DNA of 64,000 bases from a virus. Below the pieces are notes generated by a model, which was given only the letters and a program-made list of their open reading frames with translations, did no database searches and was not told the DNA's origin. Location: IMG/VR virus record IMGVR_UViG_3300017991_000003, positions 96,001-160,000 of that record; one strand, 5' to 3'. How positions within the stretch are numbered: the first letter of the stretch is position 1; every line of letters starts with the position of its first letter. The position numbers and the translations under genes are program-made. Below are positions 1 to 64,000 of this stretch, in pieces.

Positions 1-549
1 GACCAGGAGGCTCCGGGGGCGGAGGTTGATGTTCAGATTGGAGGCTATGCCCCGTAGCACCGGTGGACGGGACCGGGCCGCGTGGACGGCGAAGGCGATT
101 GAGGCTAGCCGGTGGTTGTTGTCGGCCGCAGACGGTGTGGTGGTGGCGGGGTTGTGCTTGCGGAGCGGGTCCGTGTCGGGGACCGGGTCGGGCAGCACCA
201 GGGGACCTACGCCGTTTTTGGCCAATCGGTGGTAAAGGCTTAGAGCTGCCAAAGCCCCGAGTCCCATAGCCGGCAGCAATGCGCGGTTGGAGACTCGAGC
301 GGGGCGTGGTGCGTCGACTGAGTCGGTCGACCACCAGGCGGACAGCCCTTCACGAACGGGCCCTTCATAGAGGGGCCACGTCTTCGTCAAGGCATCAATG
401 ACGGGGACGTACATTCAGATCCGGATAGGGAGGTGGAGATGTGTTCGTGTCGGCAAACAGTGGCTCACAGGACTCATGCCATGTCTGTTAGGTCTTTTCA
501 TGCGGGCCCCCAGGCGCTATCCTGAGCCTGTCAACAACTGGAGACGACC

Positions 550-1218
550 ATGTCGCAACGACCCACAGGTTCTCGCCCCGCCCCGCGCGGCTCGATGATG
601 TCCGCTGACGCCGCTGCCGCCGACGTGCGGGCTCGGCAAGAAGCCGCAGCCCAGGAGCAGCTACAGCAGCAGGCCCAGGCGGCCAATGAGGCTCCCTCTG
701 AGGAGCAGACCGAGCTCGACGAGGCCATCAGCTCCCAGATCCCCAAGGAGGTTCAAACCTCCCGCGGGATGCGCCCCTACGCCCAGTTCAAGAAGGAGTT
801 CGACGAGGTCTATGAGCAGGTCCGTGACAAGGACCACCTGCTCTCTGGTCGAGTGACATACTCGACCGAGCTGGCTGGTCTTCCTATCACCATCCAGAGC
901 CTGCGCCAACGGGACCGGCGGCTGCTGGCGGCCTGGGCCCCTGACGCCCGGGATGAGCATCGGGCATTCATGGATGGGGAGTTCCAGTACCGCTCCCGCC
1001 TGATGGTCCTGTCCCTGGTCCGGGTTGGGGATGTGGAGTTCCCGAGCCTGCCGATCAAGACGGATCCGGAATCTTGGGAGAAGCAGGACCCGATCCAGCA
1101 GGCCCTGTCCTACGTTGAAGACTGGGACGAGACCCTGTTCAACGTGATCTTCGGGCTCCTATCTGACCTCGAGACCGCCAAGCACTTCGCGCTGCTGGAG
1201 AACCTGGGAAACCCCTAG
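550..1218 (+). CDS. hypothetical protein (222 aa)
   Basis: ORF track; ATG at 550; Q/E/A-rich N-terminal region; no recognisable motif. Confidence 0.5.
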   Translation: MSQRPTGSRPAPRGSMMSADAAAADVRARQEAAAQEQLQQQAQAANEAPSEEQTELDEAISSQIPKEVQTSRGMRPYAQFKKEFDEVYEQVRDKDHLLSGRVTYSTELAGLPITIQSLRQRDRRLLAAWAPDARDEHRAFMDGEFQYRSRLMVLSLVRVGDVEFPSLPIKTDPESWEKQDPIQQALSYVEDWDETLFNVIFGLLSDLETAKHFALLENLGNP

Positions 1219-1265
1219 CCACCCCGCTCGCGTACTACCGAGTCCGCCTGCTGCTGCGGGGCGGG

Positions 1266-1559
1266 GTGGATCTAGCGGAGTTCTCCTTCCTCGAGCAGCA
1301 AGACTTCATCGAGTACGAGCGGAAGGAGCAGGCGATGCGGTTCGTCGAGCAGGCGACCCAGATCTACGCCACCGCCAAGGATACGGAAAGTGCTAAGGCC
1401 CTCGTTGAGCGGCTCCGGGAGGAGCTCTTCATCGGCCAGGCCCAGGCCAAAGCTGAGCGCACCAAGCGTCTGAGTGACGAGCTGGTCGAGGCGATCCACA
1501 AGACCTATTCGATCACTACGGCCGGCGGAGCCGCTATCCTTGAGGTGAGCAATGACTGA
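1266..1559 (+). CDS. hypothetical protein (97 aa)
   Basis: ORF track; apparent GTG start; 3' end overlaps next start (ATGA). Confidence 0.35.
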   Translation: MDLAEFSFLEQQDFIEYERKEQAMRFVEQATQIYATAKDTESAKALVERLREELFIGQAQAKAERTKRLSDELVEAIHKTYSITTAGGAAILEVSND

Positions 1560-2112
1560 ATCTTTCACCTCCCAGGTCCTCCGGCAGACCATCAAGCAGG
1601 TGCGGGCCGGGTCTCGAGACCTGACCAGCACCCGGCTTGAGCCTTACTACCGAGGGACGCGGCGCCTCTCGGCGGAGGAGGTGGCCAGCCGAGCCGCGGC
1701 CTCGGCCGCTTTTCGGCAGGAGGCTGGATTCCGACCTCTCTCCACGGCTGAGGCGGCCCAGCAGATCGGGGACAGCGGGGGCCGGGCCCTGTTCCTGACC
1801 CTCATGAGCGGGCTGGGACTGGAGCGTGAGTACGACGAGGACGTCGTCTCTCAGGATGCTGTGGAGGGGGTCCCGGATCTCGGGGACCGGACGACCTTTG
1901 CGGACACCAAAGCCGCCTCAGGCGCCTCGCTGACGGTCCAGGAGGCCCGTGCCGGCCTGCGGGCGGTCGAGGGCCTAGCCAGCCGCCTCCCCACGGGCGG
2001 GCAGGTCAAGCACATCCTTGAGCCCGCGCAGCCGGCCCTGGCGGATGATGATTCCGTGGTCCAGGAGCGGCTCGAGAAGATGTGGGACTACGTCCGCGAC
2101 CTGTTGCCGTAG
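1552..2112 (+). CDS. hypothetical protein (186 aa)
   Basis: ORF track; ATG start overlapping upstream stop. Confidence 0.5.
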   Translation: MTESFTSQVLRQTIKQVRAGSRDLTSTRLEPYYRGTRRLSAEEVASRAAASAAFRQEAGFRPLSTAEAAQQIGDSGGRALFLTLMSGLGLEREYDEDVVSQDAVEGVPDLGDRTTFADTKAASGASLTVQEARAGLRAVEGLASRLPTGGQVKHILEPAQPALADDDSVVQERLEKMWDYVRDLLP

Positions 2113-2163
2113 GTCCGGTCGGAGCGGGGGTTTATACTCCTAGCAGGCGTAGGAGCCGCTTCT

Positions 2164-2186
2164 CTGGCACTGGGTGCCAGTGCCAG
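2164..2186. repeat. palindromic element copy 1 (CTGGCACTGG-GTG-CCAGTGCCAG), perfect 10-bp arms
   Basis: read directly; lies 7 bp upstream of ATG 2193. Confidence 0.8.
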
Positions 2187-2192
2187 TAAACC

Positions 2193-4247
2193 ATGCCCGA
2201 CCCCTATCCGAACCAGAACCAGGCGCTGTACGCCCTCCAGCAGCGGATCCAGGCCCAGCAGCAGCAGCAAATGCGGGCTGAGTCCATGGCCGTGGGGGGC
2301 ACGAACTCCATGGCCACTGAGTCCATGCGGGTCTCGATGATGCTGCAACAGCAGCAGCTTCAGCTCCAGATGCAGCAGCAGATGCAGCAGCTGCGCTCGT
2401 CCATGTACGGGACGTTCACGGCTGGGGCGGGCGCCGCATCCCCGGTCATGCGCCAGAACTTCGGCTCTCTGGTGATGGGGGCTGGGGTGGCTCGGGGCGT
2501 CAACACGATGACCGGCGGGCTCCTATACCCGGACTACAACTACCATTGGGGCCTCACCCGGGCTCGGATGGAGCAGGACGCGTCGGACGAGCTCCGTCAG
2601 CGGATGTTCAGCGATGTCGGGAACGAGTTGATCGCTGGCCTGGTCCCGGACGTGATCCGACGCCGGACCGGGGCGGCCTTCGCAGGCTCGAGGCCTGAGT
2701 TTGTGCGGGCAGCTTATGCTCGCTACTCCGGTTTGCGGGGCGGGGACGTGGCCGCGTTCGGCGGTGGAGGTAACGTTGACGGACCTGGTCTGCGATTGCG
2801 GGCTGACGCGACACAGAGCTCAGCGCGGGCGTTCGAGGCCGGGCTTTTGAACCTCAACCGCCGGCTTGGGTATGCCCTCGGTAGCGATGAGGTGAGCATG
2901 CTCCAGGACGTCACGGCAGGCCTCTCGGTCCACCAGGCCTTCCGAGGTCAGCGCGCTGGGGAGTCGGTCCTTGCCTCGGATAACCGCCAGGTTCAGAGCC
3001 TGATTAGCAGCATTCATGACCTGAGTCGTGCTCTCCAGCTGAACGTTGATCAAACGCGCGAGATGGTGAACATGGGCCGGCAGCACGGCTTGATGCCTAA
3101 CAGCTCGGCGTTCCAGGCTCTGGGAGCCATCGGCCAGGGCGGAAACCTGATCCAGATGAGCAACGCGGATCGGGCCCGGTACGCTATGCCGATCATGGCT
3201 CAGGCCCGCGGGATGGGCATGGACGCGGTCACCGCAGTCAACCGGCGGTTCGGTAGTGCGGAGGGCGTCCTAGGCCGCTACCGGGCTGGCCTCATGTCTG
3301 ATGCGCAGCTGTTCCGATTCGGCGGGACCAGTGAGGACGACGCCGCGATGCGCGTCGCGGAGTATCAAGAGCGGCTCGGTCTGGGATACGCCTCGCGGTT
3401 CGGAGGCAGTCTTGGGGCACTCTCCTATGCGGGGCAGTCTGTCGGAGGTGCTATCAGCACCGGGGCCCGGTTGGGTGCGGTTCTTGGATCCAACCCTCTG
3501 GCAGGTTTGCGTGCTTCTATGAGTGGGGCGGTGCGCTCGAACATGGCAGGCTCGATGCAGATGGATGCTTACGCCTATGCGCAGGATGCCTACCGCATCG
3601 GCGAATCGATTCAACCGGGCGGCGGTGAGGTACTTGCCGCTCGAGTATTCGGCCAGATGATCGGTGAGTCTGACCCGGTTCAGGCTATGAACATGTATCG
3701 GCAAATTGCCGGTGAGGTCGGCGCTGTCCAGCGTGGTACGTCGCTCAGTGGGGCAGAGTCTCTGCGGTTTGTCCGTACCCGTCGAATGATGCAGCAGGTG
3801 ACCGGCGAAGCCCCGGATATGTTGGATACAGCTAGGCTGTATCAATCTTTGGCGGGACGGGATGTGACCGCGGTGAGTGTTGCCCGGGCGCTAGCCCTCT
3901 CGGGAGCAGGCAGCAACACGCAGACGTCGCGCGAGTCTATCAACAGTGGCTATCGACAGGCGTCCGTGGATAAGTTCCGAAAGCTGATTACGGGACAGAC
4001 GGATCCGTCGCTCCTAGCCGTGATTGCCGAGATCTCCAACCTAGATGGGACGGGACTATCGGTGGATGTTCTTCAGGACATGGCCATCAACAAGAACAGC
4101 TCTGGGTGGAACACCGACGCTGTCAGTGTTCGGGAGCTCCTGACGATGGATCAGTTCCTCGGTAACTTTGGGAAGATCAACAAGAACCCAGACAAGCCCC
4201 CGAGCGGGACTGAGAACAATCCGATCTACGTGAAGACGGTGAGCTGA
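2193..4247 (+). CDS. large hypothetical protein (684 aa), poly-Q/M-rich N-terminus, G/A/S-rich; possible virion or morphogenesis protein
   Basis: ORF track; ATG 2193; long uninterrupted frame; function is a guess from size and composition only. Confidence 0.6.
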   Translation: MPDPYPNQNQALYALQQRIQAQQQQQMRAESMAVGGTNSMATESMRVSMMLQQQQLQLQMQQQMQQLRSSMYGTFTAGAGAASPVMRQNFGSLVMGAGVARGVNTMTGGLLYPDYNYHWGLTRARMEQDASDELRQRMFSDVGNELIAGLVPDVIRRRTGAAFAGSRPEFVRAAYARYSGLRGGDVAAFGGGGNVDGPGLRLRADATQSSARAFEAGLLNLNRRLGYALGSDEVSMLQDVTAGLSVHQAFRGQRAGESVLASDNRQVQSLISSIHDLSRALQLNVDQTREMVNMGRQHGLMPNSSAFQALGAIGQGGNLIQMSNADRARYAMPIMAQARGMGMDAVTAVNRRFGSAEGVLGRYRAGLMSDAQLFRFGGTSEDDAAMRVAEYQERLGLGYASRFGGSLGALSYAGQSVGGAISTGARLGAVLGSNPLAGLRASMSGAVRSNMAGSMQMDAYAYAQDAYRIGESIQPGGGEVLAARVFGQMIGESDPVQAMNMYRQIAGEVGAVQRGTSLSGAESLRFVRTRRMMQQVTGEAPDMLDTARLYQSLAGRDVTAVSVARALALSGAGSNTQTSRESINSGYRQASVDKFRKLITGQTDPSLLAVIAEISNLDGTGLSVDVLQDMAINKNSSGWNTDAVSVRELLTMDQFLGNFGKINKNPDKPPSGTENNPIYVKTVS

Positions 4248-4948
4248 TGGGGAGCATCGACGACGTCCTGTCTGGCACCGGCCCCGACGATACGGATCTG
4301 ACCCAGGGTCCGCAGGTGTCGAGCTCGGATGATTACGAGATCGTGCTTGGGTACGATCCTGCGGATTATCGCCACCTGGGTGCGGCGATGGGGGCGGAGT
4401 ACGACAAGGTCCCTGCCACGCTGGTAGTTCGCGACATCGGAGACGCGGCCACGGCGCAGGAAGGGATCATCGATGCAGCCAGCACAGCGTTGGCTCAAGT
4501 ACTGCCCTTCCCGCTCGGTCTGGTAGCTAATGCTGGGCTCGAGATCGCGCTCTCGCCGATCGTATTCATCACAGACAAGCTGATCCTTACCAGCGCGGTC
4601 GAGCCTCGCAGCGCCCGATCGGCTATGGTGATGAGCTTCAATCAGCCGACGGTCTACACGTCGGGCATGCAGCCCTACATTTTCCGGTACGCGGGTCACG
4701 TGTTGATCAACGAGCTGGATGGGGACGGGCGCAACCAGTTCTACGCTGCCTACCGGGAGTACCTGCGCGCCTCAGCTAGCCTGGTCGGGGCGGAGCGGCA
4801 GACCATGCCGTGGGTCGTAGAGCTCACCTTCCGAGATATGTTCCGCGCCGGGTATGTGGTCGACCTGTCGATGTCGATCAACGCAGCAGAGCCTAGCAAG
4901 GCTGACATCTCGTTCACCCTCTTCGTGATCGATGACCGGTTCTCCTGA
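4247..4948 (+). CDS. hypothetical protein (233 aa)
   Basis: ORF track; start overlaps upstream stop. Confidence 0.55.
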   Translation: MGSIDDVLSGTGPDDTDLTQGPQVSSSDDYEIVLGYDPADYRHLGAAMGAEYDKVPATLVVRDIGDAATAQEGIIDAASTALAQVLPFPLGLVANAGLEIALSPIVFITDKLILTSAVEPRSARSAMVMSFNQPTVYTSGMQPYIFRYAGHVLINELDGDGRNQFYAAYREYLRASASLVGAERQTMPWVVELTFRDMFRAGYVVDLSMSINAAEPSKADISFTLFVIDDRFS

Positions 4949-5502
4949 TGGCCTTTGAACCTCGAGACACCGAGCTGCGGGAGCGCTTCGGCGAACAGGC
5001 CCAGGAGCTCTACGAGGGCGACCGGGCGGCTGTCCGTGTCTTCCCCCTGGATGCGACAGGGGCTCTGGTTTTGACCAATCCGGTGGCCGAGTTCGATCAG
5101 CTCTTGATCGGACGAGTCGAGGAGCCGGATCGGGAGCGGGTGCAGTACAGCCAGTCGTTTGACGGCAACAAGCTCTACGCCTACGGCAACGATCACCGGG
5201 TCTATGCGATCTCCGCGGCCTTGCTCGATACGGACCTGGGGACGACGATTCAACCCCCATCAGGCAGCGAGGCGAGCGCGTGGGAAGGGCGCGGGCATCG
5301 TGACTGGGTGCAGTTCTTCGAGCAGTACGCTAGTCTGTGGGCATGCGCTCGGGATCGTCTGCTGGTCCAGCTGACCTACGGTCGGCGCCAAGTCTACGGG
5401 GCCTTCCTTGAGTCGACGCCCAACCTCGTGGCCTCAGCGCCGCACCGGCTGGATCTCCTGCTCTCCTTTTACGTGACCCACAGTCAGCCCATCGAGTTCT
5501 GA
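4948..5502 (+). CDS. hypothetical protein (184 aa)
   Basis: ORF track; start overlaps upstream stop. Confidence 0.55.
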   Translation: MAFEPRDTELRERFGEQAQELYEGDRAAVRVFPLDATGALVLTNPVAEFDQLLIGRVEEPDRERVQYSQSFDGNKLYAYGNDHRVYAISAALLDTDLGTTIQPPSGSEASAWEGRGHRDWVQFFEQYASLWACARDRLLVQLTYGRRQVYGAFLESTPNLVASAPHRLDLLLSFYVTHSQPIEF

Positions 5503-8500
5503 TGACTGCCGAGACCCGAGCCGGCCTCCTAGCATCCCAGTGGAAGATCTTTCTGGATGGCGTGGAGGTTCCGCACCATGGGTTCAGCATGGTCATGTCT
5601 CAGGATCAGGTCAGCGAGGTGATGCTGAGCCTGGAGCCGGACAAGATCCTGCTCGAGCTTCGGCCGCAGACGATGGTGCACATCTTCGCCAAAGATCGAT
5701 TCCCTGACCCGGCTCCTGGGCAGGAGGATGAGGAAGGTGGTGTGCAGTTTGCCAAGACCTATACCTCGGACGAGGACGAGCTCAAGGACACGTGGCACCT
5801 GTTCTGGGAGGGCGTGGCCGCTGGGCGCACCCACCAGAAATCCAAGGGCAATAGGTCCATCCAGGTTCGAGCACGAGCCTTGGTAGAGAGCCTAGAGCGC
5901 ACCCCGGCCTTCATGATGGGTATGGGAGGGATCGAGTACAGCTCTATTGCTTCCGGCAGCCGACTGCCTGCGACTGTGGCGGGTGTGATCGAGGGCGGCG
6001 GGCCTTCGTCGGTAGACACGCTCAGCCTGTTCACGCTGGCGGATCTCTTCACTAACGACGGGGAGACCGGTTCCGATGTTCCTGGCCGTGATAGCGCTAC
6101 TCCGCGGTTCGCTGAGCGCTTGATCCGCTTGATCACCTACCTCAGTAGTTACAACGGGGTGCTACGTCAGCACGTGGTCCGTGGCCGGCTCCTGAACAAG
6201 ATCGCGTCTATCCCGGATAGCATCCTCGAAGGGATCCTCGAACGATCTGTGGGCCTGAGCCTGCTGGGCGACATGCAGAACCGAATCACGTCGCGCAGCT
6301 CGGTGCTCGACATCATTCGGCAGGTGATGTCCTATGGGTTCTATCACCTGGTCCAGGTCCCTATGCCTTACCGGCCGAGTAAGCAGCCGGAGATGGGATC
6401 GATGATCCCTACTCTGACCGGGAAGCAGGATGAGGAGCAGGCTACCGCCCACCAGATTCCCTACGAGTACTACCGGAACGACTACGTGTTCGTGCCGGAG
6501 ACGTACTACGCGCTGCCGCCTCCGTGCAACTTCGTGTTCCCGGATGAGATGGCAGACCTGTCCATCGGGCGGGAGTTCCAGTCGGAGCCGACGCGGCACC
6601 TGGTACAGGACCCGCACCTAGCCTCCTTCGTTGGTAACTTCTTCTACTGGCTGGCTCCTGAGGACATCATCCGCAAGGCGCGGGAGGGTGCTGGTGATGA
6701 CGTGACCTCGGCGAACCTCTTCGCCATGGCGTCCACGTTTGGCCGCTCGATCAACGTGAGCGGGGCCACGTCACCGTACGCATACCCGGACTCCGCCGAC
6801 TTGGAGAGCGGGTCGGTGCGTAGCCTCCTTGGCGCTGTATCGGACCTAGAGCTGGAGAAGGGTATTGTCCCGAGCTTCGGGCAGAACCGGTTCGAAGCCT
6901 TGGCAGCCGCGGCGTACCTGAGCCGCACAATCCCACGCACGGAGGACCAGGCCACGGCCCAGTCGATCGAAGACTTTGCTAACCCGGAAAATGCTGCGTA
7001 CGCCGACCTGATGGCGGCGGTGGCTAACTACCAGCTTCAGCTGATGCGCTACCGGCGCCAGGGCCAGGTCTCGATGCTTGGGCACCGGTGGATCATCCCC
7101 GGGCTTCCAACCATCATCTTCGACTCGGACATCTCGTACTTTGGTCAGGTCGTGTCGACCACCTTCGTGGTCAACTCTGATGGCCAGGAGTCGACGACTC
7201 TTCAGCTGGATCGTACTCGGCCTGTTCCGAAGATGGAGATCGAGGAGATCCGAGCCGCGCTCGAGGGCCTCTCCACGAAGCTCCAAGAGCTGCAAACCCA
7301 GAAGAGCAAGGTTGCGGACCAGGCGCTGGGGCAGACGATCTCCTCGGCGCTCTCAGGCCCCCTCGCGTCTCAGACTACGCAGTACGGCGGGCTGGGCGCC
7401 AAGATCGAGCAGACTCAGTCCGCGCTCCAGAACTGGAACACGTACATCGGTGGAGATACCGTCGACCTGGTTACGACGACGGGCGCTCCGATCCAGGAGA
7501 CTCTGACGATTGAGGGCACGCAGTTCGATGGGACCGGCTTGACGACCTACTTCCAGGACCTATCGACGGAGGCTGCGGAGATTCAAGCAGGCCTGGATGA
7601 GCTTCTGGTCGATGGGGCGGCTGTCGCAAAGGCTCTCAATACTGGGGAGATCGCTGTTGGCGGATCTGCTTTCTCCACGACCCTGACCAAAGGTGACCAG
7701 ACCATCTACGCGGCGGGCAATGTCAGTCCAGCGTACTTGGCATACCTGTTCCTCGACGTCCCGGTCCTGGTTGATACGACTGGGCAGATCACAGCAGCCA
7801 AGGCGGCGTTGGGTGACGGCTTCTCGGTGTCGGGACTCAAGAGCGCGCTAGGCTCCATTGTCAACGGCGGCGCCTCCAGCGACGTGTTTACAGGTGGCGA
7901 GGCCCCGAACACCGTGGCCGGTGCCCTCGCGGTCCTGACCGTGGCGGCGACGTACTACGAGCTGGCCACGGCGGCGATTGTCGAGTGGCTTACGATTCAG
8001 AAGGACATCGCAGATTCTGGCGAGAACTTGGACTTCCTCGATCTCCCGCCCTCGACCCAGGCTGCGGCTGATCAATCCTACAAAGACCAGTACCAGACGA
8101 TCGTCGACACACTGACGAATGAGATCATCGAGGACGGCCAGAAGGTCCTTGAGGACTTCGATACCCGCTTGGACTGGCCGGCGCCCCCGGCCTTCTTCTC
8201 TGAGGACTTGATTGCCACGGAGAAGTTGGATGACCTGTACCAGACCTCTTTCGGATGTAAGCCGTTCTACACCGGCCCGTACACGGCGACAGCAACGAAC
8301 GAGACTGTAGCGGCCATCCGAGCATCCTTGACTGAGTTGGATCTTGGGGAGCTTGAGACTGAGTCGGGCCTGAGTATGCAGGATCGACTGGAGTACTACC
8401 TCGAGTATCTGTCCGGGGTCTCGGCGTTGAACAACGTCTACCCCATCCTGGAAGGGCAGGAGGAGCTGACGGACGACGTGGCCCCGCCGCCTAGCTGGCA

Positions 8501-8981
8501 TGACGTGGCGGCAGCTGGTGGTGGGCAGGCCACGCCTTTCGAGTGGGCGCATCGGACGTTCCTCAAACGAGAGGCCACGAGCTTGGGGCAGTTCCTCGAG
8601 GATCACAAGCTCGAGCTCGTGACGCAGTTTGCCGACCGACCCACCACCAAGGAGTTCTATCAGATGCGTCCGGTCTCAGGATCGCAGACGACAACCGGAG
8701 CTGGGCTGGTATTCGACGATAGCCTCTTCAGTAAGCTGGTGGATGAGAAGAAGATGACCAACCCTGCATCCACTGTGGTTAGTGATGTTCTTGAGCAGGT
8801 TCTTCCTGGACCCTTCAACGCGGTGGCCGCCTCCGCGGTAGACGCGGCTTCAAGCGATCCATTGATCCAGGAGGCTCGAGAGCAGGCCACCAACAAGTAC
8901 CTGACCACTCAAGCACGGCAGGAGTTGATCCTGTCCTATGCCCGCAAGCACTTCGGCGACCGAGGTTTCGATGGCACGTGA
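5502..8981 (+). CDS. very large hypothetical protein (1159 aa); possible structural protein
   Basis: ORF track; 3.5-kb uninterrupted frame; no catalytic motif recognised. Confidence 0.65.
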   Translation: MTAETRAGLLASQWKIFLDGVEVPHHGFSMVMSQDQVSEVMLSLEPDKILLELRPQTMVHIFAKDRFPDPAPGQEDEEGGVQFAKTYTSDEDELKDTWHLFWEGVAAGRTHQKSKGNRSIQVRARALVESLERTPAFMMGMGGIEYSSIASGSRLPATVAGVIEGGGPSSVDTLSLFTLADLFTNDGETGSDVPGRDSATPRFAERLIRLITYLSSYNGVLRQHVVRGRLLNKIASIPDSILEGILERSVGLSLLGDMQNRITSRSSVLDIIRQVMSYGFYHLVQVPMPYRPSKQPEMGSMIPTLTGKQDEEQATAHQIPYEYYRNDYVFVPETYYALPPPCNFVFPDEMADLSIGREFQSEPTRHLVQDPHLASFVGNFFYWLAPEDIIRKAREGAGDDVTSANLFAMASTFGRSINVSGATSPYAYPDSADLESGSVRSLLGAVSDLELEKGIVPSFGQNRFEALAAAAYLSRTIPRTEDQATAQSIEDFANPENAAYADLMAAVANYQLQLMRYRRQGQVSMLGHRWIIPGLPTIIFDSDISYFGQVVSTTFVVNSDGQESTTLQLDRTRPVPKMEIEEIRAALEGLSTKLQELQTQKSKVADQALGQTISSALSGPLASQTTQYGGLGAKIEQTQSALQNWNTYIGGDTVDLVTTTGAPIQETLTIEGTQFDGTGLTTYFQDLSTEAAEIQAGLDELLVDGAAVAKALNTGEIAVGGSAFSTTLTKGDQTIYAAGNVSPAYLAYLFLDVPVLVDTTGQITAAKAALGDGFSVSGLKSALGSIVNGGASSDVFTGGEAPNTVAGALAVLTVAATYYELATAAIVEWLTIQKDIADSGENLDFLDLPPSTQAAADQSYKDQYQTIVDTLTNEIIEDGQKVLEDFDTRLDWPAPPAFFSEDLIATEKLDDLYQTSFGCKPFYTGPYTATATNETVAAIRASLTELDLGELETESGLSMQDRLEYYLEYLSGVSALNNVYPILEGQEELTDDVAPPPSWHDVAAAGGGQATPFEWAHRTFLKREATSLGQFLEDHKLELVTQFADRPTTKEFYQMRPVSGSQTTTGAGLVFDDSLFSKLVDEKKMTNPASTVVSDVLEQVLPGPFNAVAASAVDAASSDPLIQEAREQATNKYLTTQARQELILSYARKHFGDRGFDGT

Positions 8982-9711
8982 TACGACTGATCGGCCGAGT
9001 AAGGCCATCCGAGACGCCCGGAAGGATACCGATCTAGGTCTGGTAGAGCGGGCGCAGAAGGGCGACAAGGAGGCGCTGAACCGGCTGATCCGTAGCCACA
9101 TGGATCTGATCCAGATGAAGGCCCGCGGGTTCCGTAACGCCCCCATCCCAATCGCGGCGATCGAGGGTGAGGGTATGCGGCTTCTGGCTTTGGCGGTTAC
9201 CAAGTTCGACCCGTCCCAGGGTGTGGCCTTCCGCACGTTCCTCGACAACTACCTGCGCGGGCTCTACCGCTACGTCAACAGCAACAAGCGCGTGGACCGG
9301 GCGCCGGAGCACAGGCACCTGCGCTTCCACCGGTACGAGGCGGTCAAGGGCCTCCTGCGGGTGGAGCATAGTCGAGAGCCCACGGTGGCCGAGCTCTCCG
9401 ATGCGTTGGGCTGGAGCCCTACGGATGTGAAGCAGATGGACCGGATGATGTCCCAGCGTAGCCTGGCGGGCAGCGGCCTCGAGAACGTCAAGGCACTGGA
9501 CCAAGCGCACAGCCGGTACCAGGAGTCGGTTGAGCTGGCGTACGCGGGGTGGACCAAGCAGCAGCAGGCTGTCTACGATCTCAGCATGGGCGCGCACGGT
9601 AAGCAGCGCCTATCATCTGTGCCGGCCATCGCCCGCACCCTTGGGATCACGGCCGACAAGGTCTACAAGATCAAGCGGGAGCTGGCCCAGGAGCTTGGTA
9701 GTTCCCTATGA
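8971..9711 (+). CDS. sigma-70 family RNA polymerase sigma factor (phage-encoded)
   Basis: internal ATG at 8971 (GAGG 8 nt upstream) preferred over ORF-track start 8938; region-2-like LVERAQKGDKEALNRLIRSHMDLI...GMRLLALAVTKFDPSQGVAFRTFLDNYLRG and region-4-like HTH VPAIARTLGITADKVYKIKRELAQEL. Confidence 0.65.
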   Translation: MARDTTDRPSKAIRDARKDTDLGLVERAQKGDKEALNRLIRSHMDLIQMKARGFRNAPIPIAAIEGEGMRLLALAVTKFDPSQGVAFRTFLDNYLRGLYRYVNSNKRVDRAPEHRHLRFHRYEAVKGLLRVEHSREPTVAELSDALGWSPTDVKQMDRMMSQRSLAGSGLENVKALDQAHSRYQESVELAYAGWTKQQQAVYDLSMGAHGKQRLSSVPAIARTLGITADKVYKIKRELAQELGSSL

Positions 9712-10019
9712 GGATTCAGGACACACCAGAGAGTCTGCGCTTCAGTCACGTCCGCCGGCGGCCTCGATCCGAGTGGCCGAACAACTGGCTCAAGGGCGGG
9801 TCGGAGCCCGGCGACATCATGCTGCTCGAGGGAGACTGGGGGAAGATCGGCGGCATCCTCTGCTTGACCAAGACAGGGCGCTACATGGCGTTGACCGTGG
9901 CCCAGGTCTTCGAAGGCGCTGAGATCGAGTGGCCTGAGCCGGGGGCTGCCTTCTCGATTCACCTCATCGGCGACGCCGTCCAGCTAAAAGTAAAAGAAGA
10001 GCCCGAAGGCCCTTCCTGA
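9708..10019 (+). CDS. hypothetical protein (103 aa)
   Basis: ORF track; ATGA overlap with sigma gene. Confidence 0.4.
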   Translation: MRIQDTPESLRFSHVRRRPRSEWPNNWLKGGSEPGDIMLLEGDWGKIGGILCLTKTGRYMALTVAQVFEGAEIEWPEPGAAFSIHLIGDAVQLKVKEEPEGPS

Positions 10020-10033
10020 GCCCCGAGAGGCTC

Positions 10034-10252
10034 TCACAGGTCGCGGACGGTGAACCCGTACTGCTGGAACGTGGACCAAGTGTACGGGCTTGCCGTGCGT
10101 TCGGCCCAGTGCTTGGAGCAGTAGTAGGTCGTCTCGGTCCGGGTCAGTGCCTTAGTGGCCGGGGCATCGCACCGACCGCAGGGGATGCTGGCCCCGCCGC
10201 AGCTGGTGGCGACTAGCACGAGGAGCGCGAGCGTGGTGAGGAATCGTCGCAT
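10034..10252 (-). CDS. small secreted Cys-rich putative lipoprotein (72 aa)
   Basis: internal ATG at 10252 by codon counting; signal peptide MRRFLTTLALLVLVATSC with lipobox-like ATSC; 6 Cys; promoter-like motif upstream. Confidence 0.45.
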   Translation of the reverse strand: MRRFLTTLALLVLVATSCGGASIPCGRCDAPATKALTRTETTYYCSKHWAERTASPYTWSTFQQYGFTVRDL

Positions 10253-10302
10253 GACTATGTCGGGTGAGGGTGGTGGTTGGGGTATACACTCCCCAGTCAC
10301 CA

Positions 10303-10313
10303 TACTCATGCCC
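10303..10313 (-). promoter_or_regulatory. promoter-like motif copy (plus strand ATACTCATGCC)
   Basis: variant of the recurring GGACTYATGMC motif; 51 bp upstream of ATG 10252. Confidence 0.4.
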
Positions 10314-10337
10314 GACAGGCTCGCCGCTCTTGCTGGT

Positions 10338-10847
10338 TTAGGTGTCGAGCGTGCGAAGCGCCTCCCACTGCTCTTCCCACTTCTCAGCGTCGAAGATGCG
10401 GCGGTACTGCTCCACGGCTTCCGCCTCAGGAAGCGTTGGCATGACCGAAGTCTTGAACCAGTCCTCGATGCGCTGGAACAGCGGCCAGATGGAGCCGGTC
10501 CTTGGGTACACGTGAGCGCAGATCCGAGAACGCCTAGCAATCGTCTTTCGGGTCAGACGGGTGACTTCGAAGAAGGTCCAGTCTGAGGGGATCTGCCCAT
10601 CGTAGAGCAGTGGTGTCCCTGTCGGCCCGGTAGGGTGGAACCGCCACCCATCGCCGACCGGCGGCGCACCTAGCTCAGCTACATCGCCCCATGTTGCGAA
10701 CCCACGCAGGGGGTTCACGGTGAGGATGTCATCACGGACGCGGACATCCGGCCGCAGATCGAAGTGCACAGGGGTTAGTCCATCCATCAGGTGCATGATG
10801 ACTGGGCGCCAGATGTAGTCACCTACGCTGGTCTTGGGGAGGCTCAT
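10338..10847 (-). CDS. hypothetical protein (169 aa)
   Basis: ORF track; start overlaps stop of upstream gene. Confidence 0.5.
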   Translation of the reverse strand: MSLPKTSVGDYIWRPVIMHLMDGLTPVHFDLRPDVRVRDDILTVNPLRGFATWGDVAELGAPPVGDGWRFHPTGPTGTPLLYDGQIPSDWTFFEVTRLTRKTIARRSRICAHVYPRTGSIWPLFQRIEDWFKTSVMPTLPEAEAVEQYRRIFDAEKWEEQWEALRTLDT

Positions 10848-11401
10848 CAGAGGAAGTCGTCAAGGGCGTCAAGGGGATCGGTCGGCTTCGGTTTCTTTTT
10901 GCGGCGAGGAGCTCGCTTGGAGAGTGCCTCTCGAACCTGAGCCAGCGTGGCATCTCGAACGGCCACGTCAAAGGATAGCGGGTCTTTCCCAGCAGCCCGA
11001 TCGGCCGCAGCCTCCATACGAAGGTTTAGGTTGACCCATGCAGTCTCAGGTGTCGAGATAGTCTTGGTGCGCGGGAGGCGCCCAGCTGCTACGACAGGGA
11101 TTCGCGGTATCCCTTTGTAGATCCAGTACTTAGAGTAGAAGTGTCGGCCGACTGCGAGTTTGGCTCCCTGCTTCTGTACGTAGGCGCGTAGGCGCGCCCG
11201 CTGCTGTGCTGTGAGCGCGCTGAATCCTGCGACCAGGCTGCGCACGATCCATACGGCCGGCTCCTTGGTCGGGTGGCAGGCTCGATAGAAGCAAGGGGAG
11301 CAGGTGGGTTTGGCTCCCGGTCCGCCGAGATGCCCAGCAGCGGTGCAGCGTACCAGGTCCTCTTTGGCGGTAGGCCTGCCGCAGCGGCTGCACTTACTCA
11401 T
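10847..11401 (-). CDS. hypothetical protein with N-terminal Cys cluster (184 aa)
   Basis: ORF track; CxxC...CxxC near N-terminus; basic C-terminus. Confidence 0.5.
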   Translation of the reverse strand: MSKCSRCGRPTAKEDLVRCTAAGHLGGPGAKPTCSPCFYRACHPTKEPAVWIVRSLVAGFSALTAQQRARLRAYVQKQGAKLAVGRHFYSKYWIYKGIPRIPVVAAGRLPRTKTISTPETAWVNLNLRMEAAADRAAGKDPLSFDVAVRDATLAQVREALSKRAPRRKKKPKPTDPLDALDDFL

Positions 11402-11798
11402 TGGGCGAGATCAGGTCGAGCGGCTCCTCGGTGATTCCGGCCATTTCGAGGATCTGAATCGGGGTCAGCGCCTCGGTCGGGTCGTCGCTCCAGGTCATAC
11501 CGCCCGTGAGGAGGTAGACGCGCTTGTCGATGAGCAGCGTCCCCACGTCTCGGCGGTTGCTGTTCAGCACGTCGATCGCGCCCTTGATCGTTTCACTCAT
11601 CTCATCCAGGCGATCGTCCTCTGCATCGTCCTCGCCCCAGATGATGCTGCACATATCCAGCAGCCGGTCACGGGTCAGCGTCTCCGCCCTCTTCTCGAGC
11701 TCTTCGACGCCGTCAGGGTGGTCGGTGATGCAGTAGATCGTCTTACCGTCGTTGAAGGTCGGTAGCTGTGTGATGGCGAAGTTGAAGAATGCACCCAT
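11394..11798 (-). CDS. hypothetical protein (134 aa)
   Basis: ORF track; ATG at 11798. Confidence 0.5.
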   Translation of the reverse strand: MGAFFNFAITQLPTFNDGKTIYCITDHPDGVEELEKRAETLTRDRLLDMCSIIWGEDDAEDDRLDEMSETIKGAIDVLNSNRRDVGTLLIDKRVYLLTGGMTWSDDPTEALTPIQILEMAGITEEPLDLISPNE

Positions 11799-11821
11799 AA
11801 GAGAAAGAGGTGGGGGAGGTG

Positions 11822-11843
11822 CCCCGACCGGTGAGGGTCGGGG
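11822..11843 (-). terminator. terminator-like hairpin
   Basis: CCCCGACC-GGTGAG-GGTCGGGG; weak T-rich tail on minus strand. Confidence 0.35.
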
Positions 11844-11862
11844 CAGGATGGTGGTTGGTCGA

Positions 11863-12348
11863 TCAGTGCGTGTTGCCGGGGGCGGCCCAACCCGCGTGGG
11901 CGGGCACGGGATCGGCCGGCGGGTCCTCGACGGTGGTGGCCTCCGCGGGGAGCTCCGGCGGGTCCTCGTCGACCTCGGGGTGCTCGGCCGCCACGATCTC
12001 GTGGGCCGGCAGCACCTCGGTCGAGGCCGCGTGGACGAGGAAGACGTGACCGGCGGCGTTCGCGTTCTCCTCGGGGTAGAAGAGGTCCGTCCGCTCGACC
12101 ATCGCCAAGGCGAGGGCCTTGGGGACGATGAACACGGTGTCGTCCTCCCGCTCGTCGGGCATGTTGGCGACCTGGATCTGGACCTTCTTGATGTTCAGGT
12201 CCTGCGCGGGGTCGCCGGCCTCCTCGGGCATGTCGGCGAGGATGGGGTTGATCTCGACGGGGTCGATGTCGGCGGGGCGCTCGAGCATCAGGGTCCCCAA
12301 GGTGGTGAGGACGCGGACGGGGGCGGGAAGCAGGTTGATGATGCGCAT
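11863..12348 (-). CDS. hypothetical acidic protein (161 aa)
   Basis: internal ATG 12348 (MRIINLL) chosen; promoter-like motif 49-59 bp upstream; CA-rich leader. Confidence 0.5.
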   Translation of the reverse strand: MRIINLLPAPVRVLTTLGTLMLERPADIDPVEINPILADMPEEAGDPAQDLNIKKVQIQVANMPDEREDDTVFIVPKALALAMVERTDLFYPEENANAAGHVFLVHAASTEVLPAHEIVAAEHPEVDEDPPELPAEATTVEDPPADPVPAHAGWAAPGNTH

Positions 12349-12396
12349 GGTGGTTGTGGGTGGTTGAGGCTCCTGTGAGCCAAATCGGGGTTCAGG

Positions 12397-12407
12397 GGAC
12401 TCATGAC
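12397..12407 (-). promoter_or_regulatory. promoter-like motif copy (GGACTCATGAC)
   Basis: 49 bp upstream of ATG 12348. Confidence 0.5.
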
Positions 12408-12528
12408 TGATTTCACCAGGAATGTAGGAGAGGCTTGCAGGCCGGGCCCACTTCGGCCTATGCTTGACATGTCGCCACTGTGACGACACTTCTGGGCCGC
12501 GGCCCACAACCCAAGAAAGAGCAAGCAC

Positions 12529-12846
12529 ATGCCGCCTGAACTAGATATCAAGTGGGACCAGGTCCGTGACAGCCTGGCTCTCCAACTGAAGGACGAGGCC
12601 CACGCGCTTCTGGAGTCCACTGATGGGGACCTCGGAGGCTGGGCCGCCCAGATCGCTGCTGACATCGTGGAGGCCGCCTCCCTGGGGCGTGACGATCTCC
12701 TCGAGCACCTCAAGTCTCAGATGCGTACCCTAGCTGGCTCTAAGCGGGTCGAGATCCGTGAGGCCGGCTGGCGCACCCTGGACGCGGCCGTGGGAGCGGC
12801 GGTCAACGTCATGTCCACCATGGTCCGAGCCGCGGTGGTGGCCTGA
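12529..12846 (+). CDS. hypothetical protein (105 aa)
   Basis: ORF track; ATG 12529. Confidence 0.45.
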   Translation: MPPELDIKWDQVRDSLALQLKDEAHALLESTDGDLGGWAAQIAADIVEAASLGRDDLLEHLKSQMRTLAGSKRVEIREAGWRTLDAAVGAAVNVMSTMVRAAVVA

Positions 12847-13283
12847 TGAGTCGCCTCAAGACGCTTCTGACGGGCGCGGCTCTGCTAGTGGTTGCCGCCA
12901 GCTGCATCACTCCGCGCGCTACCGTCATCCTGGATGACGTGGAGGACTCCTCGATGCTAGTCATCGATGAGCACGATGCTTACGTCGCCCGTACAGATGG
13001 TGAGGGCTCCTGGGCTAGCATCGACGAGGCTGAGGCTGAGGCTATGCTCTCGCAGTCCGCGCTGTTCGCCGAGCTGTTCGCGGATGCCGACGGGACGGGC
13101 TACGTCCAGGTCTCGGTGTTCGAGGGCTTCGCTGACCCGGTGTTCGACCGCTACGTGGGCTGGGTCTCTGAGGAGTTCCCGTACGACCCCGCCGTCGACC
13201 CGATCGAGCCGCTCGACCGTCGAGTTAGGCTTCGAAGCGTCGCGCTGGTCCGTGATTACATCGAGCGGGTCAAAGGCGAATAG
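12846..13283 (+). CDS. putative lipoprotein (145 aa)
   Basis: signal peptide MSRLKTLLTGAALLVVAASC with lipobox-like AASC; acidic mature part. Confidence 0.5.
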   Translation: MSRLKTLLTGAALLVVAASCITPRATVILDDVEDSSMLVIDEHDAYVARTDGEGSWASIDEAEAEAMLSQSALFAELFADADGTGYVQVSVFEGFADPVFDRYVGWVSEEFPYDPAVDPIEPLDRRVRLRSVALVRDYIERVKGE

Positions 13284-13374
13284 CTCCGTCCGTCGAACCG
13301 GCCGAAGGCCCTGGAGTGCGATTTCCTCGTACTCCGGGGCCTTGCTCTATACTTGGGGGTGTGGAGGTAACCCC

Positions 13375-13641
13375 ATGACACCCGGTACGAAGAGCAGCGA
13401 GTACTCACTGACCAAAAATGCAGGCGCCGCGGGAGCGGCCGGTCTGTTGATCGCCTTGTTGACGGCGCTGCTCCAGGACGGCGGGATCCAGGATCTCGAG
13501 CTGACCTGGCCTGTGGCCGTGATCCTGGCTACCAGCATCGTAAGCCTGGCTGCCGTGGTCGTCAGCTATAACGTGTCCCGCGGCCTGGCTAAGAGCGAGG
13601 CGAGGGTCCCTGAGGATTACAAGAAGCCTGAGGGCTCGTGA
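13375..13641 (+). CDS. small membrane protein, two predicted TM segments (88 aa); holin-like by topology only
   Basis: internal ATG 13375 by codon counting, GGAGGT 8 nt upstream; hydrophobic stretches GLLIALLTALL and VAVILATSIVSLAAVVV. Confidence 0.45.
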   Translation: MTPGTKSSEYSLTKNAGAAGAAGLLIALLTALLQDGGIQDLELTWPVAVILATSIVSLAAVVVSYNVSRGLAKSEARVPEDYKKPEGS

Positions 13642-14069
13642 CCGGCCGCCTGATCCTCCTGCTCACGCTCGTCAGCTGTGCGGTGTTTCAGCCGGACGAG
13701 CTGTCGATGACCTATGAGCGCGGCTTCGGCCACTATGATGCCGACCCCTGGGAGGCGCCGATCTCGGAGGATCAACACACGATCGGGTTCGGTTTGACGT
13801 GGTACATCGGTACCACAATGCCACCGGCTAGGGCTGCTGTTCTTCAGCCAGGCCTGCTCGAGGATGACGAGCCCCCTAAACCGGCCCCACCCCAGCCGCC
13901 CGCCAGTGTGGCACCGGCTACCAGTGCCACAGAGCCGTACAGCCCGGCCATGGATCGGGCCCTGATCTACCAGATCACCACGCTGCTCGGTGCGTTCGTG
14001 GTGGCTTACCAGAACCGTCAGCGCCTCCCAGGCGTGAAGAAGGCCTCGGACGAGGGGAGCGCTGAATGA
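13638..14069 (+). CDS. Pro-rich putative lipoprotein (143 aa)
   Basis: GTG start overlapping upstream stop (GTGA); signal peptide with lipobox LVSC; Pro-rich linker. Confidence 0.45.
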   Translation: MTGRLILLLTLVSCAVFQPDELSMTYERGFGHYDADPWEAPISEDQHTIGFGLTWYIGTTMPPARAAVLQPGLLEDDEPPKPAPPQPPASVAPATSATEPYSPAMDRALIYQITTLLGAFVVAYQNRQRLPGVKKASDEGSAE

Positions 14070-14509
14070 GAGTTAGTCCAGACATCGTGTTCGGGATGCT
14101 TTGCGGCCTGGAGAAGCAGGCCGAGGAGCGTGAGGAGGTTACGGCCGAGGAGCTCGAGGAGGTTATCCCCGAGACGGACGATGAGCGAGACCTGCTCCAG
14201 CACATGATGCGGGTCGTTTGGGACTGCGGGGCTCGCCCGCTCCCGACCATGCCGCTGCTCTCCGAGAACGCCAAGCAACTAGAGAACACGGTTCTGCTCA
14301 GGGCCCTGGATCGAGCCAACAAGCGGCTCCTGCCAGGCGCCAAGCTGATCCGTAGCGGTCGTCCGATCACGGACATCTTGAAGAAGTTCAAGAAGATCCA
14401 GAGACGTGCCCTCAAGGGCTCGATGATCGGATTCCGCAAGACGATGAAGGCCAATCAGAAGGCTTTGATCACATCCGCGCGCCGCAGCGCCCGCTCCGCG
14501 TATCGATAG
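14066..14509 (+). CDS. hypothetical protein (147 aa)
   Basis: ORF track; ATG with GGGGAG upstream. Confidence 0.45.
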   Translation: MRVSPDIVFGMLCGLEKQAEEREEVTAEELEEVIPETDDERDLLQHMMRVVWDCGARPLPTMPLLSENAKQLENTVLLRALDRANKRLLPGAKLIRSGRPITDILKKFKKIQRRALKGSMIGFRKTMKANQKALITSARRSARSAYR

Positions 14510-14578
14510 TCTCGACGGCTCAGTTCGGCTGAGCGCTTCGGGGTATCGGTGCAAGGGGATCAACCACAGTAACTGCCC

Positions 14579-14872
14579 ATGACCAAAGCCAAGAAGAATG
14601 CCCGCGTCTTCGACTTCATTCAGTCTGAGTCGGAGCGAAAGCGCAAACGCCCCTGCCATGCCTGCATGACCGCCAAGGCTAAGCCTCAGGTGGACGAGGA
14701 TATTCGAGCGTGGCTCGAAGCCTGGTCGGCCGGCGAGGCTGGCGATACCACGTGGACTCGCTTCGTCGAGTGGCTCAAGCAAGAGCATGACATCAACCAT
14801 GGTCGCGTTCATCTAGCCAGGCATGCCTCGGAGTGTCTCGGCCTACCCAACCCAACGAAGTCCTATGCCTAG
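14579..14872 (+). CDS. hypothetical protein (97 aa)
   Basis: ORF track; ATG 14579. Confidence 0.4.
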   Translation: MTKAKKNARVFDFIQSESERKRKRPCHACMTAKAKPQVDEDIRAWLEAWSAGEAGDTTWTRFVEWLKQEHDINHGRVHLARHASECLGLPNPTKSYA

Positions 14873-15941
14873 CCGTAAGCCCAAGAAAGAGCCGGACACG
14901 CTTCTCCGCATGGAGAAGGCGGAGCACCAGGAGACGCGAGCCAAGATGGAGCGCGCAGCCCGTGCGCATCGGGCCGAGACGACAGAGCTTCGCCTCCTAC
15001 TCAAGCACGCTGATAAGCGTCGGGAGGAGCTCGAGACTGAGATCGATGCCTATTCCCACGCCCTTCGGCCGATCCGCCCGCCGAAGAAGATCCGGCCCCG
15101 CAAGAAGTCCAGCGTCAGCGAGTCGGTCCCGATCGTACTGGCCTCGGATTGGCACCTAGAGGAGCTGGTCCCTAGGGAAACGGTACAGGGGCTCAACGAG
15201 TACAACCCCGAGATCGCGGAGAAGCGAGCTGAGCGGTTCTTCACCAGTGTCCTGCGGCTGATCAATCTGAACAGGCAGCACACGCGGATTGACGACATGA
15301 TCTTGTGGTGCGGCGGCGATTTCATCACCGGCCACATTCATGAGGAGATGAAGGAGACGACGGCGATGGCCCCGCTAGAGGCGGTGGACTTCGCCGCTCG
15401 CCTTTTGCGGCGTGGCTTCGAGTTCCTGCTCAACCATGGAAAGCTCGACAGGATCATCGTTCCATGCTCCTTCGGCAACCACGGCCGCCTCACCCGCAAA
15501 CCCTTCACGACGAAGGCCGCGGAGCACAACCTCGAGTGGTTCATGTATGCCCAGCTGCGGCAGGCCTTCGAGAGTGACGATGCGATCGAGTTCCACGTCA
15601 CCCGTAGTCGGCTGCATGACACGGTCTCGGTCTTTGATCGAAGGATCCGGTTCCACCACGGGGAGGACCTCAAGTACGCCGGGGGCCAGCAAGGCGTCTA
15701 CGGCCGGCTACACAAGGCCCACCAGGCCTGGAACCAGACACGGCCCTGCTACCTCACGTGTGTTGGGCACTGGCATCAAGCCAAAGCATTCCAGGACCTG
15801 GGGATGATGAACGGATCGTTGATTGGCTACTCTGCCTATGCTCAGCTGCTTCAGTGTCAGTTCGAGCCGCCCCGTCAGATGATGTGCTTGGTCGAGAAGG
15901 ACCACGGGATGACGGGGTCCCACCCGGTATTTGTCGAGTAA
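14865..15941 (+). CDS. calcineurin-like metallophosphoesterase (possible nuclease or phosphatase)
   Basis: motifs SDWHLE (D-x-H), GGDFITGH (GD...H), FGNHG (GNH), GHWH; ATG 14865 preferred (8-nt overlap) over ORF-track 14823. Confidence 0.6.
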   Translation: MPSRKPKKEPDTLLRMEKAEHQETRAKMERAARAHRAETTELRLLLKHADKRREELETEIDAYSHALRPIRPPKKIRPRKKSSVSESVPIVLASDWHLEELVPRETVQGLNEYNPEIAEKRAERFFTSVLRLINLNRQHTRIDDMILWCGGDFITGHIHEEMKETTAMAPLEAVDFAARLLRRGFEFLLNHGKLDRIIVPCSFGNHGRLTRKPFTTKAAEHNLEWFMYAQLRQAFESDDAIEFHVTRSRLHDTVSVFDRRIRFHHGEDLKYAGGQQGVYGRLHKAHQAWNQTRPCYLTCVGHWHQAKAFQDLGMMNGSLIGYSAYAQLLQCQFEPPRQMMCLVEKDHGMTGSHPVFVE

Positions 15942-15943
15942 CT

Positions 15944-16282
15944 ATGAAGACTCAAGAACTCACCGTCGCCCGTGGTGACATGTACGGGCATCCTCTGGAT
16001 CACTTCTCCACCTCCGAAGAGCTCTACCAGCTGTGGCTCAAGCACTTCCGACACGAGCGTGAGTTGCTTGCCGAGGCCCTCTCAGGGATGCAGGCGGTGG
16101 ACGGTCGTCGGTACCTCTCAGATGAAGAGGCCCTTGCTATCCAACATGCGGCCAAGTTCGTGATCGACAAGCTGGTCCGAGCTGCGCGGTCGCCTCGGTA
16201 CGAAGATCATTGGGATGACATTGCCGGGTACGCCCGCACCGCCAAGATGGTTCTAGGCCTGATCCAGGAGGATGATGGCTAA
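15944..16282 (+). CDS. hypothetical protein (112 aa)
   Basis: internal ATG 15944 immediately after upstream stop. Confidence 0.45.
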   Translation: MKTQELTVARGDMYGHPLDHFSTSEELYQLWLKHFRHERELLAEALSGMQAVDGRRYLSDEEALAIQHAAKFVIDKLVRAARSPRYEDHWDDIAGYARTAKMVLGLIQEDDG

Positions 16283-16592
16283 GTTCGACAACAAAGAGTG
16301 GCGAGCCGCAATCCGTGCGCTGAAGGTGCTGTGCCCTTTGAGCGCTCGGGTTTCTGTCACTCGCGTCGAACTACCCGACGGTGATCTAGGCGACTGCGAC
16401 AACCGTCACGGCCGCTACTACATTCGGGTTCAGAAGATGGAGGACCTAGCCTTGTCCCTTCTGATCCTGACCCACGAGTGGGCTCACGCCATGATCTGGC
16501 CCCTGTACAAGGACCGCGACCCAGACCACACTGGGCACTTCGGGATTGCGTGGGCAGAGGCCTACCGCACCGTCTTCCACAACAACAAGTAG
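16272..16592 (+). CDS. small protein with HExxH motif (possible minimal zinc metallopeptidase-like)
   Basis: LTHEWAHAM HExxH motif; ORF track. Confidence 0.4.
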   Translation: MMAKFDNKEWRAAIRALKVLCPLSARVSVTRVELPDGDLGDCDNRHGRYYIRVQKMEDLALSLLILTHEWAHAMIWPLYKDRDPDHTGHFGIAWAEAYRTVFHNNK

Positions 16593-16593
16593 C

Positions 16594-17451
16594 ATGGTTC
16601 ATATTCAGTCGGTCAAGGCCGCCCGCACGAGCATCAACCGGCGGCGCGAGGATATCCAGGCGTTCGCCGCGGCTCCGAACCTTGACATGAAGGACAAGGT
16701 GGTGGTCATCCTCGGCAACAGCCCAGCCCTCAAGGAGGTTGACCTGTCTGTTCTGGACGACGTAGTTACCATCGGGGTCAACCGAGTCGCGGGGGTCTAC
16801 AAACCATCGGCGCTCTTGTTCACCGATCCACCGATCTACTACGTCGAGAAGGAGACCTACGACACTTTCGAGGGTCCCATCTTCACATGGCATGGGATCA
16901 CGCACAGCCTCGAGTGCTTGAAGCGGCCGAACGTCCGGTACTTCAATCTCCAGCCGGAGATCATGAACCTCAAGCACATCAAGTGGCCGTCGACACTCGA
17001 CGACCCTCTGATCCGTGAAGGAACCACCCCACCCTACGCTATCCAAATGGCAGTGCTCGGAGGCGCCAAGGCGGTGGGTATCCTCGGTGTCGACCACAGT
17101 GCGCCCGATCGGCATGCCCGTGGGCAGGAGACGCACTTCTTCGGAACTGTGCGCGGGTCCTGGTACTGCCGGGCCTGTACCCAGTGGTGCGGTCCTAAGC
17201 AGGTGGTTCGGCGTAACCGGGCTCGAGTCTGCCCGAACTGTCGAGCTGAGAATCAGCTGATGCGCCTAGCCAGCACAGGTGGGGGAGGGTGGACTAAGGT
17301 TCACGATGCGTTCTACAAGCAGTGCCGCCAGTGGGCGGCTGCTCGCGGTACCGCCATGTTCAACCTGTCGCCCTTTGCCGACACGCTAATCCATAAGGCT
17401 GAATGGCCTAAAATGACGTGTGAGGACCTAGTCCGCACACATCATGGCTGA
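16594..17451 (+). CDS. GT42-sialyltransferase / DUF115 (MptE-like) fold protein with C-terminal zinc ribbon
   Basis: N-terminal VVVILGNSPALKEVDLSVLDDVVTIGVNRV resembles the G-N-G-P-S-L...N motif of this family; GILGVDH; CRAC...CPNC; internal ATG 16594. Confidence 0.45.
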   Translation: MVHIQSVKAARTSINRRREDIQAFAAAPNLDMKDKVVVILGNSPALKEVDLSVLDDVVTIGVNRVAGVYKPSALLFTDPPIYYVEKETYDTFEGPIFTWHGITHSLECLKRPNVRYFNLQPEIMNLKHIKWPSTLDDPLIREGTTPPYAIQMAVLGGAKAVGILGVDHSAPDRHARGQETHFFGTVRGSWYCRACTQWCGPKQVVRRNRARVCPNCRAENQLMRLASTGGGGWTKVHDAFYKQCRQWAAARGTAMFNLSPFADTLIHKAEWPKMTCEDLVRTHHG

Positions 17452-17695
17452 TCGCTTTGAGCCGCCGACCACCCCGCCGGCATCCCTACCGCCCTCCGAC
17501 TTCTACCTCGGAGCGAAACTCGCGTATCAGCGCCCTCCCCAGGTCCGCCGTCGTCCAGAAGTTCGAGATCGCACTCGACTTCCCGGCTACATGAACGAGG
17601 CCCGTGTAGCTGAGCAGTGGGACGAGGCCAATCCCACTCGAGGTTCTCAGTTCGGTCACCCCAACGACGAGGCTCATCTATGGGCATGGATCTGA
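17444..17695 (+). CDS. hypothetical protein (83 aa)
   Basis: ORF track; Pro/Arg-rich, low confidence. Confidence 0.3.
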   Translation: MADRFEPPTTPPASLPPSDFYLGAKLAYQRPPQVRRRPEVRDRTRLPGYMNEARVAEQWDEANPTRGSQFGHPNDEAHLWAWI

Positions 17696-18039
17696 AAGTC
17701 ACGGACAAGGAGTGGACCGACGTCTCGTTCAAGACGGTCTCCGAGGTGCTTGAGGCCTGCTCAAGCCTGTTTGGGAAGATCATCCGCACGGTGCACGGGC
17801 CGTTTGGTGATGTGTACGTGGAGTACGAGGCGCACAACTCCGCCGCGTCGGCGGCGTTGAACCTGATCCCTGACACGATCATCACTGTATGGACTTCGAC
17901 CCAATCCACGGGTACCAAGACCCTCAAGATCCAGGCCAGCTACGACGACGTCGATGTGCACGAGCTCGTACTCGATCTGTTCGACATCGTCGACAAGTAC
18001 GTGGACGATCCGGCCCCCTCCCACCACTCGGTGCCGTGA
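17680..18039 (+). CDS. hypothetical protein (about 119 aa)
   Basis: internal ATG 17680 (or 17686) by codon counting. Confidence 0.4.
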   Translation: MGMDLKVTDKEWTDVSFKTVSEVLEACSSLFGKIIRTVHGPFGDVYVEYEAHNSAASAALNLIPDTIITVWTSTQSTGTKTLKIQASYDDVDVHELVLDLFDIVDKYVDDPAPSHHSVP

Positions 18040-18494
18040 AGTGCGACGCTCAGGTCACTCGGTTCGTGCATCGCCCCTACCGGGTGCCTGAGAAGGGTTA
18101 CAGGGTCACAGAGGATCAGGACTACGACTTCACGCGTTGCTACAGGGTGTTCGTCGCTCGCGGTACCGCGGAGGCGCGCAAGCTGGTCGACGTCGTAGCA
18201 CTAGCCGATCGAGACTGCCCTAGCGGTCATCGATCCTTTCAGGTGGTGCGTACCTTCTCCTTCGGGGCGGAGGATGACCTGGACCGGTATCTGCTTTGGC
18301 TCTTCGAGGAGTCGCTGATCGACTCGTTTGGTAACCGACCCCAGCTCGTCGTAGCCGAGCAGTGGAGTGTGACTGCTCAGGAAGAGCTGTCGGCCAAGAA
18401 TCTCCGGACGGCCTTCATCCATCCGGGCCGCCTCGATGAGTGGGGCGTGCTCTCCGGGGACACTGCGCGTAAAGGCGACCTGTCGATGTACTAA
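18036..18494 (+). CDS. hypothetical protein (152 aa), GTG start
   Basis: no in-frame ATG; GTG overlapping upstream stop (GTGA). Confidence 0.35.
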   Translation: MKCDAQVTRFVHRPYRVPEKGYRVTEDQDYDFTRCYRVFVARGTAEARKLVDVVALADRDCPSGHRSFQVVRTFSFGAEDDLDRYLLWLFEESLIDSFGNRPQLVVAEQWSVTAQEELSAKNLRTAFIHPGRLDEWGVLSGDTARKGDLSMY

Positions 18495-18517
18495 AAAGAG
18501 ACGCCTCAGCGTCTCTA
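18493..18517 (-). terminator. rho-independent terminator (minus strand)
   Basis: GAGACGC-CTCA-GCGTCTC hairpin with T-tract on minus strand. Confidence 0.55.
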
Positions 18518-18521
18518 CGCC

Positions 18522-18896
18522 CTAGGCGCGGTTCTTCAGGATCCAGTCGACGGGTATCTGAGCCAGCTCGGCGCTGTGCTTGGTGTAGGCTCGCCAGAAC
18601 CAGTCAGAGGTGAGCGCTCTCTGCTCCTCGTTGAGTGCGGGGTTCTCGTCGATAAGCGCTAGGATCTCGTTGATGAGGCGGTAGACGTCGAGCTCATGCC
18701 GCTGTTGCTGTGTTGCCTTGATAGCCAGGCGCCGATGCTGCTCGAAGTCGATATCTCGAAGGGCTGCTGACTGATTGATTAGTCGAACGAGCCCTTCGGA
18801 CGGGACCCACTCGGTGCGGGCGTAGCTGATCAGGTGTAGGAGGCGCTGGTTGATCTCCAGGCGCATCTCCACCTCGGGGCGTGTCGCTAGTTTCAT
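18522..18896 (-). CDS. hypothetical protein (124 aa)
   Basis: ORF track; ATG 18896; followed by hairpin terminator. Confidence 0.5.
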   Translation of the reverse strand: MKLATRPEVEMRLEINQRLLHLISYARTEWVPSEGLVRLINQSAALRDIDFEQHRRLAIKATQQQRHELDVYRLINEILALIDENPALNEEQRALTSDWFWRAYTKHSAELAQIPVDWILKNRA

Positions 18897-18929
18897 TACA
18901 TGAGTCTACCCGCTCGGGGCAGCTCTAGG

Positions 18930-18958
18930 CAAAAGAAGAAGGGCGCTGGTGGGCGCCC
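18930..18958 (-). terminator. rho-independent terminator (minus strand)
   Basis: GGGCGC...GCGCCC hairpin followed on minus strand by TTCTTCTTTTG. Confidence 0.5.
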
Positions 18959-18980
18959 CTCTTCGGGGATGGAAGAGCGG

Positions 18981-19352
18981 CTACTTGCCGTCCACCTCCT
19001 TGGCCTCCTCCTCGGGGGCCGGGACCTCCTCGAGCTCGACGCCGGCGGCGTTGCCGAGGGCCGCGTCGAGCTTGGCGCGGTTGCGCTCGTTGGCGATGTG
19101 CATGTCGGTCAGCTCGTTCTGCTTGGCCTGACCCCTCACGTACCTGTACACGAAGTAGGTGAAGGCGCACGCGGTCAGGAGGCTCGCGCCGGCCTGGGCG
19201 TAGTTGAGCCGGCTGGCCGACTTGGCCACGCCGACCTCGGCGTTGACCAGCTGCTGGGTCTGGTCGTCGGTGAGGGCGCCCAACCCTTCGAGGGGGTTGA
19301 CGGCGTCCAGGGAGGTGTCCAGGTCGGAGGCGATGCGGTTGATCGTTTCCAT
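18981..19352 (-). CDS. hypothetical protein with one predicted TM segment (123 aa)
   Basis: internal ATG 19352 (METINRI); CA-rich leader; terminator downstream. Confidence 0.45.
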   Translation of the reverse strand: METINRIASDLDTSLDAVNPLEGLGALTDDQTQQLVNAEVGVAKSASRLNYAQAGASLLTACAFTYFVYRYVRGQAKQNELTDMHIANERNRAKLDAALGNAAGVELEEVPAPEEEAKEVDGK

Positions 19353-19421
19353 GATGGGTGTTGATGTTGGGTGGTGCAGCGGATCTAGCCCCGTCTGGGC
19401 TGGAAAGATCCCCCGCTCACC

Positions 19422-19432
19422 AGACTCTTGCC
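19422..19432 (-). promoter_or_regulatory. promoter-like motif copy, variant (AGACTCTTGCC)
   Basis: 70 bp upstream of ATG 19352. Confidence 0.35.
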
Positions 19433-19560
19433 ACACAGCCCCCTGTTTTTGGCTTTCTAGGTACCACCAGGAGGCCTAAACTGGCTGTGTGCCCTCGACG
19501 TCGACTTTCCACTACGAGCATGTCTTTGACCCGTCCCAGACCGTCCTCAAGGGGCGGTCT

Positions 19561-20151
19561 ATGGATAGTGGCCACGGGACTGATCACGGATCTGGTCGTG
19601 GACGGCACGCTGCGGATGAGCCGCCGGAGCGCGTAAGTAAGGCGAGGAGGCTGAGTTACCGCGAACGACGTAAGCGCGGGCTGTCGCTGGCTGAGAGCTG
19701 GCTCACGGAGGATCGACCGGTGGAGCAGATGAACGACGAGGGTGCCAAGTACGGCGAGGCCAAGATCCGCACCTACCACCCATCCGGCCGGGTCACGGAC
19801 AAGAAGCATGTTCAACACCGCACCAAGCAGGGGAAGAACCCGGCGGGGCTCCAGCACAAGGAGACGGGTAGCACACCTGGCGGCCCTAAATGCAACGGCG
19901 GTAACCCCATGGTGAAGCGAGGGATGTCGGTGGCGGATGTGCGTCGAGTGGTTGAGGAGCCGCGCCTCGAGGGGATGGGGGAGAAGCTGGCTGAAGAGTT
20001 GGCTCCTGCGATTGATCCTGCGACCCGTATCCCGGGTGAGGACCCGAAGAAGCGGCTAAAGCGTCAGGCAGTTGCTTACGCCCATGAGGGGCTCCAGGCG
20101 CGGCGCAAGCTCGAGGCTCACTATCAGAATCGAGCGTTGAGGAATGGCTGA
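19561..20151 (+). CDS. hypothetical basic protein
   Basis: ATG 19561 with AAGGGG upstream; ORF track gives alternative GTG start at 19489. Confidence 0.4.
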   Translation: MDSGHGTDHGSGRGRHAADEPPERVSKARRLSYRERRKRGLSLAESWLTEDRPVEQMNDEGAKYGEAKIRTYHPSGRVTDKKHVQHRTKQGKNPAGLQHKETGSTPGGPKCNGGNPMVKRGMSVADVRRVVEEPRLEGMGEKLAEELAPAIDPATRIPGEDPKKRLKRQAVAYAHEGLQARRKLEAHYQNRALRNG

Positions 20152-20350
20152 GCGACAGTCTCGAGCGGTAGGTCGGCGACAGCGGCACGGCATCCCGGTC
20201 TCTGTCCCTCTCCCTAAGTTCTTGAAGCCAGCCAACTTGCGTCGAATCTCAGAGCGCAAACAAGAGAGCCCGGGTCGGACGTGGCCAGAGCTGATCCGCG
20301 AGGAGATCCTCAAGAGCGCCAAGAGCAAGAAGGCAGCCCGCCCGAACTAA
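20144..20350 (+). CDS. small basic protein (68 aa)
   Basis: ORF track; ATG overlapping upstream stop. Confidence 0.35.
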   Translation: MAERQSRAVGRRQRHGIPVSVPLPKFLKPANLRRISERKQESPGRTWPELIREEILKSAKSKKAARPN

Positions 20351-20429
20351 AAAACAGCTAGACCCCGAGGGAGGGGCCTAGCTGCGGGCAAGGAGGCCCG
20401 AAGGCCCCTCCTGCCCCACCATCACCTGG

Positions 20430-20918
20430 TCACGCGAGCTGCTCGGTCGGGATGACCCGGCCGTTCTGGCTCGCGCGGTGAGCGCGTCGGACCACTTCGG
20501 GGTCCTGGTGGGGGTGGTGGTCGTCGACGGTTCCGACGACCGGGAAGGTCTGCCGCTTGCGCGGCACGGCGATCCTGACGAGGCTGAAACCTTCCTTGCG
20601 GCAGTTCTTCTGCCACGTCCGTGCCTTCTGATCGATGAGCATGTCGCCGAGATCGTCGACGGTGATGGTCATGCGCAGCAGCCAGGGCGCGGCCTTGGCC
20701 AGCTGATCCAGGTCGAGGAGGAGAACGACCGGCATCTGGTCGCCCTTGAACCAGACCTCGTAGGCCTGGTACGCCTTCTGGCTGTCCCCGACCGTGATGA
20801 GGTCGTTGGGGTTCAGGGGGATTGCCGCGAAGATGCGGTCGGCCTGGCAGGCGAACTTTACGGCGTGCCCGCCGCGGAGTTCGAAGGCCCGGAACAGCCG
20901 GGGTTTGTAGTTAGCCAT
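20430..20918 (-). CDS. hypothetical protein (162 aa)
   Basis: ORF track; ATG 20918; promoter-like motif 40 bp upstream. Confidence 0.5.
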   Translation of the reverse strand: MANYKPRLFRAFELRGGHAVKFACQADRIFAAIPLNPNDLITVGDSQKAYQAYEVWFKGDQMPVVLLLDLDQLAKAAPWLLRMTITVDDLGDMLIDQKARTWQKNCRKEGFSLVRIAVPRKRQTFPVVGTVDDHHPHQDPEVVRRAHRASQNGRVIPTEQLA

Positions 20919-20957
20919 GGGTGGTGTGATGGTGGTGGGGTGAAACGGATCGTCACC

Positions 20958-20968
20958 CTACTTATGCC
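20958..20968 (-). promoter_or_regulatory. promoter-like motif copy (CTACTTATGCC)
   Basis: 40 bp upstream of ATG 20918. Confidence 0.5.
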
Positions 20969-20970
20969 AC

Positions 20971-21642
20971 CTACCCCTCCTCTTCTGGCCGGTCAGGGTC
21001 CACGACCCGGTCAGGGTCCAGACCCTCGACCTTGATGACCTCGGCAGCCGACAACCACTCCACACTGTCCACCGGGACGGCATAGGTGCCTACGGATTGA
21101 TAGTGCTTCTCGCTTAGCATCGTCATCAAGCCGAGGTACTCCGTAGAGTCGCGCAGGCGCAGCATGACTTGCGTGTGGTGCGCGGGGCAGATCACGTGGT
21201 AGACGAGGGTCTCGTGATCATCCAGCTCTTGCTGAGCCCTGTGCCACGTTTCTGGCTCAGGCTTCAGAGCTCGGCCGATAATCCCGCGGCTGATCATGGA
21301 GGCACCTTCTTGATCCGCAGCCTGGGCGCGGTGTAGGGCCTCAGGGATGGGGGGTGCCTCGTCGACGGCGCCGGCGATCATCACGATCGGCTTGTCCCCG
21401 AGCATCTGAACCATGCCCAGCGAGATGTCTATGTCAGGATCTCGGCCCAATAGCCTCTCGGTGATCCGCAAGATCTGATTGGGGTCGATCTTGACGCCTA
21501 CCTCGATACGCAGCGTTCGCCCCTCGTACCCCTCCTTGAGGATGGCGAAGGGCATGGAGCTGTCGATCAGGTAGTTCAGGACAATCTGAACCAGCTCGTG
21601 ATCGTTTCGAGCCAGGTGGATGGTGTTAGCCATGTCGGTCAT
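20971..21642 (-). CDS. hypothetical protein (223 aa)
   Basis: internal ATG 21642 in ATGA overlap with upstream gene. Confidence 0.5.
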   Translation of the reverse strand: MTDMANTIHLARNDHELVQIVLNYLIDSSMPFAILKEGYEGRTLRIEVGVKIDPNQILRITERLLGRDPDIDISLGMVQMLGDKPIVMIAGAVDEAPPIPEALHRAQAADQEGASMISRGIIGRALKPEPETWHRAQQELDDHETLVYHVICPAHHTQVMLRLRDSTEYLGLMTMLSEKHYQSVGTYAVPVDSVEWLSAAEVIKVEGLDPDRVVDPDRPEEEG

Positions 21643-21935
21643 CAGGCGCCCTCCGGAGAGCAGTAGATTACCCACTGGGTCCCTTTGGGGAGACCCGGGA
21701 TCTCGGTGTAGGACAGGCCCCCGCCGACCAGGGCGAACAGCTGATCGAGCTCGTTGCCGAAGACGGAATGCTCAGGCACCTCGAGGCCGTATGTGTCACT
21801 GTACGTGACTTCGAGGGCGGTGATGTGCTGCATCTGGCCATTGATGGTGAGCCACATCCCGTCCTTAGGGAGCGCTCGGCCGGGGTGATCGGGGTCGAGC
21901 TCCCAGTCTGGGAGCAGGTTGACGATGTTCGTCAT
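21642..21935 (-). CDS. hypothetical protein (97 aa)
   Basis: internal ATG 21935 (MTNIVNLL); promoter-like motif 34 bp upstream. Confidence 0.45.
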   Translation of the reverse strand: MTNIVNLLPDWELDPDHPGRALPKDGMWLTINGQMQHITALEVTYSDTYGLEVPEHSVFGNELDQLFALVGGGLSYTEIPGLPKGTQWVIYCSPEGA

Positions 21936-21968
21936 GGTGGTTGTAGGGGGTAAAGGGGGCGCGTCACT

Positions 21969-21979
21969 GGACTTATGAC
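21969..21979 (-). promoter_or_regulatory. promoter-like motif copy (GGACTTATGAC)
   Basis: 34 bp upstream of ATG 21935. Confidence 0.5.
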
Positions 21980-21981
21980 CC

Positions 21982-23907
21982 ATGCGTCCGCGCGCTTGGC
22001 TTACACTTTTGGACGTGGCTACGATCAAGAACACCCCGCAGAGCGAGCTCATCGAGAGCCAGACCTGTCCCTCGGCTCTCCAGGAGCTTGTGGACCTAGT
22101 AGATACCCAGCTGGAGACCGTCCTAGGGCCGCTGGGGTTCGATCTAGAGATCATCTACGCGGAGATCAAGGGCAAGCAGGCGGGGGATCTCTGGGACGCG
22201 GTGGTGACGGGCCCTCTCGAGGCGGCAGGCTCGGCGGTGGAGGAGGCGTTCGGATACGACCCGACGTCCATCTCAGCTAGTAAGGCGGAGATCGAGAACG
22301 CGCTCACGGCCATCGTGGATCCGAACAACATCCTGGCGGCCCTCACCCCAATCAAGGAACTAGGCGGGGCGCTCCTGTCTACGGACAAGCTGGTAGAGGG
22401 GGATCTGAGCCCTACGGGGCTGATCAACCAGATCCTGGACCCGACCAAGGAGAAGCAGCTCGACGGTCTTACCGAGTGCAATGAGAACGTGGTCACGGCC
22501 ACGGCGGCAACGATCACTCAGGTTGTAGCCGGTGCGGCTAACGAGGTGCTCAAGAAGGTGGGGGCAGCTCAGTCGATCCTCAGCATGGGTATGTCGCAGC
22601 TGGAGAACTTCGGCGAAGGCCTCTTCCTGCTCGCGGGAGACGCGCTGAACACGGTTCACAACGCTGAGATCATTCTTATCGACCAGATCCTCGACGTCCT
22701 CGTTGAGATGCGAGCGCTGGTGGAGGAGATGGGGAACGAGCCCTTCGGTTTCAACCACTCCAAGGTGGTGCAGGCGGCTCAGACCAACCTGCTCCAGGCG
22801 GACTCCCTCCTGTCGGCGGTCCAGGCAAAGATCGAGACTCGAGCGGGGTTTGACGGCACCTCCTACGACGCGGCTCGATCGATCATCCAGTACGTAGAGG
22901 AGCTCTTGTGCGAGGCGTCAGATGAGTTCGATCTCGGCTTTAGCTCGAAGCCGTATCGACTCCTGTCCCTGGTCTTGACCCTCGAGGCCTACCAGGCTCT
23001 CTGGTATGCCCGGGCTCAGAAAGGGGAGAGCAGCGCGGAGGGGTTGATCAGCTTCCCTGGCAGCCTGCTGAGCCAGCTCCAGACGGATAACTTCTTCTCC
23101 CCGATCATCGCTCTGGTTCGTTGCCAGTTGAACAAGGTGATCCAGGACATGGCGGATACGGACATCCGCGGCGAGCTCCTGCTCTACATCACCAAGGAGA
23201 AGAAGTGGTGCCTCGAGCTCAAGGTCCTGAACGAGACGATGAAAGCCTCGCGCAGCCTTCTTGAGGCGGGAGATGAGGCAGCCGAGTTCTCGGATCTGAT
23301 CCTGGAGGGTGTGGAGACCTACGAGGATACCAAGAAGCTGGTTACAGCTACCGCAGCCGAAGCGCAGGAAAGCATCACAGATGTCCTCACCTACGCACGA
23401 CTCAAGGTCCAGAACCAGTTGACCCCCACTAACCGAGTGACCTCTCGAATCGACGAGGCGGTATCCATCCTCACGCTTCGACGCTCTCAGATCCAGGCGC
23501 AGAGCCAGGCGCTCCTCAGCCTGCTCGGCTTGGGTAACACTGATTTCCTGCAAGGGCTGGCCTACGCCAAGCAGTTCGCAGAGTTCCTATCAGGCAAAGG
23601 CCTGGACGCCATGCTAGGGAGCCTACTTGACGGGGACTTCGACGGTGTCTTCGGGGCTGACGCCTTGACAGCCTCGATAGGCGGCAAGGTAGAGGCCTAC
23701 GCCACCAAGGTCCTCGGCTGTCTAGACACCCAGGACCCAAGCGCGACTGACAAGCTATACACAGTAGCAAAGCAGGCCAACGACGATCTTCGGGCCCAGG
23801 ACGTGCTCGTCAATCTCATCGACGGCTCTGCTTCGCTGTTTGCTCAGGGGGCGCTACTTGAGGCGCAAGAGCGCAGCGTCGACCTGAGCACGATCGAGCT
23901 AAGCTGA
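21982..23907 (+). CDS. large hypothetical protein (641 aa), L/A/E/Q-rich, probably alpha-helical
   Basis: ORF track; ATG 21982; palindromic element overlaps its stop. Confidence 0.6.
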   Translation: MRPRAWLTLLDVATIKNTPQSELIESQTCPSALQELVDLVDTQLETVLGPLGFDLEIIYAEIKGKQAGDLWDAVVTGPLEAAGSAVEEAFGYDPTSISASKAEIENALTAIVDPNNILAALTPIKELGGALLSTDKLVEGDLSPTGLINQILDPTKEKQLDGLTECNENVVTATAATITQVVAGAANEVLKKVGAAQSILSMGMSQLENFGEGLFLLAGDALNTVHNAEIILIDQILDVLVEMRALVEEMGNEPFGFNHSKVVQAAQTNLLQADSLLSAVQAKIETRAGFDGTSYDAARSIIQYVEELLCEASDEFDLGFSSKPYRLLSLVLTLEAYQALWYARAQKGESSAEGLISFPGSLLSQLQTDNFFSPIIALVRCQLNKVIQDMADTDIRGELLLYITKEKKWCLELKVLNETMKASRSLLEAGDEAAEFSDLILEGVETYEDTKKLVTATAAEAQESITDVLTYARLKVQNQLTPTNRVTSRIDEAVSILTLRRSQIQAQSQALLSLLGLGNTDFLQGLAYAKQFAEFLSGKGLDAMLGSLLDGDFDGVFGADALTASIGGKVEAYATKVLGCLDTQDPSATDKLYTVAKQANDDLRAQDVLVNLIDGSASLFAQGALLEAQERSVDLSTIELS

Positions 23908-23926
23908 CACTGGGAGGGAGTGTCAG
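23904..23926. repeat. palindromic element copy 2 (CTGACACT-GGGAGGG-AGTGTCAG)
   Basis: overlaps stop codons of the convergent genes 21982-23907 and thyX. Confidence 0.8.
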
Positions 23927-24780
23927 TAAGGCTGCGTCTGCATGCCTGTGATCTCCAGAAGTCCGTCGACCTCTTCGGTCTGAGCATCGAACAAGAGGCC
24001 CGGGCACTGCTCCATCAGGATCTCGTAGACCTGGTTGAAGATCAGGCGGATTTCCCATTCGGCATGCCGGGAGGTGCGCATCATCAGCATGTGCCGCAGG
24101 GAGCGGACGTTAGCGGACCACCCCAGCTCGTTGGCTTGCCCGTTGGGAAGGACGCGTCGCAGGGCCGAGGTGACCTTCTTCTTGGTAGCGAAGTCCCGGA
24201 TCGGCTCGTCCGGTAGGGCTGATGGGTCTCCCCAGCTGCGGCGCGCTTCCTCGAGCTCGTCATCGGAGCAGACGCCCAAGCGGAGCCGCATCGCGTCGTA
24301 GTGGTCTGTGATGGCGTTGATGACTAGCTCTACTTCATCCATGACCGGAGCCAGGATAGGGTCGACGACGACGTCCAGCTGATCCGTGCGGACGTACCGA
24401 CCACTGGTTTGACTGAAGGCCGTGCCGGCGCGATGCCGAACCATCTCGTGGGTGAAGACGCGGGAGCAGTTCGTGGTTACGAAGTTGAAGGACACATGCT
24501 CGAAGACGCTGCCGTGTCCGTGCTCCAGGGTGGCTCGCACGTTGTCGGCGATGTCACGCGTGCGGCTGATGTTCTCGTTCTTGCCTGGGGTCAGGGCGCT
24601 GTAGCAGAGCTTGGCGTAGAAGCTCGAGATGATCTCCAGATCAGACAGCCCCTGCTGCCTCGCCTTGGCGATGTCAGCCAAGAAGGAGGATTGGTTCGTG
24701 GCTCGGAGATACCCGCTGACAGCGTGGAGGTCCAGCTGGGTGCATCCGATGAGGTGTGTGGTGGGTTCGACGATGGTCAT
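23923..24780 (-). CDS. thyX: flavin-dependent thymidylate synthase ThyX
   Basis: ThyX signature R-H-R-x7-S in HEMVRHRAGTAFSQTSGRY; internal ATG 24780 (MTIVEPT) preferred over ORF-track 24864. Confidence 0.8.
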   Translation of the reverse strand: MTIVEPTTHLIGCTQLDLHAVSGYLRATNQSSFLADIAKARQQGLSDLEIISSFYAKLCYSALTPGKNENISRTRDIADNVRATLEHGHGSVFEHVSFNFVTTNCSRVFTHEMVRHRAGTAFSQTSGRYVRTDQLDVVVDPILAPVMDEVELVINAITDHYDAMRLRLGVCSDDELEEARRSWGDPSALPDEPIRDFATKKKVTSALRRVLPNGQANELGWSANVRSLRHMLMMRTSRHAEWEIRLIFNQVYEILMEQCPGLLFDAQTEEVDGLLEITGMQTQPY

Positions 24781-24896
24781 AGGTGTAGGGGGCTGCGGGG
24801 TTGAGGCTCCAGTAAAGCAGATGGGACCGGCTTCTGCCTTGTTCTTGTCTCTTTTTCTTGACAAGCAGGCACACGCGCAAGAGACTGAGTCAGATC

Positions 24897-24908
24897 GGTC
24901 ATGAGTCC
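24897..24908 (+). promoter_or_regulatory. promoter-like motif copy in plus orientation (GGTCATGAGTCC)
   Basis: same core CATGAGTCC on the coding strand, about 95 bp upstream of exonuclease ATG 25001. Confidence 0.4.
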
Positions 24909-25000
24909 TATGAGGCCACCGGTGTTGATCACATCCCTAGGCCACACCCGAACTAGGTGAGAGCCGGCTCCTGCCGGCCCTTCTGTTTTTGGAACCAAGC

Positions 25001-25792
25001 ATGAAACGACCCTTCGCTCCCTTTGACATCGAGACCGCCAAGGTCCTTCCAGAGGATGTCGAGGACATCCGAGAGCATCGCCCGCTGGGAGTCTCCTGCG
25101 CCGTCCTCGTGGTCGGTGATTCGGTCCCTCTTCGTTTCTTCAACCCCGACGATCTCGCGTGGACCCAGGAGCATGCGCAGATGTTCCTGACCACGCTCGA
25201 GCAACACATCGAGGACGGCATCCGCGTGGCTAGCTGGAATGGTCTTGGCTTTGACCTTGACATCCTGGCCGAGGAGGCTGGGGAAGGGGAGTGGCGCGAG
25301 AAGGCCCGCAAGATCGCACTCAACCACTACGACTTGATGTTCCAGGTCATGTGCACCAAGGGCTATCCGGTTAGCCTCCAGAACTCCTGCAAGGGCTTCG
25401 GCCTCGAGGGTAAGCTGGCATCGGTCGGCGGCGCCAAGGCCCCCGCCATGTGGGCGGAGGGGCATAGGCAGGAGGTCCTGGACTACTGTGCTCAAGACGT
25501 GAAGGCGACCCTCGAGGTCTTCGAGTCTGTGGAGTATGCAAGCGAGTTCCGGTGGATCTCTAAGAAAGGGCGCCCGAACTCGTTCGACTGTCCGGAGCTC
25601 CTGACGGTTTCGCAGTGCTTGGAGCTCCCGGAGCCGAACACGAGCTGGATGGACAACCCTATCCCGCGGACGGCTTTCACCCACTGGCTGTACGAGGATG
25701 TCGAGCGTCCGATGCAGCAACCTGTCACGAAGCCCGCAGACCCCACTCCAACAGGGTTTGGTGAGCTGGACTTCATTCAACCCAGGCAGTAA
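25001..25792 (+). CDS. DnaQ-like 3'-5' exonuclease
   Basis: FDIET (Exo I D-x-E) and YCAQDV motifs; ATG 25001 (ORF-track start 24989 is TTG). Confidence 0.55.
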   Translation: MKRPFAPFDIETAKVLPEDVEDIREHRPLGVSCAVLVVGDSVPLRFFNPDDLAWTQEHAQMFLTTLEQHIEDGIRVASWNGLGFDLDILAEEAGEGEWREKARKIALNHYDLMFQVMCTKGYPVSLQNSCKGFGLEGKLASVGGAKAPAMWAEGHRQEVLDYCAQDVKATLEVFESVEYASEFRWISKKGRPNSFDCPELLTVSQCLELPEPNTSWMDNPIPRTAFTHWLYEDVERPMQQPVTKPADPTPTGFGELDFIQPRQ

Positions 25793-25794
25793 TC

Positions 25795-26106
25795 ATGGCC
25801 ACACACTTCTGCGTCCTTCAAGACGCTATTCGACCTCTGAGTTCCGAAGAGGACGCGACCCTCCTGGCGTTCCTTCAATGGTGCCGAGAGAGCGAGACCC
25901 GCGCTGCGTGGGTAGATGCCTCTGCTTACGTGCTCGAGGGCACGCATTCCGTCATCATTGATGCAGGACTTCTGCGGGGTAACCTGGAGTCTGCGTACTC
26001 ACTCAACCAAGGAGAGCTTCCCTGCCCGGACGCTGTTCGAGACGTCCTCCCCATCCTGGCCAAGCTCTGTGATCAGGATACTCCCCTCGTCTGGCTCAGT
26101 TGGTAA
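25795..26106 (+). CDS. hypothetical protein (103 aa)
   Basis: ORF track; ATG 25795. Confidence 0.45.
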   Translation: MATHFCVLQDAIRPLSSEEDATLLAFLQWCRESETRAAWVDASAYVLEGTHSVIIDAGLLRGNLESAYSLNQGELPCPDAVRDVLPILAKLCDQDTPLVWLSW

Positions 26107-26109
26107 CCC

Positions 26110-26343
26110 ATGCAAGACAAAACTCACATCGTCGTGATGACTGTTACGAGCGGCCGACCCTCCGATGAGGTGGCCAAGCAGGTCCGGCAGCAGTTGGCTC
26201 ACGCAGACTGCCCGTTCACGACCACGCGCGTGCAGGCGGCAGAGCTACCGGAGCACGCGCAGATCACGCAAGTAACGGTGGGGGCCAAGACGCACCCCGA
26301 GTCCCTGATCTTTCCCATCGAGCTGGTCTCGAGCAATGACTGA
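26110..26343 (+). CDS. hypothetical protein (77 aa)
   Basis: ORF track. Confidence 0.4.
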   Translation: MQDKTHIVVMTVTSGRPSDEVAKQVRQQLAHADCPFTTTRVQAAELPEHAQITQVTVGAKTHPESLIFPIELVSSND

Positions 26344-26869
26344 GCATCTATCCCTCACGCCTAGGGTCAAAGGCGCGCATGCCTTCGCAACCGCGGCCCA
26401 CATGGGCCAAGAGCGCTTCACCGGTGAGAACTACATCACCCACCCTGAGGCCGTGGCCGAGATCGTCTATCAGGCCTTTGGCCACGAGGCGATGATCGAG
26501 TCGCTCCTCATCCTCGCGCTGCTTCACGACGTCTTGGAGGATCAAGGGGAGCACATCTTTCTCGAGGAGCTCCAGGTCGTCGACGGGTTCAGCTACAAGC
26601 TGGTCCTTGAGAAGGATGTGGGGATGATCAAGCTGGCATCCGAGGTCTTGCTCCGTCGTGATGAGATGGGCGCCCTCTGGGCTCTAACTAAGGGATCGAA
26701 AGAGCCGTACGACCAGTATGTCGATCGGTGCCTAGGTAACGCGCTGGCTCGCAAAATCAAGTGGGCCGACACGACGCACAACCGGAGCACGTTGCCCGAG
26801 GGGCACAGCCTCTTCGCGCGCTACAACAAGACCCTGGCCCGTCTAGACGAGGTGCTGTCCGATGAATAG
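26336..26869 (+). CDS. HD-domain hydrolase, SpoT/Mesh1-like (putative (p)ppGpp alarmone hydrolase)
   Basis: N-terminal AHMGQERFTGENYITHPEAVAEIV followed by LALLHDVLEDQ (HD motif in RelA/SpoT hydrolase context). Confidence 0.6.
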   Translation: MTEHLSLTPRVKGAHAFATAAHMGQERFTGENYITHPEAVAEIVYQAFGHEAMIESLLILALLHDVLEDQGEHIFLEELQVVDGFSYKLVLEKDVGMIKLASEVLLRRDEMGALWALTKGSKEPYDQYVDRCLGNALARKIKWADTTHNRSTLPEGHSLFARYNKTLARLDEVLSDE

Positions 26870-27098
26870 CCACCCGTACCTAGAGCGGTGCCCGTGCTGC
26901 GGGGATGCGCCGTTCGATCCGTTCATGTACGGGTCAGTGTTCCTCGATGGCTGGCAGCGTGTCTGGGAGGGCATCAAAGCCTTCCTCGGGCGCCGCCCCC
27001 CGCGGTACATGACCCTCATCTGCTGGAAGTGCAAACACATCGTCGCCCACGTAGGGATCGACGGCGGCATGAACATGGAGAAGAAGCATGGCTCGTAG
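26862..27098 (+). CDS. small zinc-ribbon protein (78 aa)
   Basis: CPCC...CWKC cysteine pairs. Confidence 0.45.
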   Translation: MNSHPYLERCPCCGDAPFDPFMYGSVFLDGWQRVWEGIKAFLGRRPPRYMTLICWKCKHIVAHVGIDGGMNMEKKHGS

Positions 27099-27621
27099 CT
27101 GGACGCAGTTCGAGCAGCAGGTAGCTAGCCCCCCGTACGCGCTGTCCGAGGAGGCAGCGAAGGACTGGGTTACTCACGCTGAAGCCGGGAACATCGAACT
27201 CTGGGTCAACAACCTCTACCTGGTACTGATCTACCGAGGCGACATCGTCCCGTGCGACGACGCCCTTCGCCCGCGTAACCCGGTGTGGTTGAGCATCCGG
27301 CGTGTGGAGCGCGGGAAGCTACCTCGAGACTGGCGTGACCTCCAGAGGATCAAGAATGAGATCCTGGGTACGCAGTACGAGCTGGTTGAGCTCTTCCCTG
27401 CTGAGGAGCGGCTCGTGGACGAGGCGGATCAGACGCACCTCTGGGGCTTCGAGTCTGTCGGCGCGCGCTTCCCGTTCGGCTACACCGAGCGGGTCATCGG
27501 TACCCCTGAGCAGGCTGAGTCTCTTGGTGGAACCCTACGTGAGTTTGAGTACAAGCCTGGCGAGTGGCATCACCCGCCGGCTCGCGAGCGTCGTGAGGCG
27601 CAGGAGGGCTCTGATGCCTGA
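27088..27621 (+). CDS. hypothetical protein (177 aa)
   Basis: ORF track; GGAG upstream of ATG. Confidence 0.5.
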   Translation: MARSWTQFEQQVASPPYALSEEAAKDWVTHAEAGNIELWVNNLYLVLIYRGDIVPCDDALRPRNPVWLSIRRVERGKLPRDWRDLQRIKNEILGTQYELVELFPAEERLVDEADQTHLWGFESVGARFPFGYTERVIGTPEQAESLGGTLREFEYKPGEWHHPPARERREAQEGSDA

Positions 27622-27805
27622 GTATCGTGTGTATGCCCTTGTGCGCGGTTCTAAGTACCTCGGCACGGTCGAGGCTGACAGCAAGGAAGAGGCCGAGAAG
27701 GTCGCATGGAATGAGCTCGATCACTTCGTGGGGCTATGCCATCAATGCTCCAAAGAGATTGATGATCCTGAGGTCGATGAGCTCGACATCCTGGAGAACG
27801 AATGA
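27614..27805 (+). CDS. hypothetical protein (63 aa)
   Basis: internal ATG 27614 overlapping upstream stop; contains CHQC. Confidence 0.4.
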   Translation: MPEYRVYALVRGSKYLGTVEADSKEEAEKVAWNELDHFVGLCHQCSKEIDDPEVDELDILENE

Positions 27806-27823
27806 GTAAGAAGACGAGCGCTG

Positions 27824-28084
27824 ATGAGTGACGCAACCAAGCAGAGGAGTCTGGATCGAGAACTGTGTGGCGTTCCACGCTACGAGCTGTGGCTGGAGTA
27901 CCCTGAGAGCGATTCATGGAGGTGCCTTGATCTGCGGCAAGAGCATCGCTTCAGCAGCAAGAAGAAAGCCTTCCAAGACGCTAAGTACTACACCCAATGG
28001 CATCCAGATCGTGGACGTGCCTGCGTGTTCGATCGTAAGACAGGACATGTCATAGCGGTTTTCTACCCGGAGCAAGGCAAATGA
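27824..28084 (+). CDS. hypothetical protein (86 aa)
   Basis: ORF track; preceded by a 9-codon mini-ORF that duplicates the start of the next gene. Confidence 0.4.
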   Translation: MSDATKQRSLDRELCGVPRYELWLEYPESDSWRCLDLRQEHRFSSKKKAFQDAKYYTQWHPDRGRACVFDRKTGHVIAVFYPEQGK

Positions 28085-28332
28085 GTAAGAAGATGAGCTC
28101 GGCTGTGGCCGAGGCTTTGAACATCAAGCGGGCTCATCGAGCCATCACTGCGCTCGCCGCGTACAAGCAAACGCAGCTCGGCGAGTCTGGTCCTGTGTGT
28201 CGGGATACCCTTGTTGACCTGTTGGTTGATCTGCGGCACGCGCTGGACGTCGTGGATCTAGGCATCACGCTCGAAGAGGCTCTTCGGATCTCCGAGGACC
28301 ACTACACCATCGAATCCGCCGAGGCCGAGTAG
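28081..28332 (+). CDS. hypothetical protein (83 aa)
   Basis: ORF track; GGAG upstream. Confidence 0.45.
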   Translation: MSKKMSSAVAEALNIKRAHRAITALAAYKQTQLGESGPVCRDTLVDLLVDLRHALDVVDLGITLEEALRISEDHYTIESAEAE

Positions 28333-28366
28333 CCTCACAACCCTGGGACCTAGGTCCCTTTTAGCC

Positions 28367-30778
28367 ATGCACCGAGCCACACTCATTACCACCGTCCCCA
28401 ACCTCCCCAAGTTCATCCTACGCGGCGTTGTACCACTGCCGCGTGGCTACACATTCGGCGGACCCGGCCAGGACTGCCCTTTTACCATCAAACACCCCCT
28501 GCTGGATGAGAACTGCCCGACGCAGTGGCAACCGGTAAGCTACTACCCGTCGGAGGTGGGACAGGACGCCGAGGTCGCGTCGGCCGAGATTCTTGCCGTG
28601 ATCGACCGCGATGATCTTCCGCCGGGTGTGCGCGCCTTCTTCCAGCTACATGAAGAGGCCAGTGCCTGGTCGTACCCCGAGCCGGCCACCGAGGCGATCC
28701 TGATGACGCAGATGAAGGACGCGGTGCGTCTGCGCGCTACGGATTTCTTCGGCAACGTCTACGAGGCATCCCTGTCTCGCAACATGTTTGCGCAGGTCCC
28801 CGGAGGCCCGAGCGGGCTACCCACCGGTCCGGGAACGATCCTCGACACGCGGACGCATCGCATGGGCTGTGCGATGGGCACGGTGGAGACACACGGGTGG
28901 CTTGACAAGAAGGGCCCGGGTACGGCGGAGGCCCTGCCGTGGTTCTTGGGCTGGCAGGCATTCTTCTCTGTCCGCACCGGCTCGGACGTGGTCGAGCTCG
29001 CGCTCAACGTGCACAACGCCTTCAGCCCTCCCAAGAATCTGTCGGACCCTGCGGGCCATATGTACTTCAAGGAACTCAGCCTGGTGGTGCCCAAGGGCTG
29101 GGCGATCATGTCGGAGTGGCCAGAGCCGTCGATGGGTTCTCCGAAGCCTGATGACAACGACGCCTTCTACGTCATCCCGCTGGTGGCGGCCAATGAGGAC
29201 GGCACGATGCATATGATGGCGCAGCAGGCGGAGCGGGAGTGGCGCCTAGTCCTCTTTGAGGAGGGGAACCAGAGCAACGCACAGGAGGTGCTCAACCAGT
29301 ATGGTTGGGCTGTCCCCGCGCACGACACTGCCGAGGCGGGCCTTGAGAATCCCTGGTGCTGGCAGAACGAGGAGACGGGGAACTACCAAGCACAGCGTTT
29401 CCCGGTCCCGTCCCTGGACCCGCAAGCCTGCCTGGAGCGCACCCTCGTCGAGTACTCGAAGATCCGGGCGGCGTTGGCCTCTCGTACGGCGGTGCAGTAC
29501 CCCGACGCCAAGCCTTATGGTTACTTCCATCCCTACGGCGTGTCCTATGGTGGCATGACTGGGGGCAGCGAGATCTTCCCCTTCGACGGTCTCGTGGAGC
29601 TTACGGCCGGGTCGGTCGAGGGCTTGCTCTACACCCGAGCGCTGCACTTCATGTACAGCTGTCGTCAGCAGGGGATGATCTACAACATCAAGGGCAAGCC
29701 GACCCGCTTCGAGGACTACCTCAAGGATGGGACGTGCGACTGGCACTACCTCAACGCCAAGTGGTATCCCGGCTATGACGGGGACTACGACTTCCTGAAC
29801 GCTGTCTCGACACACCGGCCGGCCATCGAGGCCGCGGGACAGCTCCCGGTCTACGAGCCGCAGGTGACTCGCGAGTATGGCAGCTACTCTTCGTACTATC
29901 AGCCGCAGGACTTCCAGCACTACGTCCGACGCACGCGTAGCTGTCGGACGCTGGCGTGGCTGGACAACGACCCGCTAGCCAAGCGCAAGCTCGAGATGCT
30001 CGCCGAGATCGGGCTGATGTGGTACCACGACATGCCGAGCAACTCGGCGGCCGGCGTCTTCGGCCACCTCTCCACGGAGATCACCGACGGCGGCGACGGC
30101 ATGACCATCCCCGAGGGGCGTGGCGCTGCTTGGGTCATGGACACGGCGGCCGCGGCCTATGCCGTAGGTGAGAAGAGCTGGCGAGACCGCGCTGTCGTCC
30201 GCTCCTGGTTCGAGGCGGTGACCTTCGTACTACGCTCAAGCCTGACCCCGGCCGGCATCTGTCAGGGCTACCGCAAGGGCAAGATGGTCACCATGCACCC
30301 CTTCCTGGGGCAGTACGTCGTCTGCCACCCGTTCGAGCAGGGCCTCCTAGCCCACGGCATGCAGGCCATCCTCAAGTCGGTGTGTGAGGGGCTCGAGGGC
30401 GCCGAAGAAGGACTCTGTCGTGAGTTCCTCCAGATCCAGGCTGATGGGCTGGCCCGCTACATGTGGCGTGACGGTACTGGCGGCGCGTGGACGAAGATGG
30501 CGGTGGGCCCACTCGATGGTGAGCCCTTCGAGTCCATTGACGAGGTCCCCGAGGACGGGTTCTATGGCCCCTACCCCGAGGTCTGGCAGATCGTTCCCGG
30601 CATGGCCTACGCGCTGGCCGATCCCGAGCTCTCCAACGTGACGCGCACCGCACTCATGGCTCGGGTCACGGACTATGCTGGCGGGCACCCGGATCCTGTG
30701 GAGTGGTTCGAAGGGCAAGGCCTGAAGATGATCGAAAACCGGGCGCCGCTGCTTGCATGGCTCCAGTTGAACGACTAG
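28367..30778 (+). CDS. large hypothetical protein (803 aa), W/Y/G-rich; possibly enzymatic or structural
   Basis: ORF track; ATG 28367; followed by hairpin plus T-tract terminator. Confidence 0.65.
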   Translation: MHRATLITTVPNLPKFILRGVVPLPRGYTFGGPGQDCPFTIKHPLLDENCPTQWQPVSYYPSEVGQDAEVASAEILAVIDRDDLPPGVRAFFQLHEEASAWSYPEPATEAILMTQMKDAVRLRATDFFGNVYEASLSRNMFAQVPGGPSGLPTGPGTILDTRTHRMGCAMGTVETHGWLDKKGPGTAEALPWFLGWQAFFSVRTGSDVVELALNVHNAFSPPKNLSDPAGHMYFKELSLVVPKGWAIMSEWPEPSMGSPKPDDNDAFYVIPLVAANEDGTMHMMAQQAEREWRLVLFEEGNQSNAQEVLNQYGWAVPAHDTAEAGLENPWCWQNEETGNYQAQRFPVPSLDPQACLERTLVEYSKIRAALASRTAVQYPDAKPYGYFHPYGVSYGGMTGGSEIFPFDGLVELTAGSVEGLLYTRALHFMYSCRQQGMIYNIKGKPTRFEDYLKDGTCDWHYLNAKWYPGYDGDYDFLNAVSTHRPAIEAAGQLPVYEPQVTREYGSYSSYYQPQDFQHYVRRTRSCRTLAWLDNDPLAKRKLEMLAEIGLMWYHDMPSNSAAGVFGHLSTEITDGGDGMTIPEGRGAAWVMDTAAAAYAVGEKSWRDRAVVRSWFEAVTFVLRSSLTPAGICQGYRKGKMVTMHPFLGQYVVCHPFEQGLLAHGMQAILKSVCEGLEGAEEGLCREFLQIQADGLARYMWRDGTGGAWTKMAVGPLDGEPFESIDEVPEDGFYGPYPEVWQIVPGMAYALADPELSNVTRTALMARVTDYAGGHPDPVEWFEGQGLKMIENRAPLLAWLQLND

Positions 30779-30824
30779 ATTGAGGGTCGATCGCAGGTAG
30801 GCATCTGTGGTCGGTGTAGAGGTA

Positions 30825-30863
30825 GGCCCGGTACCGCACGCAGCGGCGCCGGGCCTTCTTTTT
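30825..30863 (+). terminator. rho-independent terminator-like hairpin plus T-tract
   Basis: GGCCCGG...CCGGGCC followed by TTCTTTTT after stop of 28367-30778. Confidence 0.55.
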
Positions 30864-30865
30864 AG

Positions 30866-30888
30866 CTGGCACTGGCTAGGAGTGTCAG
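30866..30888. repeat. palindromic element copy 3 (CTGGCACT-GGCTAGG-AGTGTCAG)
   Basis: sits between a plus-strand and a minus-strand hairpin terminator at a convergent junction. Confidence 0.8.
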
Positions 30889-30912
30889 TAAAAAGAGAGC
30901 CCCGAAGGGCTC
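30889..30912 (-). terminator. rho-independent terminator (minus strand)
   Basis: GAGCCC-CGAA-GGGCTC hairpin followed on minus strand by TCTTTTT. Confidence 0.6.
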
Positions 30913-30944
30913 CGGCCCCTGAGGGCTCCGGCCCCGCAGGGGGC

Positions 30945-31286
30945 CTACTGGTCTCGGCGCTTCTTGAGATCCTCGATCCAGCGGGAGACCGCTTCGATCA
31001 TCTCGTACGGCACGCCCTCGTGCCGAAGGATCGCCTCGGCATCGGCGATCTGCTGGTTGAGCTCCGGGCGGGCCAGCTCCGGTTCGGGCTCCGGCTCCGC
31101 CGTCTTCGCGGTGCTGGCGCCGCAGGCCGCGAGACCCATGACGGCCTCGCCGACCTTGGCGATCTCGCCCGCGAGCTCGACGACGTTCCCCTCGAGCTCC
31201 CAGCTCGAGGCGCTTTTGAGGACCTCGCGACCGTCATCGGTCAGGACGGTGAGGGTGTAGGCGGGGATGTTGATCGAGATTTTCAT
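30945..31286 (-). CDS. hypothetical protein (113 aa)
   Basis: internal ATG 31286 (MKISIN); own promoter-like motif, conserved leader hairpin and terminator. Confidence 0.5.
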   Translation of the reverse strand: MKISINIPAYTLTVLTDDGREVLKSASSWELEGNVVELAGEIAKVGEAVMGLAACGASTAKTAEPEPEPELARPELNQQIADAEAILRHEGVPYEMIEAVSRWIEDLKKRRDQ

Positions 31287-31305
31287 CTGGGTGGGTGGTG
31301 GTGAT

Positions 31306-31335
31306 GGTGTCTCCGGAGTAGACATCTCCGGATCA
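31306..31335 (-). promoter_or_regulatory. conserved 5' leader element with hairpin (stem TCCGGA/TCCGGA, loop GTAGACATC)
   Basis: aligns with the 46202 and 47869 copies; stem differs by a compensatory pair of substitutions. Confidence 0.55.
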
Positions 31336-31337
31336 CT

Positions 31338-31348
31338 AAACACATGCC
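31338..31348 (-). promoter_or_regulatory. promoter-like motif copy, variant (AAACACATGCC)
   Basis: 52 bp upstream of ATG 31286. Confidence 0.4.
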
Positions 31349-31385
31349 CCACAACCCCCTCTTAGTTGCTGTTTCAGGTACCAGC

Positions 31386-31407
31386 TAAAAGAGGGGCCGA
31401 AGCCCCT
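31386..31407 (-). terminator. rho-independent terminator (minus strand)
   Basis: AGGGGC-CGAA-GCCCCT hairpin with TCTTTTAG on minus strand. Confidence 0.5.
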
Positions 31408-31429
31408 AGCCGGCTTACGGGCCGGCGAC

Positions 31430-31627
31430 CTAGCTCACGATAGCGGCATAGAGTGCACCTGATCCCAGGGCCATCCACAGGATGACACCCACGATCATGG
31501 CTCCGATGAAGAGCCAACTCACAGTCGCCTCATACCAGTCGGCGTCCGCGCCGGGTCTGAGATCCTCTCTGCCGCGGATCAGCCACGGGATGAACTTGAA
31601 GGCCATGACGAGGGCGAAGGCCAGCAT
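31430..31627 (-). CDS. small membrane protein (65 aa)
   Basis: ORF track; two hydrophobic segments; hairpin terminator downstream. Confidence 0.4.
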   Translation of the reverse strand: MLAFALVMAFKFIPWLIRGREDLRPGADADWYEATVSWLFIGAMIVGVILWMALGSGALYAAIVS

Positions 31628-31662
31628 AGGAGCCCAACTACCCAGCAGAACAATACCATGGT

Positions 31663-32067
31663 CTATACCTCCTCCTCGAAGAGCTTCCAGACCTCGAAGT
31701 CGCTGAGCCGGCGCCTCGAGCCGTCCTGCATGACCCAGCAGGGATCACCCATCACATCGAACTGGGCCAGCGTTACGCGGTCGTTCACGTCATGCCACGT
31801 CTGGGCTACATGCACCGGGTGAGACCGGAGCGTCGTCGGCACGACCCGGGGCAGGACCTGGTCCGTGCGGCTCCACAGCTTGGTGGATGGCGTGCGGCTG
31901 AAGGTCAGCTGACCGTCCAGCAGGATCTTCTCGAGTCGACGAACGTCCTCAGCCATTCGGTCCTCACCAGCGGCCTCAAGGCTTTCTCGATCGGCAGCCA
32001 GCATCTTGTAGAGCAGGGTGACAAGCTCGAGTTCCATCTCGAAGGCGAAGATCGCTGTGTTACTCAT
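31663..32067 (-). CDS. hypothetical protein (134 aa)
   Basis: ORF track; ATG 32067. Confidence 0.45.
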   Translation of the reverse strand: MSNTAIFAFEMELELVTLLYKMLAADRESLEAAGEDRMAEDVRRLEKILLDGQLTFSRTPSTKLWSRTDQVLPRVVPTTLRSHPVHVAQTWHDVNDRVTLAQFDVMGDPCWVMQDGSRRRLSDFEVWKLFEEEV

Positions 32068-32118
32068 CGGGCATCTCCAGGCTCTGGAAGCAGTCTTCGG
32101 TGCGTTTTCGGATAGTCA

Positions 32119-32355
32119 TCAGGAGTCCTCGTCAAGCGGCCCAAGACCGAAGAAGTCGGGATCACAGGCGAGGGCTTCACAGGCCTCGTGTGCCGCTGCT
32201 TCGGTCAGGATGCGGTGTTCCAGGACTTCCCAGGACAAGGCCCAGTCGCCCTGTTCGCTTTCGCGAACCATGTGCTCCAGGCTCGTGGCCTCCCACCTCA
32301 TATCCCCTTCGGGAACGAGGAGGGTGACCGCGATCTGGATCTTCTGAAGGCCCAT
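32119..32355 (-). CDS. hypothetical acidic protein (78 aa)
   Basis: ORF track; start overlaps upstream stop. Confidence 0.4.
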   Translation of the reverse strand: MGLQKIQIAVTLLVPEGDMRWEATSLEHMVRESEQGDWALSWEVLEHRILTEAAAHEACEALACDPDFFGLGPLDEDS

Positions 32356-33530
32356 TAGAAGGCGATCTTCTTGAGGACCTTGCCGCCGGCCGTCTCGAGG
32401 GTGACCTTCTTGTCGCCGTGCGGGATGTCCCGCGCCAGCTCCGTCAGACCACCGACGAACGCCCAGGCCGTGAGGGGATCGCCGTAGCGGTCCTCACGCT
32501 CAGCAGCACGATCGAGCCCGTCTCGGATCAGGCCGAGCGGGAGCCCGAGCTTCTTGTCCGAGAACAGGAAGTCCTCGGCCTCGTCACGATCGTCGCCCAG
32601 CCTGAACCGGCGAGCCGCCTCGATGGCGTTCTCCTCCGTATCCGTTCGGCTGTTCATGTAGTTCGTGACCTTGCCGCGGGCCTCACCCCAGCGCGCTTTG
32701 ACGCTGCCGACGTGACGCAGGCGGAACTCGAGGCTCTGCTGCACACCCCAGATGATGTGGTTGCCGCAGACGCCATCGAAGATGAACGCGAGGCCCACGA
32801 GGGCACCGTCGCCCACCTCGGAGTTACGCCAGATCATGCCGCGCATGAACCTGTCCTCCTCCCCGAACGAGCGCTCGGGGTGGACCATCAGGAAGAAGCA
32901 GTCGTGGTCCGACACGTAGACACCGGCGGGGGCGATCATGTCCCCCTCCTTCACCTGGATACCGCCCTTGTTGCCCTCGATCAGATCGTCGGCCGTAGCC
33001 GGGCGGGCACGCGGGTCGTCGGGGTTGGCCGGCCGTGCCGGCGGGACCTTCCAGCCCAAGTTGGTGAAGGGTAGCAGCCTGTCGGCCACCTCCCAGTTCC
33101 AGATGCGGGCGTACCGGTCAGACGTCCACGAACGCAGCGTCAGGACGTCCTCCCCGTCCTGGTGGAAGAGGAGCTGCTTGACGGGTTCGTCGTCGACGTC
33201 CTGGGCTTGGAGGTTGTAGTTGAGGTTCTGCGCGGCCATGGAAGTCGGCAGCCGGCGCATGTAGTCGGCAGGAACCCGCATGGATCGGCACAACTGCCCA
33301 AAGGCGTAGTGCGTCATCATCGCGGGCTGCCCGTTGGCGCCGACTAGGCGTAGGTCACGCTGGCCTTCGTCGCCCACCTCCCGCACACGCAGGACGCTGG
33401 GACGAGCAGCTGATTCGATAGCACGCTCGGCGTGCTCGTAGGCGGCGACGCGCGCTTCTTGAATGGTCCAGAAGCGCTCATCGTCAGGGCGGGTGAGCCA
33501 TTGGCTCGCCGCGGTCATGATCTCGGTCAT
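32355..33530 (-). CDS. hypothetical protein (391 aa); weak resemblance to DUF932 phage/plasmid family
   Basis: ORF track; ATG 33530; motifs VSDHD and VCGNH recalled as DUF932-like, not verified. Confidence 0.55.
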   Translation of the reverse strand: MTEIMTAASQWLTRPDDERFWTIQEARVAAYEHAERAIESAARPSVLRVREVGDEGQRDLRLVGANGQPAMMTHYAFGQLCRSMRVPADYMRRLPTSMAAQNLNYNLQAQDVDDEPVKQLLFHQDGEDVLTLRSWTSDRYARIWNWEVADRLLPFTNLGWKVPPARPANPDDPRARPATADDLIEGNKGGIQVKEGDMIAPAGVYVSDHDCFFLMVHPERSFGEEDRFMRGMIWRNSEVGDGALVGLAFIFDGVCGNHIIWGVQQSLEFRLRHVGSVKARWGEARGKVTNYMNSRTDTEENAIEAARRFRLGDDRDEAEDFLFSDKKLGLPLGLIRDGLDRAAEREDRYGDPLTAWAFVGGLTELARDIPHGDKKVTLETAGGKVLKKIAF

Positions 33531-33542
33531 ATTGTCCGTGGG

Positions 33543-33896
33543 TTAGATATCACAAGGACCCCAGTACAGCCGCTTGCGACGACGTGTTGAGAGGCCTGGG
33601 GGCGGTCGCAGTGTGGGGTCTTGCTGTAGCGCGTCGTACATTAGGTCTTGTACCTGCTCGCCTAGCTTGATTTCTGTGACCCCGTTCCTGGAGCAGAAGA
33701 AACCAGAAGCGCCCTGCTCGTAGGTTTTCAGGACTGCGGTGTAGCGCACCGCGATGAAGGTCACGACATCCGGAAGATCAAAAGTCTTCAGGAAGTCGTG
33801 GATGAGTTGAGCGGCAAACTGAGCTACGCCGTGTTGATCACCGTCGATACGTAGCCAGACATGTTGTGGGAGTGGCCTCTTGTCTTGATCGAGCAT
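33543..33896 (-). CDS. hypothetical protein (start ambiguous)
   Basis: ATG 33896 chosen; ORF-track start 34073 would give an 8-nt overlap with the upstream gene and is equally possible. Confidence 0.4.
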   Translation of the reverse strand: MLDQDKRPLPQHVWLRIDGDQHGVAQFAAQLIHDFLKTFDLPDVVTFIAVRYTAVLKTYEQGASGFFCSRNGVTEIKLGEQVQDLMYDALQQDPTLRPPPGLSTRRRKRLYWGPCDI

Positions 33897-34065
33897 GGTA
33901 GGCTCAATAGTGATGATCAGGTCTTGCTGCGGCGTGCCCGCTCTTGGAGTCGCGCTGACGGAGTGCCTTTGATCTGTGCCGGGCCGCCATTGAGCGATCT
34001 GTTGCTGCCACCACTGAACGTGCGCTGGCGCTGGGGCGGGTACGGAGGTGCAGAGCTGTGTGTAC

Positions 34066-34518
34066 CTATTCATTGACCTGCTGCTGCTGTTGCCGGGCCT
34101 GCTCGCGTTGATTCAGGATGTACCGAACCCCGGCATCGCCTAGCTCGTGGATGCTCTTGAACTCGACCCCTTCTCTGCTGATGAGGGCGACGGACGCTAC
34201 CTGCTCATTGAGTGCCGGCTTAGAGCACCATCCCACGACGATCACGTACCTGACGTCGTTGCGGTTGAAGTACTCTAGAAACTCGCTGACCTTGTTGGCG
34301 GCGGGCTCTAGCTCCGAGCCCTGGTCGTCACAGTAGAACCACACCTGTTGCGTCTCGATCTCGAAGTCGAACCGCCACTCGTCATCGATGTCGTAGTCCA
34401 CCGCGTCGGCGTGCTCGGCGTGCTCAGCCTGCTGTGCCTTTACGTCGTACCACCAGTCGAGCTCCTCTTGATCGGTTACGGGGATCTCGAAGGAGAACTG
34501 GGAATAGTACTCAGCCAT
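34066..34518 (-). CDS. hypothetical strongly acidic protein (150 aa)
   Basis: ORF track; every codon checked against the sequence; D/E-rich, W-rich. Confidence 0.5.
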   Translation of the reverse strand: MAEYYSQFSFEIPVTDQEELDWWYDVKAQQAEHAEHADAVDYDIDDEWRFDFEIETQQVWFYCDDQGSELEPAANKVSEFLEYFNRNDVRYVIVVGWCSKPALNEQVASVALISREGVEFKSIHELGDAGVRYILNQREQARQQQQQVNE

Positions 34519-34795
34519 CAGCCGGCGCCTCCTCGGGCTTGTTCTTCTCGAGGAAGTCCTCGACGTACTCGTTGATGATGGTCATGGCCGACGCGGTGTC
34601 ACCGGTGTCCTTGATGAGATCGCTTGCCTTGAAGAGCACGTTGATCGGGCCCATGGCGTCGATCTTGTCGCGCGCCTCCATGAGCTCGCAGATCCAATCC
34701 ACGATCTGGTCGTGGCGTTGGCGGACGATGGTGGTGCACCCGAGGATCTCGGAGAGGCGCTTCTCGACTTCGGCTTTGTGCTTGCTGTTGGTCAT
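34511..34795 (-). CDS. hypothetical protein (94 aa)
   Basis: ORF track. Confidence 0.45.
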   Translation of the reverse strand: MTNSKHKAEVEKRLSEILGCTTIVRQRHDQIVDWICELMEARDKIDAMGPINVLFKASDLIKDTGDTASAMTIINEYVEDFLEKNKPEEAPADG

Positions 34796-34797
34796 GA

Positions 34798-34959
34798 CTA
34801 ATCGGCCTCGGTGACGTCGACGGCCATGTGTACGGTGAGGGTGGAGGGGTCGTCTCCGCCGAGAATCTCTCGGATGGCCGCTTGCTGGTTCTCGGTCGGG
34901 ACGAGCGTGACAGCGTCGTCGGTGTTGTTGAGGATGACGATGGAGTAGATGATTTCCAT
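34798..34959 (-). CDS. small hypothetical protein (53 aa)
   Basis: C-terminal part of a longer R/P-rich ORF; start re-set to internal ATG 34959. Confidence 0.3.
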   Translation of the reverse strand: MEIIYSIVILNNTDDAVTLVPTENQQAAIREILGGDDPSTLTVHMAVDVTEAD

Positions 34960-34961
34960 GA

Positions 34962-35492
34962 CTACATCTGGATCTTGACGGCGGCGATGAGCCCGGTGAG
35001 GACCGGGTCGCCCAGCTGGGCGGCGTACGTCTCGAGAGCCTCGAGGAGGGACGGCAGCGCGTCCGCGCTCTGGCCGTTGGTAGCGGGAGCGGCCTTGGCC
35101 GGCTTGTCGAAGTCGAGCTGCCCCTGCTTGGCGCCGGCGTAGCGCAGCGGGTCCGCGATGCGGCCGGCGTCCTCGGGCGAGTTGCCCTCGGCCAGGGCCC
35201 GCAAGTACGGCCACGCGAGCCTGTTGCGGTTGCGGTTGCGGTCGATCAGCGTCTGGCCAAGCTCGGTCAGCTTGACGTTGTGGAAGCGCGAGTACTCGAT
35301 TGCCCCCGTCTTGCGGATCTGATCCCGACGCGAGCCGGCGCTGCTCAGTCGGCGGAGCGGGTCGTCGGGGATGGAGAACTGCATGGCGTGGTTGTCCGGC
35401 CAGCTTCCGGTCATCTCCTTGTGGTGCCACATGAAGAGCAGGGCGGTCAGCAGGTTCTGGGTCACGGGCTTGGGCTTGTCTTGAGTGGTCAT
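34962..35492 (-). CDS. hypothetical protein (176 aa)
   Basis: ORF track; ATG 35492. Confidence 0.5.
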   Translation of the reverse strand: MTTQDKPKPVTQNLLTALLFMWHHKEMTGSWPDNHAMQFSIPDDPLRRLSSAGSRRDQIRKTGAIEYSRFHNVKLTELGQTLIDRNRNRNRLAWPYLRALAEGNSPEDAGRIADPLRYAGAKQGQLDFDKPAKAAPATNGQSADALPSLLEALETYAAQLGDPVLTGLIAAVKIQM

Positions 35493-35821
35493 AGGTGGTC
35501 GGGGTTCGGGACGGTGTTGGTGAGGAGGATGTGCATCCAGGTACGTAGGGACTGCCAGCAGGGGTCGATGTGCTTCCCTTGCTGTCTATCCCACGTCGCC
35601 AGGGCGTGGAGCGTGTTCATCAGATTCATGGGAGGGCCCGGCAGGTACTCATCATCTTCGAGATGCTTGGGGCGCGCCCCCTCGACTAGGGCGTCGTAGC
35701 CCTTCTCGGTCACGAAGGTGATTTCTTGGAGGGCTACTCCCTCCCAGGTCTCGCCTCCGAAGTCGACCTGGACCGGGATGATCGGCGTACCCGGCTCGAG
35801 GTTTTGAAAGGTGAGGCTCAT
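35489..35821 (-). CDS. hypothetical protein (about 110 aa)
   Basis: ATG 35821 in ATGA overlap (ORF-track start 35827). Confidence 0.45.
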   Translation of the reverse strand: MSLTFQNLEPGTPIIPVQVDFGGETWEGVALQEITFVTEKGYDALVEGARPKHLEDDEYLPGPPMNLMNTLHALATWDRQQGKHIDPCWQSLRTWMHILLTNTVPNPDHL

Positions 35822-36357
35822 ACCCACTTCTCCTCGATGAGCTTACGGAGGGCCTTCAGGCACATCCGCTGCCGACCGGCGGTCATACGCATCTTCGTGA
35901 ATCGGTGACTATCGATCAACCGATCAACAAGGATCAGGGCGAGGCCCTTGTTCTCGTCGCCCGCTTGAACAGGGATCGACATCTTCTTGGGCTTCTGCGC
36001 CTTCTTACGCCCTTTCTTGAGGGCCTTCACCGCAGCGGGCTCCGAGGCGTAGCGCATGGCGTGCTTGATGACCGGCCACTCGTCCGGGTGAGCTCCGACT
36101 TGCTGAGCCAGGCGTTTACCAAGCTCGGTCAGCTCGCCACGGTCCCGGCCCACCGTACGCATCAGGCCCATGTTCTTGAGCTCGGCCTTGTAGGTTCCGA
36201 CGGTCGACGCCTTGAGCAGCGTCTTACCAGTCCCGCGTGGGAACCGGCGTGTGATCTGAACGCAAGGCCATCGCTTGACCTGCTGCTGGTAGTGGTAGTA
36301 GAAGGCTAGCAGGTCCTGCTGCCGCTTGCTCAGCTCTCGGATTGTTTCGACAAGCAT
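35818..36357 (-). CDS. hypothetical basic protein, possibly DNA-binding (179 aa)
   Basis: ORF track; K/R-rich; promoter-like motif 33 bp upstream. Confidence 0.5.
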   Translation of the reverse strand: MLVETIRELSKRQQDLLAFYYHYQQQVKRWPCVQITRRFPRGTGKTLLKASTVGTYKAELKNMGLMRTVGRDRGELTELGKRLAQQVGAHPDEWPVIKHAMRYASEPAAVKALKKGRKKAQKPKKMSIPVQAGDENKGLALILVDRLIDSHRFTKMRMTAGRQRMCLKALRKLIEEKWV

Positions 36358-36389
36358 GGGTAGGTGGTGGGGTAGAGGTGATCGACATG

Positions 36390-36400
36390 AGACTTATGCC
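36390..36400 (-). promoter_or_regulatory. promoter-like motif copy (AGACTTATGCC)
   Basis: 33 bp upstream of ATG 36357; terminator of the tRNA unit lies just beyond. Confidence 0.5.
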
Positions 36401-36411
36401 ACAGTCCCTGG

Positions 36412-36450
36412 TCTAAAAAGAGAGCCCAACCCGAGGGGGTTGAGCTCTCT
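36412..36450 (-). terminator. strong hairpin plus T-tract terminator ending the tRNA transcription unit
   Basis: 13-bp stem with one mismatch (GAGAGCCCAACCC / GGGTTGAGCTCTC), followed on minus strand by TTTTTAGAC. Confidence 0.6.
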
Positions 36451-37003
36451 GGAAGTGCCCGGGCCCGCCCCTTTCATCGCAGTCCAACGAGTGGGACAAG
36501 GGGGATGCCGTAAGGGCCCGGGCTTGTAGGTGCGGAGCCGTGCCAGGATCACGGCCCCGCGGTGCTGTGGAAGTAGCTTGGCCCCCCAAGGAGGTGGGAT
36601 GAGCCGCCGTAGCTACGATGAGGCTCGCAGTCGGGCATGGTGCTACCCGGCCAACAGCGTGGCGATACGCCGAGACCCGGATCGCCGCCGGATAAGGTGG
36701 CCCCCGTCGTGACGTGCTCAGCTCACGCTCGAGGGGTTGGAAGACCTGCCATCTAGGATCAGTGGGATCCCCATCCCTTTGCACTCCTCGGAGAGTGTGC
36801 CGCTCCTGCGGCTGATGTGATGGCAGGTGGAAGACACCCACAGGTAGCAAGAACCGGCCTGGATGACCTCTTCGTTGCCCTAGGACCGGGGTCAGAGCCT
36901 TCCGGGCGCGCCTGTGGGTGATTGGGAAAGCCGAGCACGTCATCAACGCCGCTTGTGCGTCTGCTTGGTTGGTGGAGACGTGTGACGCTGCTCGGCTTTT
37001 GTA

Positions 37004-37090
37004 TGGTGCAGGAAGGGGGACTCGAACCCCCACGCCCGGGTGGGCACGTGGACCTAAACCACGGGCGTCTACCGATTCCGCCACTCCTGC
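37004..37090 (-). tRNA. tRNA-Leu (anticodon TAG)
   Basis: cloverleaf read by hand on minus strand: acceptor GCAGGAG/CTTCCTGC, anticodon loop TTTAGGT, long variable arm, T-arm GGGGGTTCGAGTCCCCC, encoded CCA. Confidence 0.8.
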
Positions 37091-37164
37091 ATGTAAAGGC
37101 ATCGATGACCCGTGGGAGAGTTTCCCCACTCTGTGTTGAGCCCACAGATCATCGATGTGATTGA

Positions 37165-37250
37165 TGGTGCGGGAGGAGGGACTCGAACCCTCACGCCCGA
37201 AGGCAGTGGATTTTGAATCCACCGTGTCTACCGATTCCAACCACCCCCGC
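37165..37250 (-). tRNA. tRNA-Leu (anticodon CAA)
   Basis: acceptor GCGGGGG/CTCCCGC, anticodon loop TTCAAAA, long variable arm, T-arm GAGGGTTCGAGTCCCTC, encoded CCA. Confidence 0.8.
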
Positions 37251-37504
37251 AGAGGGAGTGCCCCGCCGGCCGGAGCCGACGGGGCGAGTGCCTGTCTTTC
37301 CAGACTGTCCGCCCCGTTCGTATCATGCGCTAGGGGCTCTCGACAGTTCACTACGCCGCCATGCGGACGTCGGTGTTGGCATTTGAAAGCCAGAAGGTAC
37401 AGACGCCACCGGGCAACTATTCTCTGCTCGTAACTATACCCGCGAGCACGTCGGGTTGAAAGGTGGGCTGCCGAGGACGCGCCTCGACAGCCCGTGGGGG
37501 ATCA

Positions 37505-38125
37505 TCAGAAGTCGGGACGCAGCGTGTCTGCCGCGATCAACGTCAACTCCGGAGCGGACGGAGCTCCGGTCACGACAGCCTGGGGATCCATCTGCGCCAC
37601 GGAGTGCAGCTCGTGCGTCTCCATGAGTCTAAGTAGCGCAAAGAATCCGTAGGCGCGCAGCTCGTCCTCTTCTGAGTCGGAGCGCGGCGCGTGCCTGATG
37701 AGGGCCCCCGGGACGAGGTCTGCGTCGGACAGCACCACCCAGTGATCTGTCCAGACAATCGGCTCCAGTTGAGGAACCAGCTGCGAAGCCACCAGGTCGG
37801 CTAGCCCTTCACTCAGCGGGAAGGGACGCTGAGGAGCGCACAGGTGCGTAAGCTCATGTGCGATCACGAAGCGCTGCCGGTACGGCGGCTGATCAAGCCA
37901 GTTCGGATGGAGCACGAGGTAGACCTCGTCCGCGGCATGGGCCACCAGAGCAAGCCTGTCGATCTCACTCGACACGCACACCTGGGGGACCACACCTCGG
38001 TCATGCCCGATCATCTGCACCACCTGTGGACGCAGTTCATCGAGCAGACCCTCAGCACGCTCGACGGCTGGGTGAGCGCTGGCGCAGGCAGCCAGCGGCA
38101 GGCAGGAGATGATCAAGGACTTCAC
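37505..38125 (-). CDS. putative lipoprotein with HExxH motif (possible secreted zinc metallopeptidase-like)
   Basis: GTG start in GTGA overlap; signal peptide MKSLIISCLPLAAC (lipobox LAAC); FVIAHELTHL. Confidence 0.5.
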   Translation of the reverse strand: MKSLIISCLPLAACASAHPAVERAEGLLDELRPQVVQMIGHDRGVVPQVCVSSEIDRLALVAHAADEVYLVLHPNWLDQPPYRQRFVIAHELTHLCAPQRPFPLSEGLADLVASQLVPQLEPIVWTDHWVVLSDADLVPGALIRHAPRSDSEEDELRAYGFFALLRLMETHELHSVAQMDPQAVVTGAPSAPELTLIAADTLRPDF

Positions 38126-39024
38126 GGGATCGGAACCCCCTGCTTCTCGATGGTCAGCGGGGTCACGAACCGCTCGCCCTGCGCGTACTGCATCAGGTCG
38201 AAGCGGATGCTCTCGAGCAGTCCCTCGCTGCCGAGGGGTAGGAGGCCGGCGTCGATGACGACCTCGCTGCCCCACAGCGCGGAGCCGGCCCGGGTCTTGG
38301 ACCAGGCCAGGGCGTGCTGGCTGCCGTCTTGGTAGCCGAGGCTACCGCTGGCGACCATGTCGGAGCTGTCGTTCAGCGCCCGGATCAGGAGCTTGCCCTG
38401 CCCGTGGTCGACGTAGGCGGTGACGGTGTAGGCCCAGAGAACGTCGTCGATCAGCTGGTTGATGGCCCAGTCCTCGCCGCCTGTGAGGTACCAGGCCTGC
38501 ACGATGGCGTGGGCCTCGACCTCGCTGGCGGCGGTCACCAGGAACTCACCGTAGGCGTCCATGTCGTCCTGGTGGTCGTAGGCGTCCACGGACGTCAAGG
38601 AGACCAGGAACTGCTGGAGCTCGTGGGGCTTGCTGAGATCGATGATCACCTGGTTGCCGCCGAGGGGACCGGACGTGGGTCGGCCGACGAGCTCGAGCTG
38701 CTGGGTCGCGTCGGCCAAGGTGCCTGAGAAGGTGGTGACCACGGAGCCCTCCGGAAGGAGGACCGCCGTACCGGGGGCGTACACCCCGGCGTAGCGGGCG
38801 CCGGACTTGGTGATGACCTCGACCCGGAGGTTGGTCGGGATGTCGGCCGGCACGTCACCTTGGAGGGTGCCGTCACCCTTCTTCTCCAGGCTGGCTTCCC
38901 AGCCCGAGAGCTGGACGGTGATGCCGTCACCCTCTTCGAGGTCGAGGACTTCCTCAGTCGCCGTACAGGCGACGAAGCTGAACATCAGCAGGATGAGGAG
39001 GATGAACGTGTGTTGGATGCGCAT
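38122..39024 (-). CDS. putative lipoprotein (300 aa)
   Basis: internal ATG 39024 with AGGAGA 5 nt upstream; signal peptide MRIQHTFILLILLMFSFVAC (lipobox FVAC). Confidence 0.55.
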   Translation of the reverse strand: MRIQHTFILLILLMFSFVACTATEEVLDLEEGDGITVQLSGWEASLEKKGDGTLQGDVPADIPTNLRVEVITKSGARYAGVYAPGTAVLLPEGSVVTTFSGTLADATQQLELVGRPTSGPLGGNQVIIDLSKPHELQQFLVSLTSVDAYDHQDDMDAYGEFLVTAASEVEAHAIVQAWYLTGGEDWAINQLIDDVLWAYTVTAYVDHGQGKLLIRALNDSSDMVASGSLGYQDGSQHALAWSKTRAGSALWGSEVVIDAGLLPLGSEGLLESIRFDLMQYAQGERFVTPLTIEKQGVPIP

Positions 39025-39109
39025 GGCGTCTCCTGTTGGGTTGGGTGGGAACAGTGGAGGCTCGAAGCCTCGGGGTATCAGTAGACTCGTGACACAAACC
39101 CGATAAGGT

Positions 39110-39541
39110 TTACAGCGAATCCAGGGCATCTAGGGCGTCTGTGAGGCCCTCAGCAGCCTCTTGAGCAGCGTCCGCCTTGGCGCTCTTCTTCCGCTTCTTC
39201 CCCTTCTTCTTGTGATGCAGGGCGGCCAGGCGAGCCCCCTGCTCCCGCTGAGCGTCCGTCACGGACTCCTCGCATAGGGTCTTGTACTCCGCCTCGGTGG
39301 GGATGACGCCCTCGGGTCGCGTCTTGGTGTCCGCGTAGGGGCGGTGGGCCCAGAAGAAGCAGACGTGGTCCGGGCAGTTCTTGATGGCGTCCCGGTAGCC
39401 CTCGTTGCCGACACAGGCTCGGCAGTTGAGGTCGACAGCGGATCGGAGGCTGCTACCGTGATCAGCTTTGACGGCGACGGTGGGGCGGGCGAGGCGGACG
39501 TCGTTCTCGACGCAATCGATGATGTCAGGCTTGGTGGTCAT
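39110..39541 (-). CDS. hypothetical protein with Cys pairs and K-rich C-terminus (143 aa)
   Basis: ATG 39541; palindromic element lies immediately 5' of the start. Confidence 0.45.
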   Translation of the reverse strand: MTTKPDIIDCVENDVRLARPTVAVKADHGSSLRSAVDLNCRACVGNEGYRDAIKNCPDHVCFFWAHRPYADTKTRPEGVIPTEAEYKTLCEESVTDAQREQGARLAALHHKKKGKKRKKSAKADAAQEAAEGLTDALDALDSL

Positions 39542-39543
39542 GT

Positions 39544-39566
39544 GTGGCACTGGCTAGGAGTGTCAG
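39544..39566. repeat. palindromic element copy 4 (gTGGCACT-GGCTAGG-AGTGTCAG)
   Basis: divergent region; immediately 5' of ATG 39541 (minus) and just upstream of a TTGACA hexamer preceding the GroES-like gene. Confidence 0.75.
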
Positions 39567-39625
39567 GGTGGGAAAACTGTCTCCATATCTTGACAGAGGG
39601 GCGCCGGCTAGGCACGATCCCTGGC

Positions 39626-40141
39626 ATGGAAACGACAACGACAGAGGCCCGCCCTGAGCTACAGCTTCGGCCGTTGGCCGGGCGGGTGATGATTCGAGTG
39701 GACGAGGCCCCCACGATGAGCGCAGGTACGCGAGGCCGTCAGGTCTATCTACCCGAGAGCGTCCAGAAGGAGGAGAAGGCGAACTACCGGTTCGGTACGG
39801 TCGTGGCCCTAGGGGACCCCGCGCTGCATCCGAAGACCGGCAGGCCGATCCCGTGGGCTGTGCATGTAGGCACCAAGGTCTGCTTCCAGTTCGGGGCTGA
39901 CCTTACAGGTGAGCGAGAGCTCCAGTACACAGGAGGCGTGGCCCATGCGGTGTGCTTTGCTGAGGATCTGATTTACGCCATCGAGGATGATTATGAGATT
40001 CAGCCGACTCCCGTATGCCCCAACAGCGTAGGGGTTGCGCTACGCCGCGCTCTGATGAACGACGACTGGCTGACCGAGGAGCAGGTTGACACCCTGAGCC
40101 GGCGGCTCGCGTGCACGATTGCCGGGGTTGTGCCCGCGTGA
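39626..40141 (+). CDS. GroES/Cpn10-like protein with C-terminal extension
   Basis: LRPLAGRVMIRVDE...SAG...GTVVALGD...VHVGTKVCF pattern resembles co-chaperonin GroES; internal ATG 39626. Confidence 0.45.
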   Translation: METTTTEARPELQLRPLAGRVMIRVDEAPTMSAGTRGRQVYLPESVQKEEKANYRFGTVVALGDPALHPKTGRPIPWAVHVGTKVCFQFGADLTGERELQYTGGVAHAVCFAEDLIYAIEDDYEIQPTPVCPNSVGVALRRALMNDDWLTEEQVDTLSRRLACTIAGVVPA

Positions 40142-40776
40142 GAATCGGCCGCACTTCCGATCTAGCGCCCTGGCCGCTCTTCATCGGCTTCTACACCCCG
40201 GAGTACGAGGAAGAGGCCGGGGAGCTTCGTAAGACCCTGGACGCGTTCGGGCTGCCACACGAGATCGAACCCGTCGAGTCCACGGGTAGCTGGTGGCTCA
40301 ACACGCAGATCAAGGCTCAGATCATTTTGCTCAAGCTACGGGATCACCTGGGTCGACCGCTGGTCTACCTGGACTGCGATGCCCGAGTCAGGCAGGCTCC
40401 TACCTTGTTCCGCTCCCTGCATCACCAGTGCGACTTCGCGGCTCACTTCCGACCGGATCGACGATTCGAATGCGGTCGAGAGCTTTTGAGCGGGACGCTG
40501 TACTTCAGCGGCTCGCCGGCTTGCCAGGGCCTGGTACAGGCTTGGATCGATGAGAATGAGCGCCAGGCTGCGATCAAGAGTAGCAACAAGCTCCGCCTCA
40601 TGGATCAGAGAACCTTGCAGACGGTCCTGGCTAAGGAGATCGAGGAGTACGGTCTTATGTTCACCGAGCTCCCTGCTACCTACGTTCAGATCTTCGACAT
40701 CATGCGCGACGCCGGCGACCCGGTGATCGAGCATCTCCAGGCCAGCCGCCGATTGAGGAACAAGGTTGGTCACTAG
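40138..40776 (+). CDS. hypothetical protein, possible glycosyltransferase-like
   Basis: GTG start in GTGA overlap; YLDCDARV acidic motif; assignment weak. Confidence 0.4.
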   Translation: MRIGRTSDLAPWPLFIGFYTPEYEEEAGELRKTLDAFGLPHEIEPVESTGSWWLNTQIKAQIILLKLRDHLGRPLVYLDCDARVRQAPTLFRSLHHQCDFAAHFRPDRRFECGRELLSGTLYFSGSPACQGLVQAWIDENERQAAIKSSNKLRLMDQRTLQTVLAKEIEEYGLMFTELPATYVQIFDIMRDAGDPVIEHLQASRRLRNKVGH

Positions 40777-40788
40777 ACTCATGACTCA

Positions 40789-41547
40789 ATGAAGCGACTG
40801 ATCTACCAGGTCTGCGTTGGCCCGCCTGACCCGCTCTACGACAAGTGCACGCGCACTGTTGCGGCCTACTGCAAGCGCCTCGGCATCGCGTACATCAAGC
40901 AGACCGAGCCGGTCCTGAAGATCCGCCCGAACCCCGCTACGAGCGGGAGAAGCCAGAACGCTGTTGAACGACTAGGGTACCTGCCGATCTTCGAGAAGGA
41001 GAACGCACTCGCCCACCTTGGTGAGTTCGATCAGGTGGCCATTATCGACTCCGATATCTGGATCAGGGAGGAGGCACCCAACATCTTCGAGGAGCTCGAG
41101 GAGGGTGTTGACTTCATGGGGGTGGTCGAGCGAACCGCACCCATCACGCCGCAGTATGATCGGAAGCTCAAGAGCTACGCGCGCGGCCAGTACGGTCGTC
41201 CGGACTTCCCCTTCATGAACATGGGGCTCATGCTCATGAACAAGAGCCTGCGCCGCTTCTGCCCCGAGCCTCCTCGGGAGTTTCTGGCGCGTCCGGAGTT
41301 CCAGGCCTTCGTGGATGGGCGGGGGGCCTACAAGTGGAGCACGGACCAGACCCTGCTCAACACCTGGTTGACCAGCGATCCCGACATGGTCGTGAAGCCT
41401 CTCGACTGGCGGTGGAACGCCCTGTACGGGGCGCTGGTGCCCGGGTCGATAGAACAGGCCCACTTCGTTCACTTCTTCCTCAAGAACCACCTGGATAGCC
41501 AGGATCCCGACAAGCTCCTTCAGACACAAGGCCGCAAACGCGTTTAG
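40789..41547 (+). CDS. putative glycosyltransferase (nucleotide-diphospho-sugar transferase, DxD type)
   Basis: AIIDSDIW DxD-like motif; ATG 40789. Confidence 0.45.
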   Translation: MKRLIYQVCVGPPDPLYDKCTRTVAAYCKRLGIAYIKQTEPVLKIRPNPATSGRSQNAVERLGYLPIFEKENALAHLGEFDQVAIIDSDIWIREEAPNIFEELEEGVDFMGVVERTAPITPQYDRKLKSYARGQYGRPDFPFMNMGLMLMNKSLRRFCPEPPREFLARPEFQAFVDGRGAYKWSTDQTLLNTWLTSDPDMVVKPLDWRWNALYGALVPGSIEQAHFVHFFLKNHLDSQDPDKLLQTQGRKRV

Positions 41548-41551
41548 CCCC

Positions 41552-42229
41552 ATGAGCAAAGTACCACCCCTATTCATTCACGTACCGAAGACCGGTGGCA
41601 TGTCCGTGCACCATGGACTAGGCCGCCTGATCCGAGAGACGCTGTCTCGAGACAAGCTGAAGTCTCTGGACTACGCGGCGACGATCGAGCAGCACATGCG
41701 CTCCAAGGGTGAGCCTACTCCGGGGTACCGTCATGCCCGGTGGCGTGACGTCAAGCCGGGGTGGCGGGATAAGGGCCGCTGTTTCACGGTGCTGCGCAAT
41801 CCGTGGTCCCGTGTGGTCAGTCGCTACCGGTTCGGACTCAATACCTGGGCGACGCGTCCCTACAACTACACGAACTTCGAGGAGTTTCTTGCGGAGCATG
41901 AGGAGTGGGGCCAAGAGCCGTACTACTGGCACCGCGCCGTGCGGGGCTGGTACCCTGCGGTGGATCACGTGACGGACGGCCAGGGCAACCTCAAGTGCGA
42001 TGTTCTGCGTACGGAGCACCTGGACGATGACATCTGGGCCTACTTCGGGAAGCGGCTACCTCCGCGCCGACGCAACGTCACGCGCGGCGATGCCGTGGAC
42101 TACAAGACCTTCTACGACGATCGAACCATCCAGCTGGTGGCAGACTGGTATGCCGAGGACATTGAGATGTTCGGCTTTGACTTCGACACGCCGGCGACGA
42201 AGAACCTGTGGGAGGGCCTAGGAGCATGA
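41552..42229 (+). CDS. sulfotransferase family protein
   Basis: FIHVPKTGGMSV (HIPKTGG-type PAPS 5'-phosphosulfate binding motif) and RNPWSRVVSRYRF. Confidence 0.6.
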   Translation: MSKVPPLFIHVPKTGGMSVHHGLGRLIRETLSRDKLKSLDYAATIEQHMRSKGEPTPGYRHARWRDVKPGWRDKGRCFTVLRNPWSRVVSRYRFGLNTWATRPYNYTNFEEFLAEHEEWGQEPYYWHRAVRGWYPAVDHVTDGQGNLKCDVLRTEHLDDDIWAYFGKRLPPRRRNVTRGDAVDYKTFYDDRTIQLVADWYAEDIEMFGFDFDTPATKNLWEGLGA

Positions 42230-42783
42230 TGGTTGGCAAGAACCAGGGCAGTCTCCTGGTTGTGCAGCAGATCCCAGAGAACAGCGTGGGTGCCGAGCTC
42301 GGCGTCTGGCGCGGGGACACATCAGCCCGCTTCCTAGCTAGCGGTAAGATCAAGCACTTGCACCTGGTGGATGCTTGGAGTCCCGACCCTTACTACGGCA
42401 TCGAAGGCTACCGAGAGAAGTACGCCAAGCTGGTCGGATCGGGTGATCTCGACGCCTTTCGCGCCTACTACGACGCGGTCCTAGCCGGTGTCCGCAGGCG
42501 GTTTCAAGGCCAGCCCGTTACGATCCACCAAACCACTGTGCACGAGTTTCTGACTGAGCCCCCGGAGGATCTCGACTGGGTCTACGTGGACGCGAGTCAC
42601 GAGTACCTCGACGTCCTTGATGATCTCGAGCGCTGTGCCCGTCACGTGGATCTGATCTTTGGGGATGACTACGGCAACAAGCCAGGGGTGGTTCGCGCTG
42701 TCGACGAGTTTGATCGGACGCACCCCGAGTGGCACCTCCAGGTCCTGGGCAAGAACCAGTACCGCCTCGATAGGAAGGTCTGA
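42226..42783 (+). CDS. class I SAM-dependent methyltransferase (TylF/O-methyltransferase-like)
   Basis: ELGVWRGDTS and VYVDASHEY; ATG 42226 in ATGA overlap. Confidence 0.5.
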   Translation: MMVGKNQGSLLVVQQIPENSVGAELGVWRGDTSARFLASGKIKHLHLVDAWSPDPYYGIEGYREKYAKLVGSGDLDAFRAYYDAVLAGVRRRFQGQPVTIHQTTVHEFLTEPPEDLDWVYVDASHEYLDVLDDLERCARHVDLIFGDDYGNKPGVVRAVDEFDRTHPEWHLQVLGKNQYRLDRKV

Positions 42784-43289
42784 TGCACCCATCAAGCAAG
42801 GCCAATATGAGGGAGGCCTGGGCACTCGTTCCCGACCCCCACCGCGTCGGGGACGTCCTTGATGTAGGCGGCGGTCGTGGCGGGGAATACCAGGAAATCT
42901 GGAAAGGGTGTGCTAGCTACCGAACGGCTGACATTGCAGGTGACTGCGACCTCTTGATGCCTGGTGAGTACGAGATTCCACTTCCGGATGATTCGATCGA
43001 TGTGGTGATTAGCGGCCAGACACTGGAGCATGTCCGCAACCCTTTCCGCCTCGTCACCGAGATGCGCCGGGTACTGAAGCCCGGTGGCTACGTGGTGATC
43101 ATCGCCCCGTCCGCGGGCCCGGCCCATTTCAAGATCGACTGCTGGCGCTTCGTCCGGGATGCGTTCCGGGCCATCGCCCACGAGTGCGATCTAGAGGTTG
43201 TTGCCGATTGGATCTATACCGGGGACTCTGGCCGAGGTCCTAACAAGCAGTGGAACGATCACACCTTCGTGGGGAGGAAGCCCGAGTGA
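42783..43289 (+). CDS. class I SAM-dependent methyltransferase
   Basis: VLDVGGGRGG (motif I), VISGQTLEHV, LKPGGYVVI. Confidence 0.6.
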   Translation: MHPSSKANMREAWALVPDPHRVGDVLDVGGGRGGEYQEIWKGCASYRTADIAGDCDLLMPGEYEIPLPDDSIDVVISGQTLEHVRNPFRLVTEMRRVLKPGGYVVIIAPSAGPAHFKIDCWRFVRDAFRAIAHECDLEVVADWIYTGDSGRGPNKQWNDHTFVGRKPE

Positions 43290-43987
43290 ATGCGTATGCC
43301 ATCACGCTCTTCGGTAACGAGACCAGCACCCAGAGCGTTGACAAGCTCTTTGAGTCCCATGTGGCGCTTGAGCAGCATTTCGATCTGATCCGCTTCCCGG
43401 CCATCACTCCTGACCAGAACCAGGAGATCATGGCGGAGGAGCGCCTGGTGTGGACCTATCCCTGGGAAAACAACCGGCTGGATGGGATCACTGGCTTGAA
43501 GCTGCATCCCTACGCCACACGTGATCGGGGTGCGCGGATCGCCTGCTTCCTATCGCACTACCACCTCTGGAAGCTGGCCTGCGAGACTGGGGAGTGGGTG
43601 ATGATCCTGGAGGACGACACGGTATTCACCAAGCACCTAGACCTAGACAGCCTGCCTTACCGTGAGTGGAGCGCCGTCGGCATCAACAACCCACTAGGGG
43701 CGACGCGTCGAGCGCCTGTGTTCCACGACAAGGTCGTGGCGCAGCGTCCGACTCCGATCATCGAGACCCCGTGGGTTGATGATGAAGTCAGGACCCCGCA
43801 GGGGCTGGCCGGCCACAGTGCCTACATGATCAGCCCTGAGCTGGCTAAGGACCTGATCCATCGAGCCCGTCATGCGGGTTGCTGGCCTAACGACGCATTG
43901 ATGTGCAAGCAGCTGTACCCTGGGAAGCTCGGGGTCACAACCGAGTTCTACACCCGAGTCCAGCAGACCCCGAGTACTCTGGCATGA
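43286..43987 (+). CDS. glycosyltransferase family 25-like
   Basis: GTG start (GTGA overlap); ACFLSHYHLWK and ILEDDTVF motifs. Confidence 0.5.
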   Translation: MNAYAITLFGNETSTQSVDKLFESHVALEQHFDLIRFPAITPDQNQEIMAEERLVWTYPWENNRLDGITGLKLHPYATRDRGARIACFLSHYHLWKLACETGEWVMILEDDTVFTKHLDLDSLPYREWSAVGINNPLGATRRAPVFHDKVVAQRPTPIIETPWVDDEVRTPQGLAGHSAYMISPELAKDLIHRARHAGCWPNDALMCKQLYPGKLGVTTEFYTRVQQTPSTLA

Positions 43988-44646
43988 AGGCGCGCGTCAT
44001 CACCCTGATCCACAACAAGCGATCTGTTCAGGTAGCGAATCGGTGCATTGAGAGCGCTGCAAGGTTCGGCGTTGAGGTTGATATCTTCCCGGCCATCAGG
44101 GCGGCGGATAACCCCAAGGCCCTGATGTTCGAGCGGAAGTTCTCGATGAAGGGGTTTGAGGACAATGAGTACTCGCGTCTTGAGCCGTGCCTGGCTACGT
44201 TCCTCTCCCACTCTCGCCTATGGGAGCTTGCGGTGCTGCTAAAGGAGGCAGTCCTGATCCTCGAGCACGACGCTGTGTTCCAGGCTCCGCTCCCGGAGAT
44301 GATCGAGGAGCGGGTGAAGATGCTCTGCAATCTGGGCAAACCGAGCTTCGGCTCCTTCAAGACCCCGAAAGAGGGGCTAGGCCCGTTCGTGTCCAAGCCC
44401 GGCGGCTATCTAGGCGGCGCCCACGCGTACCTGGTCCAGCCTGAGGCCGCTGAGGTGATGTTGGAGAAGGCCAAGACAGAGGCGGAGCCGGCCGATGTGT
44501 TCATCCAGAAGAAGCGCTTCCCCTGGATGACTGAGTACTACCCGTGGCCGGTGATCTGCGATGACTCCTTCTCCACCATCCAGAAGCCCGCAGGTTGCAC
44601 GGCCAAGCACAACAAGGTCGAGATCATCGATCAGGATGAATCGTGA
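43984..44646 (+). CDS. glycosyltransferase family 25-like (paralogue of previous)
   Basis: ATG 43984 in ATGA overlap; ATFLSHSRLWE and ILEHDAVF. Confidence 0.5.
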   Translation: MKARVITLIHNKRSVQVANRCIESAARFGVEVDIFPAIRAADNPKALMFERKFSMKGFEDNEYSRLEPCLATFLSHSRLWELAVLLKEAVLILEHDAVFQAPLPEMIEERVKMLCNLGKPSFGSFKTPKEGLGPFVSKPGGYLGGAHAYLVQPEAAEVMLEKAKTEAEPADVFIQKKRFPWMTEYYPWPVICDDSFSTIQKPAGCTAKHNKVEIIDQDES

Positions 44647-44879
44647 GGCTGCTAAGTCGCGCCTACTGGGCGGAGGTCGTCGAGTGCGACTACTGCCCTA
44701 ATCCTGAAGAACCGCCCGCGCTTGTTTGTGGTGTCTGCGGCGATACGGGGAAAGCCCCGCGATGGCGTCGGGCTTGGCGCGATGTCTTCCGGTGTAGTGC
44801 TCTGGTGGGCCATCCTGATAGGAGCCCTGCTTGTGGGGGCGTTGGCTCAGTAAAAACAACGCGTTGTTTTGTCGGGTAG
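44643..44879 (+). CDS. questionable Cys-rich small ORF
   Basis: ORF track; reads through an AT-rich palindrome; may be non-coding. Confidence 0.2.
   Translation: MRLLSRAYWAEVVECDYCPNPEEPPALVCGVCGDTGKAPRWRRAWRDVFRCSALVGHPDRSPACGGVGSVKTTRCFVG
44853..44870. repeat. AT-rich perfect palindrome AAAACAACGCGTTGTTTT
   Basis: stands out in GC-rich context; convergent junction between the glycan island and the HTH operon. Confidence 0.7.
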
Positions 44880-44885
44880 GTAGCT

Positions 44886-44901
44886 AAAACAACGTGTTGT
44901 T
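44886..44901. repeat. AT-rich near-palindrome AAAACAACGTGTTGTT
   Basis: second copy 33 bp from the first. Confidence 0.65.
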
Positions 44902-44939
44902 AGGCACCCCAGCGCCCGAGGGCGCCGGGGGCCTGGTTC

Positions 44940-45197
44940 TCAGGGGCGGAGCCGCAGCCCCCGAGAGGTGACCAGCACCTTACGGTGCGGGACCTTGGGG
45001 AGCTTCGGCAGGGGCGGGAGGTCGACGTCGGTGTCGACGACCGCCTCCACCAGGGACTCGCCGTCCGCCCCGCTGATGTGGAGGCGGCGGTGCTCGCTGT
45101 TCTCGGTCACGTGGACCGAGCCCAGCGGGGTTTTGACCTTGGCGATGGTTCGCTCGGGGGCGATCCACGCCAAGATCTCGTCGAAGAACCCCATCAC
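44940..45197 (-). CDS. hypothetical protein (85 aa)
   Basis: ORF track; last gene of a 5-gene overlapping operon. Confidence 0.4.
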   Translation of the reverse strand: MMGFFDEILAWIAPERTIAKVKTPLGSVHVTENSEHRRLHISGADGESLVEAVVDTDVDLPPLPKLPKVPHRKVLVTSRGLRLRP

Positions 45198-45376
45198 TTG
45201 CAGAGCAGCGGGTTCTTCCCCCGCTGCTTGATGCGGCGCACCCTCGCGCGGAGGGTGTGCTCGATGGAGAGGGGCTGCCCGCGGAGGCGGGAGGTGACGG
45301 CGATGTCTAGGCCGCGCATGGGGGAGATCTTCCCCCGGCGGACCTTGAGCATCACCTGGCGACTGAGATTGCTCAT
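45194..45376 (-). CDS. hypothetical basic protein (60 aa)
   Basis: ORF track; overlapping start/stop. Confidence 0.4.
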   Translation of the reverse strand: MSNLSRQVMLKVRRGKISPMRGLDIAVTSRLRGQPLSIEHTLRARVRRIKQRGKNPLLCK

Positions 45377-45573
45377 GTGGTCAGGTGGTCGGCGAAGGCC
45401 CAGGTGACGGCCTCCGCGAAGTTGGGGGTGAGGGTGGCGTAGCCCGTCTCTACGTGGGAGACGTGGGACTGACTGAACCCGATACGCGCAGCGAACTGCG
45501 CTTGGGACAGGCCCAGCCCCTTCCTGATCCAGCGGACCAGGCGGGGGCTGAGCTCGACGGTGGTGGCGATCAC
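45373..45573 (-). CDS. XRE-family helix-turn-helix transcriptional regulator
   Basis: LGLSQAQFAARIGFSQSHVSHVETG HTH pattern. Confidence 0.6.
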   Translation of the reverse strand: MIATTVELSPRLVRWIRKGLGLSQAQFAARIGFSQSHVSHVETGYATLTPNFAEAVTWAFADHLTT

Positions 45574-45857
45574 GACGCCTCCTCCGCGTCCGCCCAGGCT
45601 CGGGCGATCTGACGCATGGGAGCCCTCTGGGAGAGGGGCCGGACGGTCACGAGAGTGATGAGACGCTTGTGGCCGATCGTGATGAGCGGCTGCTCGTAGC
45701 CGCCCCGCGAGGCGGCCTCACGCACCTTCTTTTTGAAGGTGGTGAGCTGCGGGCTGTGAGCAGGCAGGCCGATCAGGGATTGACCTACTTCCTCGAACAC
45801 CTCGCAGATGACCTCGGGCATGAGGGGCCGCAGCGGTTCTCGCATGGGGTTCTTCAT
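45570..45857 (-). CDS. hypothetical protein (95 aa)
   Basis: C-terminal protein-like part of a longer R-rich ORF; internal ATG 45857 in ATGA overlap. Confidence 0.4.
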   Translation of the reverse strand: MKNPMREPLRPLMPEVICEVFEEVGQSLIGLPAHSPQLTTFKKKVREAASRGGYEQPLITIGHKRLITLVTVRPLSQRAPMRQIARAWADAEEAS

Positions 45858-46198
45858 CGGATCTCGAACCCCAGCTTTTCGGCGAGTTCGACCGTGGCGG
45901 TGCGGCTCGTGTGGTGGCGGGAGAACGCCACCTCGCCGGTGGCGAGGTCCACGTACCAGCGGTTGCCGCCGCCAATGCCGTAGATCGTCACGTGACCGGA
46001 CTGGCCACGCATACGCAGGGCGTGGCCCCACGTGTATTGAGAGGACTCGGGGTCCTCGATGGAGTCCATCTGGCTCAGGAGCCAGGCGACCCCGTTTGCG
46101 TCGCGGCGCTCCTCGTCGTAGGTCGACGAGAAGCCCTCGACTTCTGCCATGTCGATGAGCGTCTCGGCGCTCATGATACGACCGGTCAGGGTGGTCAT
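45854..46198 (-). CDS. hypothetical protein (114 aa), first gene of operon
   Basis: ORF track; ATG 46198 directly abutting the conserved 42-bp leader cassette. Confidence 0.5.
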   Translation of the reverse strand: MTTLTGRIMSAETLIDMAEVEGFSSTYDEERRDANGVAWLLSQMDSIEDPESSQYTWGHALRMRGQSGHVTIYGIGGGNRWYVDLATGEVAFSRHHTSRTATVELAEKLGFEIR

Positions 46199-46201
46199 GG
46201 T

Positions 46202-46243
46202 GTTGGGTGGTGAGGGTGTCTCCGGGTAGACATCCCCGGATCA
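46202..46243 (-). promoter_or_regulatory. 42-bp leader cassette GTTGGGTGGTGAGGGTGTCTCCGGGTAGACATCCCCGGATCA with hairpin
   Basis: identical over 42 bp to 47869-47910; abuts start codon. Confidence 0.6.
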
Positions 46244-46245
46244 TT

Positions 46246-46256
46246 AGACTTATGCC
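46246..46256 (-). promoter_or_regulatory. promoter-like motif copy (AGACTTATGCC)
   Basis: 48 bp upstream of ATG 46198. Confidence 0.5.
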
Positions 46257-46357
46257 CTAACCTCTCCCCCTCCTGGCGCTTTTGGTCCATACTGGGGGCA
46301 CAACTTGACGCCCTTCGGGGCCGTCTCCCACGGATAACACAACTCCAGGAGAAGAGC

Positions 46358-47062
46358 ATGCTGCTCAACAACTTCAGCGTCCGCGTGCCTGAGGGACGCG
46401 AGCACCACCAGTACGTGGAGCTCCAGCACGACACCAAGTACAGCCTCGTCCTCGCCAACAAGAACACCGAGGACTGCGACGCCCGGGTAGAGATCGATGG
46501 GCAGGCTGTTGGGACCTGGCGGATCAAGGCCAAGTCCACGGTCCGGCTCGAGAGGCCGGTTGACTCGGAGGGTAGGTTTACCTTCTACAAACAAGGCACC
46601 GAGGAGGCGAGCAAGGCTCAGCTCGAGGCAGTCGGCGAGGACAAGCTCGGCCTGGTCTGCGTGTGGTTCACCCCGGCTAAGCGACAGCAGGTACCGCAGT
46701 GGATCAGTACCCCGCAGTGGGGCAGTCACTACCCGTCGCCTACGCCCCCGCCGATCCCCTTGGATTACCAAGTCGACTGCAACACGATCCAGACGGCTTT
46801 CTTCTGCGCGAGCTCTGCGGATATGCCTTCGATGAGCCAGAAGAGCGTGGGCTCGATCACGCGAGAGGCGCGCCTTATGTCTTCAGGAGGCACGGGCCTC
46901 TCGGGTAAGAGCACACAGCAGTTCGTTGAGGCTCAAGAGCTCGACCTAGACATGGATCGACAGACCTTCATCGCCCTGCGCCTCGTGTGCGTGGAGAAGG
47001 AGGAGTCGGACATCCGTCCTCTGGTGCAGCGAGCCACCCCTGTACCGCCGCCCCTGAAGTGA
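46358..47062 (+). CDS. hypothetical protein (234 aa)
   Basis: ATG 46358 with AGGAGAAGAG upstream. Confidence 0.55.
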   Translation: MLLNNFSVRVPEGREHHQYVELQHDTKYSLVLANKNTEDCDARVEIDGQAVGTWRIKAKSTVRLERPVDSEGRFTFYKQGTEEASKAQLEAVGEDKLGLVCVWFTPAKRQQVPQWISTPQWGSHYPSPTPPPIPLDYQVDCNTIQTAFFCASSADMPSMSQKSVGSITREARLMSSGGTGLSGKSTQQFVEAQELDLDMDRQTFIALRLVCVEKEESDIRPLVQRATPVPPPLK

Positions 47063-47076
47063 GGCAAAAAAGAAGG

Positions 47077-47099
47077 CTGGCACTGGCTCCCAGTGTCAG
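47077..47099. repeat. palindromic element copy 5 (CTGGCACTGG-CTC-CCAGTGTCAG); likely also a bidirectional terminator
   Basis: flanked by AAAAAAGAAGG upstream and TCTTCTTCT downstream at a convergent junction. Confidence 0.75.
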
Positions 47100-47114
47100 T
47101 CTTCTTCTCGCGGC

Positions 47115-47483
47115 TCACTCGGAGACGGCTCCAGCGGCTCGCATGGCCAGCGAGTGCAGGTAGTCGTACCGGTCCTTGAAGACATCGAAGGCCACAGTGC
47201 GGAGCTCGGCCTGGACCCAGGTGGCGTACTCGACCGGCGGTTCTTTCTGGATCAGCTCTTCAACGATCTCCCGAGGGAGGTAGGCGATGATCCAGTTCAT
47301 GTCGTCCACGCGTCCCCCAGATCCCGGAGGTCCGAAGCCCAGCTGGTGCACAGCGTACTGAGCGCTTTCGATGAAGTCCTCGGGAACGTCGAAGTCGTCT
47401 CGCCGGCCAGCAGCGAGCACCATGGCGGCCCAAGCCGCGTGGATACCTTGCCGGTACCCGCGCAGGTATTCGTCTTTAGTCAT
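47115..47483 (-). CDS. hypothetical protein (122 aa)
   Basis: ORF track. Confidence 0.5.
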   Translation of the reverse strand: MTKDEYLRGYRQGIHAAWAAMVLAAGRRDDFDVPEDFIESAQYAVHQLGFGPPGSGGRVDDMNWIIAYLPREIVEELIQKEPPVEYATWVQAELRTVAFDVFKDRYDYLHSLAMRAAGAVSE

Positions 47484-47868
47484 GGTTAGGAGGGGTTTGG
47501 CAGGTCTGGTAGATGCGGGCCATCTGGTCGAGCGCCGTCAACCGGATGGTGATGATCTTGCGGGCCACGTTTGCGACGGTCGCGCCACTGCCCTGCCGCA
47601 TCGACAGCTTGTGCGGCCGGGTCTGAAGGAGCTCAACGAGGTCCGTGTGAGCGAGGCGCTCGCGGAGGTCGGTGACGTACTCCGTGAGGAAGCCCTGAAG
47701 CTCCCCCGGCGGGTTGGCGGTCAGGACTGCCTTGGCCCTCGTGGGCGCGGTCCCGTCGAGCTGGCTCTGGAGGCGATCCCCGAAGGGAATCTGGGAGACC
47801 AGCTCGGCCCAGAGCCAGTCCCGGGCCAGGACCGCTGCCTGGCTGTAGATCTTGTCGGCGTGCTTCAT
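47476..47868 (-). CDS. hypothetical protein (130 aa), first gene of operon
   Basis: ATG 47868 abutting the conserved 42-bp leader cassette. Confidence 0.5.
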   Translation of the reverse strand: MKHADKIYSQAAVLARDWLWAELVSQIPFGDRLQSQLDGTAPTRAKAVLTANPPGELQGFLTEYVTDLRERLAHTDLVELLQTRPHKLSMRQGSGATVANVARKIITIRLTALDQMARIYQTCQTPPNHD

Positions 47869-47910
47869 GTTGGGTGGTGAGGGTGTCTCCGGGTAGACAT
47901 CCCCGGATCA
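47869..47910 (-). promoter_or_regulatory. 42-bp leader cassette, second identical copy
   Basis: identical to 46202-46243. Confidence 0.6.
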
Positions 47911-47912
47911 AA

Positions 47913-47923
47913 GGACTCATGAC
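47913..47923 (-). promoter_or_regulatory. promoter-like motif copy (GGACTCATGAC)
   Basis: 45 bp upstream of ATG 47868. Confidence 0.5.
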
Positions 47924-48050
47924 AGACCCAAGAGATGGGTTTGGCCCGCTAGTCCCTGGCACACATCCCGGCCTAGGCCCTAGACTTAGGACGAACCCTA
48001 AGGGCTCTTTCTGGGCCCCAAGTCCCCTTCTAACCGGATCCTGAGACACC

Positions 48051-48320
48051 ATGGACGCCGCCACTCTGTTCGAATCCCAGCTCCGCGAGAGCCTGGAGCG
48101 CCACAACACCCCCTCCATCATGGACAAGATCGCCGCTTTCCACGCGGAGCAGGGCGATCTCGTCGAAGACGTTGTTGAGGAGCTCCCCCTGGAAGACCGA
48201 CTCGCCAAGGTCGCTGAGGCCATCTCTGCTCGCCTGAACAGCGAGCCCGAGGAGCCCGAGGAGCCCGGGGAGGTCGAGGAGACCCCCGAGCAGAGCCTGC
48301 TCGAGCGCCTCCGCGGCTAG
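48051..48320 (+). CDS. hypothetical acidic protein (89 aa)
   Basis: ORF track; ATG 48051. Confidence 0.45.
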   Translation: MDAATLFESQLRESLERHNTPSIMDKIAAFHAEQGDLVEDVVEELPLEDRLAKVAEAISARLNSEPEEPEEPGEVEETPEQSLLERLRG

Positions 48321-48324
48321 ACCG

Positions 48325-48729
48325 GTGGATCTGGGGGTCGTTCAGGTCTCTGATCAAGTCCTGACCCCGGGCCTGGGGGACGCTCCGGTCCGGGTGTCAG
48401 GTCTTCGTGCCCTCGTACAGCAGGCGGTCATCGAGCTCATCTCGAACCCCCTGCCGGAGCGAGGGCGCGGGGCTGGGCTAGCTCAGCTCGTTGCAGCCCT
48501 GCCTCCCCAGAACCAGGCACAAGCTCGTGGCACCTTTGCGCAGGCCGTGAGCTCCGCCAAGACGCACATCTTGGCCAACCAGCGCTACGCTTCCAACCTC
48601 ACCGCGAACGAGCGGCTGCAAGACATGACCCTGCTTCGGGCCGAGCTCAATGGGCTCGTCTGGGAGATCGACATCAGGATCACCAACGTAGCCGGCGAGT
48701 CCGCCACCTTTGCCCTGCCGGTCAGCTGA
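48325..48729 (+). CDS. hypothetical protein (134 aa)
   Basis: ORF track; apparent GTG start. Confidence 0.4.
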   Translation: MDLGVVQVSDQVLTPGLGDAPVRVSGLRALVQQAVIELISNPLPERGRGAGLAQLVAALPPQNQAQARGTFAQAVSSAKTHILANQRYASNLTANERLQDMTLLRAELNGLVWEIDIRITNVAGESATFALPVS

Positions 48730-49796
48730 TGACGTCCCACAAGAGTACCCACAAGGACAAACTACCCGGCGGACTTGCGGACAAGATGCGAGATGCCGTC
48801 TTCGCGGCCTCCGCCCTCAAGGCGGGAACCAAGGTGGAGATGGAGCATACTGATGATCCGCAGCTAGCCAAGGAGGTAGCTAAGGACCATCTCGCCGAGG
48901 ATCCGCAGTACTACAAGAAGCTGCGGAAGATGGAGAAGAAGGCCGGTGGCTACGCCACCGGCTCGGTTGAGGTCGCCTCGCAGGTAGGTCGTAGGGTCTT
49001 GCCCGCCTGGAGCCGGTCGAAGAAGATTCCCGCGGGAGCGAAGCGTGCCGCAGGTATGGTTAGGCAGCAGCCGTTCGCCCCTGGTGGGAAAAACAGCCTG
49101 ATCCCCGCTTCGTCGACGACTCGCAAGCCGCTCCCGACCTTCACCTCGACATCCAAGCCGATGAGCATGGCCAAGGCCGCGATGCTGCAAGGCATGGTGA
49201 ACACGCTGGCTAAAGAGGCGGGGTGGGTGGATAAGCTCAAAGGCGGAGCCAAGAAGGCTCCCGGTGTGATCGCCCGAGAGGGCGCAGGCATCGCAACGTG
49301 GGGAGTCGGGGAAGGGGTGGCCAACAAGCTCATTCCCCGGTGGAAGCCCCCGACCCCGCGCGTGAAAGTGGCTGGGGTTGATAAGGAGGCCATCCTTCAG
49401 GCCTTGCTATGGGCGCCGGCCCTGTATGAAGGGGCCAAGGCCGCCGGCCGCGTAGCGGCTAAACCGTTCAAATCCCTCAAGCGTGGGCTAGCCCCGAAGA
49501 GCCCCAAGATCCAAGGACCGCACCCTGAAGTGCGCGCTGCGAACACCCCTGAGGTGGCTAAGGTCGCGGTATGGGGGACGCTCGCCCGTGTGGCTACTAA
49601 GCTGGCCCCTCGATTGGCTAAGGTGGCTCCGAAGACGAGTGCCCGTCTAGCGACGGCTACGCCGCAATCTACCAAGGCGCTCGCAGGACGCGCCGGTAAG
49701 GCGGCTGCTAGGGATGCGGCGCTGGGAGCCGGTACGATGGGCGCAGCTAACGCGGCAAGCCACGTGGCCCGACCGAAACGCCCTAACCCTCTGTAG
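48729..49796 (+). CDS. basic A/K/P-rich protein (355 aa); possible nucleic-acid-binding or internal virion protein
   Basis: ORF track; composition only. Confidence 0.5.
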   Translation: MTSHKSTHKDKLPGGLADKMRDAVFAASALKAGTKVEMEHTDDPQLAKEVAKDHLAEDPQYYKKLRKMEKKAGGYATGSVEVASQVGRRVLPAWSRSKKIPAGAKRAAGMVRQQPFAPGGKNSLIPASSTTRKPLPTFTSTSKPMSMAKAAMLQGMVNTLAKEAGWVDKLKGGAKKAPGVIAREGAGIATWGVGEGVANKLIPRWKPPTPRVKVAGVDKEAILQALLWAPALYEGAKAAGRVAAKPFKSLKRGLAPKSPKIQGPHPEVRAANTPEVAKVAVWGTLARVATKLAPRLAKVAPKTSARLATATPQSTKALAGRAGKAAARDAALGAGTMGAANAASHVARPKRPNPL

Positions 49797-49805
49797 GGAT
49801 TAGAG

Positions 49806-52800
49806 ATGGCTGAGTTCAAGGACTGCCAGAGCCCGAGCCCCCTGACCGGGCGGATCGGCCCCGATCTGATCGAAGAGGTTGGCGGGGTCTCTCTGGCAGG
49901 TGTGTTGGCAGGCACGGAGACGCTGCCGGTTGGTGCAATCCCTGTCACAGCCCCGCTTTATGACAGTCCGAGCCCTACAGGTACGGCTATTGGACTGCGG
50001 TTGGATTCGAGCCTGACGGTTGATGCCCAGGGCCGGCTCAGTATTGCTGGAGCCCCATCGCCCGCGGCCCACGCCTCGAGCCACGAGCCTGGCGGGTCTG
50101 ATCCGATCACCCCTGCTGCCTTTGACGGGCTTATCACCCCGCCGGTCGCCACGACGGTTGTCCTTGGCGGTGTCAAGGACGGTGACGGCGTCTCGATCGC
50201 CGGTGACGGCACCCTGACCCTCGATCTGGCCGCCGCCAGTGGCCTCGAGATCAGCGGCGGGACCCTGAGACTGGCACTGGGTACCGGTGTCAGCTTCAGC
50301 GGCAACGATCTGGTCCTGGACGAGGCCACGGACTCCACGCTGGGCGGCATCATCGCCGGCACGGGTCTATCAGTCAGCTCGGGTACGGCGAGCCTCAACG
50401 CCCCCCAAGTCACGGGAGCCTCCCTAGCGGGCAGCACTCTGGTCTGGGATACCAGCCCGAGTGCCCAGAGTCCCAGCCCTGCTCTGAGGCTTCCGGCGAG
50501 CTTCACGTACACCAAGGCGATCCCGCAGTCGCAGCTGCCGACCGCGGCCTACGGCAGCCCGGGCAGCTCGAGCCCCAGCCCGCAGCTCGGCCTTGTCCGC
50601 ATCTATGGCCCGAGCGAGGGCCTGACGCTTAGCGATGGGCTCCTGTCGCTGGCGACTCCGATCAGCACGGATCACCTACCCACCGCTACTGGTCTAGGTG
50701 GGCGAGGCATCGTCCGCGCGGGCCTACTTGACGGTACGGGCGTCTACGTCTCCAACAGTACGACCGGCCAGCTGGCGATCCTGATTGACGCCACGTCGGA
50801 CACGTTGGCGTTGTCGTCGAGCGGGATCAAGGTCAAGTCCAATCGCTTCCTGGCGCTGACTGGCACCGGTAACCTCCCCAGCCCCGCGGCGAGCCCGAGC
50901 CCGGGGACTGACGGCTGGATGACCGGGTCGGTTCGATTCACCAACGACCTGGGTGAGCCTGCGATCCGCACCGGTAACCAGCGGATCCGCTACGAGTTCG
51001 GGGCCAGCCCGTCTCCCGGGGCGATCCTGGCATCGGCTGATCTAAGCGATCTACTAACGTACCAGGAGATCAGCACACTCATCTCCCAGGCTGAGCTTGG
51101 TGTCGAGGTTTGGACTCCTGGGCGACCTGTGCAGGCAGAGCCGGGTACGAGCCTAGGTGCGTTGGCGGAGCTCTCGGCCGGGGATCGGTTCCTTACGAGC
51201 ACGTCGTCCAACACCAACCCCGGCGGTGACTGGAATGCGCACAACTGCGTGTTCGCGGTCTGGACGGAAACGGCTCCCGATACCTTTACCTGGGTCTATG
51301 AGACCCCCACGGTCAACACCTGGTTCACAGACGACGTAACTGGGGACACGTGGGCTGTTGTTGTCGGCTCCCCCTCCCCGAAGTCGCCCTCACCGAACCC
51401 GTCGCGAGAGGCTTTCCGGTATCGCGCTCGTCAAGATGACACAGCATCGACGGCCCGAGCTGGTCGCGTGCGTGTCCCGACGACCAGTGGCCTCGTCATG
51501 GACGGCGAGGATATTCGGCTATCCCTCGCCTCGGACATCGGGGTCAGTACGGGCCTGCGTCTGATCACCCGAGCTCGCAACAACGCGCTAGCTCTCGATC
51601 TCAGCCGGTCCCAAGGGATCTTGGAGCTCAACTCCGACGGGCGCCTTCAGGTTGCCGCGTCCTCGATCCAGGCCACGGAGATCGCGGACAACACCATCGT
51701 CCTCGACAACCTGGCCGCGGATCAGGTGACAGGCGGTACCAAAGACTTCATCGCCACGCAGTACGACGGGCTATCCGTCCGGCTGGTGGGGGACTCGGAA
51801 GACTTCCGCGTCACTGGGGCGCCTGTCAGCACGGCTACGACCATTCTGATCCACACCGAGGACGGTATCGGTGTGGCGGAGGAGTCGATCAACACTGACG
51901 CTCTCTCGGACGAGGCGGTTAGCTACAGCAAACTCCTGATGCCCACGGCCTCCGGTCTGGAGGACAACGGGCAGGACAAGGTCCGGGTCAAGCTCCAGAC
52001 CCGCAGCGGCCTCGAGCGAACGGTGGATGGCCTGGCGGTCAACATCCATGACGTGGTGGACGATGCCACGATTGAGCTCGACACATCCACGGGCGGCTTG
52101 CGCGTCAAGACAGGTAGCCTGACGTCGTCGTACTTCGCGTCGGGCCTGGCGATCTCGGCCTCGGTCCTCACGCTGGGAGCCCCTATGCTCTCGTCGAGCG
52201 GGCTCCTGACCTTCTGCTACCAGAGCCCTCTGGTCCTGACCGGCAGCCCCGGCTGCTTGACGATCGGCGAAGGCTTGATCAGCTCGCCGTATCTCGGCAC
52301 CGGGTCGGTCAGCTACGCCAAGCTCAAGCTGGCGAGCCCCTCCGGCATCACGCAGACGGCCGGCGGTATCAAGGTCGACATCTCGACGGGTCTCGCCTTC
52401 AGCGGCAACCAGATCGTGGTCGACCAGGTGCCGGCAGACGCGATGGCACTGGATGCGGATTCGGCGTTGTACGCCGCTAGCCCGACCAGTCCGCTGACGC
52501 AGCTGGAGCTGAGCATCCGGGTCAGCAGCCCGTTCACGCAGACGGGTGGTACGCTGGATCTAGCGGACGAGGGTGTTCAGGTGAGTCACCTGGATCGCTC
52601 CAAGCTGCGCGGTAGCTTCCTGGCCAGCGGCCTCGAGGCCGGCCTAGGTACCCAGACCAGTCCCTTCGACTCTTGGGTCACGAGCCCGGCGTTCTACACC
52701 GGCTCGGACGCCCCGGGTATGCGGGTGGCTACGCGGACGCGATCCGATCACGACTACCTGGATGCGGCGGGTCAGGGACAAGGCACGTTCGAGCCCTATA

Positions 52801-53594
52801 GCTTGACGCTGCTTCAACTTGGTGGCACGCCCTCGGGCAGCGACTACCAGAACCGACTGGCCCCGACGCTCAACAGCATCGGTCTTCCGCACCTAGCCCT
52901 CGGCAACGAGACCCTGGCCCCCACGGACTCCGATCGGCTGCCGACTGGTTTCGGTAGCTACAAGGCGCTGGTCCAGAGCGGGAAGCTGCCCACGAGCCCG
53001 GTGACGAGCCGCGGCTGGGCAGTGGCTAACCTGTCGGAGAACATCCCAGCTGTCCGAGTCGGTCCGGGCCTCAGCATCACGGCTGCGGGCTTCGTGGTTC
53101 CGAGCGATGTCCAGGCGGATCAGATCCTCCTGGGCACCACGTCTCGCGAGACCAGTCCGCGCGGGGTCTCGAGTCTTGCGCTTGTGCGTGACGGGGGATT
53201 GAGCAGCCCGGTCACGGATGGGGCGCTGGCGCTCGGCTACGACGTATCGGACTTCGAGGTCACCTCGGCGCTTGGCCTTGGCCGACGTCAGGCGTACCAA
53301 GAGGAGTACACGGGCGCCTCGGTTCCCGCAGCGGCGAGCGGGTACTACACCTTCGCTCTGACGCTGGGGAGCTCGCAAGGCCTTGTGCCCGGCACGGTGT
53401 CGGTCCACGTCAACGGCCTACGTCTCGAAAGCCCCTTCTTCAGCTACACCAGCCCCTCGATCACCTCGAAGGAGGTGTACCTCAACGAGTCGGCAAGCCC
53501 TGGCCCCAACCTGGCCTACACGTTGAGCCAGTCTACTAGCCCGGACGTTCTTGACCGGGTTGTCATTCGCTATCGAACCCGTCCGACCTCATGA
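49806..53594 (+). CDS. giant S/T/G/P-rich fibre-like protein (1262 aa); putative tail fibre or adhesin
   Basis: ATG 49806; recurrent SPSP motifs; Gly/Ser/Thr-rich repeats. Confidence 0.6.
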   Translation: MAEFKDCQSPSPLTGRIGPDLIEEVGGVSLAGVLAGTETLPVGAIPVTAPLYDSPSPTGTAIGLRLDSSLTVDAQGRLSIAGAPSPAAHASSHEPGGSDPITPAAFDGLITPPVATTVVLGGVKDGDGVSIAGDGTLTLDLAAASGLEISGGTLRLALGTGVSFSGNDLVLDEATDSTLGGIIAGTGLSVSSGTASLNAPQVTGASLAGSTLVWDTSPSAQSPSPALRLPASFTYTKAIPQSQLPTAAYGSPGSSSPSPQLGLVRIYGPSEGLTLSDGLLSLATPISTDHLPTATGLGGRGIVRAGLLDGTGVYVSNSTTGQLAILIDATSDTLALSSSGIKVKSNRFLALTGTGNLPSPAASPSPGTDGWMTGSVRFTNDLGEPAIRTGNQRIRYEFGASPSPGAILASADLSDLLTYQEISTLISQAELGVEVWTPGRPVQAEPGTSLGALAELSAGDRFLTSTSSNTNPGGDWNAHNCVFAVWTETAPDTFTWVYETPTVNTWFTDDVTGDTWAVVVGSPSPKSPSPNPSREAFRYRARQDDTASTARAGRVRVPTTSGLVMDGEDIRLSLASDIGVSTGLRLITRARNNALALDLSRSQGILELNSDGRLQVAASSIQATEIADNTIVLDNLAADQVTGGTKDFIATQYDGLSVRLVGDSEDFRVTGAPVSTATTILIHTEDGIGVAEESINTDALSDEAVSYSKLLMPTASGLEDNGQDKVRVKLQTRSGLERTVDGLAVNIHDVVDDATIELDTSTGGLRVKTGSLTSSYFASGLAISASVLTLGAPMLSSSGLLTFCYQSPLVLTGSPGCLTIGEGLISSPYLGTGSVSYAKLKLASPSGITQTAGGIKVDISTGLAFSGNQIVVDQVPADAMALDADSALYAASPTSPLTQLELSIRVSSPFTQTGGTLDLADEGVQVSHLDRSKLRGSFLASGLEAGLGTQTSPFDSWVTSPAFYTGSDAPGMRVATRTRSDHDYLDAAGQGQGTFEPYSLTLLQLGGTPSGSDYQNRLAPTLNSIGLPHLALGNETLAPTDSDRLPTGFGSYKALVQSGKLPTSPVTSRGWAVANLSENIPAVRVGPGLSITAAGFVVPSDVQADQILLGTTSRETSPRGVSSLALVRDGGLSSPVTDGALALGYDVSDFEVTSALGLGRRQAYQEEYTGASVPAAASGYYTFALTLGSSQGLVPGTVSVHVNGLRLESPFFSYTSPSITSKEVYLNESASPGPNLAYTLSQSTSPDVLDRVVIRYRTRPTS

Positions 53595-54130
53595 CTCTCA
53601 AGCGCGTCACTTGGGTAGGTGATCGTCACCGCCCCCGTCCTCGCTACCGCGGTTTCCGTCGCGGCGTCCCTCAGCTAGTGACCAAAGAGGTTGCTGATCT
53701 CATGATTCGGGATCACGGTCCTGATGTGATCGTGGCTGATCGACTAACTAAGGTGGCTGAGCATGTGGGCGTTGATGTCGAGCGTCGCGAGTTTGAGCAG
53801 ACTACCCGCGGCGAGGGCGATGAGCGTCCGCGGTGGCGCGGTCCTGAGGCTAACGCTCCCGCGTACCGAGGCACCCCATCGCACCGGATCAACTTCTCGT
53901 GGTCGGCTCGAGGAGCTACCTTTCGGCCTGTGCAATACCGAGTGTACCGCGGGACAAGCCTGGATAACCTCCAGCTCCTGACCACGCAGGACGCTGACTC
54001 AGCTCGAGTGAGCGTTGATACCACAGTCGCGGGCCGCACGACGTACTACTACGGTGTGTCCTATGTCGACAACCGCGGCTTCGAGAGCGAGATCACGATC
54101 GCTGGATCAGCCACCACACCCACTTTCTGA
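53591..54130 (+). CDS. hypothetical protein (179 aa), tandem paralogue A
   Basis: shares KRV(T/S)W(V/F)GDR, VVAD...VAEH(V/I)G...(E/D)R(R/K)EF, Y(R/Q)(V/L)YRGT and Y(Y/I)Y(G/S)V(S/T)Y with the next ORF. Confidence 0.5.
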   Translation: MTLKRVTWVGDRHRPRPRYRGFRRGVPQLVTKEVADLMIRDHGPDVIVADRLTKVAEHVGVDVERREFEQTTRGEGDERPRWRGPEANAPAYRGTPSHRINFSWSARGATFRPVQYRVYRGTSLDNLQLLTTQDADSARVSVDTTVAGRTTYYYGVSYVDNRGFESEITIAGSATTPTF

Positions 54131-54149
54131 CCTCTAACCCCACAGACTC

Positions 54150-54692
54150 ATGACGACCTCTATTCGAAAGCGGGTGAGCTGGTTCGGTGACCGGACCACG
54201 CGCATCCCCAAGCATCGCGGGCTTCACCCGAGCGGTACTCCGACGGAGATGCCTGAAGATGATGCCAACGACCTGATCCGAGACTATCCCAGTCACCTCG
54301 TGGTGGCTGACCCGATCACGTTGGTTGCGGAGCACATCGGTGAAGAGGTGGACCGGAAGGAGTTCTACGACGCTGGATACCGCTCCTACGGTACGCAGCC
54401 TGTGAAGTGGAAAGGCCCTGCGGTGACCTCGGTCACGCCGACGGCCAGCCCGGCTACGTCGCCTACGATCGTGTGGGACGCGATGCCCGCTCGGTTTGCT
54501 CCTCAGAGCTATCAGCTGTACCGAGGTACCGCGGCAGCGCCGAAAACGACGCTGGTGGGCTCGACTACCCTCCTGACGCTCAGCGAGGCCCCGCCGGCTC
54601 AAGGCACCTACATCTACAGCGTGACCTACACGGATCCCCACGGGTATGAGAGCGACGTCGGTACGTCGGTGTCTCACTACTCGTCTCCGTGA
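54150..54692 (+). CDS. hypothetical protein (180 aa), tandem paralogue B
   Basis: see paralogue A. Confidence 0.5.
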   Translation: MTTSIRKRVSWFGDRTTRIPKHRGLHPSGTPTEMPEDDANDLIRDYPSHLVVADPITLVAEHIGEEVDRKEFYDAGYRSYGTQPVKWKGPAVTSVTPTASPATSPTIVWDAMPARFAPQSYQLYRGTAAAPKTTLVGSTTLLTLSEAPPAQGTYIYSVTYTDPHGYESDVGTSVSHYSSP

Positions 54693-54715
54693 TACGATCC
54701 CACTAACGACACGTC

Positions 54716-55738
54716 ATGGTCCACATCAAACAGGTTCGTGGGGTCCCCAGCTATCTGAGCTTGGCGACCCCGCTCACCCCGCAGGGTGACACGGTGACCC
54801 AGGTCATCACTGGGCAGAAGACGTGGACCACGAGCGCGAGCACTAACGACCGTAGCGCGCTGGCCGCTAGTGTCCCCGGACGCTTCGACTCGAACGGTAC
54901 GGACGAGGCTGCTGCGGCGTTGTTCGGGGCCTCAAGCGGTATCTTCCGCTCGACGCTCGGGTTCTGGGGTAACAGCGAGGCCAATGGCATGCTGTCCTGG
55001 GCGCCGATCGCCACCCCGGTCAATCAGGACTTCGGCCGGTTCATGATCACCAACAGCCGCACGGCTACTGGTGATGCTTGGGACCCCGCGACTAATGGTG
55101 GTGCGGATACCGGCGTCAGCGGCTTGGTGCAGTACTACGCGGAGTTCCCGGCGCTGCGGCAGTCCGTGCCTGTGGCTTCGCCATCTGACTACGCAGATGA
55201 GACGGGGCTACCGGCGCCTCCTCTTACTTTCGGCCACCTCAAGCTGTTCGCTCGTCAGGGCAACCCAGCCTACGGGTATGAGGCAAGCCCTGGGCGGGAG
55301 TTCGGGCTTAGCTACCTGTCCTACAGCGTTCCTTCGGGATCGATCGAAGAAGACATCGCGACATATCAGCGCGCTGATGTGCGGTACGGGGCGGCTCAGG
55401 TATCGCACATCCATGTGGACACGTGGAGCCCGTCGACCACGATCTACCCCTTCGTGGCTCCGGGAGACGTTCGCATCACGCAGCTTGCTCTCATCGGGTC
55501 AGCAACCGTAGCCACATCTACCCTATCTGGCTACAACCACGCGCAGGTGAGTCCGGGCTACCTCTTCTCCGCAAGCCCTGTGTCGGCTATTGGCGCCGGC
55601 TCCCCGGTGAGCTACTCGCCTGATCAGTACCGAACGATGGCCCAGGGGGATTGGCTCAGCCTTAGCTGGGCCGGCTCCTCGAGCCCCCTCACCAACCTGA
55701 CGATCAGCGTCTCCTATAACCCCATCTATCCGAGCTGA
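54716..55738 (+). CDS. hypothetical protein (340 aa), S/T/G-rich
   Basis: ORF track; ATG 54716. Confidence 0.5.
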   Translation: MVHIKQVRGVPSYLSLATPLTPQGDTVTQVITGQKTWTTSASTNDRSALAASVPGRFDSNGTDEAAAALFGASSGIFRSTLGFWGNSEANGMLSWAPIATPVNQDFGRFMITNSRTATGDAWDPATNGGADTGVSGLVQYYAEFPALRQSVPVASPSDYADETGLPAPPLTFGHLKLFARQGNPAYGYEASPGREFGLSYLSYSVPSGSIEEDIATYQRADVRYGAAQVSHIHVDTWSPSTTIYPFVAPGDVRITQLALIGSATVATSTLSGYNHAQVSPGYLFSASPVSAIGAGSPVSYSPDQYRTMAQGDWLSLSWAGSSSPLTNLTISVSYNPIYPS

Positions 55739-55740
55739 CT

Positions 55741-58029
55741 ATGTCGAAGAACCCCCTGAACCTGGGTAAGCACGCGGCACACTACGGTCAGATCGAAATG
55801 ATCGACGGGGCCTACCTGCTGAAAGGCACCGCCACCACGTACATGGTCCTGTACGGTGCCGGCACTGCGCTGGATCGGGGTCAGGTGACTGTGCTGGACG
55901 CTATTTCCGGTTACGCAGTGATCGACCGAGCTCTGGTAGGGGTACGCGGGGCTGGTAAGCTCAAGCCCGCAGCGCCGGTCGCGGCGATAAGCCATGAGGT
56001 CAAGGTGAGCGCTAAAGGCCCCATCCTGTCGACCTTGTATGAGGATGTCATTGACGGCATCACCCGCCGCCGGGAGCACGCCTACTGGGTTGAGGGTAAC
56101 TGCGTGCATGTGCTGATCTCTCAGCAGGGCGCGGGATCAACCGAGTATGAGTCCAACTACTCAGGGGTCTACGGCGGTCGCTTTGATGATGAGCTCGCCG
56201 CGGATCTGGTGGAGATGACGGGCACGCTGACGGTCCCCACTGTGTCGGCGATGATCAAGGAGTCGGGAGAGCCCGAGAAGCCGCGGTTCTTCTCGCACAT
56301 GATGGACCTTGGCTGGTCACACGCTTCGGCGTTTGATCTGCCTAACCCAGCTGTGGTCGAGGATCCACACGCCTGGACGTACTCTACTGCGGGTAAGTAC
56401 AAGAAGAACACCGCTGGAGCCCTGCAAGGGCCTCTTCAAGAGATGCTGCTGGGGTCCGCGTCGTATGACATCGTCGACTGCTTGGTCCACCCAGCACAGT
56501 CCGCTCCCCGTATTCCCAAGCGATCACTACAGCCTTGGACGCTCTTGACCAGTCGCGGCGAGTCGTGGGATCACTTCGAGAAGTACCTCGAGTGGCGTGC
56601 GGAGATGGGTATGACCAGTGGGGTGATCTACCCCATGTTCTGGTGGCAGGAGATCAACTACCCTCCGAGCGTGGTTCAGGCCAACGGCCAGCACTGGTAT
56701 CCCGCCGGCGATCACGAGGGTTTCGCCAGCTTCTGCGCTATGGCCCGTGCGCTTGGCTTCGACGTCGGCGGCTACACCTTGTGGGGCATTCAGAAGGAGA
56801 CTGTCCCTAACTACAACCCAGGTGATCGGGTACTCGAGAGCAGCGGTGCCCCGCGCCCGTCGGTGTGGGAGTCCAATGTGTGGCTTAGTCGGGAAGAGCA
56901 GACGCAGAAGTACATGGACCTGTACCTGCCTAAGCTTCGAGATGAGTACCACTGGAGCATGATCTTCTACGACGTGGAGACCTACGCAGATCCCACGCAC
57001 GGCAACGGGGATCACGTGGACATGACGGCCGGCAGCCTGTGCGGAACGCTGGCTGGCTGCATCGCTGCGCGTCGAGAATGGATGCAGTACGGACAGGACG
57101 TCCTAGGCCCGGACGCGTTTGCTCATGGCGAAGGTAGTCGAGGCGGCTACCTAAATGATCAGGAGTACCTGTGGGCCGGTGTGATGACTGGCTTGAACAA
57201 GTCGATCAACACCAACAGCGGTAAGGAGGAGATCCAGACCACCGACCCTGATCGCACGATGCTCAGCTGGCCTATGGCTCTTGAGTACGTGTGGGCCGTG
57301 GAGAACCAGGTGTTCGCTCATACGCCTAACTTCCCAGGACGCACCTTCTCCCCCAACGACGCGAGTCTCCAAGACCCCGGAGTCGGCGGCCTCTTCCCAT
57401 TCAGTGTGAAGATGGTGGATGCGCTACGAGCTGTGAACTTGATGCACGGCCGTATGGGTGCTCTTCCGATCAATGGACAAGGGCACGAGGCTTTCCTGTC
57501 AAAGCGCGAGCAGGTCAAGGAGTACTACATCGCCTCGGCGATCTCAGCCTTCACGCGTGACCTCAGCGTCCCCACGATCCACTACCACAGCGACGAGCAC
57601 GGCTATGAGACCTTCTCGCAGCGCTACGCTCGTACAGGTCTAGACGGCTTCCGCCGTACACGTGTACGCCTGGTCTTCGAGTCAGGTCTCGAGGTCTATG
57701 TGAGCCTGGACAAGCAGCCGTGGGTTCTGCCTGACCGGTTTGGTGTGACGATCGAGGAGTTCGGCTACTTCTGCTTTGGGTCGGTCAACAACACGCTGGT
57801 GGTGGGCGGTAGTTGCTCCGCTCCCGTCACAGGCAACAAGCGGGTTGACTTCGTCATGATCCCCGGCGTGCTCACGGCGGTGGATGGTCGCGGTGAGGTG
57901 ACGAACTTCCTCGGCATGCCCGTGCCCGGAGGCCGGCTAGTGGTGCGCGACTACAAGAGGCAGTTCGTGATCAATGAGGGCACTGACGGGGTGCTGCACA
58001 AGTCGCTGACTACCTCGCACGGGTTCTAG
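55741..58029 (+). CDS. large hypothetical protein (762 aa); possibly tail-associated enzyme
   Basis: ORF track; W/Y-rich central region; functional guess from context only. Confidence 0.6.
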   Translation: MSKNPLNLGKHAAHYGQIEMIDGAYLLKGTATTYMVLYGAGTALDRGQVTVLDAISGYAVIDRALVGVRGAGKLKPAAPVAAISHEVKVSAKGPILSTLYEDVIDGITRRREHAYWVEGNCVHVLISQQGAGSTEYESNYSGVYGGRFDDELAADLVEMTGTLTVPTVSAMIKESGEPEKPRFFSHMMDLGWSHASAFDLPNPAVVEDPHAWTYSTAGKYKKNTAGALQGPLQEMLLGSASYDIVDCLVHPAQSAPRIPKRSLQPWTLLTSRGESWDHFEKYLEWRAEMGMTSGVIYPMFWWQEINYPPSVVQANGQHWYPAGDHEGFASFCAMARALGFDVGGYTLWGIQKETVPNYNPGDRVLESSGAPRPSVWESNVWLSREEQTQKYMDLYLPKLRDEYHWSMIFYDVETYADPTHGNGDHVDMTAGSLCGTLAGCIAARREWMQYGQDVLGPDAFAHGEGSRGGYLNDQEYLWAGVMTGLNKSINTNSGKEEIQTTDPDRTMLSWPMALEYVWAVENQVFAHTPNFPGRTFSPNDASLQDPGVGGLFPFSVKMVDALRAVNLMHGRMGALPINGQGHEAFLSKREQVKEYYIASAISAFTRDLSVPTIHYHSDEHGYETFSQRYARTGLDGFRRTRVRLVFESGLEVYVSLDKQPWVLPDRFGVTIEEFGYFCFGSVNNTLVVGGSCSAPVTGNKRVDFVMIPGVLTAVDGRGEVTNFLGMPVPGGRLVVRDYKRQFVINEGTDGVLHKSLTTSHGF

Positions 58030-58030
58030 C

Positions 58031-58053
58031 TAAAAAAGAGCCCCGAAGGGCTC
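58031..58053 (-). terminator. rho-independent terminator (minus strand), same hairpin as 30897-30912
   Basis: AAAAAAGAGCCCCGAAGGGCTC; T-tract on minus strand. Confidence 0.6.
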
Positions 58054-58074
58054 CTAGACCTTGTTCGGGCCTAA

Positions 58075-58578
58075 CTAGGGCGAGCTCTCGTTGATGCGTA
58101 GCTGGGCTACGATCGGCCAGTACAGGCAGTTCGAGACGCTGTTGTAGACGACATACGAGATGTGATCTCGAGGCTCAGCTCGTCGATTGACGCTCTGCGC
58201 AATGAAGCGAGCTTGTCGGCAGTCTGCACGCTGTAGCGCGGGAAGCAGCCAACCAGCAGGCTCTGTGCGGGATCCCTCTTTCCGTGGGACGCGTCCGGCT
58301 TCGATCGTGGCGACGACCGTACCTGTTCGACGACCTGTCTTGGACGAGGGTCGCCAAACCACCTGATCCCCTACCGCGAAGTCCGCGTAGCCACGCAAGG
58401 CTGGGAGGATCGGAACAGGTTGAAGGTACCAATACACGGTGGCGTCTGTGGCGTAGCGCGGGTTCGTTTCGTAGTAGCGCTTCTTGGCCATGTCCAGGCG
58501 GCGGATGGCCGCGGCCTCTGAGTACAGAACGACACCGATGGGGGTGTCGTTCTGCATCAGAACGTATGCGAGCTTCAT
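58075..58578 (-). CDS. hypothetical protein (167 aa)
   Basis: ORF track; C-terminal half paralogous to 58974-59531. Confidence 0.5.
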   Translation of the reverse strand: MKLAYVLMQNDTPIGVVLYSEAAAIRRLDMAKKRYYETNPRYATDATVYWYLQPVPILPALRGYADFAVGDQVVWRPSSKTGRRTGTVVATIEAGRVPRKEGSRTEPAGWLLPALQRADCRQARFIAQSVNRRAEPRDHISYVVYNSVSNCLYWPIVAQLRINESSP

Positions 58579-58730
58579 CCTTGATCAGCGTCGCAGTTGG
58601 TGCACAGCTTGACCGGAGCGGTCTTGCAGCCGTCGTCGACCGCAGCGTCCTCCTCTACGTGCCCGCAGTACAGGCACTTGAAGACGAGGACCTCGTAGTG
58701 GTCTTCCGTTCGGATGGTGTCGAGGTACAT
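58575..58730 (-). CDS. small zinc-ribbon protein (about 51 aa), not in ORF track
   Basis: hand-translated MYLDTIRTEDHYEVLVFKCLYCGHVEEDAAVDDGCKTAPVKLCTNCDADQG; ATGA overlap with downstream gene. Confidence 0.35.
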   Translation of the reverse strand: MYLDTIRTEDHYEVLVFKCLYCGHVEEDAAVDDGCKTAPVKLCTNCDADQG

Positions 58731-58753
58731 GGGTGGTGTCAAGGGATGGGCGG

Positions 58754-58984
58754 TCAGAGGGAGTACCGACTCGGCCGGCCGCAGTGCTTGCAGTACATCT
58801 GGCTGTACAGCCGGAACTTGAGCATGACGAGCTCGCCTGAGTCACCGGGCCGCGGCATCTCCGCCCCGGAGGGTTGGATGCCTTCGTCGGCCTTACAAGT
58901 CCAACTGTGGTTGCCGAACAGACAGCCAAGGGCGACTCCTAGGCGTTTGATGCGCGCCCAGAGCCTGGTGAGCCTAGCAGACAC
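58754..58984 (-). CDS. questionable small ORF (76 aa)
   Basis: ORF track; start uncertain. Confidence 0.25.
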   Translation of the reverse strand: MSARLTRLWARIKRLGVALGCLFGNHSWTCKADEGIQPSGAEMPRPGDSGELVMLKFRLYSQMYCKHCGRPSRYSL

Positions 58985-59531
58985 GATCGACCTCCTTCAT
59001 GTAGGGCTCCTTGTGAGTGTGCCGGCCGGTCATGGTCTGGCAGTCGATGAGGCGAGCAGGCCTGAGAGCCGATACACGCGGCCAGTACAGGTGGTTACCG
59101 ACGAGGACGAGGTAGGACACGTGATTGCGTCCGTACCCGCCTCCGAGCTTGGCAGTGCTGTAGCGATCGAGGCCCAATCTCTTGAGCTTGTCGTTCAGCA
59201 GCCCGCCGTGAGAGCACTGACCACGTGTCGGACGCACGCCTGCCGGGACGATCGCAACGACCTGTCCGGTCTTCTGAGTGGTGTAACCACTTGAGGAACT
59301 CTTCCAGGTCACCCTGGACCCGACGATGAAGTCAGACTGCAACTCCTCTGTGTGCTGCTTAGCCAGAAGGAGGAGCTTCTCGACACCGCGCGGAGCGTGC
59401 TTCTTGAGGAACTCATCGAGCTCTCGTAGGTGTATCGTCTCGGTCGCGCAACCAGTAGCTGCGATCGTGAGGCGGGGAGGCAAGATCACATCGTCTTGGA
59501 TGTGAACTTGGTCAGTGAAGTGGTGCTCCAT
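58974..59531 (-). CDS. hypothetical protein (185 aa)
   Basis: internal ATG 59531 (MEHHFTDQ); motifs G.(Q/R)V.W...S..........TG.VVA and H(V/I)SY.V......LYWP.V..LR shared with 58075-58578. Confidence 0.5.
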   Translation of the reverse strand: MEHHFTDQVHIQDDVILPPRLTIAATGCATETIHLRELDEFLKKHAPRGVEKLLLLAKQHTEELQSDFIVGSRVTWKSSSSGYTTQKTGQVVAIVPAGVRPTRGQCSHGGLLNDKLKRLGLDRYSTAKLGGGYGRNHVSYLVLVGNHLYWPRVSALRPARLIDCQTMTGRHTHKEPYMKEVDRVC

Positions 59532-60145
59532 CAGAAGCCTCCGAACAGGGAGTTGGCATTGTCGATCCGCAGCGCCGCGGCCACGGTTTCGAAGCCTCCG
59601 GAGAACTCGCTTAGGGCGCGAGCGATCAAGGCATCGGCATCGGCGGCAGTCATGGGGCTGTTGAGATCCCGACAGATAAACACGCCAAAGAAACCACCGC
59701 CATCCTCGAAACTGGAGAACGTCAGCCGCGTGACGCCGCTGATGTTGTTGTAGGTGACCAAGGCGCGCTCCCGCTGGGACTCGGTCAGCAGCGGGTTGAG
59801 GGGGCGGGCGGCCATCAGGAGCAGTCGGGGCACCTCGTTCTCTACCTGAGGCTCGTCGATCGCGCCGCTGAGGAAGAAGAGGGTGCCTTCGACTCGTTCG
59901 GTCCACCCGAAGGCGGTGCTCTGGTCTTCTCCCTCGGTGATGGGGATGACGGCCTCGCGGTGCTTGAAGGCTTTCGAGATCTCGCGAGCGTTGGCCTTGG
60001 TCGTGAAGTCCTCGTTGTAGTAGTAGGTGTCCTTCTCAGCCGGCACGACTGCCAGCTGACCTTGGAGAGGCGACTTCTGGTCGGAGGACAGGCAGGTGAT
60101 GAAGAGCGAGGCGACGAGCGTCAGTGCGAGGTTGGTGTATTTCAT
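59531..60145 (-). CDS. putative lipoprotein (204 aa)
   Basis: signal peptide MKYTNLALTLVASLFITC (lipobox FITC). Confidence 0.55.
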   Translation of the reverse strand: MKYTNLALTLVASLFITCLSSDQKSPLQGQLAVVPAEKDTYYYNEDFTTKANAREISKAFKHREAVIPITEGEDQSTAFGWTERVEGTLFFLSGAIDEPQVENEVPRLLLMAARPLNPLLTESQRERALVTYNNISGVTRLTFSSFEDGGGFFGVFICRDLNSPMTAADADALIARALSEFSGGFETVAAALRIDNANSLFGGF

Positions 60146-60186
60146 GGTTGGGTAGTGTTGTTAGGCGTTGGGGTTTACTGTGTGGG

Positions 60187-60372
60187 TCACGGCCTCACCC
60201 CACGGATCTTGTAGTAGGCCAAGGCGCAGGCCCCGAGGGGCCATAGCGCGACGGCACTGAAGGTCGGGGTGCCCTTCATCCGGGCACGGTCACAGGTCTT
60301 GGCGAGGGCCAGGAGTTCGTGGGAGACGACGGCTCCAAGGGCGTAGAGGGTGGTGAGGGCGAGGTAGATCAC
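60187..60372 (-). CDS. small membrane protein (61 aa), GTG start
   Basis: hydrophobic VIYLALTTLYALGAVV and AVALWPLGACALAYY; GTGA overlap with upstream stop. Confidence 0.3.
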   Translation of the reverse strand: MIYLALTTLYALGAVVSHELLALAKTCDRARMKGTPTFSAVALWPLGACALAYYKIRGVRP

Positions 60373-60761
60373 GGCTTGTCCTCCGGTGCGGGTGTAGGTG
60401 GGGCGGGGATGGGGAGGTAGCCGACGTACCAGGAGTCGTCCGCGTTGAAGTACTCTCCGTAGCGACAGGTAGATGTCCATTCGGTTCCGTCCCACCGGGC
60501 GACAACACAGGCCAGGGAGTCGCGCTCGCATAGCAAGACCTCGCGCCCGTCCCGAGGCGCACTCTCCATGTCCCGCCACTCGGTAGCCTCGGCAAGCTGG
60601 CGGCGGGCCTCGCGCCACATCTTCATCGCGGCCCTCCGGCGCTCTTGGTCGTGCTGGGCGTCGGCCTCCAGGTCGGCCACTAGGGCCAGGAGGGCACCGC
60701 GGCGCCCCGTGAACATGGTGGCCTTGGCCAGCAGCGCCCGCGCCTCGTCGAGCCTACTCAT
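60369..60761 (-). CDS. hypothetical protein (130 aa)
   Basis: ATG 60761 (8-nt overlap) preferred over ORF-track 60806. Confidence 0.45.
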   Translation of the reverse strand: MSRLDEARALLAKATMFTGRRGALLALVADLEADAQHDQERRRAAMKMWREARRQLAEATEWRDMESAPRDGREVLLCERDSLACVVARWDGTEWTSTCRYGEYFNADDSWYVGYLPIPAPPTPAPEDKP

Positions 60762-61413
60762 CGCTTCCTCCCAGGCCAGCGGCCCGTGCGGCGGCGCGGG
60801 CTTCAAAGAGACTGTTGTAGTGGATGTGGGGTTCGTCGAGCCACCGCTCGACCTTGCCGAACAGCTCCTCCCCCGCCGCGACCTTGGCCCTCAGGGCGGC
60901 CCAGGCTTCACGCGGGTTGGCGTTGGGGCACAGGTCTTCGTGCATCACGGAGTCGCAGCCGTCCAAGCAGTCAGGCCCCTCGTTGATGATGGCGGTCAGC
61001 CGTTCGACCTCGGCGCGGGTTTCGGCAAGCTGCGCGGAGGCTTTGACCGCTTCGTCCCAGCCGCGCTCGGGCTCGGTGTGGGCGAGGGCGGCGTCGATGT
61101 CGTCGATCCTCCCGGTGTCGTCGTCGCAGAAGTCGCACTCGTAGAACTTGGCGAGGAGCCAGCGAACGTCCTCCTCTAGCACCCGGACGCGCTCGGCCAG
61201 GGCGTCGCGATCGCGCCAGAGCCCGGCCAGAGCCTCATTGGAGATCGGGGACTCGACGACCCGCTCGCGCTCGGTGGATTCGCGGGCGATAGCGTCTCGG
61301 AGGGCCCGGCGATCCGACGCCATCTCGGGCGAGTCCTCGTCGTAGTTGATCGCGGTGCAGATCAGGTTGTCGATGCACTCCTCGACGCTCGGGGTGGAGT
61401 GATTAGTGGTCAT
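60754..61413 (-). CDS. coiled-coil Cys-rich protein, paralogue family member
   Basis: internal ATG 61413 (MTTNHSTPSVEE) with GGAG upstream; shares N-terminal motif and ALAHTEPE block with 61403-62377. Confidence 0.5.
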   Translation of the reverse strand: MTTNHSTPSVEECIDNLICTAINYDEDSPEMASDRRALRDAIARESTERERVVESPISNEALAGLWRDRDALAERVRVLEEDVRWLLAKFYECDFCDDDTGRIDDIDAALAHTEPERGWDEAVKASAQLAETRAEVERLTAIINEGPDCLDGCDSVMHEDLCPNANPREAWAALRAKVAAGEELFGKVERWLDEPHIHYNSLFEARAAARAAGLGGSDE

Positions 61414-62377
61414 TTTGAATCTCCGGGGCGGTGTGGTCAGTACAGAAACGGCTACCCTCAATGGTGTCGGCGTTGCACCGGGGCTCCCCGATAGGGTGGA
61501 CGGGACACTTGCCCGGGGCGGCGGGCTCGGTGCGGGCGGCCTCCTCGTCGAGGCGCTCCTCGTCGTCCACGAACTTGCACGACGGGCAGAACGGGCCGGG
61601 GTGGTTATGCCCGGCGGTGAACGGACCAACCGTGTCGTCGCAGGACACGCAAGTCAGGGGCCCATCCGGGGCGGCGGGGCGGTTATCCCACCATGCAGCA
61701 CCTTTCGGGTTGCCGTGGCCGCACCCATCCTCCGAGGAGCCGCACTCCTCACAGAAGGTGTCGCCCGGCAGCGGCTGATCATGCAGGTCGCACGGCCCCG
61801 CCTCGAACGGTAGGCGTTTGAAGCGGGTGGCGTTCACCGCCTCGATGGCTCGCTCGGACCACGGGTTGACCTCGGGCTCGGTGCGGGCCAGGGCGGTGTC
61901 GAGGCGTTCCCAGAAGTCCCCAGGCGCGGGGCGGGAAAAGTAGCTCATCTTGGGCGACCGGGAGTGCTGTTTCATCTCGGCACCAAGCGCCTCCAGCGCC
62001 CGGATCCGCTCGGCCAGGGCGTTGCGCTCGGCTTCGAGTTCCCGCTCGCGCTCGGCGGACTCGACGCGGAGTTTGACGTACCCAGCGCCCACCTCTTCGA
62101 GCTTGCGTTGGAGGTCGGCCTCGCGTTCGGCGGACTCCTCGACCTGTACGGCCATGACCTTCACGCAGTCGTTCACGTTGTCGTGCGGGCAGTCGCCGGT
62201 CGCGCAGCCGTGCCATTGGGGCTCGCGCTCGGCGGGCTCGCGGCCAGCACGGATCAGGCGGGCGGCATTGTGGTAGTTAGCCTGGTCCTCCGTGTTGCCT
62301 TGTAGGCGCGACTCCTCCTCTCGGAGCGCCAGGAACTCCAGCGTCCACTCGAGGCTCGGGGTGGGGTGGTTACTCAT
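61403..62377 (-). CDS. coiled-coil protein with multiple Cys clusters, paralogue family member
   Basis: internal ATG 62377 (MSNHPTPSLEW); ALARTEPE block; several CxxC pairs; N-terminal part of ORF-track frame is R-rich and rejected. Confidence 0.5.
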   Translation of the reverse strand: MSNHPTPSLEWTLEFLALREEESRLQGNTEDQANYHNAARLIRAGREPAEREPQWHGCATGDCPHDNVNDCVKVMAVQVEESAEREADLQRKLEEVGAGYVKLRVESAERERELEAERNALAERIRALEALGAEMKQHSRSPKMSYFSRPAPGDFWERLDTALARTEPEVNPWSERAIEAVNATRFKRLPFEAGPCDLHDQPLPGDTFCEECGSSEDGCGHGNPKGAAWWDNRPAAPDGPLTCVSCDDTVGPFTAGHNHPGPFCPSCKFVDDEERLDEEAARTEPAAPGKCPVHPIGEPRCNADTIEGSRFCTDHTAPEIQNDH

Positions 62378-62534
62378 CGGTCTGCTCCGGTGTGTAGGGG
62401 TTGTCGGTCGGGTCCTGGCCGAAGGCGTGGTTCCACCCCAAAGCGTACGCCTCGGCCTTCGCGGCCTGGATCGCGGCGTAGAGGGCGGACTCGGCGGCGT
62501 CGCGGTCCCGCATCCTCCAAGGGCGTGGGTCCAT
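62370..62534 (-). CDS. small hypothetical protein (start ambiguous)
   Basis: ATG 62534 or GTG 62600; only the C-terminal part of the ORF-track frame looks protein-like. Confidence 0.3.
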   Translation of the reverse strand: MDPRPWRMRDRDAAESALYAAIQAAKAEAYALGWNHAFGQDPTDNPYTPEQTDE

Positions 62535-62592
62535 GCAATACTGCGACTGCGCCGAGATGGCCTGGCGGACCTCCTTCTCGCACGGTCGGGGG

Positions 62593-62916
62593 CTATCCAC
62601 GGGCGGCCTCCTGCGCGGCCCGACGGACCGCATCCAGCTCCTTCTTCCTGGTTGCCGCCCAGTCCTTCGCTTTGAAGTAGGCGGACTCGGCCACGCGCAG
62701 CGCCCGGTCCCACGCCTCGGCCTCCGTCGGACACCAATCCTCGATCGAGACCGTGGTGAGGTGCTCGGTGGCGCGGCACCGCTCCACGCGGATCTGCTTC
62801 GCGGTCCGCTTGAGGACGGGGACGACGAAGCACTTGGGTGTCGGGTCGTTGTAGCTCGCGGACCGCACAACGTAGTGGAACTCTTCGTCTTGGTTCGGGG
62901 TCGGTTGGTCACTCAT
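62593..62916 (-). CDS. hypothetical protein (107 aa), N-terminal motif family member
   Basis: internal ATG 62916 (MSDQPTPNQDEE); start region AGACCGATGAGT shared with 62377. Confidence 0.45.
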   Translation of the reverse strand: MSDQPTPNQDEEFHYVVRSASYNDPTPKCFVVPVLKRTAKQIRVERCRATEHLTTVSIEDWCPTEAEAWDRALRVAESAYFKAKDWAATRKKELDAVRRAAQEAARG

Positions 62917-62953
62917 CGGTCTTGTCCTCCTTGGGGTCGAGCCAGGGGGCGGC

Positions 62954-63151
62954 TCATTGGAAATCCTCATGCCCCGAGTCGCGGAGCCTCTTGATTTCGC
63001 CCTGTGCCCAGTCCAGGCACTCACGAGAGTGGGCAATCAGCGCTTCAGCCTTGTGAATCGACTCCCTGTGCTTCTTGACCCATGCTGTGAGGCTGTCACG
63101 TATGGATTCGTCGCGCGGGCGAAGCCCATGGAATCTGTAGAAGGCGATCAT
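62954..63151 (-). CDS. hypothetical protein (65 aa)
   Basis: ORF track. Confidence 0.4.
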   Translation of the reverse strand: MIAFYRFHGLRPRDESIRDSLTAWVKKHRESIHKAEALIAHSRECLDWAQGEIKRLRDSGHEDFQ

Positions 63152-63393
63152 CGCGGGCCCTCCTGCTCCAGGTGGGCGTCGATCAGGTCCAGCATTTCCA
63201 GGGCATCCTGGAGGGCTTCCTCCTTAGAGTAGCGCCACTCCCTCTCCCCGCTGTAGGAGAGGAAACCCTGCCAGAACCCGCCGGCCATGCGGTCGAGGCG
63301 GTCTCGGCGGACTTCTTTCGGAGATTGAGGGGCCGGCAGGACCCCCTCGGCGACGAGGTTCCTCACGACAAACTCAATGTCATTGCTATTCAT
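63148..63393 (-). CDS. hypothetical protein (81 aa)
   Basis: ORF track; overlapping start/stop. Confidence 0.4.
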   Translation of the reverse strand: MNSNDIEFVVRNLVAEGVLPAPQSPKEVRRDRLDRMAGGFWQGFLSYSGEREWRYSKEEALQDALEMLDLIDAHLEQEGPR

Positions 63394-63757
63394 CGCTTCC
63401 CCCCTGCTCCCCGAGGAGCGCGGCGAGGCGAGTTGAAACGGTAGCGGTGTGGTTCGTCTTCATTGGATACCCCACGTGGTGCAGGAAGGGTTGCAGCTGG
63501 AACAACACCTCCCGGGCCTCAAGGGCGTAGGCCAGGAGGGCGGGGGCGGCGGCAAGAAGTGCGACGAAAGCGTCCAACTCTTTACGAGGCACATCATGAG
63601 GCGCACTACACGACGCCATGAACTTGTTCTCCTTCGTGGGCTTGTCTAGCCGCACGGAGTCGCGAAGCGTGTAGATCAGGCGGTCTTCGACAAGGAGTTC
63701 GGGTATGTGTCCGGCCAGTGCGTCCAGGTCGAGCTCGTTGTAGTGGGTGGGGTTCAT
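63386..63757 (-). CDS. hypothetical protein (123 aa)
   Basis: internal ATG 63757 (MNPTHYNELDLD); promoter-like motif 35 bp upstream. Confidence 0.45.
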   Translation of the reverse strand: MNPTHYNELDLDALAGHIPELLVEDRLIYTLRDSVRLDKPTKENKFMASCSAPHDVPRKELDAFVALLAAAPALLAYALEAREVLFQLQPFLHHVGYPMKTNHTATVSTRLAALLGEQGGSDE

Positions 63758-63791
63758 TGTTCGGTCCGTGGTAAGAGAAACAGGCGTCAGT

Positions 63792-63802
63792 GGACTTATG
63801 CC
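63792..63802 (-). promoter_or_regulatory. promoter-like motif copy (GGACTTATGCC)
   Basis: 35 bp upstream of ATG 63757. Confidence 0.5.
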
Positions 63803-63819
63803 ACGGACGCCTGCTCTAT

Positions 63820-63842
63820 CTGGCACTGGTACCTAGTGTCAG
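63820..63842. repeat. palindromic element copy 6 (CTGGCACT-GGTACCT-AGTGTCAG)
   Basis: overlaps stop of the HTH gene 63839-63988 and abuts the promoter-like motif of the next gene. Confidence 0.8.
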
Positions 63843-63988
63843 CCTTCGTACAGCTTCTGGACCGATGTCCCCAGCGCCTTGGCGATCTTGCTCATGGTCG
63901 GCCACTTAGGGATGAAGCGGCTGTGCTCGGCAGCGTTGATGTACTGACGCTCTTTACCTACACGTCGACCCAGCTCAGCTTGGCTCAT
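63839..63988 (-). CDS. XRE-family (Cro/CI-type) helix-turn-helix regulator (49 aa; may extend beyond window edge)
   Basis: hand-translated MSQAELGRRVGKERQYINAAEHSRFIPKWPTMSKIAKALGTSVQKLYEG; classic HTH_XRE pattern; not in ORF track. Confidence 0.55.
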   Translation of the reverse strand: MSQAELGRRVGKERQYINAAEHSRFIPKWPTMSKIAKALGTSVQKLYEG

Positions 63989-64000
63989 ATTTTTAGCCTC

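What the first reader, a model, noticed from the sequence alone, without database searches (positions are those of the whole stretch)
46202..46243. Exactly duplicated 42-bp promoter-leader cassette with a covarying hairpin, heading three transcription units
46202-46243 and 47869-47910 are identical over 42 bp (GTTGGGTGGTGAGGGTGTCTCCGGGTAGACATCCCCGGATCA) and directly abut the start codons of two minus-strand operons. A third copy (31306-31335) keeps the loop GTAGACATC but changes the stem from TCCGGG/CCCGGA to TCCGGA/TCCGGA, a compensatory pair of substitutions that preserves base pairing. All three also carry the promoter-like motif 45-52 bp upstream of the ATG. This suggests a co-regulated gene set with a structured 5' UTR or operator.
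Basis: seen in the sequence. Interest (0 to 1): 0.65.

Follow-up and report, generated by a model that had tools for sequence, protein, structure and literature searches.

The report
Repeated phage promoter-leader hairpin cassette
Three small-gene operons of an uncultured large phage begin with the same phage-type promoter and a nearly identical 5' leader (a short hairpin, then a G-free tract with no Shine-Dalgarno site); this is a real but fairly ordinary kind of phage regulatory repeat, and whether it acts as RNA or as a repressor site is still open.

Summary
46201-46243 and 47868-47910 are identical over 43 bp, and 31287-31335 is a diverged third copy. All three lie on the minus strand just 5' of an ATG. 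The window is part of a 174-193 kb uncultured phage from Salton Sea sediment with no close relatives in the searched collections. Each copy sits directly after a 16-nt motif, G-K-C-A-T-R-A-G-T-N4-T-G-A. That motif has 11 hits against 0.09 expected, is almost entirely intergenic, and heads about 10 minus-strand units. It is not sigma-70-like, and the phage encodes its own sigma factor. The identical block runs from the conserved TGA (the inferred transcription start) to the start codon, so it is the whole 5' UTR. That UTR consists of a hairpin next to the inferred 5' end (6 bp in copies A and B, 7 bp in C, about -12 kcal/mol) followed by a 19-25 nt G-free, C/A-rich tract with no Shine-Dalgarno site. 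Copy C keeps the hairpin through one substitution plus a 1-nt insertion, which is only a single weakly significant covariation event. The best reading is a shared leader that sets mRNA stability and SD-independent translation for three ORFan operons. A repressor operator, possibly for the HTH protein encoded in operon A, remains a serious rival. This is a new member of a known kind and of moderate interest.

The parts
46241..46256 (-). Copy A promoter-like motif GGCATAAGT-CTAA-TGA. The TGA is inferred to be positions -1/+1/+2.
   Evidence: Member of the G-K-C-A-T-R-A-G-T-N4-T-G-A class (11 hits vs 0.09 expected).
46221..46240 (-). Copy A hairpin TCCGGG-GATGTCTA-CCCGGA (6 bp stem, 8-nt loop containing an ATG).
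   Evidence: MFE -12 kcal/mol; for coordinates.
46199..46220 (-). Copy A G-poor C/A-rich tract GACACCCTCACCACCCAACACC, with no SD core, ending at ATG 46198.
44940..46198 (-). Operon A: genes of 114, 95, 66 (HTH_3/XRE), 60 (Arg-rich, pI 12) and 84 aa.
   Evidence: Gene calls. HTH. pI. The first gene is an ORFan.
47908..47923 (-). Copy B promoter-like motif GTCATGAGT-CCTT-TGA.
47888..47907 (-). Copy B hairpin, identical to copy A.
47869..47887 (-). Copy B G-poor tract GACACCCTCACCACCCAAC, directly abutting ATG 47868.
47115..47868 (-). Operon B: genes of 130 and 122 aa, both without family matches. It is followed by the hairpin at 47077-47104.
31333..31348 (-). Copy C promoter-like motif GGCATGTGT-TTAG-TGA.
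31312..31332 (-). Copy C hairpin TCCGGAG-ATGTCTA-CTCCGGA (7 bp stem, 7-nt loop).
31287..31311 (-). Copy C G-poor tract GACACCATCACCACCACCCACCCAG before ATG 31286.
30945..31286 (-). Gene C (113 aa, no family match), a monocistronic unit.
31392..31407 (-). Intrinsic terminator of the upstream unit, just 5' of promoter C.
30896..30913 (-). Intrinsic terminator ending unit C.
8938..9711 (+). Phage-encoded sigma-70-family factor (257 aa). It is the candidate reader of the CATRAGT promoter class; this link is inferred.
   Evidence: phrog_351, 9e-19; Sigma70_r3 above cutoff; regions 2-4 align to RpoS/SigA/SigF.

Best explanation
The cassette is a phage-specific promoter fused to a shared 5' untranslated leader.

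Shown:
- A 16-nt motif (G-K-C-A-T-R-A-G-T-N4-T-G-A) heads about 10 minus-strand units of this phage.
- Three of those units carry, starting exactly at the conserved TGA, the same leader. The leader is a GC-rich hairpin followed by a 19-25 nt G-free C/A-rich tract with no Shine-Dalgarno site, ending at the ATG.

Inferred:
- The motif is a -10-type element read by host RNA polymerase carrying the phage's own sigma factor.
- Transcription starts at the G or A of TGA, so the hairpin lies 1-2 nt from the 5' end of the mRNA.
- There it protects the transcript from 5'-end-dependent decay. The unstructured C/A tract serves as a ribosome standby or enhancer site that allows SD-independent initiation.
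- Sharing one leader gives the three ORFan operons the same mRNA half-life and translation rate, and a common handle for any factor that recognises the conserved loop.
For: - Motif enrichment and placement: the extended motif has 11 hits against 0.09 expected, 14 of 15 core hits are intergenic although 90% of the window is coding, and copies sit right after intrinsic terminators or in divergent gaps.
- No sigma-70-type site at A, B or C, and a phage sigma factor is present.
- The 43-bp identity begins at the conserved TGA and ends at the ATG, while the unconstrained promoter positions just upstream differ between A and B (CTAA vs CCTT). The unit of conservation is therefore the transcribed leader.
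- The hairpin folds in all three copies at about -12 to -13 kcal/mol.
- Copy C's G-to-A change alone would drop the MFE to -6.8. The accompanying insertion restores a 7-bp stem, and only 7 of 139 alternative second events do as well. The arm spacing changes by 1 nt, which an RNA loop tolerates better than a dimeric DNA site.
- The hairpin's distance to the promoter is invariant, while its distance to the ATG varies (19, 22 and 25 nt). This ties it to the transcript's 5' end and not to the ribosome binding site.
- Another promoter of the class (10304-10311) has an unrelated hairpin of the same geometry at the same place (TGGGG-N8-CCCCA).
- G-poor leaders: 10 of 94 genes have at most 1 G in positions -22..-1, against 0.4% of 22-mers genome-wide. 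All 10 are minus-strand genes, mostly first genes of their units. An SD core is present in only 29 of 94 genes.
- Single-stranded CA-rich tails of 16-18 nt strongly enhance initiation in E. coli (PMC5934652), and ACA/CA-rich motifs act as translational enhancers (PMC3879156).
- From my own knowledge: 5'-terminal stem-loops stabilise mRNAs such as ompA and the T7 gene 10 leader.
Against: - No transcription start has been mapped. The TSS assignment rests on spacing and the pyrimidine(-1)/purine(+1) rule.
- Hairpin energies are not better than dinucleotide shuffles (z -0.3 to -1.6).
- The covariation is a single event and is not significant in an unconditional test: 25-34% of random substitution-plus-insertion pairs fold as well. 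MAFFT/RNAalifold scores no compensatory pair.
- Most other promoters of the class have no 5' hairpin, so the hairpin is not a general requirement.
- Perfect identity of all 43 nt exceeds what a stabiliser hairpin plus an unstructured tract needs. It could instead reflect recent gene conversion or a sequence-specific ligand.
- The host is unknown, so the SD-independent mechanism is extrapolated from E. coli.
Confidence: 0.5

Rival explanations
1. DNA operator. The inverted repeat TCCGGG-N8-CCCGGA, at about +3 to +22 of the promoter, is the binding site of a dimeric phage repressor. An obvious candidate is the 66-aa XRE-type HTH protein encoded in operon A (45373-45573). It would shut off its own operon together with units B and C, Cro-like, by blocking promoter clearance.
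For: - There is perfect dyad symmetry in all copies, at a fixed position overlapping the inferred start site.
- An HTH_3 protein is encoded inside operon A.
- Only 3 of about 10 promoters of the class carry the repeat, as expected for a regulon-specific operator.
- Phage genomes commonly repeat operators in this way. Examples are the L5 stoperators, the Cluster O 17-bp palindromes and the ESAS repeats, which their authors judged to be more likely DNA sites (PMC3203893, PMC4351075).
- A 6-8-6 geometry resembles LexA-type boxes (my own knowledge).
Against: - Copy C changes both half-sites symmetrically and shifts their spacing by 1 bp. Each change would weaken binding of the same dimer, whereas together they preserve an RNA stem.
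- The non-palindromic spacer is fully conserved, and so is the 19-nt tract after the repeat. An operator model explains neither.
- No further half-sites or palindromes of this type occur elsewhere in the window.
Confidence: 0.2
2. RNA operator for a phage protein, working like a nut/boxB site or a translational operator. The hairpin, with its invariant loop AUGUCUA, would be bound in the nascent RNA by a phage-encoded RNA-binding protein. That protein would modify RNA polymerase (antitermination) or control use of the mRNA. A candidate is the Arg-rich 60-aa product of 45194-45376 in operon A.
For: - The loop is identical in all three copies while the stem changes.
- The same hairpin stands at the head of several operons, as the lambda nutL and nutR sites do (my own knowledge).
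- A very basic Arg-rich protein (pI 12) is encoded in operon A.
- The full 43-nt identity suggests sequence-specific recognition.
Against: - There is no boxA-like element, the loop is 7-8 nt and not a GNRA-like pentaloop, and no N, Q or coat-protein homologue was detected.
- Unit C is a single gene ending at a terminator that faces a convergent gene, so read-through there has no obvious benefit.
- The hairpin is 19-25 nt from the ATG, so it cannot occlude the start site.
Confidence: 0.12
3. Upstream ORF. The ATG in the hairpin loop starts translation near the 5' end. In copies A and B it opens an 11-12 codon uORF (MSTRRHPHHPT(P)*) whose TGA overlaps the main ATG (ATGA), delivering ribosomes to an SD-less gene by termination-reinitiation. 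In copy C the 1-nt insertion puts it in frame with the gene, giving a 13-aa N-terminal extension.
For: - Direct reading of the sequence shows these frames.
- The A/B indel is 3 nt and keeps the ATGA overlap.
- The main genes lack an SD core.
- ATGA and GTGA overlaps are common inside this phage's operons.
Against: - GC3 of these frames is about 0.5, against about 0.78 in real genes (and my own count).
- The loop ATG has no SD, and lies inside a hairpin.
- G- and T-poor tracts are open in most frames by composition. My rough estimate is that all three copies would look 'functional' by chance about 6% of the time.
- The other leaders of the class have no upstream ATG yet also lack an SD.
- Gene callers chose the downstream ATGs.
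Confidence: 0.06
4. No dedicated function for the identity. The 43-bp match would be the footprint of recent duplication, gene conversion or module exchange between two ordinary leaders 1.67 kb apart, with direct repeats flanking the module 46244-47868. The hairpin would then be incidental.
For: - The repeats are direct, close together, and bracket a self-contained module.
- Hairpin energy is no better than shuffles.
- The phage encodes recombination and repair nucleases.
- Short conserved boundary sequences are known crossover points in mosaic phages (my own knowledge).
Against: - A third, older copy 15 kb away keeps the hairpin, the loop and the tract despite about 20% divergence, with changes that preserve pairing.
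- The conversion tract would have to coincide exactly with the TGA-to-ATG interval.
Confidence: 0.1

Closest known systems
Phage T7 class III promoter phi10 with the gene 10 leader (5'-terminal stem-loop plus unstructured translational enhancer). Recalled from my own knowledge.
   Same: A phage-specific promoter is followed directly by a hairpin at the 5' end of the transcript, then by an unstructured enhancer tract and the start codon. The promoter is repeated at several units of the same temporal class.
   Different: T7 uses its own single-subunit polymerase and a 23-bp promoter, and its leader has a strong SD. Here the promoter is a short -10-like motif presumably read through a phage sigma factor, there is no SD, and the tract is C/A-rich.
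Start-associated sequences and extended SAS of Cluster K mycobacteriophages (PMC3203893)
   Same: Short repeats lie a few nt upstream of the start codons of many non-structural genes in one orientation. About half of them have adjacent inverted repeats. They are unique to one phage group, and their function is unknown but linked to gene starts.
   Different: The SAS is a 13-bp GGGATAGGAGCCC motif that includes an SD core. ESAS arms are 17 bp and do not covary as RNA. The present element lacks an SD, is anchored to a promoter and not to the ATG, and has only 3 copies.
Repeated phage operators: L5 stoperators, the Cluster O 17-bp palindrome TGTTCGGNNNCCGAACA (PMC4351075), and the phiC31 conserved inverted repeats at early promoters (the last from my own knowledge)
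   Same: A short conserved site with dyad symmetry is repeated at or near promoters of a subset of units, and a DNA-binding protein is encoded nearby.
   Different: Those sites occur in 20-35 copies with invariant arms and spacing. Here there are 3 copies, with a symmetric arm change and a 1-bp spacing change, and the conservation extends through the non-palindromic spacer and the downstream tract.
Lambda nutL/nutR boxB hairpins (my own knowledge)
   Same: The same small RNA hairpin is placed early in two or more operons of one phage, with loop sequence conserved.
   Different: There is no boxA, no pentaloop and no N homologue, and the hairpin is at the extreme 5' end rather than tens to hundreds of nt downstream.
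CA-rich standby tails and ACA enhancers of E. coli and Salmonella mRNAs (PMC5934652, PMC3879156)
   Same: A single-stranded C/A-rich stretch of about 16-25 nt lies just upstream of the start site.
   Different: In the studied cases the tract assists an SD-containing ribosome binding site. Here no SD is present, and the tract is C-rich (CCACC repeats) rather than strict CA or ACA repeats.

Membership tests
Canonical sigma-70 (housekeeping) promoter | A TTGACA-like -35 element, a 16-18 nt spacer, and a TATAAT-like -10 element with A at position 2 and T at position 6 | tested here: not met
   There were 0 sites in 45800-48300 and in 30700-31750. The conserved CATRAGT core has no register that gives both A-11 and T-7.
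Phage-specific repeated promoter class | The same motif is over-represented, intergenic, oriented toward downstream genes, and located after terminators or in divergent gaps | tested here: met
   The extended motif has 11 hits against 0.09 expected. Of 15 core hits, 14 are intergenic, although 90% of the window is coding. Promoter C lies 44 nt after an intrinsic terminator.
Phage-specific repeated promoter class | Transcription actually initiates there, dependent on the phage sigma factor | not testable with these tools
   No transcriptome is available. The link to the sigma factor at 8938-9711 is inference only.
5'-terminal stabilising stem-loop (ompA / T7 g10 type) | A stable hairpin is predicted in the leader | tested here: inconclusive
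   The MFE is -12 to -13 kcal/mol in all three copies, but z is only -0.3 to -1.6 against shuffles.
5'-terminal stabilising stem-loop (ompA / T7 g10 type) | No more than a few unpaired nt between the 5' end and the stem | not testable with these tools
   The TSS was inferred at the G or A of the conserved TGA, which would leave 1-2 unpaired nt. It has not been mapped.
Conserved RNA structure (covariation-supported) | Several independent compensatory changes | tested here: inconclusive
   There is one event (G to A plus an insertion giving A-U and an extra G-C pair). The conditional chance is about 5%, the unconditional test is not significant, and RNAalifold counts none. No homologues are available.
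Intrinsic terminator / attenuator | A GC-rich hairpin followed by a U-run | tested here: not met
   The hairpin is followed by GACACCC, and the scans call no terminator at the element on either strand.
Palindromic repressor operator | Dyad symmetry at or near the promoter | tested here: met
   TCCGGG-N8-CCCGGA in copies A and B, and TCCGGAG-N7-CTCCGGA in copy C, beginning 1 nt after the TGA.
Palindromic repressor operator | Constant half-site sequence and spacing among sites bound by one protein | tested here: not met
   Copy C changes both inner half-site positions, and the outer-to-outer length is 21 bp against 20 bp.
Palindromic repressor operator | A cognate protein binds the site | not testable with these tools
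   The candidate HTH_3 protein at 45373-45573 is known only by family match.
Lambda-type nut site | A boxA consensus plus a boxB 5-bp stem with a GNRA-like pentaloop, and an N-family protein | tested here: not met
   The loop is 7-8 nt, no boxA-like motif was seen, and no N or Q family hit was found for the operon proteins tested against PHROGs or Pfam.
Cluster K SAS/ESAS | The 13-bp GGGATAGGAGCCC motif (containing an SD core) 3-7 bp from the start codon | tested here: not met
   That sequence is absent. There is no SD core within -18..-4 of the three ATGs. The family definition is taken from PMC3203893.
Any Rfam family | A covariance-model match | tested here: not met
   At gathering score the window matched only two tRNAs. 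Nothing relevant appeared at E<=1 in 45800-48300.

The most novel reading that the evidence does not exclude
The leader could be a dedicated, sequence-specific translation and regulation module of a phage that initiates translation without Shine-Dalgarno pairing. In this reading, a hairpin next to the 5' end presents a conserved AUG-containing loop. A phage RNA-binding protein binds it, or ribosomes use it for a coupled uORF. A Kozak-like CCACC-rich, G-free tract then loads ribosomes directly onto the main AUG. That would define a new class of bacterial-virus initiation signal shared by about 10 units of this genome.
Probability: 0.12. Interest if true: 0.6.

Novelty: new member of a known kind. 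Interest (0 to 1): 0.33.

Why it matters
Promoter and leader repeats give a first regulatory map of an uncultured phage of about 180 kb whose genes are mostly ORFans. They define a promoter class, probably read by the phage's own sigma factor, and within that class a three-operon subset that shares one leader. The SD-less, G-free C/A leaders are a compact natural test case for standby or enhancer-driven initiation. They could also serve as portable expression parts. None of this changes current concepts, because similar cassettes are known from T7 and from actinophage genomes.

Tried and rejected
- **Near-identical DNA in INPHARED phages:** none found.
- **Exact or degenerate element patterns:** IMG/VR gave 0 hits in two scans. 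One of its contigs, a 91.6-kb contig (IMGVR_UViG_3300018080_003942), is this phage's own left arm, so no further copies exist there. JGI metagenome contigs gave 0 hits for the strict pattern. The hairpin-only pattern gave 6 hits, all chance matches inside unrelated coding sequence.
- **Extended flanks:** 9.4 kb to the left and 9.8 kb to the right of the window hold no further copies.
- **Protein homologues:** the first genes of operons A and B matched only themselves among 5.8 billion proteins, so no orthologous leaders are available for covariation.
- **Relatives found through other proteins:** searches with the sigma factor, the exonuclease, the DUF5661 protein and the 1262-aa protein found only distant phages. 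None carries the promoter motif.
- **Homologues of the neighbouring 234-aa gene:** these exist, but in non-syntenic phages that lack the element.
- **Rfam:** no family matched.
- **Antisense or sRNA partner:** no complementary copy occurs elsewhere in the window.
- **Additional palindromes of the operator type:** none above chance.
- **Paralogy among the eight encoded proteins:** none.
- **Rejected readings:**
  - An intrinsic terminator or attenuator, because there is no U-run.
  - An RNase III site, because the stem is too short.
  - A G-quadruplex on the plus strand, because the G-runs are not conserved in copy C.
  - An archaeal TATA/BRE promoter, because the phage has a bacterial sigma factor, intrinsic terminators and sigma-70-like promoters elsewhere.
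  - A sigma-dependent pause element in the loop, because only 3 of the 5 invariant promoter positions match.

Full report
**What is there.**
Read on the minus strand, 46243-46199 is TGA-TCCGGG-GATGTCTA-CCCGGA-GACACCCTCACCACCCAAC-ACC, followed by ATG at 46198. The stretch 47910-47869 is the same sequence without the final ACC, followed by ATG at 47868. The identity is 43 bp (46201-46243 = 47868-47910). Neither the 19-mer tract nor the hairpin pattern occurs in any of 100 shuffles. A third copy, 31335-31287, reads TGA-TCCGGAG-ATGTCTA-CTCCGGA-GACACCATCACCACCACCCACCCAG before ATG 31286. Two independent public assemblies carry identical sequence here. Their gene callers use the same three start codons.

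**Source.**
The window is positions 95,981-159,980 of a 174.7-kb ENA contig. The JGI sample 3300018080 also holds a 38-kb contig, and IMG/VR holds a 91.6-kb UViG contig from that sample that covers the left arm. PMC7449369 lists this metagenome (3300018080) among David Valentine's datasets. That it is Salton Sea sediment is from my own recollection of the JGI project title, not from a tool result.

The genome looks like a large phage:
- It encodes ThyX, with best matches at 37% identity to Streptomyces jumbo phages.
- It encodes an exonuclease and a sigma factor whose best database relatives are in cyanophages and Bacteroidales phages.
- It carries two tRNA-Leu genes.
- Most of its large proteins have no family match.
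- No close relative exists in INPHARED.

**Gene context.**
- Copy A heads five small genes (114, 95, 66, 60 and 84 aa; 46198 down to 44940). The 66-aa product is an XRE-type HTH protein and the 60-aa product is Arg-rich with pI 12.
- Copy B heads two genes (130 and 122 aa).
- Copy C heads one gene (113 aa). That unit is bracketed by intrinsic terminators at 31407-31392 and 30913-30896.
- The eight proteins are unrelated to one another. The first genes of A and B have no homologue among 5.8 billion proteins.

**The promoter.**
Each copy is preceded by [G/T]CAT[A/G][A/T]GT. This core occurs 15 times in the window, and 14 of these are intergenic although 90% of the window is coding. Twelve of them are on the minus strand. 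Aligning the 12 sites shows a longer motif: G(12/12)-K-C-A-T-R-A(11/12)-G-T-c-N3-T(11/12)-G(12/12)-A(10/12). The pattern with the TGA occurs 11 times against 0.09 expected.

Sites lie after intrinsic terminators (31348, 36399) or in divergent gaps (A, B, 21978, 12406). No -35 element is conserved, and no sigma-70-type site is found at A, B or C.

Elsewhere the phage does have sigma-70-like signals. These include TTGACA-N17-TATCTT just beyond the right edge of the window, and TATACT upstream of plus-strand units.

It also encodes a diverged sigma-70-family protein at 8938-9711. I infer a cascade in which host-type promoters express the phage sigma factor, which then reads the CATRAGT class. If C-A-T occupies positions -12 to -10, the invariant G of TGA is +1 and the T is -1. 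That fits the usual pyrimidine/purine start rule. This assignment is inference.

**The leader.**
The 43-bp identity starts at exactly that TGA and stops at the ATG. The unconstrained promoter positions immediately upstream differ between A and B (CTAA vs CCTT; GG vs TG). What is conserved is therefore the transcribed 5' UTR.

The UTR has two parts:

1. **A hairpin 1-2 nt from the inferred 5' end.** It has a 6-bp stem and 8-nt loop in A and B, and a 7-bp stem and 7-nt loop in C, with MFE of -12 to -13 kcal/mol.
2. **A 19-25 nt tract with no G after the leading GA.** It is rich in CCACC and contains no GGAG/GAGG/AGGA within -18..-4 of the ATG.

This tract type is a genome-wide feature of the promoter class. 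Ten of 94 genes have at most 1 G in positions -22..-1, against 0.4% of all 22-mers, and all ten are on the minus strand. CCACC is about 5-fold enriched upstream of starts, and only 29 of 94 genes have an SD core. Experimental work in E. coli and Salmonella shows that single-stranded CA-rich tails of 16-18 nt, and ACA/CA-rich motifs, strongly stimulate initiation (PMC5934652, PMC3879156).

**Is the hairpin selected?**
Evidence for selection:
- All three copies fold.
- The loop AUGUCUA is invariant.
- Copy C's G-to-A change alone would lower the MFE to -6.8 kcal/mol. Of 139 possible second single events, 7 restore it to -11 or better. By my reading of the structures printed there, only about 3 of the 7 rebuild the same hairpin.
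- The accompanying insertion also adds a G-C pair.
- The hairpin keeps a fixed distance to the promoter while its distance to the ATG varies (19, 22, 25 nt).
- Promoter 10311 has an unrelated hairpin of the same geometry at the same place.

Evidence against:
- Energies are no better than shuffles.
- 25-34% of random substitution-plus-insertion pairs fold as well.
- RNAalifold on the MAFFT alignment scores no compensatory pair.
- Most promoters of the class have no hairpin.
- No relatives could be found to add events.

**Mechanism.**
- **Preferred reading (0.5).** A phage-sigma promoter is fused to a shared leader. Its 5'-terminal hairpin stabilises the mRNA, and its unstructured C/A tract drives SD-independent initiation. 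This gives the three operons common post-transcriptional behaviour.
- **DNA operator (0.2).** The main rival is an operator for the HTH protein of operon A. Dyad symmetry, position and the local HTH gene support it. The symmetric arm change, the 1-bp spacing change, and the conservation of the asymmetric spacer and the downstream tract weaken it.
- **Hairpin as a protein-binding RNA operator or nut-like site (0.12).**
- **A uORF starting at the loop ATG (0.06).** It has an ATGA overlap with the main ATG in A and B and is in frame in C, but GC3 is about 0.5 and there is no SD.
- **A neutral footprint of gene conversion or module exchange between direct repeats 1.67 kb apart (0.1).**

**Comparison and novelty.**
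The cassette works like the T7 phi10/gene-10 leader. It also resembles the repeats catalogued in actinophage genomes: SAS/ESAS, stoperators and the Cluster O palindromes (PMC3203893, PMC4351075). It meets the defining features of none of these by sequence, and it matches no Rfam family. It is best filed as a new member of the known kind 'repeated phage promoter/leader elements'. Interest is moderate. The least ordinary aspect is the SD-less, G-free, CCACC-rich leader class.

Noticed in passing
window, minus strand: 479-472, 10311-10304, 12406-12399, 20967-20960, 21978-21971, 31347-31340, 36399-36392, 46255-46248, 47922-47915, 63801-63794: These sites form a phage-specific promoter class, G-K-C-A-T-R-A-G-T-N4-T-G-A, with 11 hits against 0.09 expected. 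All functional-looking copies drive minus-strand units, and no -35 element is conserved. The likely reader is the phage sigma factor at 8938-9711(+).
   Followed up: yes
window 40777-40784(-) and 54146-54153(-): Two further copies of the promoter core lie on the minus strand inside plus-strand gene clusters. The one at 40784 has the full extended motif. They could be antisense promoters or chance matches; the second overlaps the ATG of the plus-strand gene at 54150.
   Followed up: no
window, positions -30..-1 of the minus-strand genes starting at 11798, 12348, 19352, 20918, 21935, 31286, 36357, 46198, 47483 and 60145: These genes have G-free, CCACC-rich ('Kozak-like') leaders without a Shine-Dalgarno core. 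At most 1 G occurs in -22..-1 in 10 of 94 genes, against 0.4% of 22-mers genome-wide. Only 31% of all genes have an SD core. The host is unknown.
   Followed up: partly
window 46327-46360(+) and loci L109, L110, L112, L114, L125 (the 35 nt before the homologous ATG): The divergent 234-aa gene (46358-47062) belongs to a family with 51 metagenomic homologues (36-48% identity) in non-syntenic phage contigs of 44-63% GC. Six to seven of the 10 lineages examined keep a conserved leader, yACGG-N2-3-AAyACAA-N1-2-CCA-AAGGAGA-N5-7-ATG. This may be a gene-specific promoter, 5' UTR or translational operator that travels with the gene. It is not in Rfam.
   Followed up: partly
window 2164-2186, 23902-23929, 30866-30893, 39544-39571, 47077-47099, 63820-63842: A family of hairpins with a conserved sequence, CTGRCACTGG-N3-4-CCAGTGYCAG, lies at unit ends or convergent junctions and once directly before an ATG (2193). 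They resemble terminators but mostly lack a clear T-run. They may be a phage-specific termination or processing signal.
   Followed up: partly
window 46232-46196(-), 47899-47866(-), 31325-31284(-): The invariant hairpin loop contains an ATG. In copies A and B it opens an 11-12 codon ORF (MSTRRHPHHPT(P)*) whose TGA overlaps the main ATG (ATGA). In copy C it is in frame with the gene.
   Followed up: partly
window 2133-2138, 13348-13359, 46288-46298 (+); L004 about 8790-8820: A second, host-like promoter type occurs on other units. Examples are (T/C)ATACT followed by GGGGG upstream of plus-strand units, and TTGACA-N17-TATCTT upstream of a 285-aa plus HTH operon just beyond the right edge of the window. 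These fit an early (host sigma) to later (phage sigma) cascade.
   Followed up: partly
window 45194-45376(-): A 60-aa Arg-rich protein (pI 12) is encoded in operon A next to the HTH gene. It is a possible RNA-binding or antiterminator-like peptide. This is speculation only.
   Followed up: no
L003 4163-4897 and 8058-9161 (left of the window); L004 1-6704 (right of the window); window 23923-24780(-), 37004-37250(-): Other genome features: a reverse transcriptase (RVT_1) and a ThiF-like gene upstream of the window, a giant ORF of more than 3,400 aa downstream, ThyX, and two tRNA-Leu genes (anticodons TAG and CAA).
   Followed up: no
window about 31623 vs L022: The JGI contig differs from the window by an indel near 31623. 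This changes the small gene upstream of unit C (76 aa vs 65 aa). It is the only strain-level difference seen near the element.
   Followed up: no

What the first reader, a model, noticed from the sequence alone, without database searches (positions are those of the whole stretch)
49806..53594. Giant S/T/P-rich fibre-like protein with recurrent SPSP motifs
The 1262-aa ORF is Gly/Ser/Thr-rich with at least five SPSP-containing segments (for example AQSPSPAL, SSSPSPQL, ASPSPGTDGW, GASPSPGAIL, VGSPSPKSPSPNPS). This pattern is typical of O-glycosylation targets and of tail-fibre or adhesin repeat architecture, making it the natural candidate substrate for the glycan-tailoring island. It is followed by tandem paralogues and two more large ORFs, suggesting a host-recognition module.
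Basis: partly seen in the sequence, partly recalled or inferred. Interest (0 to 1): 0.5.

Follow-up and report, generated by a model that had tools for sequence, protein, structure and literature searches.

The report
Ser-Pro-studded phage fibre protein
This gene encodes a long fibre protein of a rare, uncultivated large phage. Its exposed loops are unusually rich in Ser-Pro/SPSP motifs, which may be sugar-attachment sites for a neighbouring glycosyltransferase island, but nothing here shows that they are.

Summary
ORF 49806-53594 (+, 1262 aa) is real and conserved. It carries 8 SPSP tetrapeptides, all in residues 9-530, against 0.08 expected by chance. No other real gene in the window has one.

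The underlying signal is the Ser-Pro dipeptide: 36 observed against 10 expected. All five full-length relatives keep this enrichment at 3-3.9x, while Thr-Pro is not enriched. The non-homologous 340-aa protein two genes downstream shares the enrichment. The rest of the window and 52 unrelated fibre-repeat proteins do not.

The protein is a fibre of a new, very rare family with no Pfam, PHROG or PDB match. It contains two clear copies of the 'LPxATxxxLGGVK' unit that is solved in the phi29 and crAss001 head fibres. It also has one HxxxHxxGGxD unit, about 16 degenerate shaft units, and a C-terminal module of about 310 aa.

The SP/SPSP sites sit at indel-prone positions, which suggests loops, and are mostly encoded by AGCCCN doublets.

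A glycosyltransferase island lies upstream and stays linked to the fibre operon even in a relative only 38% identical. The same island also occurs widely in T4-like phages, far from any fibre gene. Glycosylation of the fibre is therefore plausible (about 25%) but unproven. Both structure predictions failed.

The parts
49806..53594 (+). Fibre gene, 1262 aa. It founds a new, rare protein family.
   Evidence: ORF. Full-length homologues at 56-61% identity and 38-42% identity. No Pfam, PHROG or PDB sequence match.
49806..50120 (+). Conserved N-terminal region (residues 1-105), the presumed attachment end. It holds SPSP sites 1 and 2.
   Evidence: Dense invariant columns. A separate 115-aa fragment, P0010, matches residues 4-100. 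The attachment role is inferred.
50058..50117 (+). 'SPxxHAxxHxxGGSDPI' unit (residues 85-104), a single copy.
   Evidence: The same unit is tandemly repeated, with TP in place of SP, in other proteins found by the exhaustive search: P0015, P0017, P0034, P0042, P0058.
50127..50231 (+). Fibre repeat unit 1, 'PPVATTVVLGGVKDGDGVSIAGDGTLTL' (residues 108-142).
   Evidence: E = 1.1e-15 against an HMM built from unrelated proteins. The unit profile hits phi29 gp8.5 (6QVK/3QC7, E = 6e-7) and crAss001 gp21/gp29 (7QOF).
50313..50399 (+). Fibre repeat unit 2, 'LDEATDSTLGGIIAGTGLSVSSGTASL' (residues 170-198).
   Evidence: E = 1.1e-10. Direct Pfam PF11133 match is below threshold, E = 0.034.
50535..50651 (+). 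Degenerate unit 3 (residues 244-282). SPSP site 4 lies inside an insertion between 'LPTA' and 'LGLVRI'.
   Evidence: Weak match in the window (E = 0.019). The orthologous segment of P0005, which lacks the insertion, matches at E = 1e-5 (alignment).
49830..51395 (+). Span holding the 8 SPSP tetrapeptides. Each is 12 nt, starting at 49830, 49965, 50469, 50571, 50892, 51006, 51369 and 51384.
   Evidence: Five of the eight are AGY-CCN-AGC-CCN doublets. All eight lie within 3 alignment columns of an indel.
52659..53591 (+). C-terminal module (residues 952-1262), the presumed distal receptor-binding end.
   Evidence: It matches a 333-aa protein or partial gene call, P0006, on its own (43% identity, E = 3e-35). 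The function is inferred. AF2 failed on residues 941-1262.
48051..49796 (+). Upstream operon genes: 89 aa, 134 aa, and a 355-aa basic K/A/P-rich protein with a DUF5661 segment.
   Evidence: Conserved order in all relatives.
53591..54692 (+). Tandem paralogues of 179 and 180 aa. The first is translationally coupled to the fibre gene.
   Evidence: 34% identity, E = 3e-31. Relatives have a single copy.
54716..55738 (+). 340-aa Ser-rich protein that is also SP-enriched and is not homologous to the fibre.
   Evidence: SP observed/expected in four orthologues: 8/3.4, 9/2.8, 6/3.6, 12/3.6. Best blastp E-value against the fibre is 0.35.
55741..58029 (+). 762-aa protein, the last gene of the operon and its variable position.
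   Evidence: Only 5 homologues and no Pfam or PDB match. Absent in the L001 lineage. A different, unmatched 411-aa ORF occupies the position in L008. A hairpin at 58036-58055 follows.
40111..44646 (+). Glycan-tailoring island: GT77-like (221 aa), GT8-like (252 aa), sulfotransferase, two methyltransferases and two GT25 enzymes.
   Evidence: Pfam hits. The 221-aa ORF is 46% identical to an L008 ORF with a PF03407 hit. The 252-aa ORF has a DSD motif, and some homologues carry PF01501. Its link to the fibre rests on synteny only.

Best explanation
The ORF encodes the subunit of a long, most likely homotrimeric, virion fibre of an uncultivated phage of about 175-193 kb and 62% GC.

Proposed architecture:
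- A conserved N-terminal ~105 residues anchor the fibre to the particle.
- Next come one His-x3-His/GGSD unit and two canonical 'LPxATxxxLGGVK...DGTLxL' units. These are the unit seen in the trimeric phi29 and crAss001 head fibres and repeated in many phage fibre proteins.
- A shaft of about 800 residues follows, built from degenerate 'G-phi-x-phi ... phi-x-phi' units.
- A separable C-terminal module of about 310 residues would contact the host surface.

The Ser-Pro and SPSP motifs are short insertions in exposed, indel-tolerant loops between these units. Many were probably created by duplication of an AGCCCN hexanucleotide. Their density is kept high by selection.

What is shown: the gene, its conservation, the repeat homology, the SP statistics and the loop/indel location. 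What is inferred: trimeric state, anchor and tip roles, virion location, and selection on SP density.

Whether the SP serines carry glycans from the upstream island is a separate, unproven add-on, which I put at about 25%.
For: The gene is real. Full-length homologues run from 38 to 61% identity with few gaps, and the operon order is conserved.

Fibre identity:
- The exhaustive HMMER search finds region 105-205 repeated up to 20 times in other proteins.
- Seven of the 13 distinct non-family repeat-region hits scanned carry PF11133 above threshold.
- The repeat HMM hits residues 108-142 (1e-15) and 170-198 (1e-10).
- The unit profile hits phi29 gp8.5 (E = 6e-7) and crAss001 head fibre (E = 1e-4) in the PDB.
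- gp8.5 is a trimer whose spike is a three-stranded supercoil (PMC7602432).
- The HxxxHxxGGxD unit is shared with other tandem-repeat proteins.
- The shaft unit occurs 16 times against 3.4 expected, z = 6.9.

SP facts:
- 36 SP against 10.1 expected; TP 6 against 8.3; 44% of prolines follow Ser. Relatives are enriched 3.0-3.9x.
- Other window genes have 39 against 50 expected. Unrelated fibre-repeat proteins have 60 against 139 expected and no SPSP.
- There are 62 SP columns across five sequences. Seven are shared by all five and 23 are unique to one, yet each sequence keeps 27-36.
- SP serines lie next to indels in 26 of 36 cases, against 29% of all residues, p = 7e-8.
- The SPSP codons are AGCCCN doublets.
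Against: There is no structural support. AF2 gave pLDDT 33 (residues 1-600, 4-sequence alignment) and 32 (residues 941-1262, single sequence), so no fold search was meaningful.

Only about 90 residues have a significant link to known fibres. Direct Pfam matches are below threshold: PF11133 E = 0.034 and Adeno_shaft E = 0.084.

No capsid, portal, sheath or baseplate gene was identified in the window or in the related loci. Virion location and the point of attachment (tail or head) therefore rest on analogy.

The indel association is partly circular, because several SPSP are themselves the inserted residues.
Confidence: 0.75

Rival explanations
1. The Ser residues of the SP/SPSP motifs on the fibre, and on the 340-aa partner, would be O-glycosylated in the cytoplasm by the phage's own island. 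That island encodes GT77-like, GT8-like and two GT25 enzymes, with methyl- and sulfo-transferases to tailor the glycan. The result would be a sugar-coated fibre. This is compatible with the fibre explanation and adds to it.
For: - SP enrichment is confined to two non-homologous proteins of one operon.
- Ser-Pro is enriched and Thr-Pro is not.
- SP density is kept despite site turnover.
- SP sites lie at indel-prone, presumably exposed positions.
- All island enzymes are soluble-type families that use nucleotide sugars or SAM/PAPS.
- The island is on the same strand 0.4-3.4 kb upstream of the fibre operon in every relative. This includes L008, where the fibre is only 38% identical and the tailoring genes have been swapped (GT8, an extra GT25 and a CmcI-like methyltransferase in place of the sulfotransferase).
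- There is a precedent for phage-encoded virion glycosylation in mycobacteriophages, as cited in PMC12619734.
Against: - There is no chemical evidence.
- The GT8-like gene has more than 2000 homologues at or above about 50% identity.
- In L014 and L015 the same island lies among RNR, RNaseH, PhoH, gp32 and gp33 genes of T4-like phages. No fibre gene lies next to it, and no SP-rich ORF was found among the larger called ORFs scored within 10 kb.
- GT8 and GT25 members are classically lipopolysaccharide enzymes. One homologue is annotated that way by its source.
- P0005 keeps SP but has no SPSP, so SPSP is not a required sequon.
- The only SPSP 'glycomodule' found in the literature is the plant one. 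It depends on hydroxyproline in the secretory pathway (PMC7511660). No prolyl hydroxylase was detected among the ORFs scanned.
Confidence: 0.25
2. The protein is a head (capsid) fibre or decoration fibre, like phi29 gp8.5 or crAss001 gp21/gp29. It would enhance adsorption rather than act as the primary tail receptor-binding protein.
For: The only solved structures hit by the repeat unit are head fibres: 6QVK/3QC7 and 7QOF. The only Pfam family involved is Phage_head_fibr. The operon stands apart, flanked by small genes on the opposite strand, and no recognisable tail genes are adjacent.
Against: No part of the protein matches the N-terminal capsid-binding part of PF11133; only profile positions ~224-255 of 277 are matched. 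The protein is 4.5 times longer than gp8.5. The unit is also tandemly repeated in many large proteins of 900-2900 aa, and from my own knowledge these are usually annotated as tail fibres.
Confidence: 0.2
3. The SP/SPSP excess is a mutational by-product with no function of its own. Slippage or duplication of AGCCCN in a GC-rich gene would be tolerated in loops.
For: Most SPSP are AGY-CCN-AGY-CCN doublets in the window and its relatives. Ser before Pro uses AGY in 29 of 36 cases, against 53 of 120 elsewhere in the gene (p = 1e-4), and the same holds in L001 and L012. All SPSP coincide with indels. The 522-530 double SPSP is an insertion specific to the window.
Against: - The excess is absent from other genes of the same genome, although a weaker AGY trend is present there.
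- Serines in SP are more conserved than other serines: 2.56 against 1.61 of 4 homologues identical.
- SPSP at residues 54-57 is invariant, and P-S-P at 257-259 is invariant within SPSP (DPSP in P0004), across four sequences that are 56-61% identical and show synonymous differences.
- L008 keeps 3x SP enrichment without the AGY bias.
- The non-homologous 340-aa protein is also enriched.
Confidence: 0.2
4. The protein is not part of the virion. It would be an infected-cell surface or secreted adhesin-like protein. Under this reading the island modifies host polysaccharide or DNA instead.
For: No virion gene was identified nearby. The island is found among early genes in other phages.
Against: The sequence shows no N-terminal signal peptide or transmembrane stretch (read; no predictor was run). 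The repeat units are those of phage fibres. No relatives were found in 185,579 bacterial and archaeal genomes.
Confidence: 0.05

Closest known systems
Bacteriophage phi29 head fibre gp8.5 (Pfam PF11133; PDB 3QC7, 6QVK)
   Same: Both share the ~30-residue 'YxLPxATxxxLGGVK-G' unit. The profile hit is E = 6e-7, and the window has two clear copies. gp8.5 is a trimer with an extended supercoiled spike that aids host adhesion (PMC7602432).
   Different: gp8.5 is 280 aa with an N-terminal beta-tulip capsid-binding base, and no such domain is matched here. The Pfam score is 14 bits against a cut-off of 24.6. This protein is 1262 aa and more than 1000 of its residues have no known relative.
crAss001 head fibre proteins gp21/gp29 (PDB 7QOF)
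   Same: The same LPxATxxxGGVK unit is present, E = 1e-4.
   Different: Those chains are short (97 aa) and the rest shows no similarity.
Multi-repeat phage fibre proteins carrying PF11133 units (for example P0007, P0008, P0009, P0012, P0024)
   Same: The same unit is present, and some also share the HxxxHxxGGxD unit. The composition is also Gly/Ser/Thr-rich.
   Different: They carry 4-20 tandem, well-preserved units. Ser-Pro is depleted in them (60 against 139 expected) and they have no SPSP. Here only two units are well preserved, and SP is 3.5-fold enriched.
Phage-encoded virion glycosylation in mycobacteriophages (Freeman et al. 2023, known here only through its citation in PMC12619734)
   Same: Phage-borne glycosyltransferase genes lie close to genes for virion proteins, and those proteins are the proposed acceptors.
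   Different: In that system the glycans are on the C-termini of capsid and tail-tube subunits and were demonstrated chemically. Here the candidate acceptor is a fibre with dispersed Ser-Pro loops, the enzyme families differ, and nothing has been demonstrated. The original paper could not be read.
Plant arabinogalactan 'SPSP' glycomodule
   Same: The same tetrapeptide is sufficient to direct O-glycosylation in plants (PMC7511660).
   Different: The plant system needs prolyl 4-hydroxylation and Golgi enzymes acting on hydroxyproline. No prolyl hydroxylase was found among the ORFs scanned, and phage assembly is cytoplasmic. The resemblance is in sequence only.

Membership tests
Pfam PF11133 Phage_head_fibr (phi29 gp8.5 family) | Whole-protein score at or above Pfam's gathering cut-off (24.6 bits). 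| tested here: not met
   No hit for the full protein at E <= 0.01. A 115-aa excerpt scores 14 bits, E = 0.034.
Pfam PF11133 Phage_head_fibr (phi29 gp8.5 family) | The 'LPxATxxxLGGVK' unit of the spike region. | tested here: met
   Two copies at residues 108-142 and 170-198, E = 1e-15 and 1e-10 against an independent repeat HMM. The unit profile hits 6QVK/3QC7.
Pfam PF11133 Phage_head_fibr (phi29 gp8.5 family) | N-terminal capsid-binding beta-tulip base domain. | tested here: not met
   Only profile positions ~224-255 of 277 are matched. The PDB profile search with the whole family finds no gp8.5 match.
Adenovirus-type triple beta-spiral shaft (Pfam PF00608) | Significant match to the shaft repeat. 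| tested here: not met
   13 bits against a cut-off of 30, E = 0.084, for residues ~138-167 only. A looser 'G-phi-x-phi...phi-x-phi' pattern is enriched, 16 against 3.4 expected, but that is a resemblance and not membership.
Trimeric phage fibre (general class) | Elongated trimeric fold. | tested here: inconclusive
   AF2 monomer models have pLDDT 33 and 32. No multimer prediction was available.
Trimeric phage fibre (general class) | Presence in the virion. | not testable with these tools
   This needs proteomics of particles, and the phage is known only from metagenomic contigs.
Phage-glycosylated virion protein | Phage-encoded glycosyltransferases genetically linked to the acceptor gene. | tested here: met
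   The island lies 0.4-3.4 kb upstream on the same strand in all lineages, including the 38%-identity one. The island also occurs away from fibres in other phages.
Phage-glycosylated virion protein | Covalent glycan on defined residues. | not testable with these tools
   This requires mass spectrometry or glycan staining.
Plant-type SPSP (Hyp) glycomodule | Prolyl 4-hydroxylase plus Hyp-glycosyltransferases. | tested here: not met
   No 2OG-Fe(II) oxygenase or P4H hit among the 38 window ORFs scanned with Pfam. Small ORFs were not all scanned.

The most novel reading that the evidence does not exclude
A phage-encoded cytoplasmic O-glycosylation system would use Ser-Pro in exposed loops as its acceptor motif. 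It would coat a virion fibre and its 340-aa partner with a methylated and, in this lineage, sulfated glycan. The core enzymes (GT8-like plus two GT25) are shared with thousands of uncultivated aquatic phages. This would be a new sequon and a new class of phage virion glycosylation, with the tailoring genes swapped between lineages to vary the glycan.
Probability: 0.2. Interest if true: 0.75.

Novelty: new member of a known kind. Interest (0 to 1): 0.42.

Why it matters
Fibres decide which hosts a phage can attach to, and this one founds a family with no annotated or solved relative.

The Ser-Pro signature is statistically clean. It is specific to two proteins of one operon and genetically tied to a glycosyltransferase island, which gives a concrete and cheap experiment: mass spectrometry, or co-expression of a 560-residue fragment with the island genes.

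A positive result would extend phage virion glycosylation beyond mycobacteriophages. It would also give a first function to an island whose core gene has more than 2000 metagenomic homologues and none in cultured phages. A negative result would leave an ordinary, if unusually composed, fibre.

Tried and rejected
Searches that found nothing:
- Megablast and tblastn of the region and the protein against 50,697 phage records.
- Pfam and PHROGs on the fibre and nine neighbours; the only hit was DUF5661.
- PDB sequence searches with the family profile and with the 762-, 340-, 134- and 252-aa proteins.
- A scan of 185,579 GTDB genomes, which found no relatives, so there is no host clue.
- tblastn of the GT8-like protein against cultured phages. 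The GT25 protein gave only three weak hits.

Structure prediction:
- AF2 on residues 1-600 with the 4-sequence alignment gave pLDDT 33.
- AF2 on residues 941-1262 gave pLDDT 32. I submitted this as a single sequence by mistake, without an alignment.
- I therefore ran no fold search.

Repeat detection:
- Self-BLAST returned only the identity alignment.
- All-against-all hhalign of alignment segments timed out.
- jackhmmer from a 21-residue seed did not extend beyond the seed.
- I replaced these with an HMM built from other proteins and a pattern count with shuffles.

Ideas rejected:
- That the phage belongs to the 'moraphage' lineage (PMC12619734). Those phages are predicted to infect Bacteroidota, and nothing here links them.
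- That the 1220-aa ORF near the island in L014 is a fibre homologue. Its N-terminus is unrelated.
- That the window phage is T4-like. Its exonuclease matches small cyanosiphoviruses and Bacteroides phages best, not T4-like phages.

The Freeman et al. 2023 paper is not held, so I could not read it.

Full report
1. THE OBSERVATION

ORF 49806-53594 (+) starts with ATG, encodes 1262 aa, and ends in a TGA that overlaps the ATG of the next gene. Its composition is S 12.4, L 11.4, G 11.1, T 10.1, A 9.8 and P 6.5%.

There are 8 SPSP tetrapeptides, at residues 9, 54, 222, 256, 363, 401, 522 and 527. All lie in the first 530 residues. In 20,000 shuffles the mean count was 0.08 and the maximum 3.

In the six-frame translation of the 64-kb window there are 25 SPSP. 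Eight are in this ORF. The only other ORFs of at least 50 aa that contain one are antisense or shadow ORFs, each with a single copy.

The 179- and 180-aa ORFs that follow are paralogues, 34% identical with E = 3e-31. ORFs of 340 and 762 aa complete the plus-strand block, which ends at a hairpin at 58036-58055.

2. THE GENE IS REAL BUT THE FAMILY IS RARE

The word-indexed search of 5.8 billion proteins returned only the protein itself and three full-length homologues at 56-61% identity. The exhaustive HMMER search of 1.84 billion cluster representatives added three things:
- one full-length member at 42% identity (P0005);
- a 333-aa match to the C-terminal module (P0006);
- a 115-aa N-terminal fragment (P0010).

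IMG/VR and JGI scans found the same lineages, on contigs of 51-183 kb. GTDB genomes hold no relative.

There is no match to cultured phages, Pfam, PHROGs or PDB sequences.

The window has about 62% GC. It carries ThyX, an SbcD-like exonuclease, a DUF932 protein and a Cpn10-like domain. Its source contigs are 175-193 kb. The exonuclease is closest to small cyanosiphoviruses and Bacteroides phages, not to T4-like phages. Host and morphotype remain unknown.

3. WHAT KIND OF PROTEIN IT IS

In the exhaustive search, about 50 unrelated proteins matched only residues ~105-205, often in up to 20 separate stretches. Seven of the 13 distinct non-family repeat-region hits I scanned carry Pfam PF11133, Phage_head_fibr, well above threshold.

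I built an HMM of the unit from those other proteins only. Its consensus is GTYTLPIATTSVLGGVKIGSGLTVAGDGTISVDLAA. It hits the window protein as follows:
- residues 108-142, E = 1e-15;
- residues 170-198, E = 1e-10;
- residues 260-282, weakly.
In P0005 the segment orthologous to the weak hit matches at E = 1e-5.

A profile of 40 units, including the two from the window, hits phi29 head fibre gp8.5 (6QVK/3QC7, E = 6e-7 and 7e-6) and crAss001 head-fibre proteins (7QOF, E = 1e-4). gp8.5 is a trimer with a capsid-binding base and a three-stranded supercoiled spike (PMC7602432).

Residues 85-104 (SPAAHASSHEPGGSDPI) are a single copy of another unit. It is tandemly repeated in other proteins found by the search.

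Beyond residue 200, a looser unit (G-phi-x-phi, 3-10 residues, phi-x-phi) occurs 16 times against 3.4 expected, z = 6.9, out to residue ~1100. This agrees with a sub-threshold Adeno_shaft match, E = 0.084.

Residues 952-1262 form a module that matches P0006 on its own.

Taken together, this is a long fibre with mosaic N-terminal fibre units, a degenerate shaft and a separable distal module. The direct Pfam score for PF11133 is below threshold (14 against 24.6 bits), and the capsid-binding base of gp8.5 is not matched. It is therefore not a member of that family. It shares one unit with it.

Both AF2 runs failed, with pLDDT 33 and 32. The fold and oligomeric state are therefore inferred.

4. 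THE SER-PRO SIGNATURE

The deeper signal is the dipeptide:
- SP occurs 36 times against 10.1 expected.
- Ser precedes 44% of all prolines.
- TP is not enriched (6 against 8.3).

All relatives are SP-enriched by 3.0-3.9x, including P0005, which has no SPSP. SPSP counts across the five sequences fall 8, 6, 3, 2, 0.

The other likely genes of the window have 39 SP against 50 expected. The 52 unrelated fibre-repeat proteins have 60 against 139 expected, and no SPSP.

The only other enriched protein is the 340-aa product two genes downstream. In four orthologues it has 8/3.4, 9/2.8, 6/3.6 and 12/3.6 SP observed/expected. It shows no detectable similarity to the fibre, best E = 0.35.

Across five aligned sequences there are 62 SP columns. 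Seven are shared by all five and 23 are unique to one sequence, yet each sequence keeps 27-36. Serines in SP are more conserved than other serines: 2.56 against 1.61 of 4 homologues identical.

SP serines lie within three columns of an indel in 26 of 36 cases, against 29% of all residues and 30% of other serines (p = 7e-8). All eight SPSP do. At several sites the SPSP is itself the insertion relative to P0005.

At the DNA level most SPSP are AGY-CCN-AGY-CCN. Ser before Pro is AGY in 29 of 36 cases, against 53 of 120 elsewhere in the gene (p = 1e-4). The same holds in L001 and L012. It does not hold in L008 or in the other window genes.

My reading is that SP-containing loops arise largely by hexanucleotide duplication and are retained in exposed positions. 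Retention and density point to selection, and the nature of that selection is open.

5. THE GLYCAN ISLAND AND THE SUBSTRATE HYPOTHESIS

ORFs 40111-44646 encode:
- a GT77-like protein, assigned by 46% identity to an L008 ORF with a PF03407 hit;
- a 252-aa GT8-like protein with a DSD motif, some of whose homologues carry PF01501;
- a sulfotransferase;
- two methyltransferases;
- two GT25 enzymes.

The island lies upstream of the fibre operon on the same strand in every relative. In L008 the fibre is only 38% identical, and there the island abuts the operon with a 0.4-kb gap. It keeps the GT77-like gene, the GT8-like gene (71% identity, the best conserved protein of the region) and the two GT25 genes. 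Its tailoring genes are different. This supports a functional link.

Against that link, the GT8-like protein has more than 2000 metagenomic homologues at or above about 50% identity, and none in cultured phages. In two long contigs (L014, L015) the same island lies among the RNR, RNaseH, PhoH, gp32 and gp33 genes of T4-like phages. No fibre gene is adjacent, and no SP-rich ORF was found among the larger called ORFs scored within 10 kb. The island therefore travels widely and is not fibre-specific.

In a short literature search I found no prokaryotic O-glycosylation system with a Ser-Pro acceptor. The plant SPSP glycomodule depends on hydroxyproline (PMC7511660), and no hydroxylase was seen here. 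Phage-encoded virion glycosylation does have a precedent in mycobacteriophages (cited in PMC12619734).

I put the hypothesis at about 25%. It is attractive and testable, but unproven.

6. COMPARISON, NOVELTY AND VERDICT

The protein works like a phage fibre. It shares one solved unit with the phi29 and crAss001 head fibres but fails membership of PF11133. It is a new member, and a new family, of a known kind.

Whether it sits on the tail or the head cannot be decided. I favour a tail or receptor-binding role because of its size and its multi-gene operon, but I give a head fibre 20%.

'Fibre' holds. 'Host-recognition module' is plausible. 'Glycosylation substrate' is open. The fibre reading is ordinary. 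The Ser-Pro signature tied to a widespread but uncharacterised glycosyltransferase island is the part worth an experiment.

Noticed in passing
window 40789-41547 (+); loci L014 10001-12720 and L015 10001-15481: The 252-aa GT8-like protein has more than 2000 metagenomic homologues at or above about 50% identity and none in 50,697 GenBank phage records. With a methyltransferase, sometimes a sulfotransferase, and two GT25 genes, it forms a conserved island in uncultivated T4-like phages of ~42% GC, next to RNR, PhoH, gp32 and gp33. The island's function is unknown.
   Followed up: partly
window 49806-53594, and the AGCCC distribution over 48000-56000: Serine before proline is encoded by AGY in 81% of cases, against 44% elsewhere in the gene (p = 1e-4). 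The same is seen in L001 and L012, but not in L008 or in other window genes. The pentamer AGCCC occurs 21 times per 4 kb here, against about 5 elsewhere in the window.
   Followed up: partly
window 53591-54130 and 54150-54692: The ~180-aa gene is duplicated only in the window lineage; relatives have one copy. The C-terminal halves read like a fibronectin-III/Ig-like domain ('YRVYRGT...TYYYGVSYVD..G.ES'). That reading is by eye, with no family hit.
   Followed up: partly
window 48729-49796 and 48243-48281: The protein just upstream of the fibre is strongly basic and K/A/P/G-rich, with a short DUF5661 segment (residues 28-71). It varies in length among relatives (355-419 aa) and is replaced by a 112-aa basic protein in L008. 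The 89-aa ORF before it contains a 9-bp tandem repeat, GAGCCCGAG x 4.3, encoding an acidic EPEEPEEP tract.
   Followed up: no
window 55741-58029: The 762-aa ORF has only five homologues in 5.8 billion proteins and no Pfam or PDB match. It is absent from the L001 lineage. In L008 a different 411-aa ORF, which gave no match to any window ORF, occupies its position. It is the variable end of the operon.
   Followed up: partly
locus L001 19250-23741: In the 61%-identity relative, a 661-aa ORF and then a 3449-aa ORF lie about 5.5 kb downstream of the fibre operon on the same strand. L008 has a 666-aa ORF at the corresponding place. None has a Pfam hit. They could be further large structural proteins.
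   Followed up: no
window 39344-40141: A 265-aa ORF just upstream of the glycan island has a Cpn10 (GroES-like) domain at residues 108-184 behind an N-terminal extension of about 100 residues.
   Followed up: no
hit H17, Synechococcus phage S-8S55 29517-29834: The weak tblastn match of the window GT25 protein in a cultured cyanophage falls in a gene annotated as a 2OG-Fe(II) oxygenase domain protein. This hints at a hydroxylase-glycosyltransferase fusion there.
   Followed up: no
window 58036-58055: A GC-rich hairpin, AAGAGCCCCGAAGGGCTCCT, with an A-run on one side and so a T-run on the other strand, lies between the end of the plus-strand operon and the convergent minus-strand gene 58075-58578. 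It is probably a terminator for at least the minus-strand gene.
   Followed up: no
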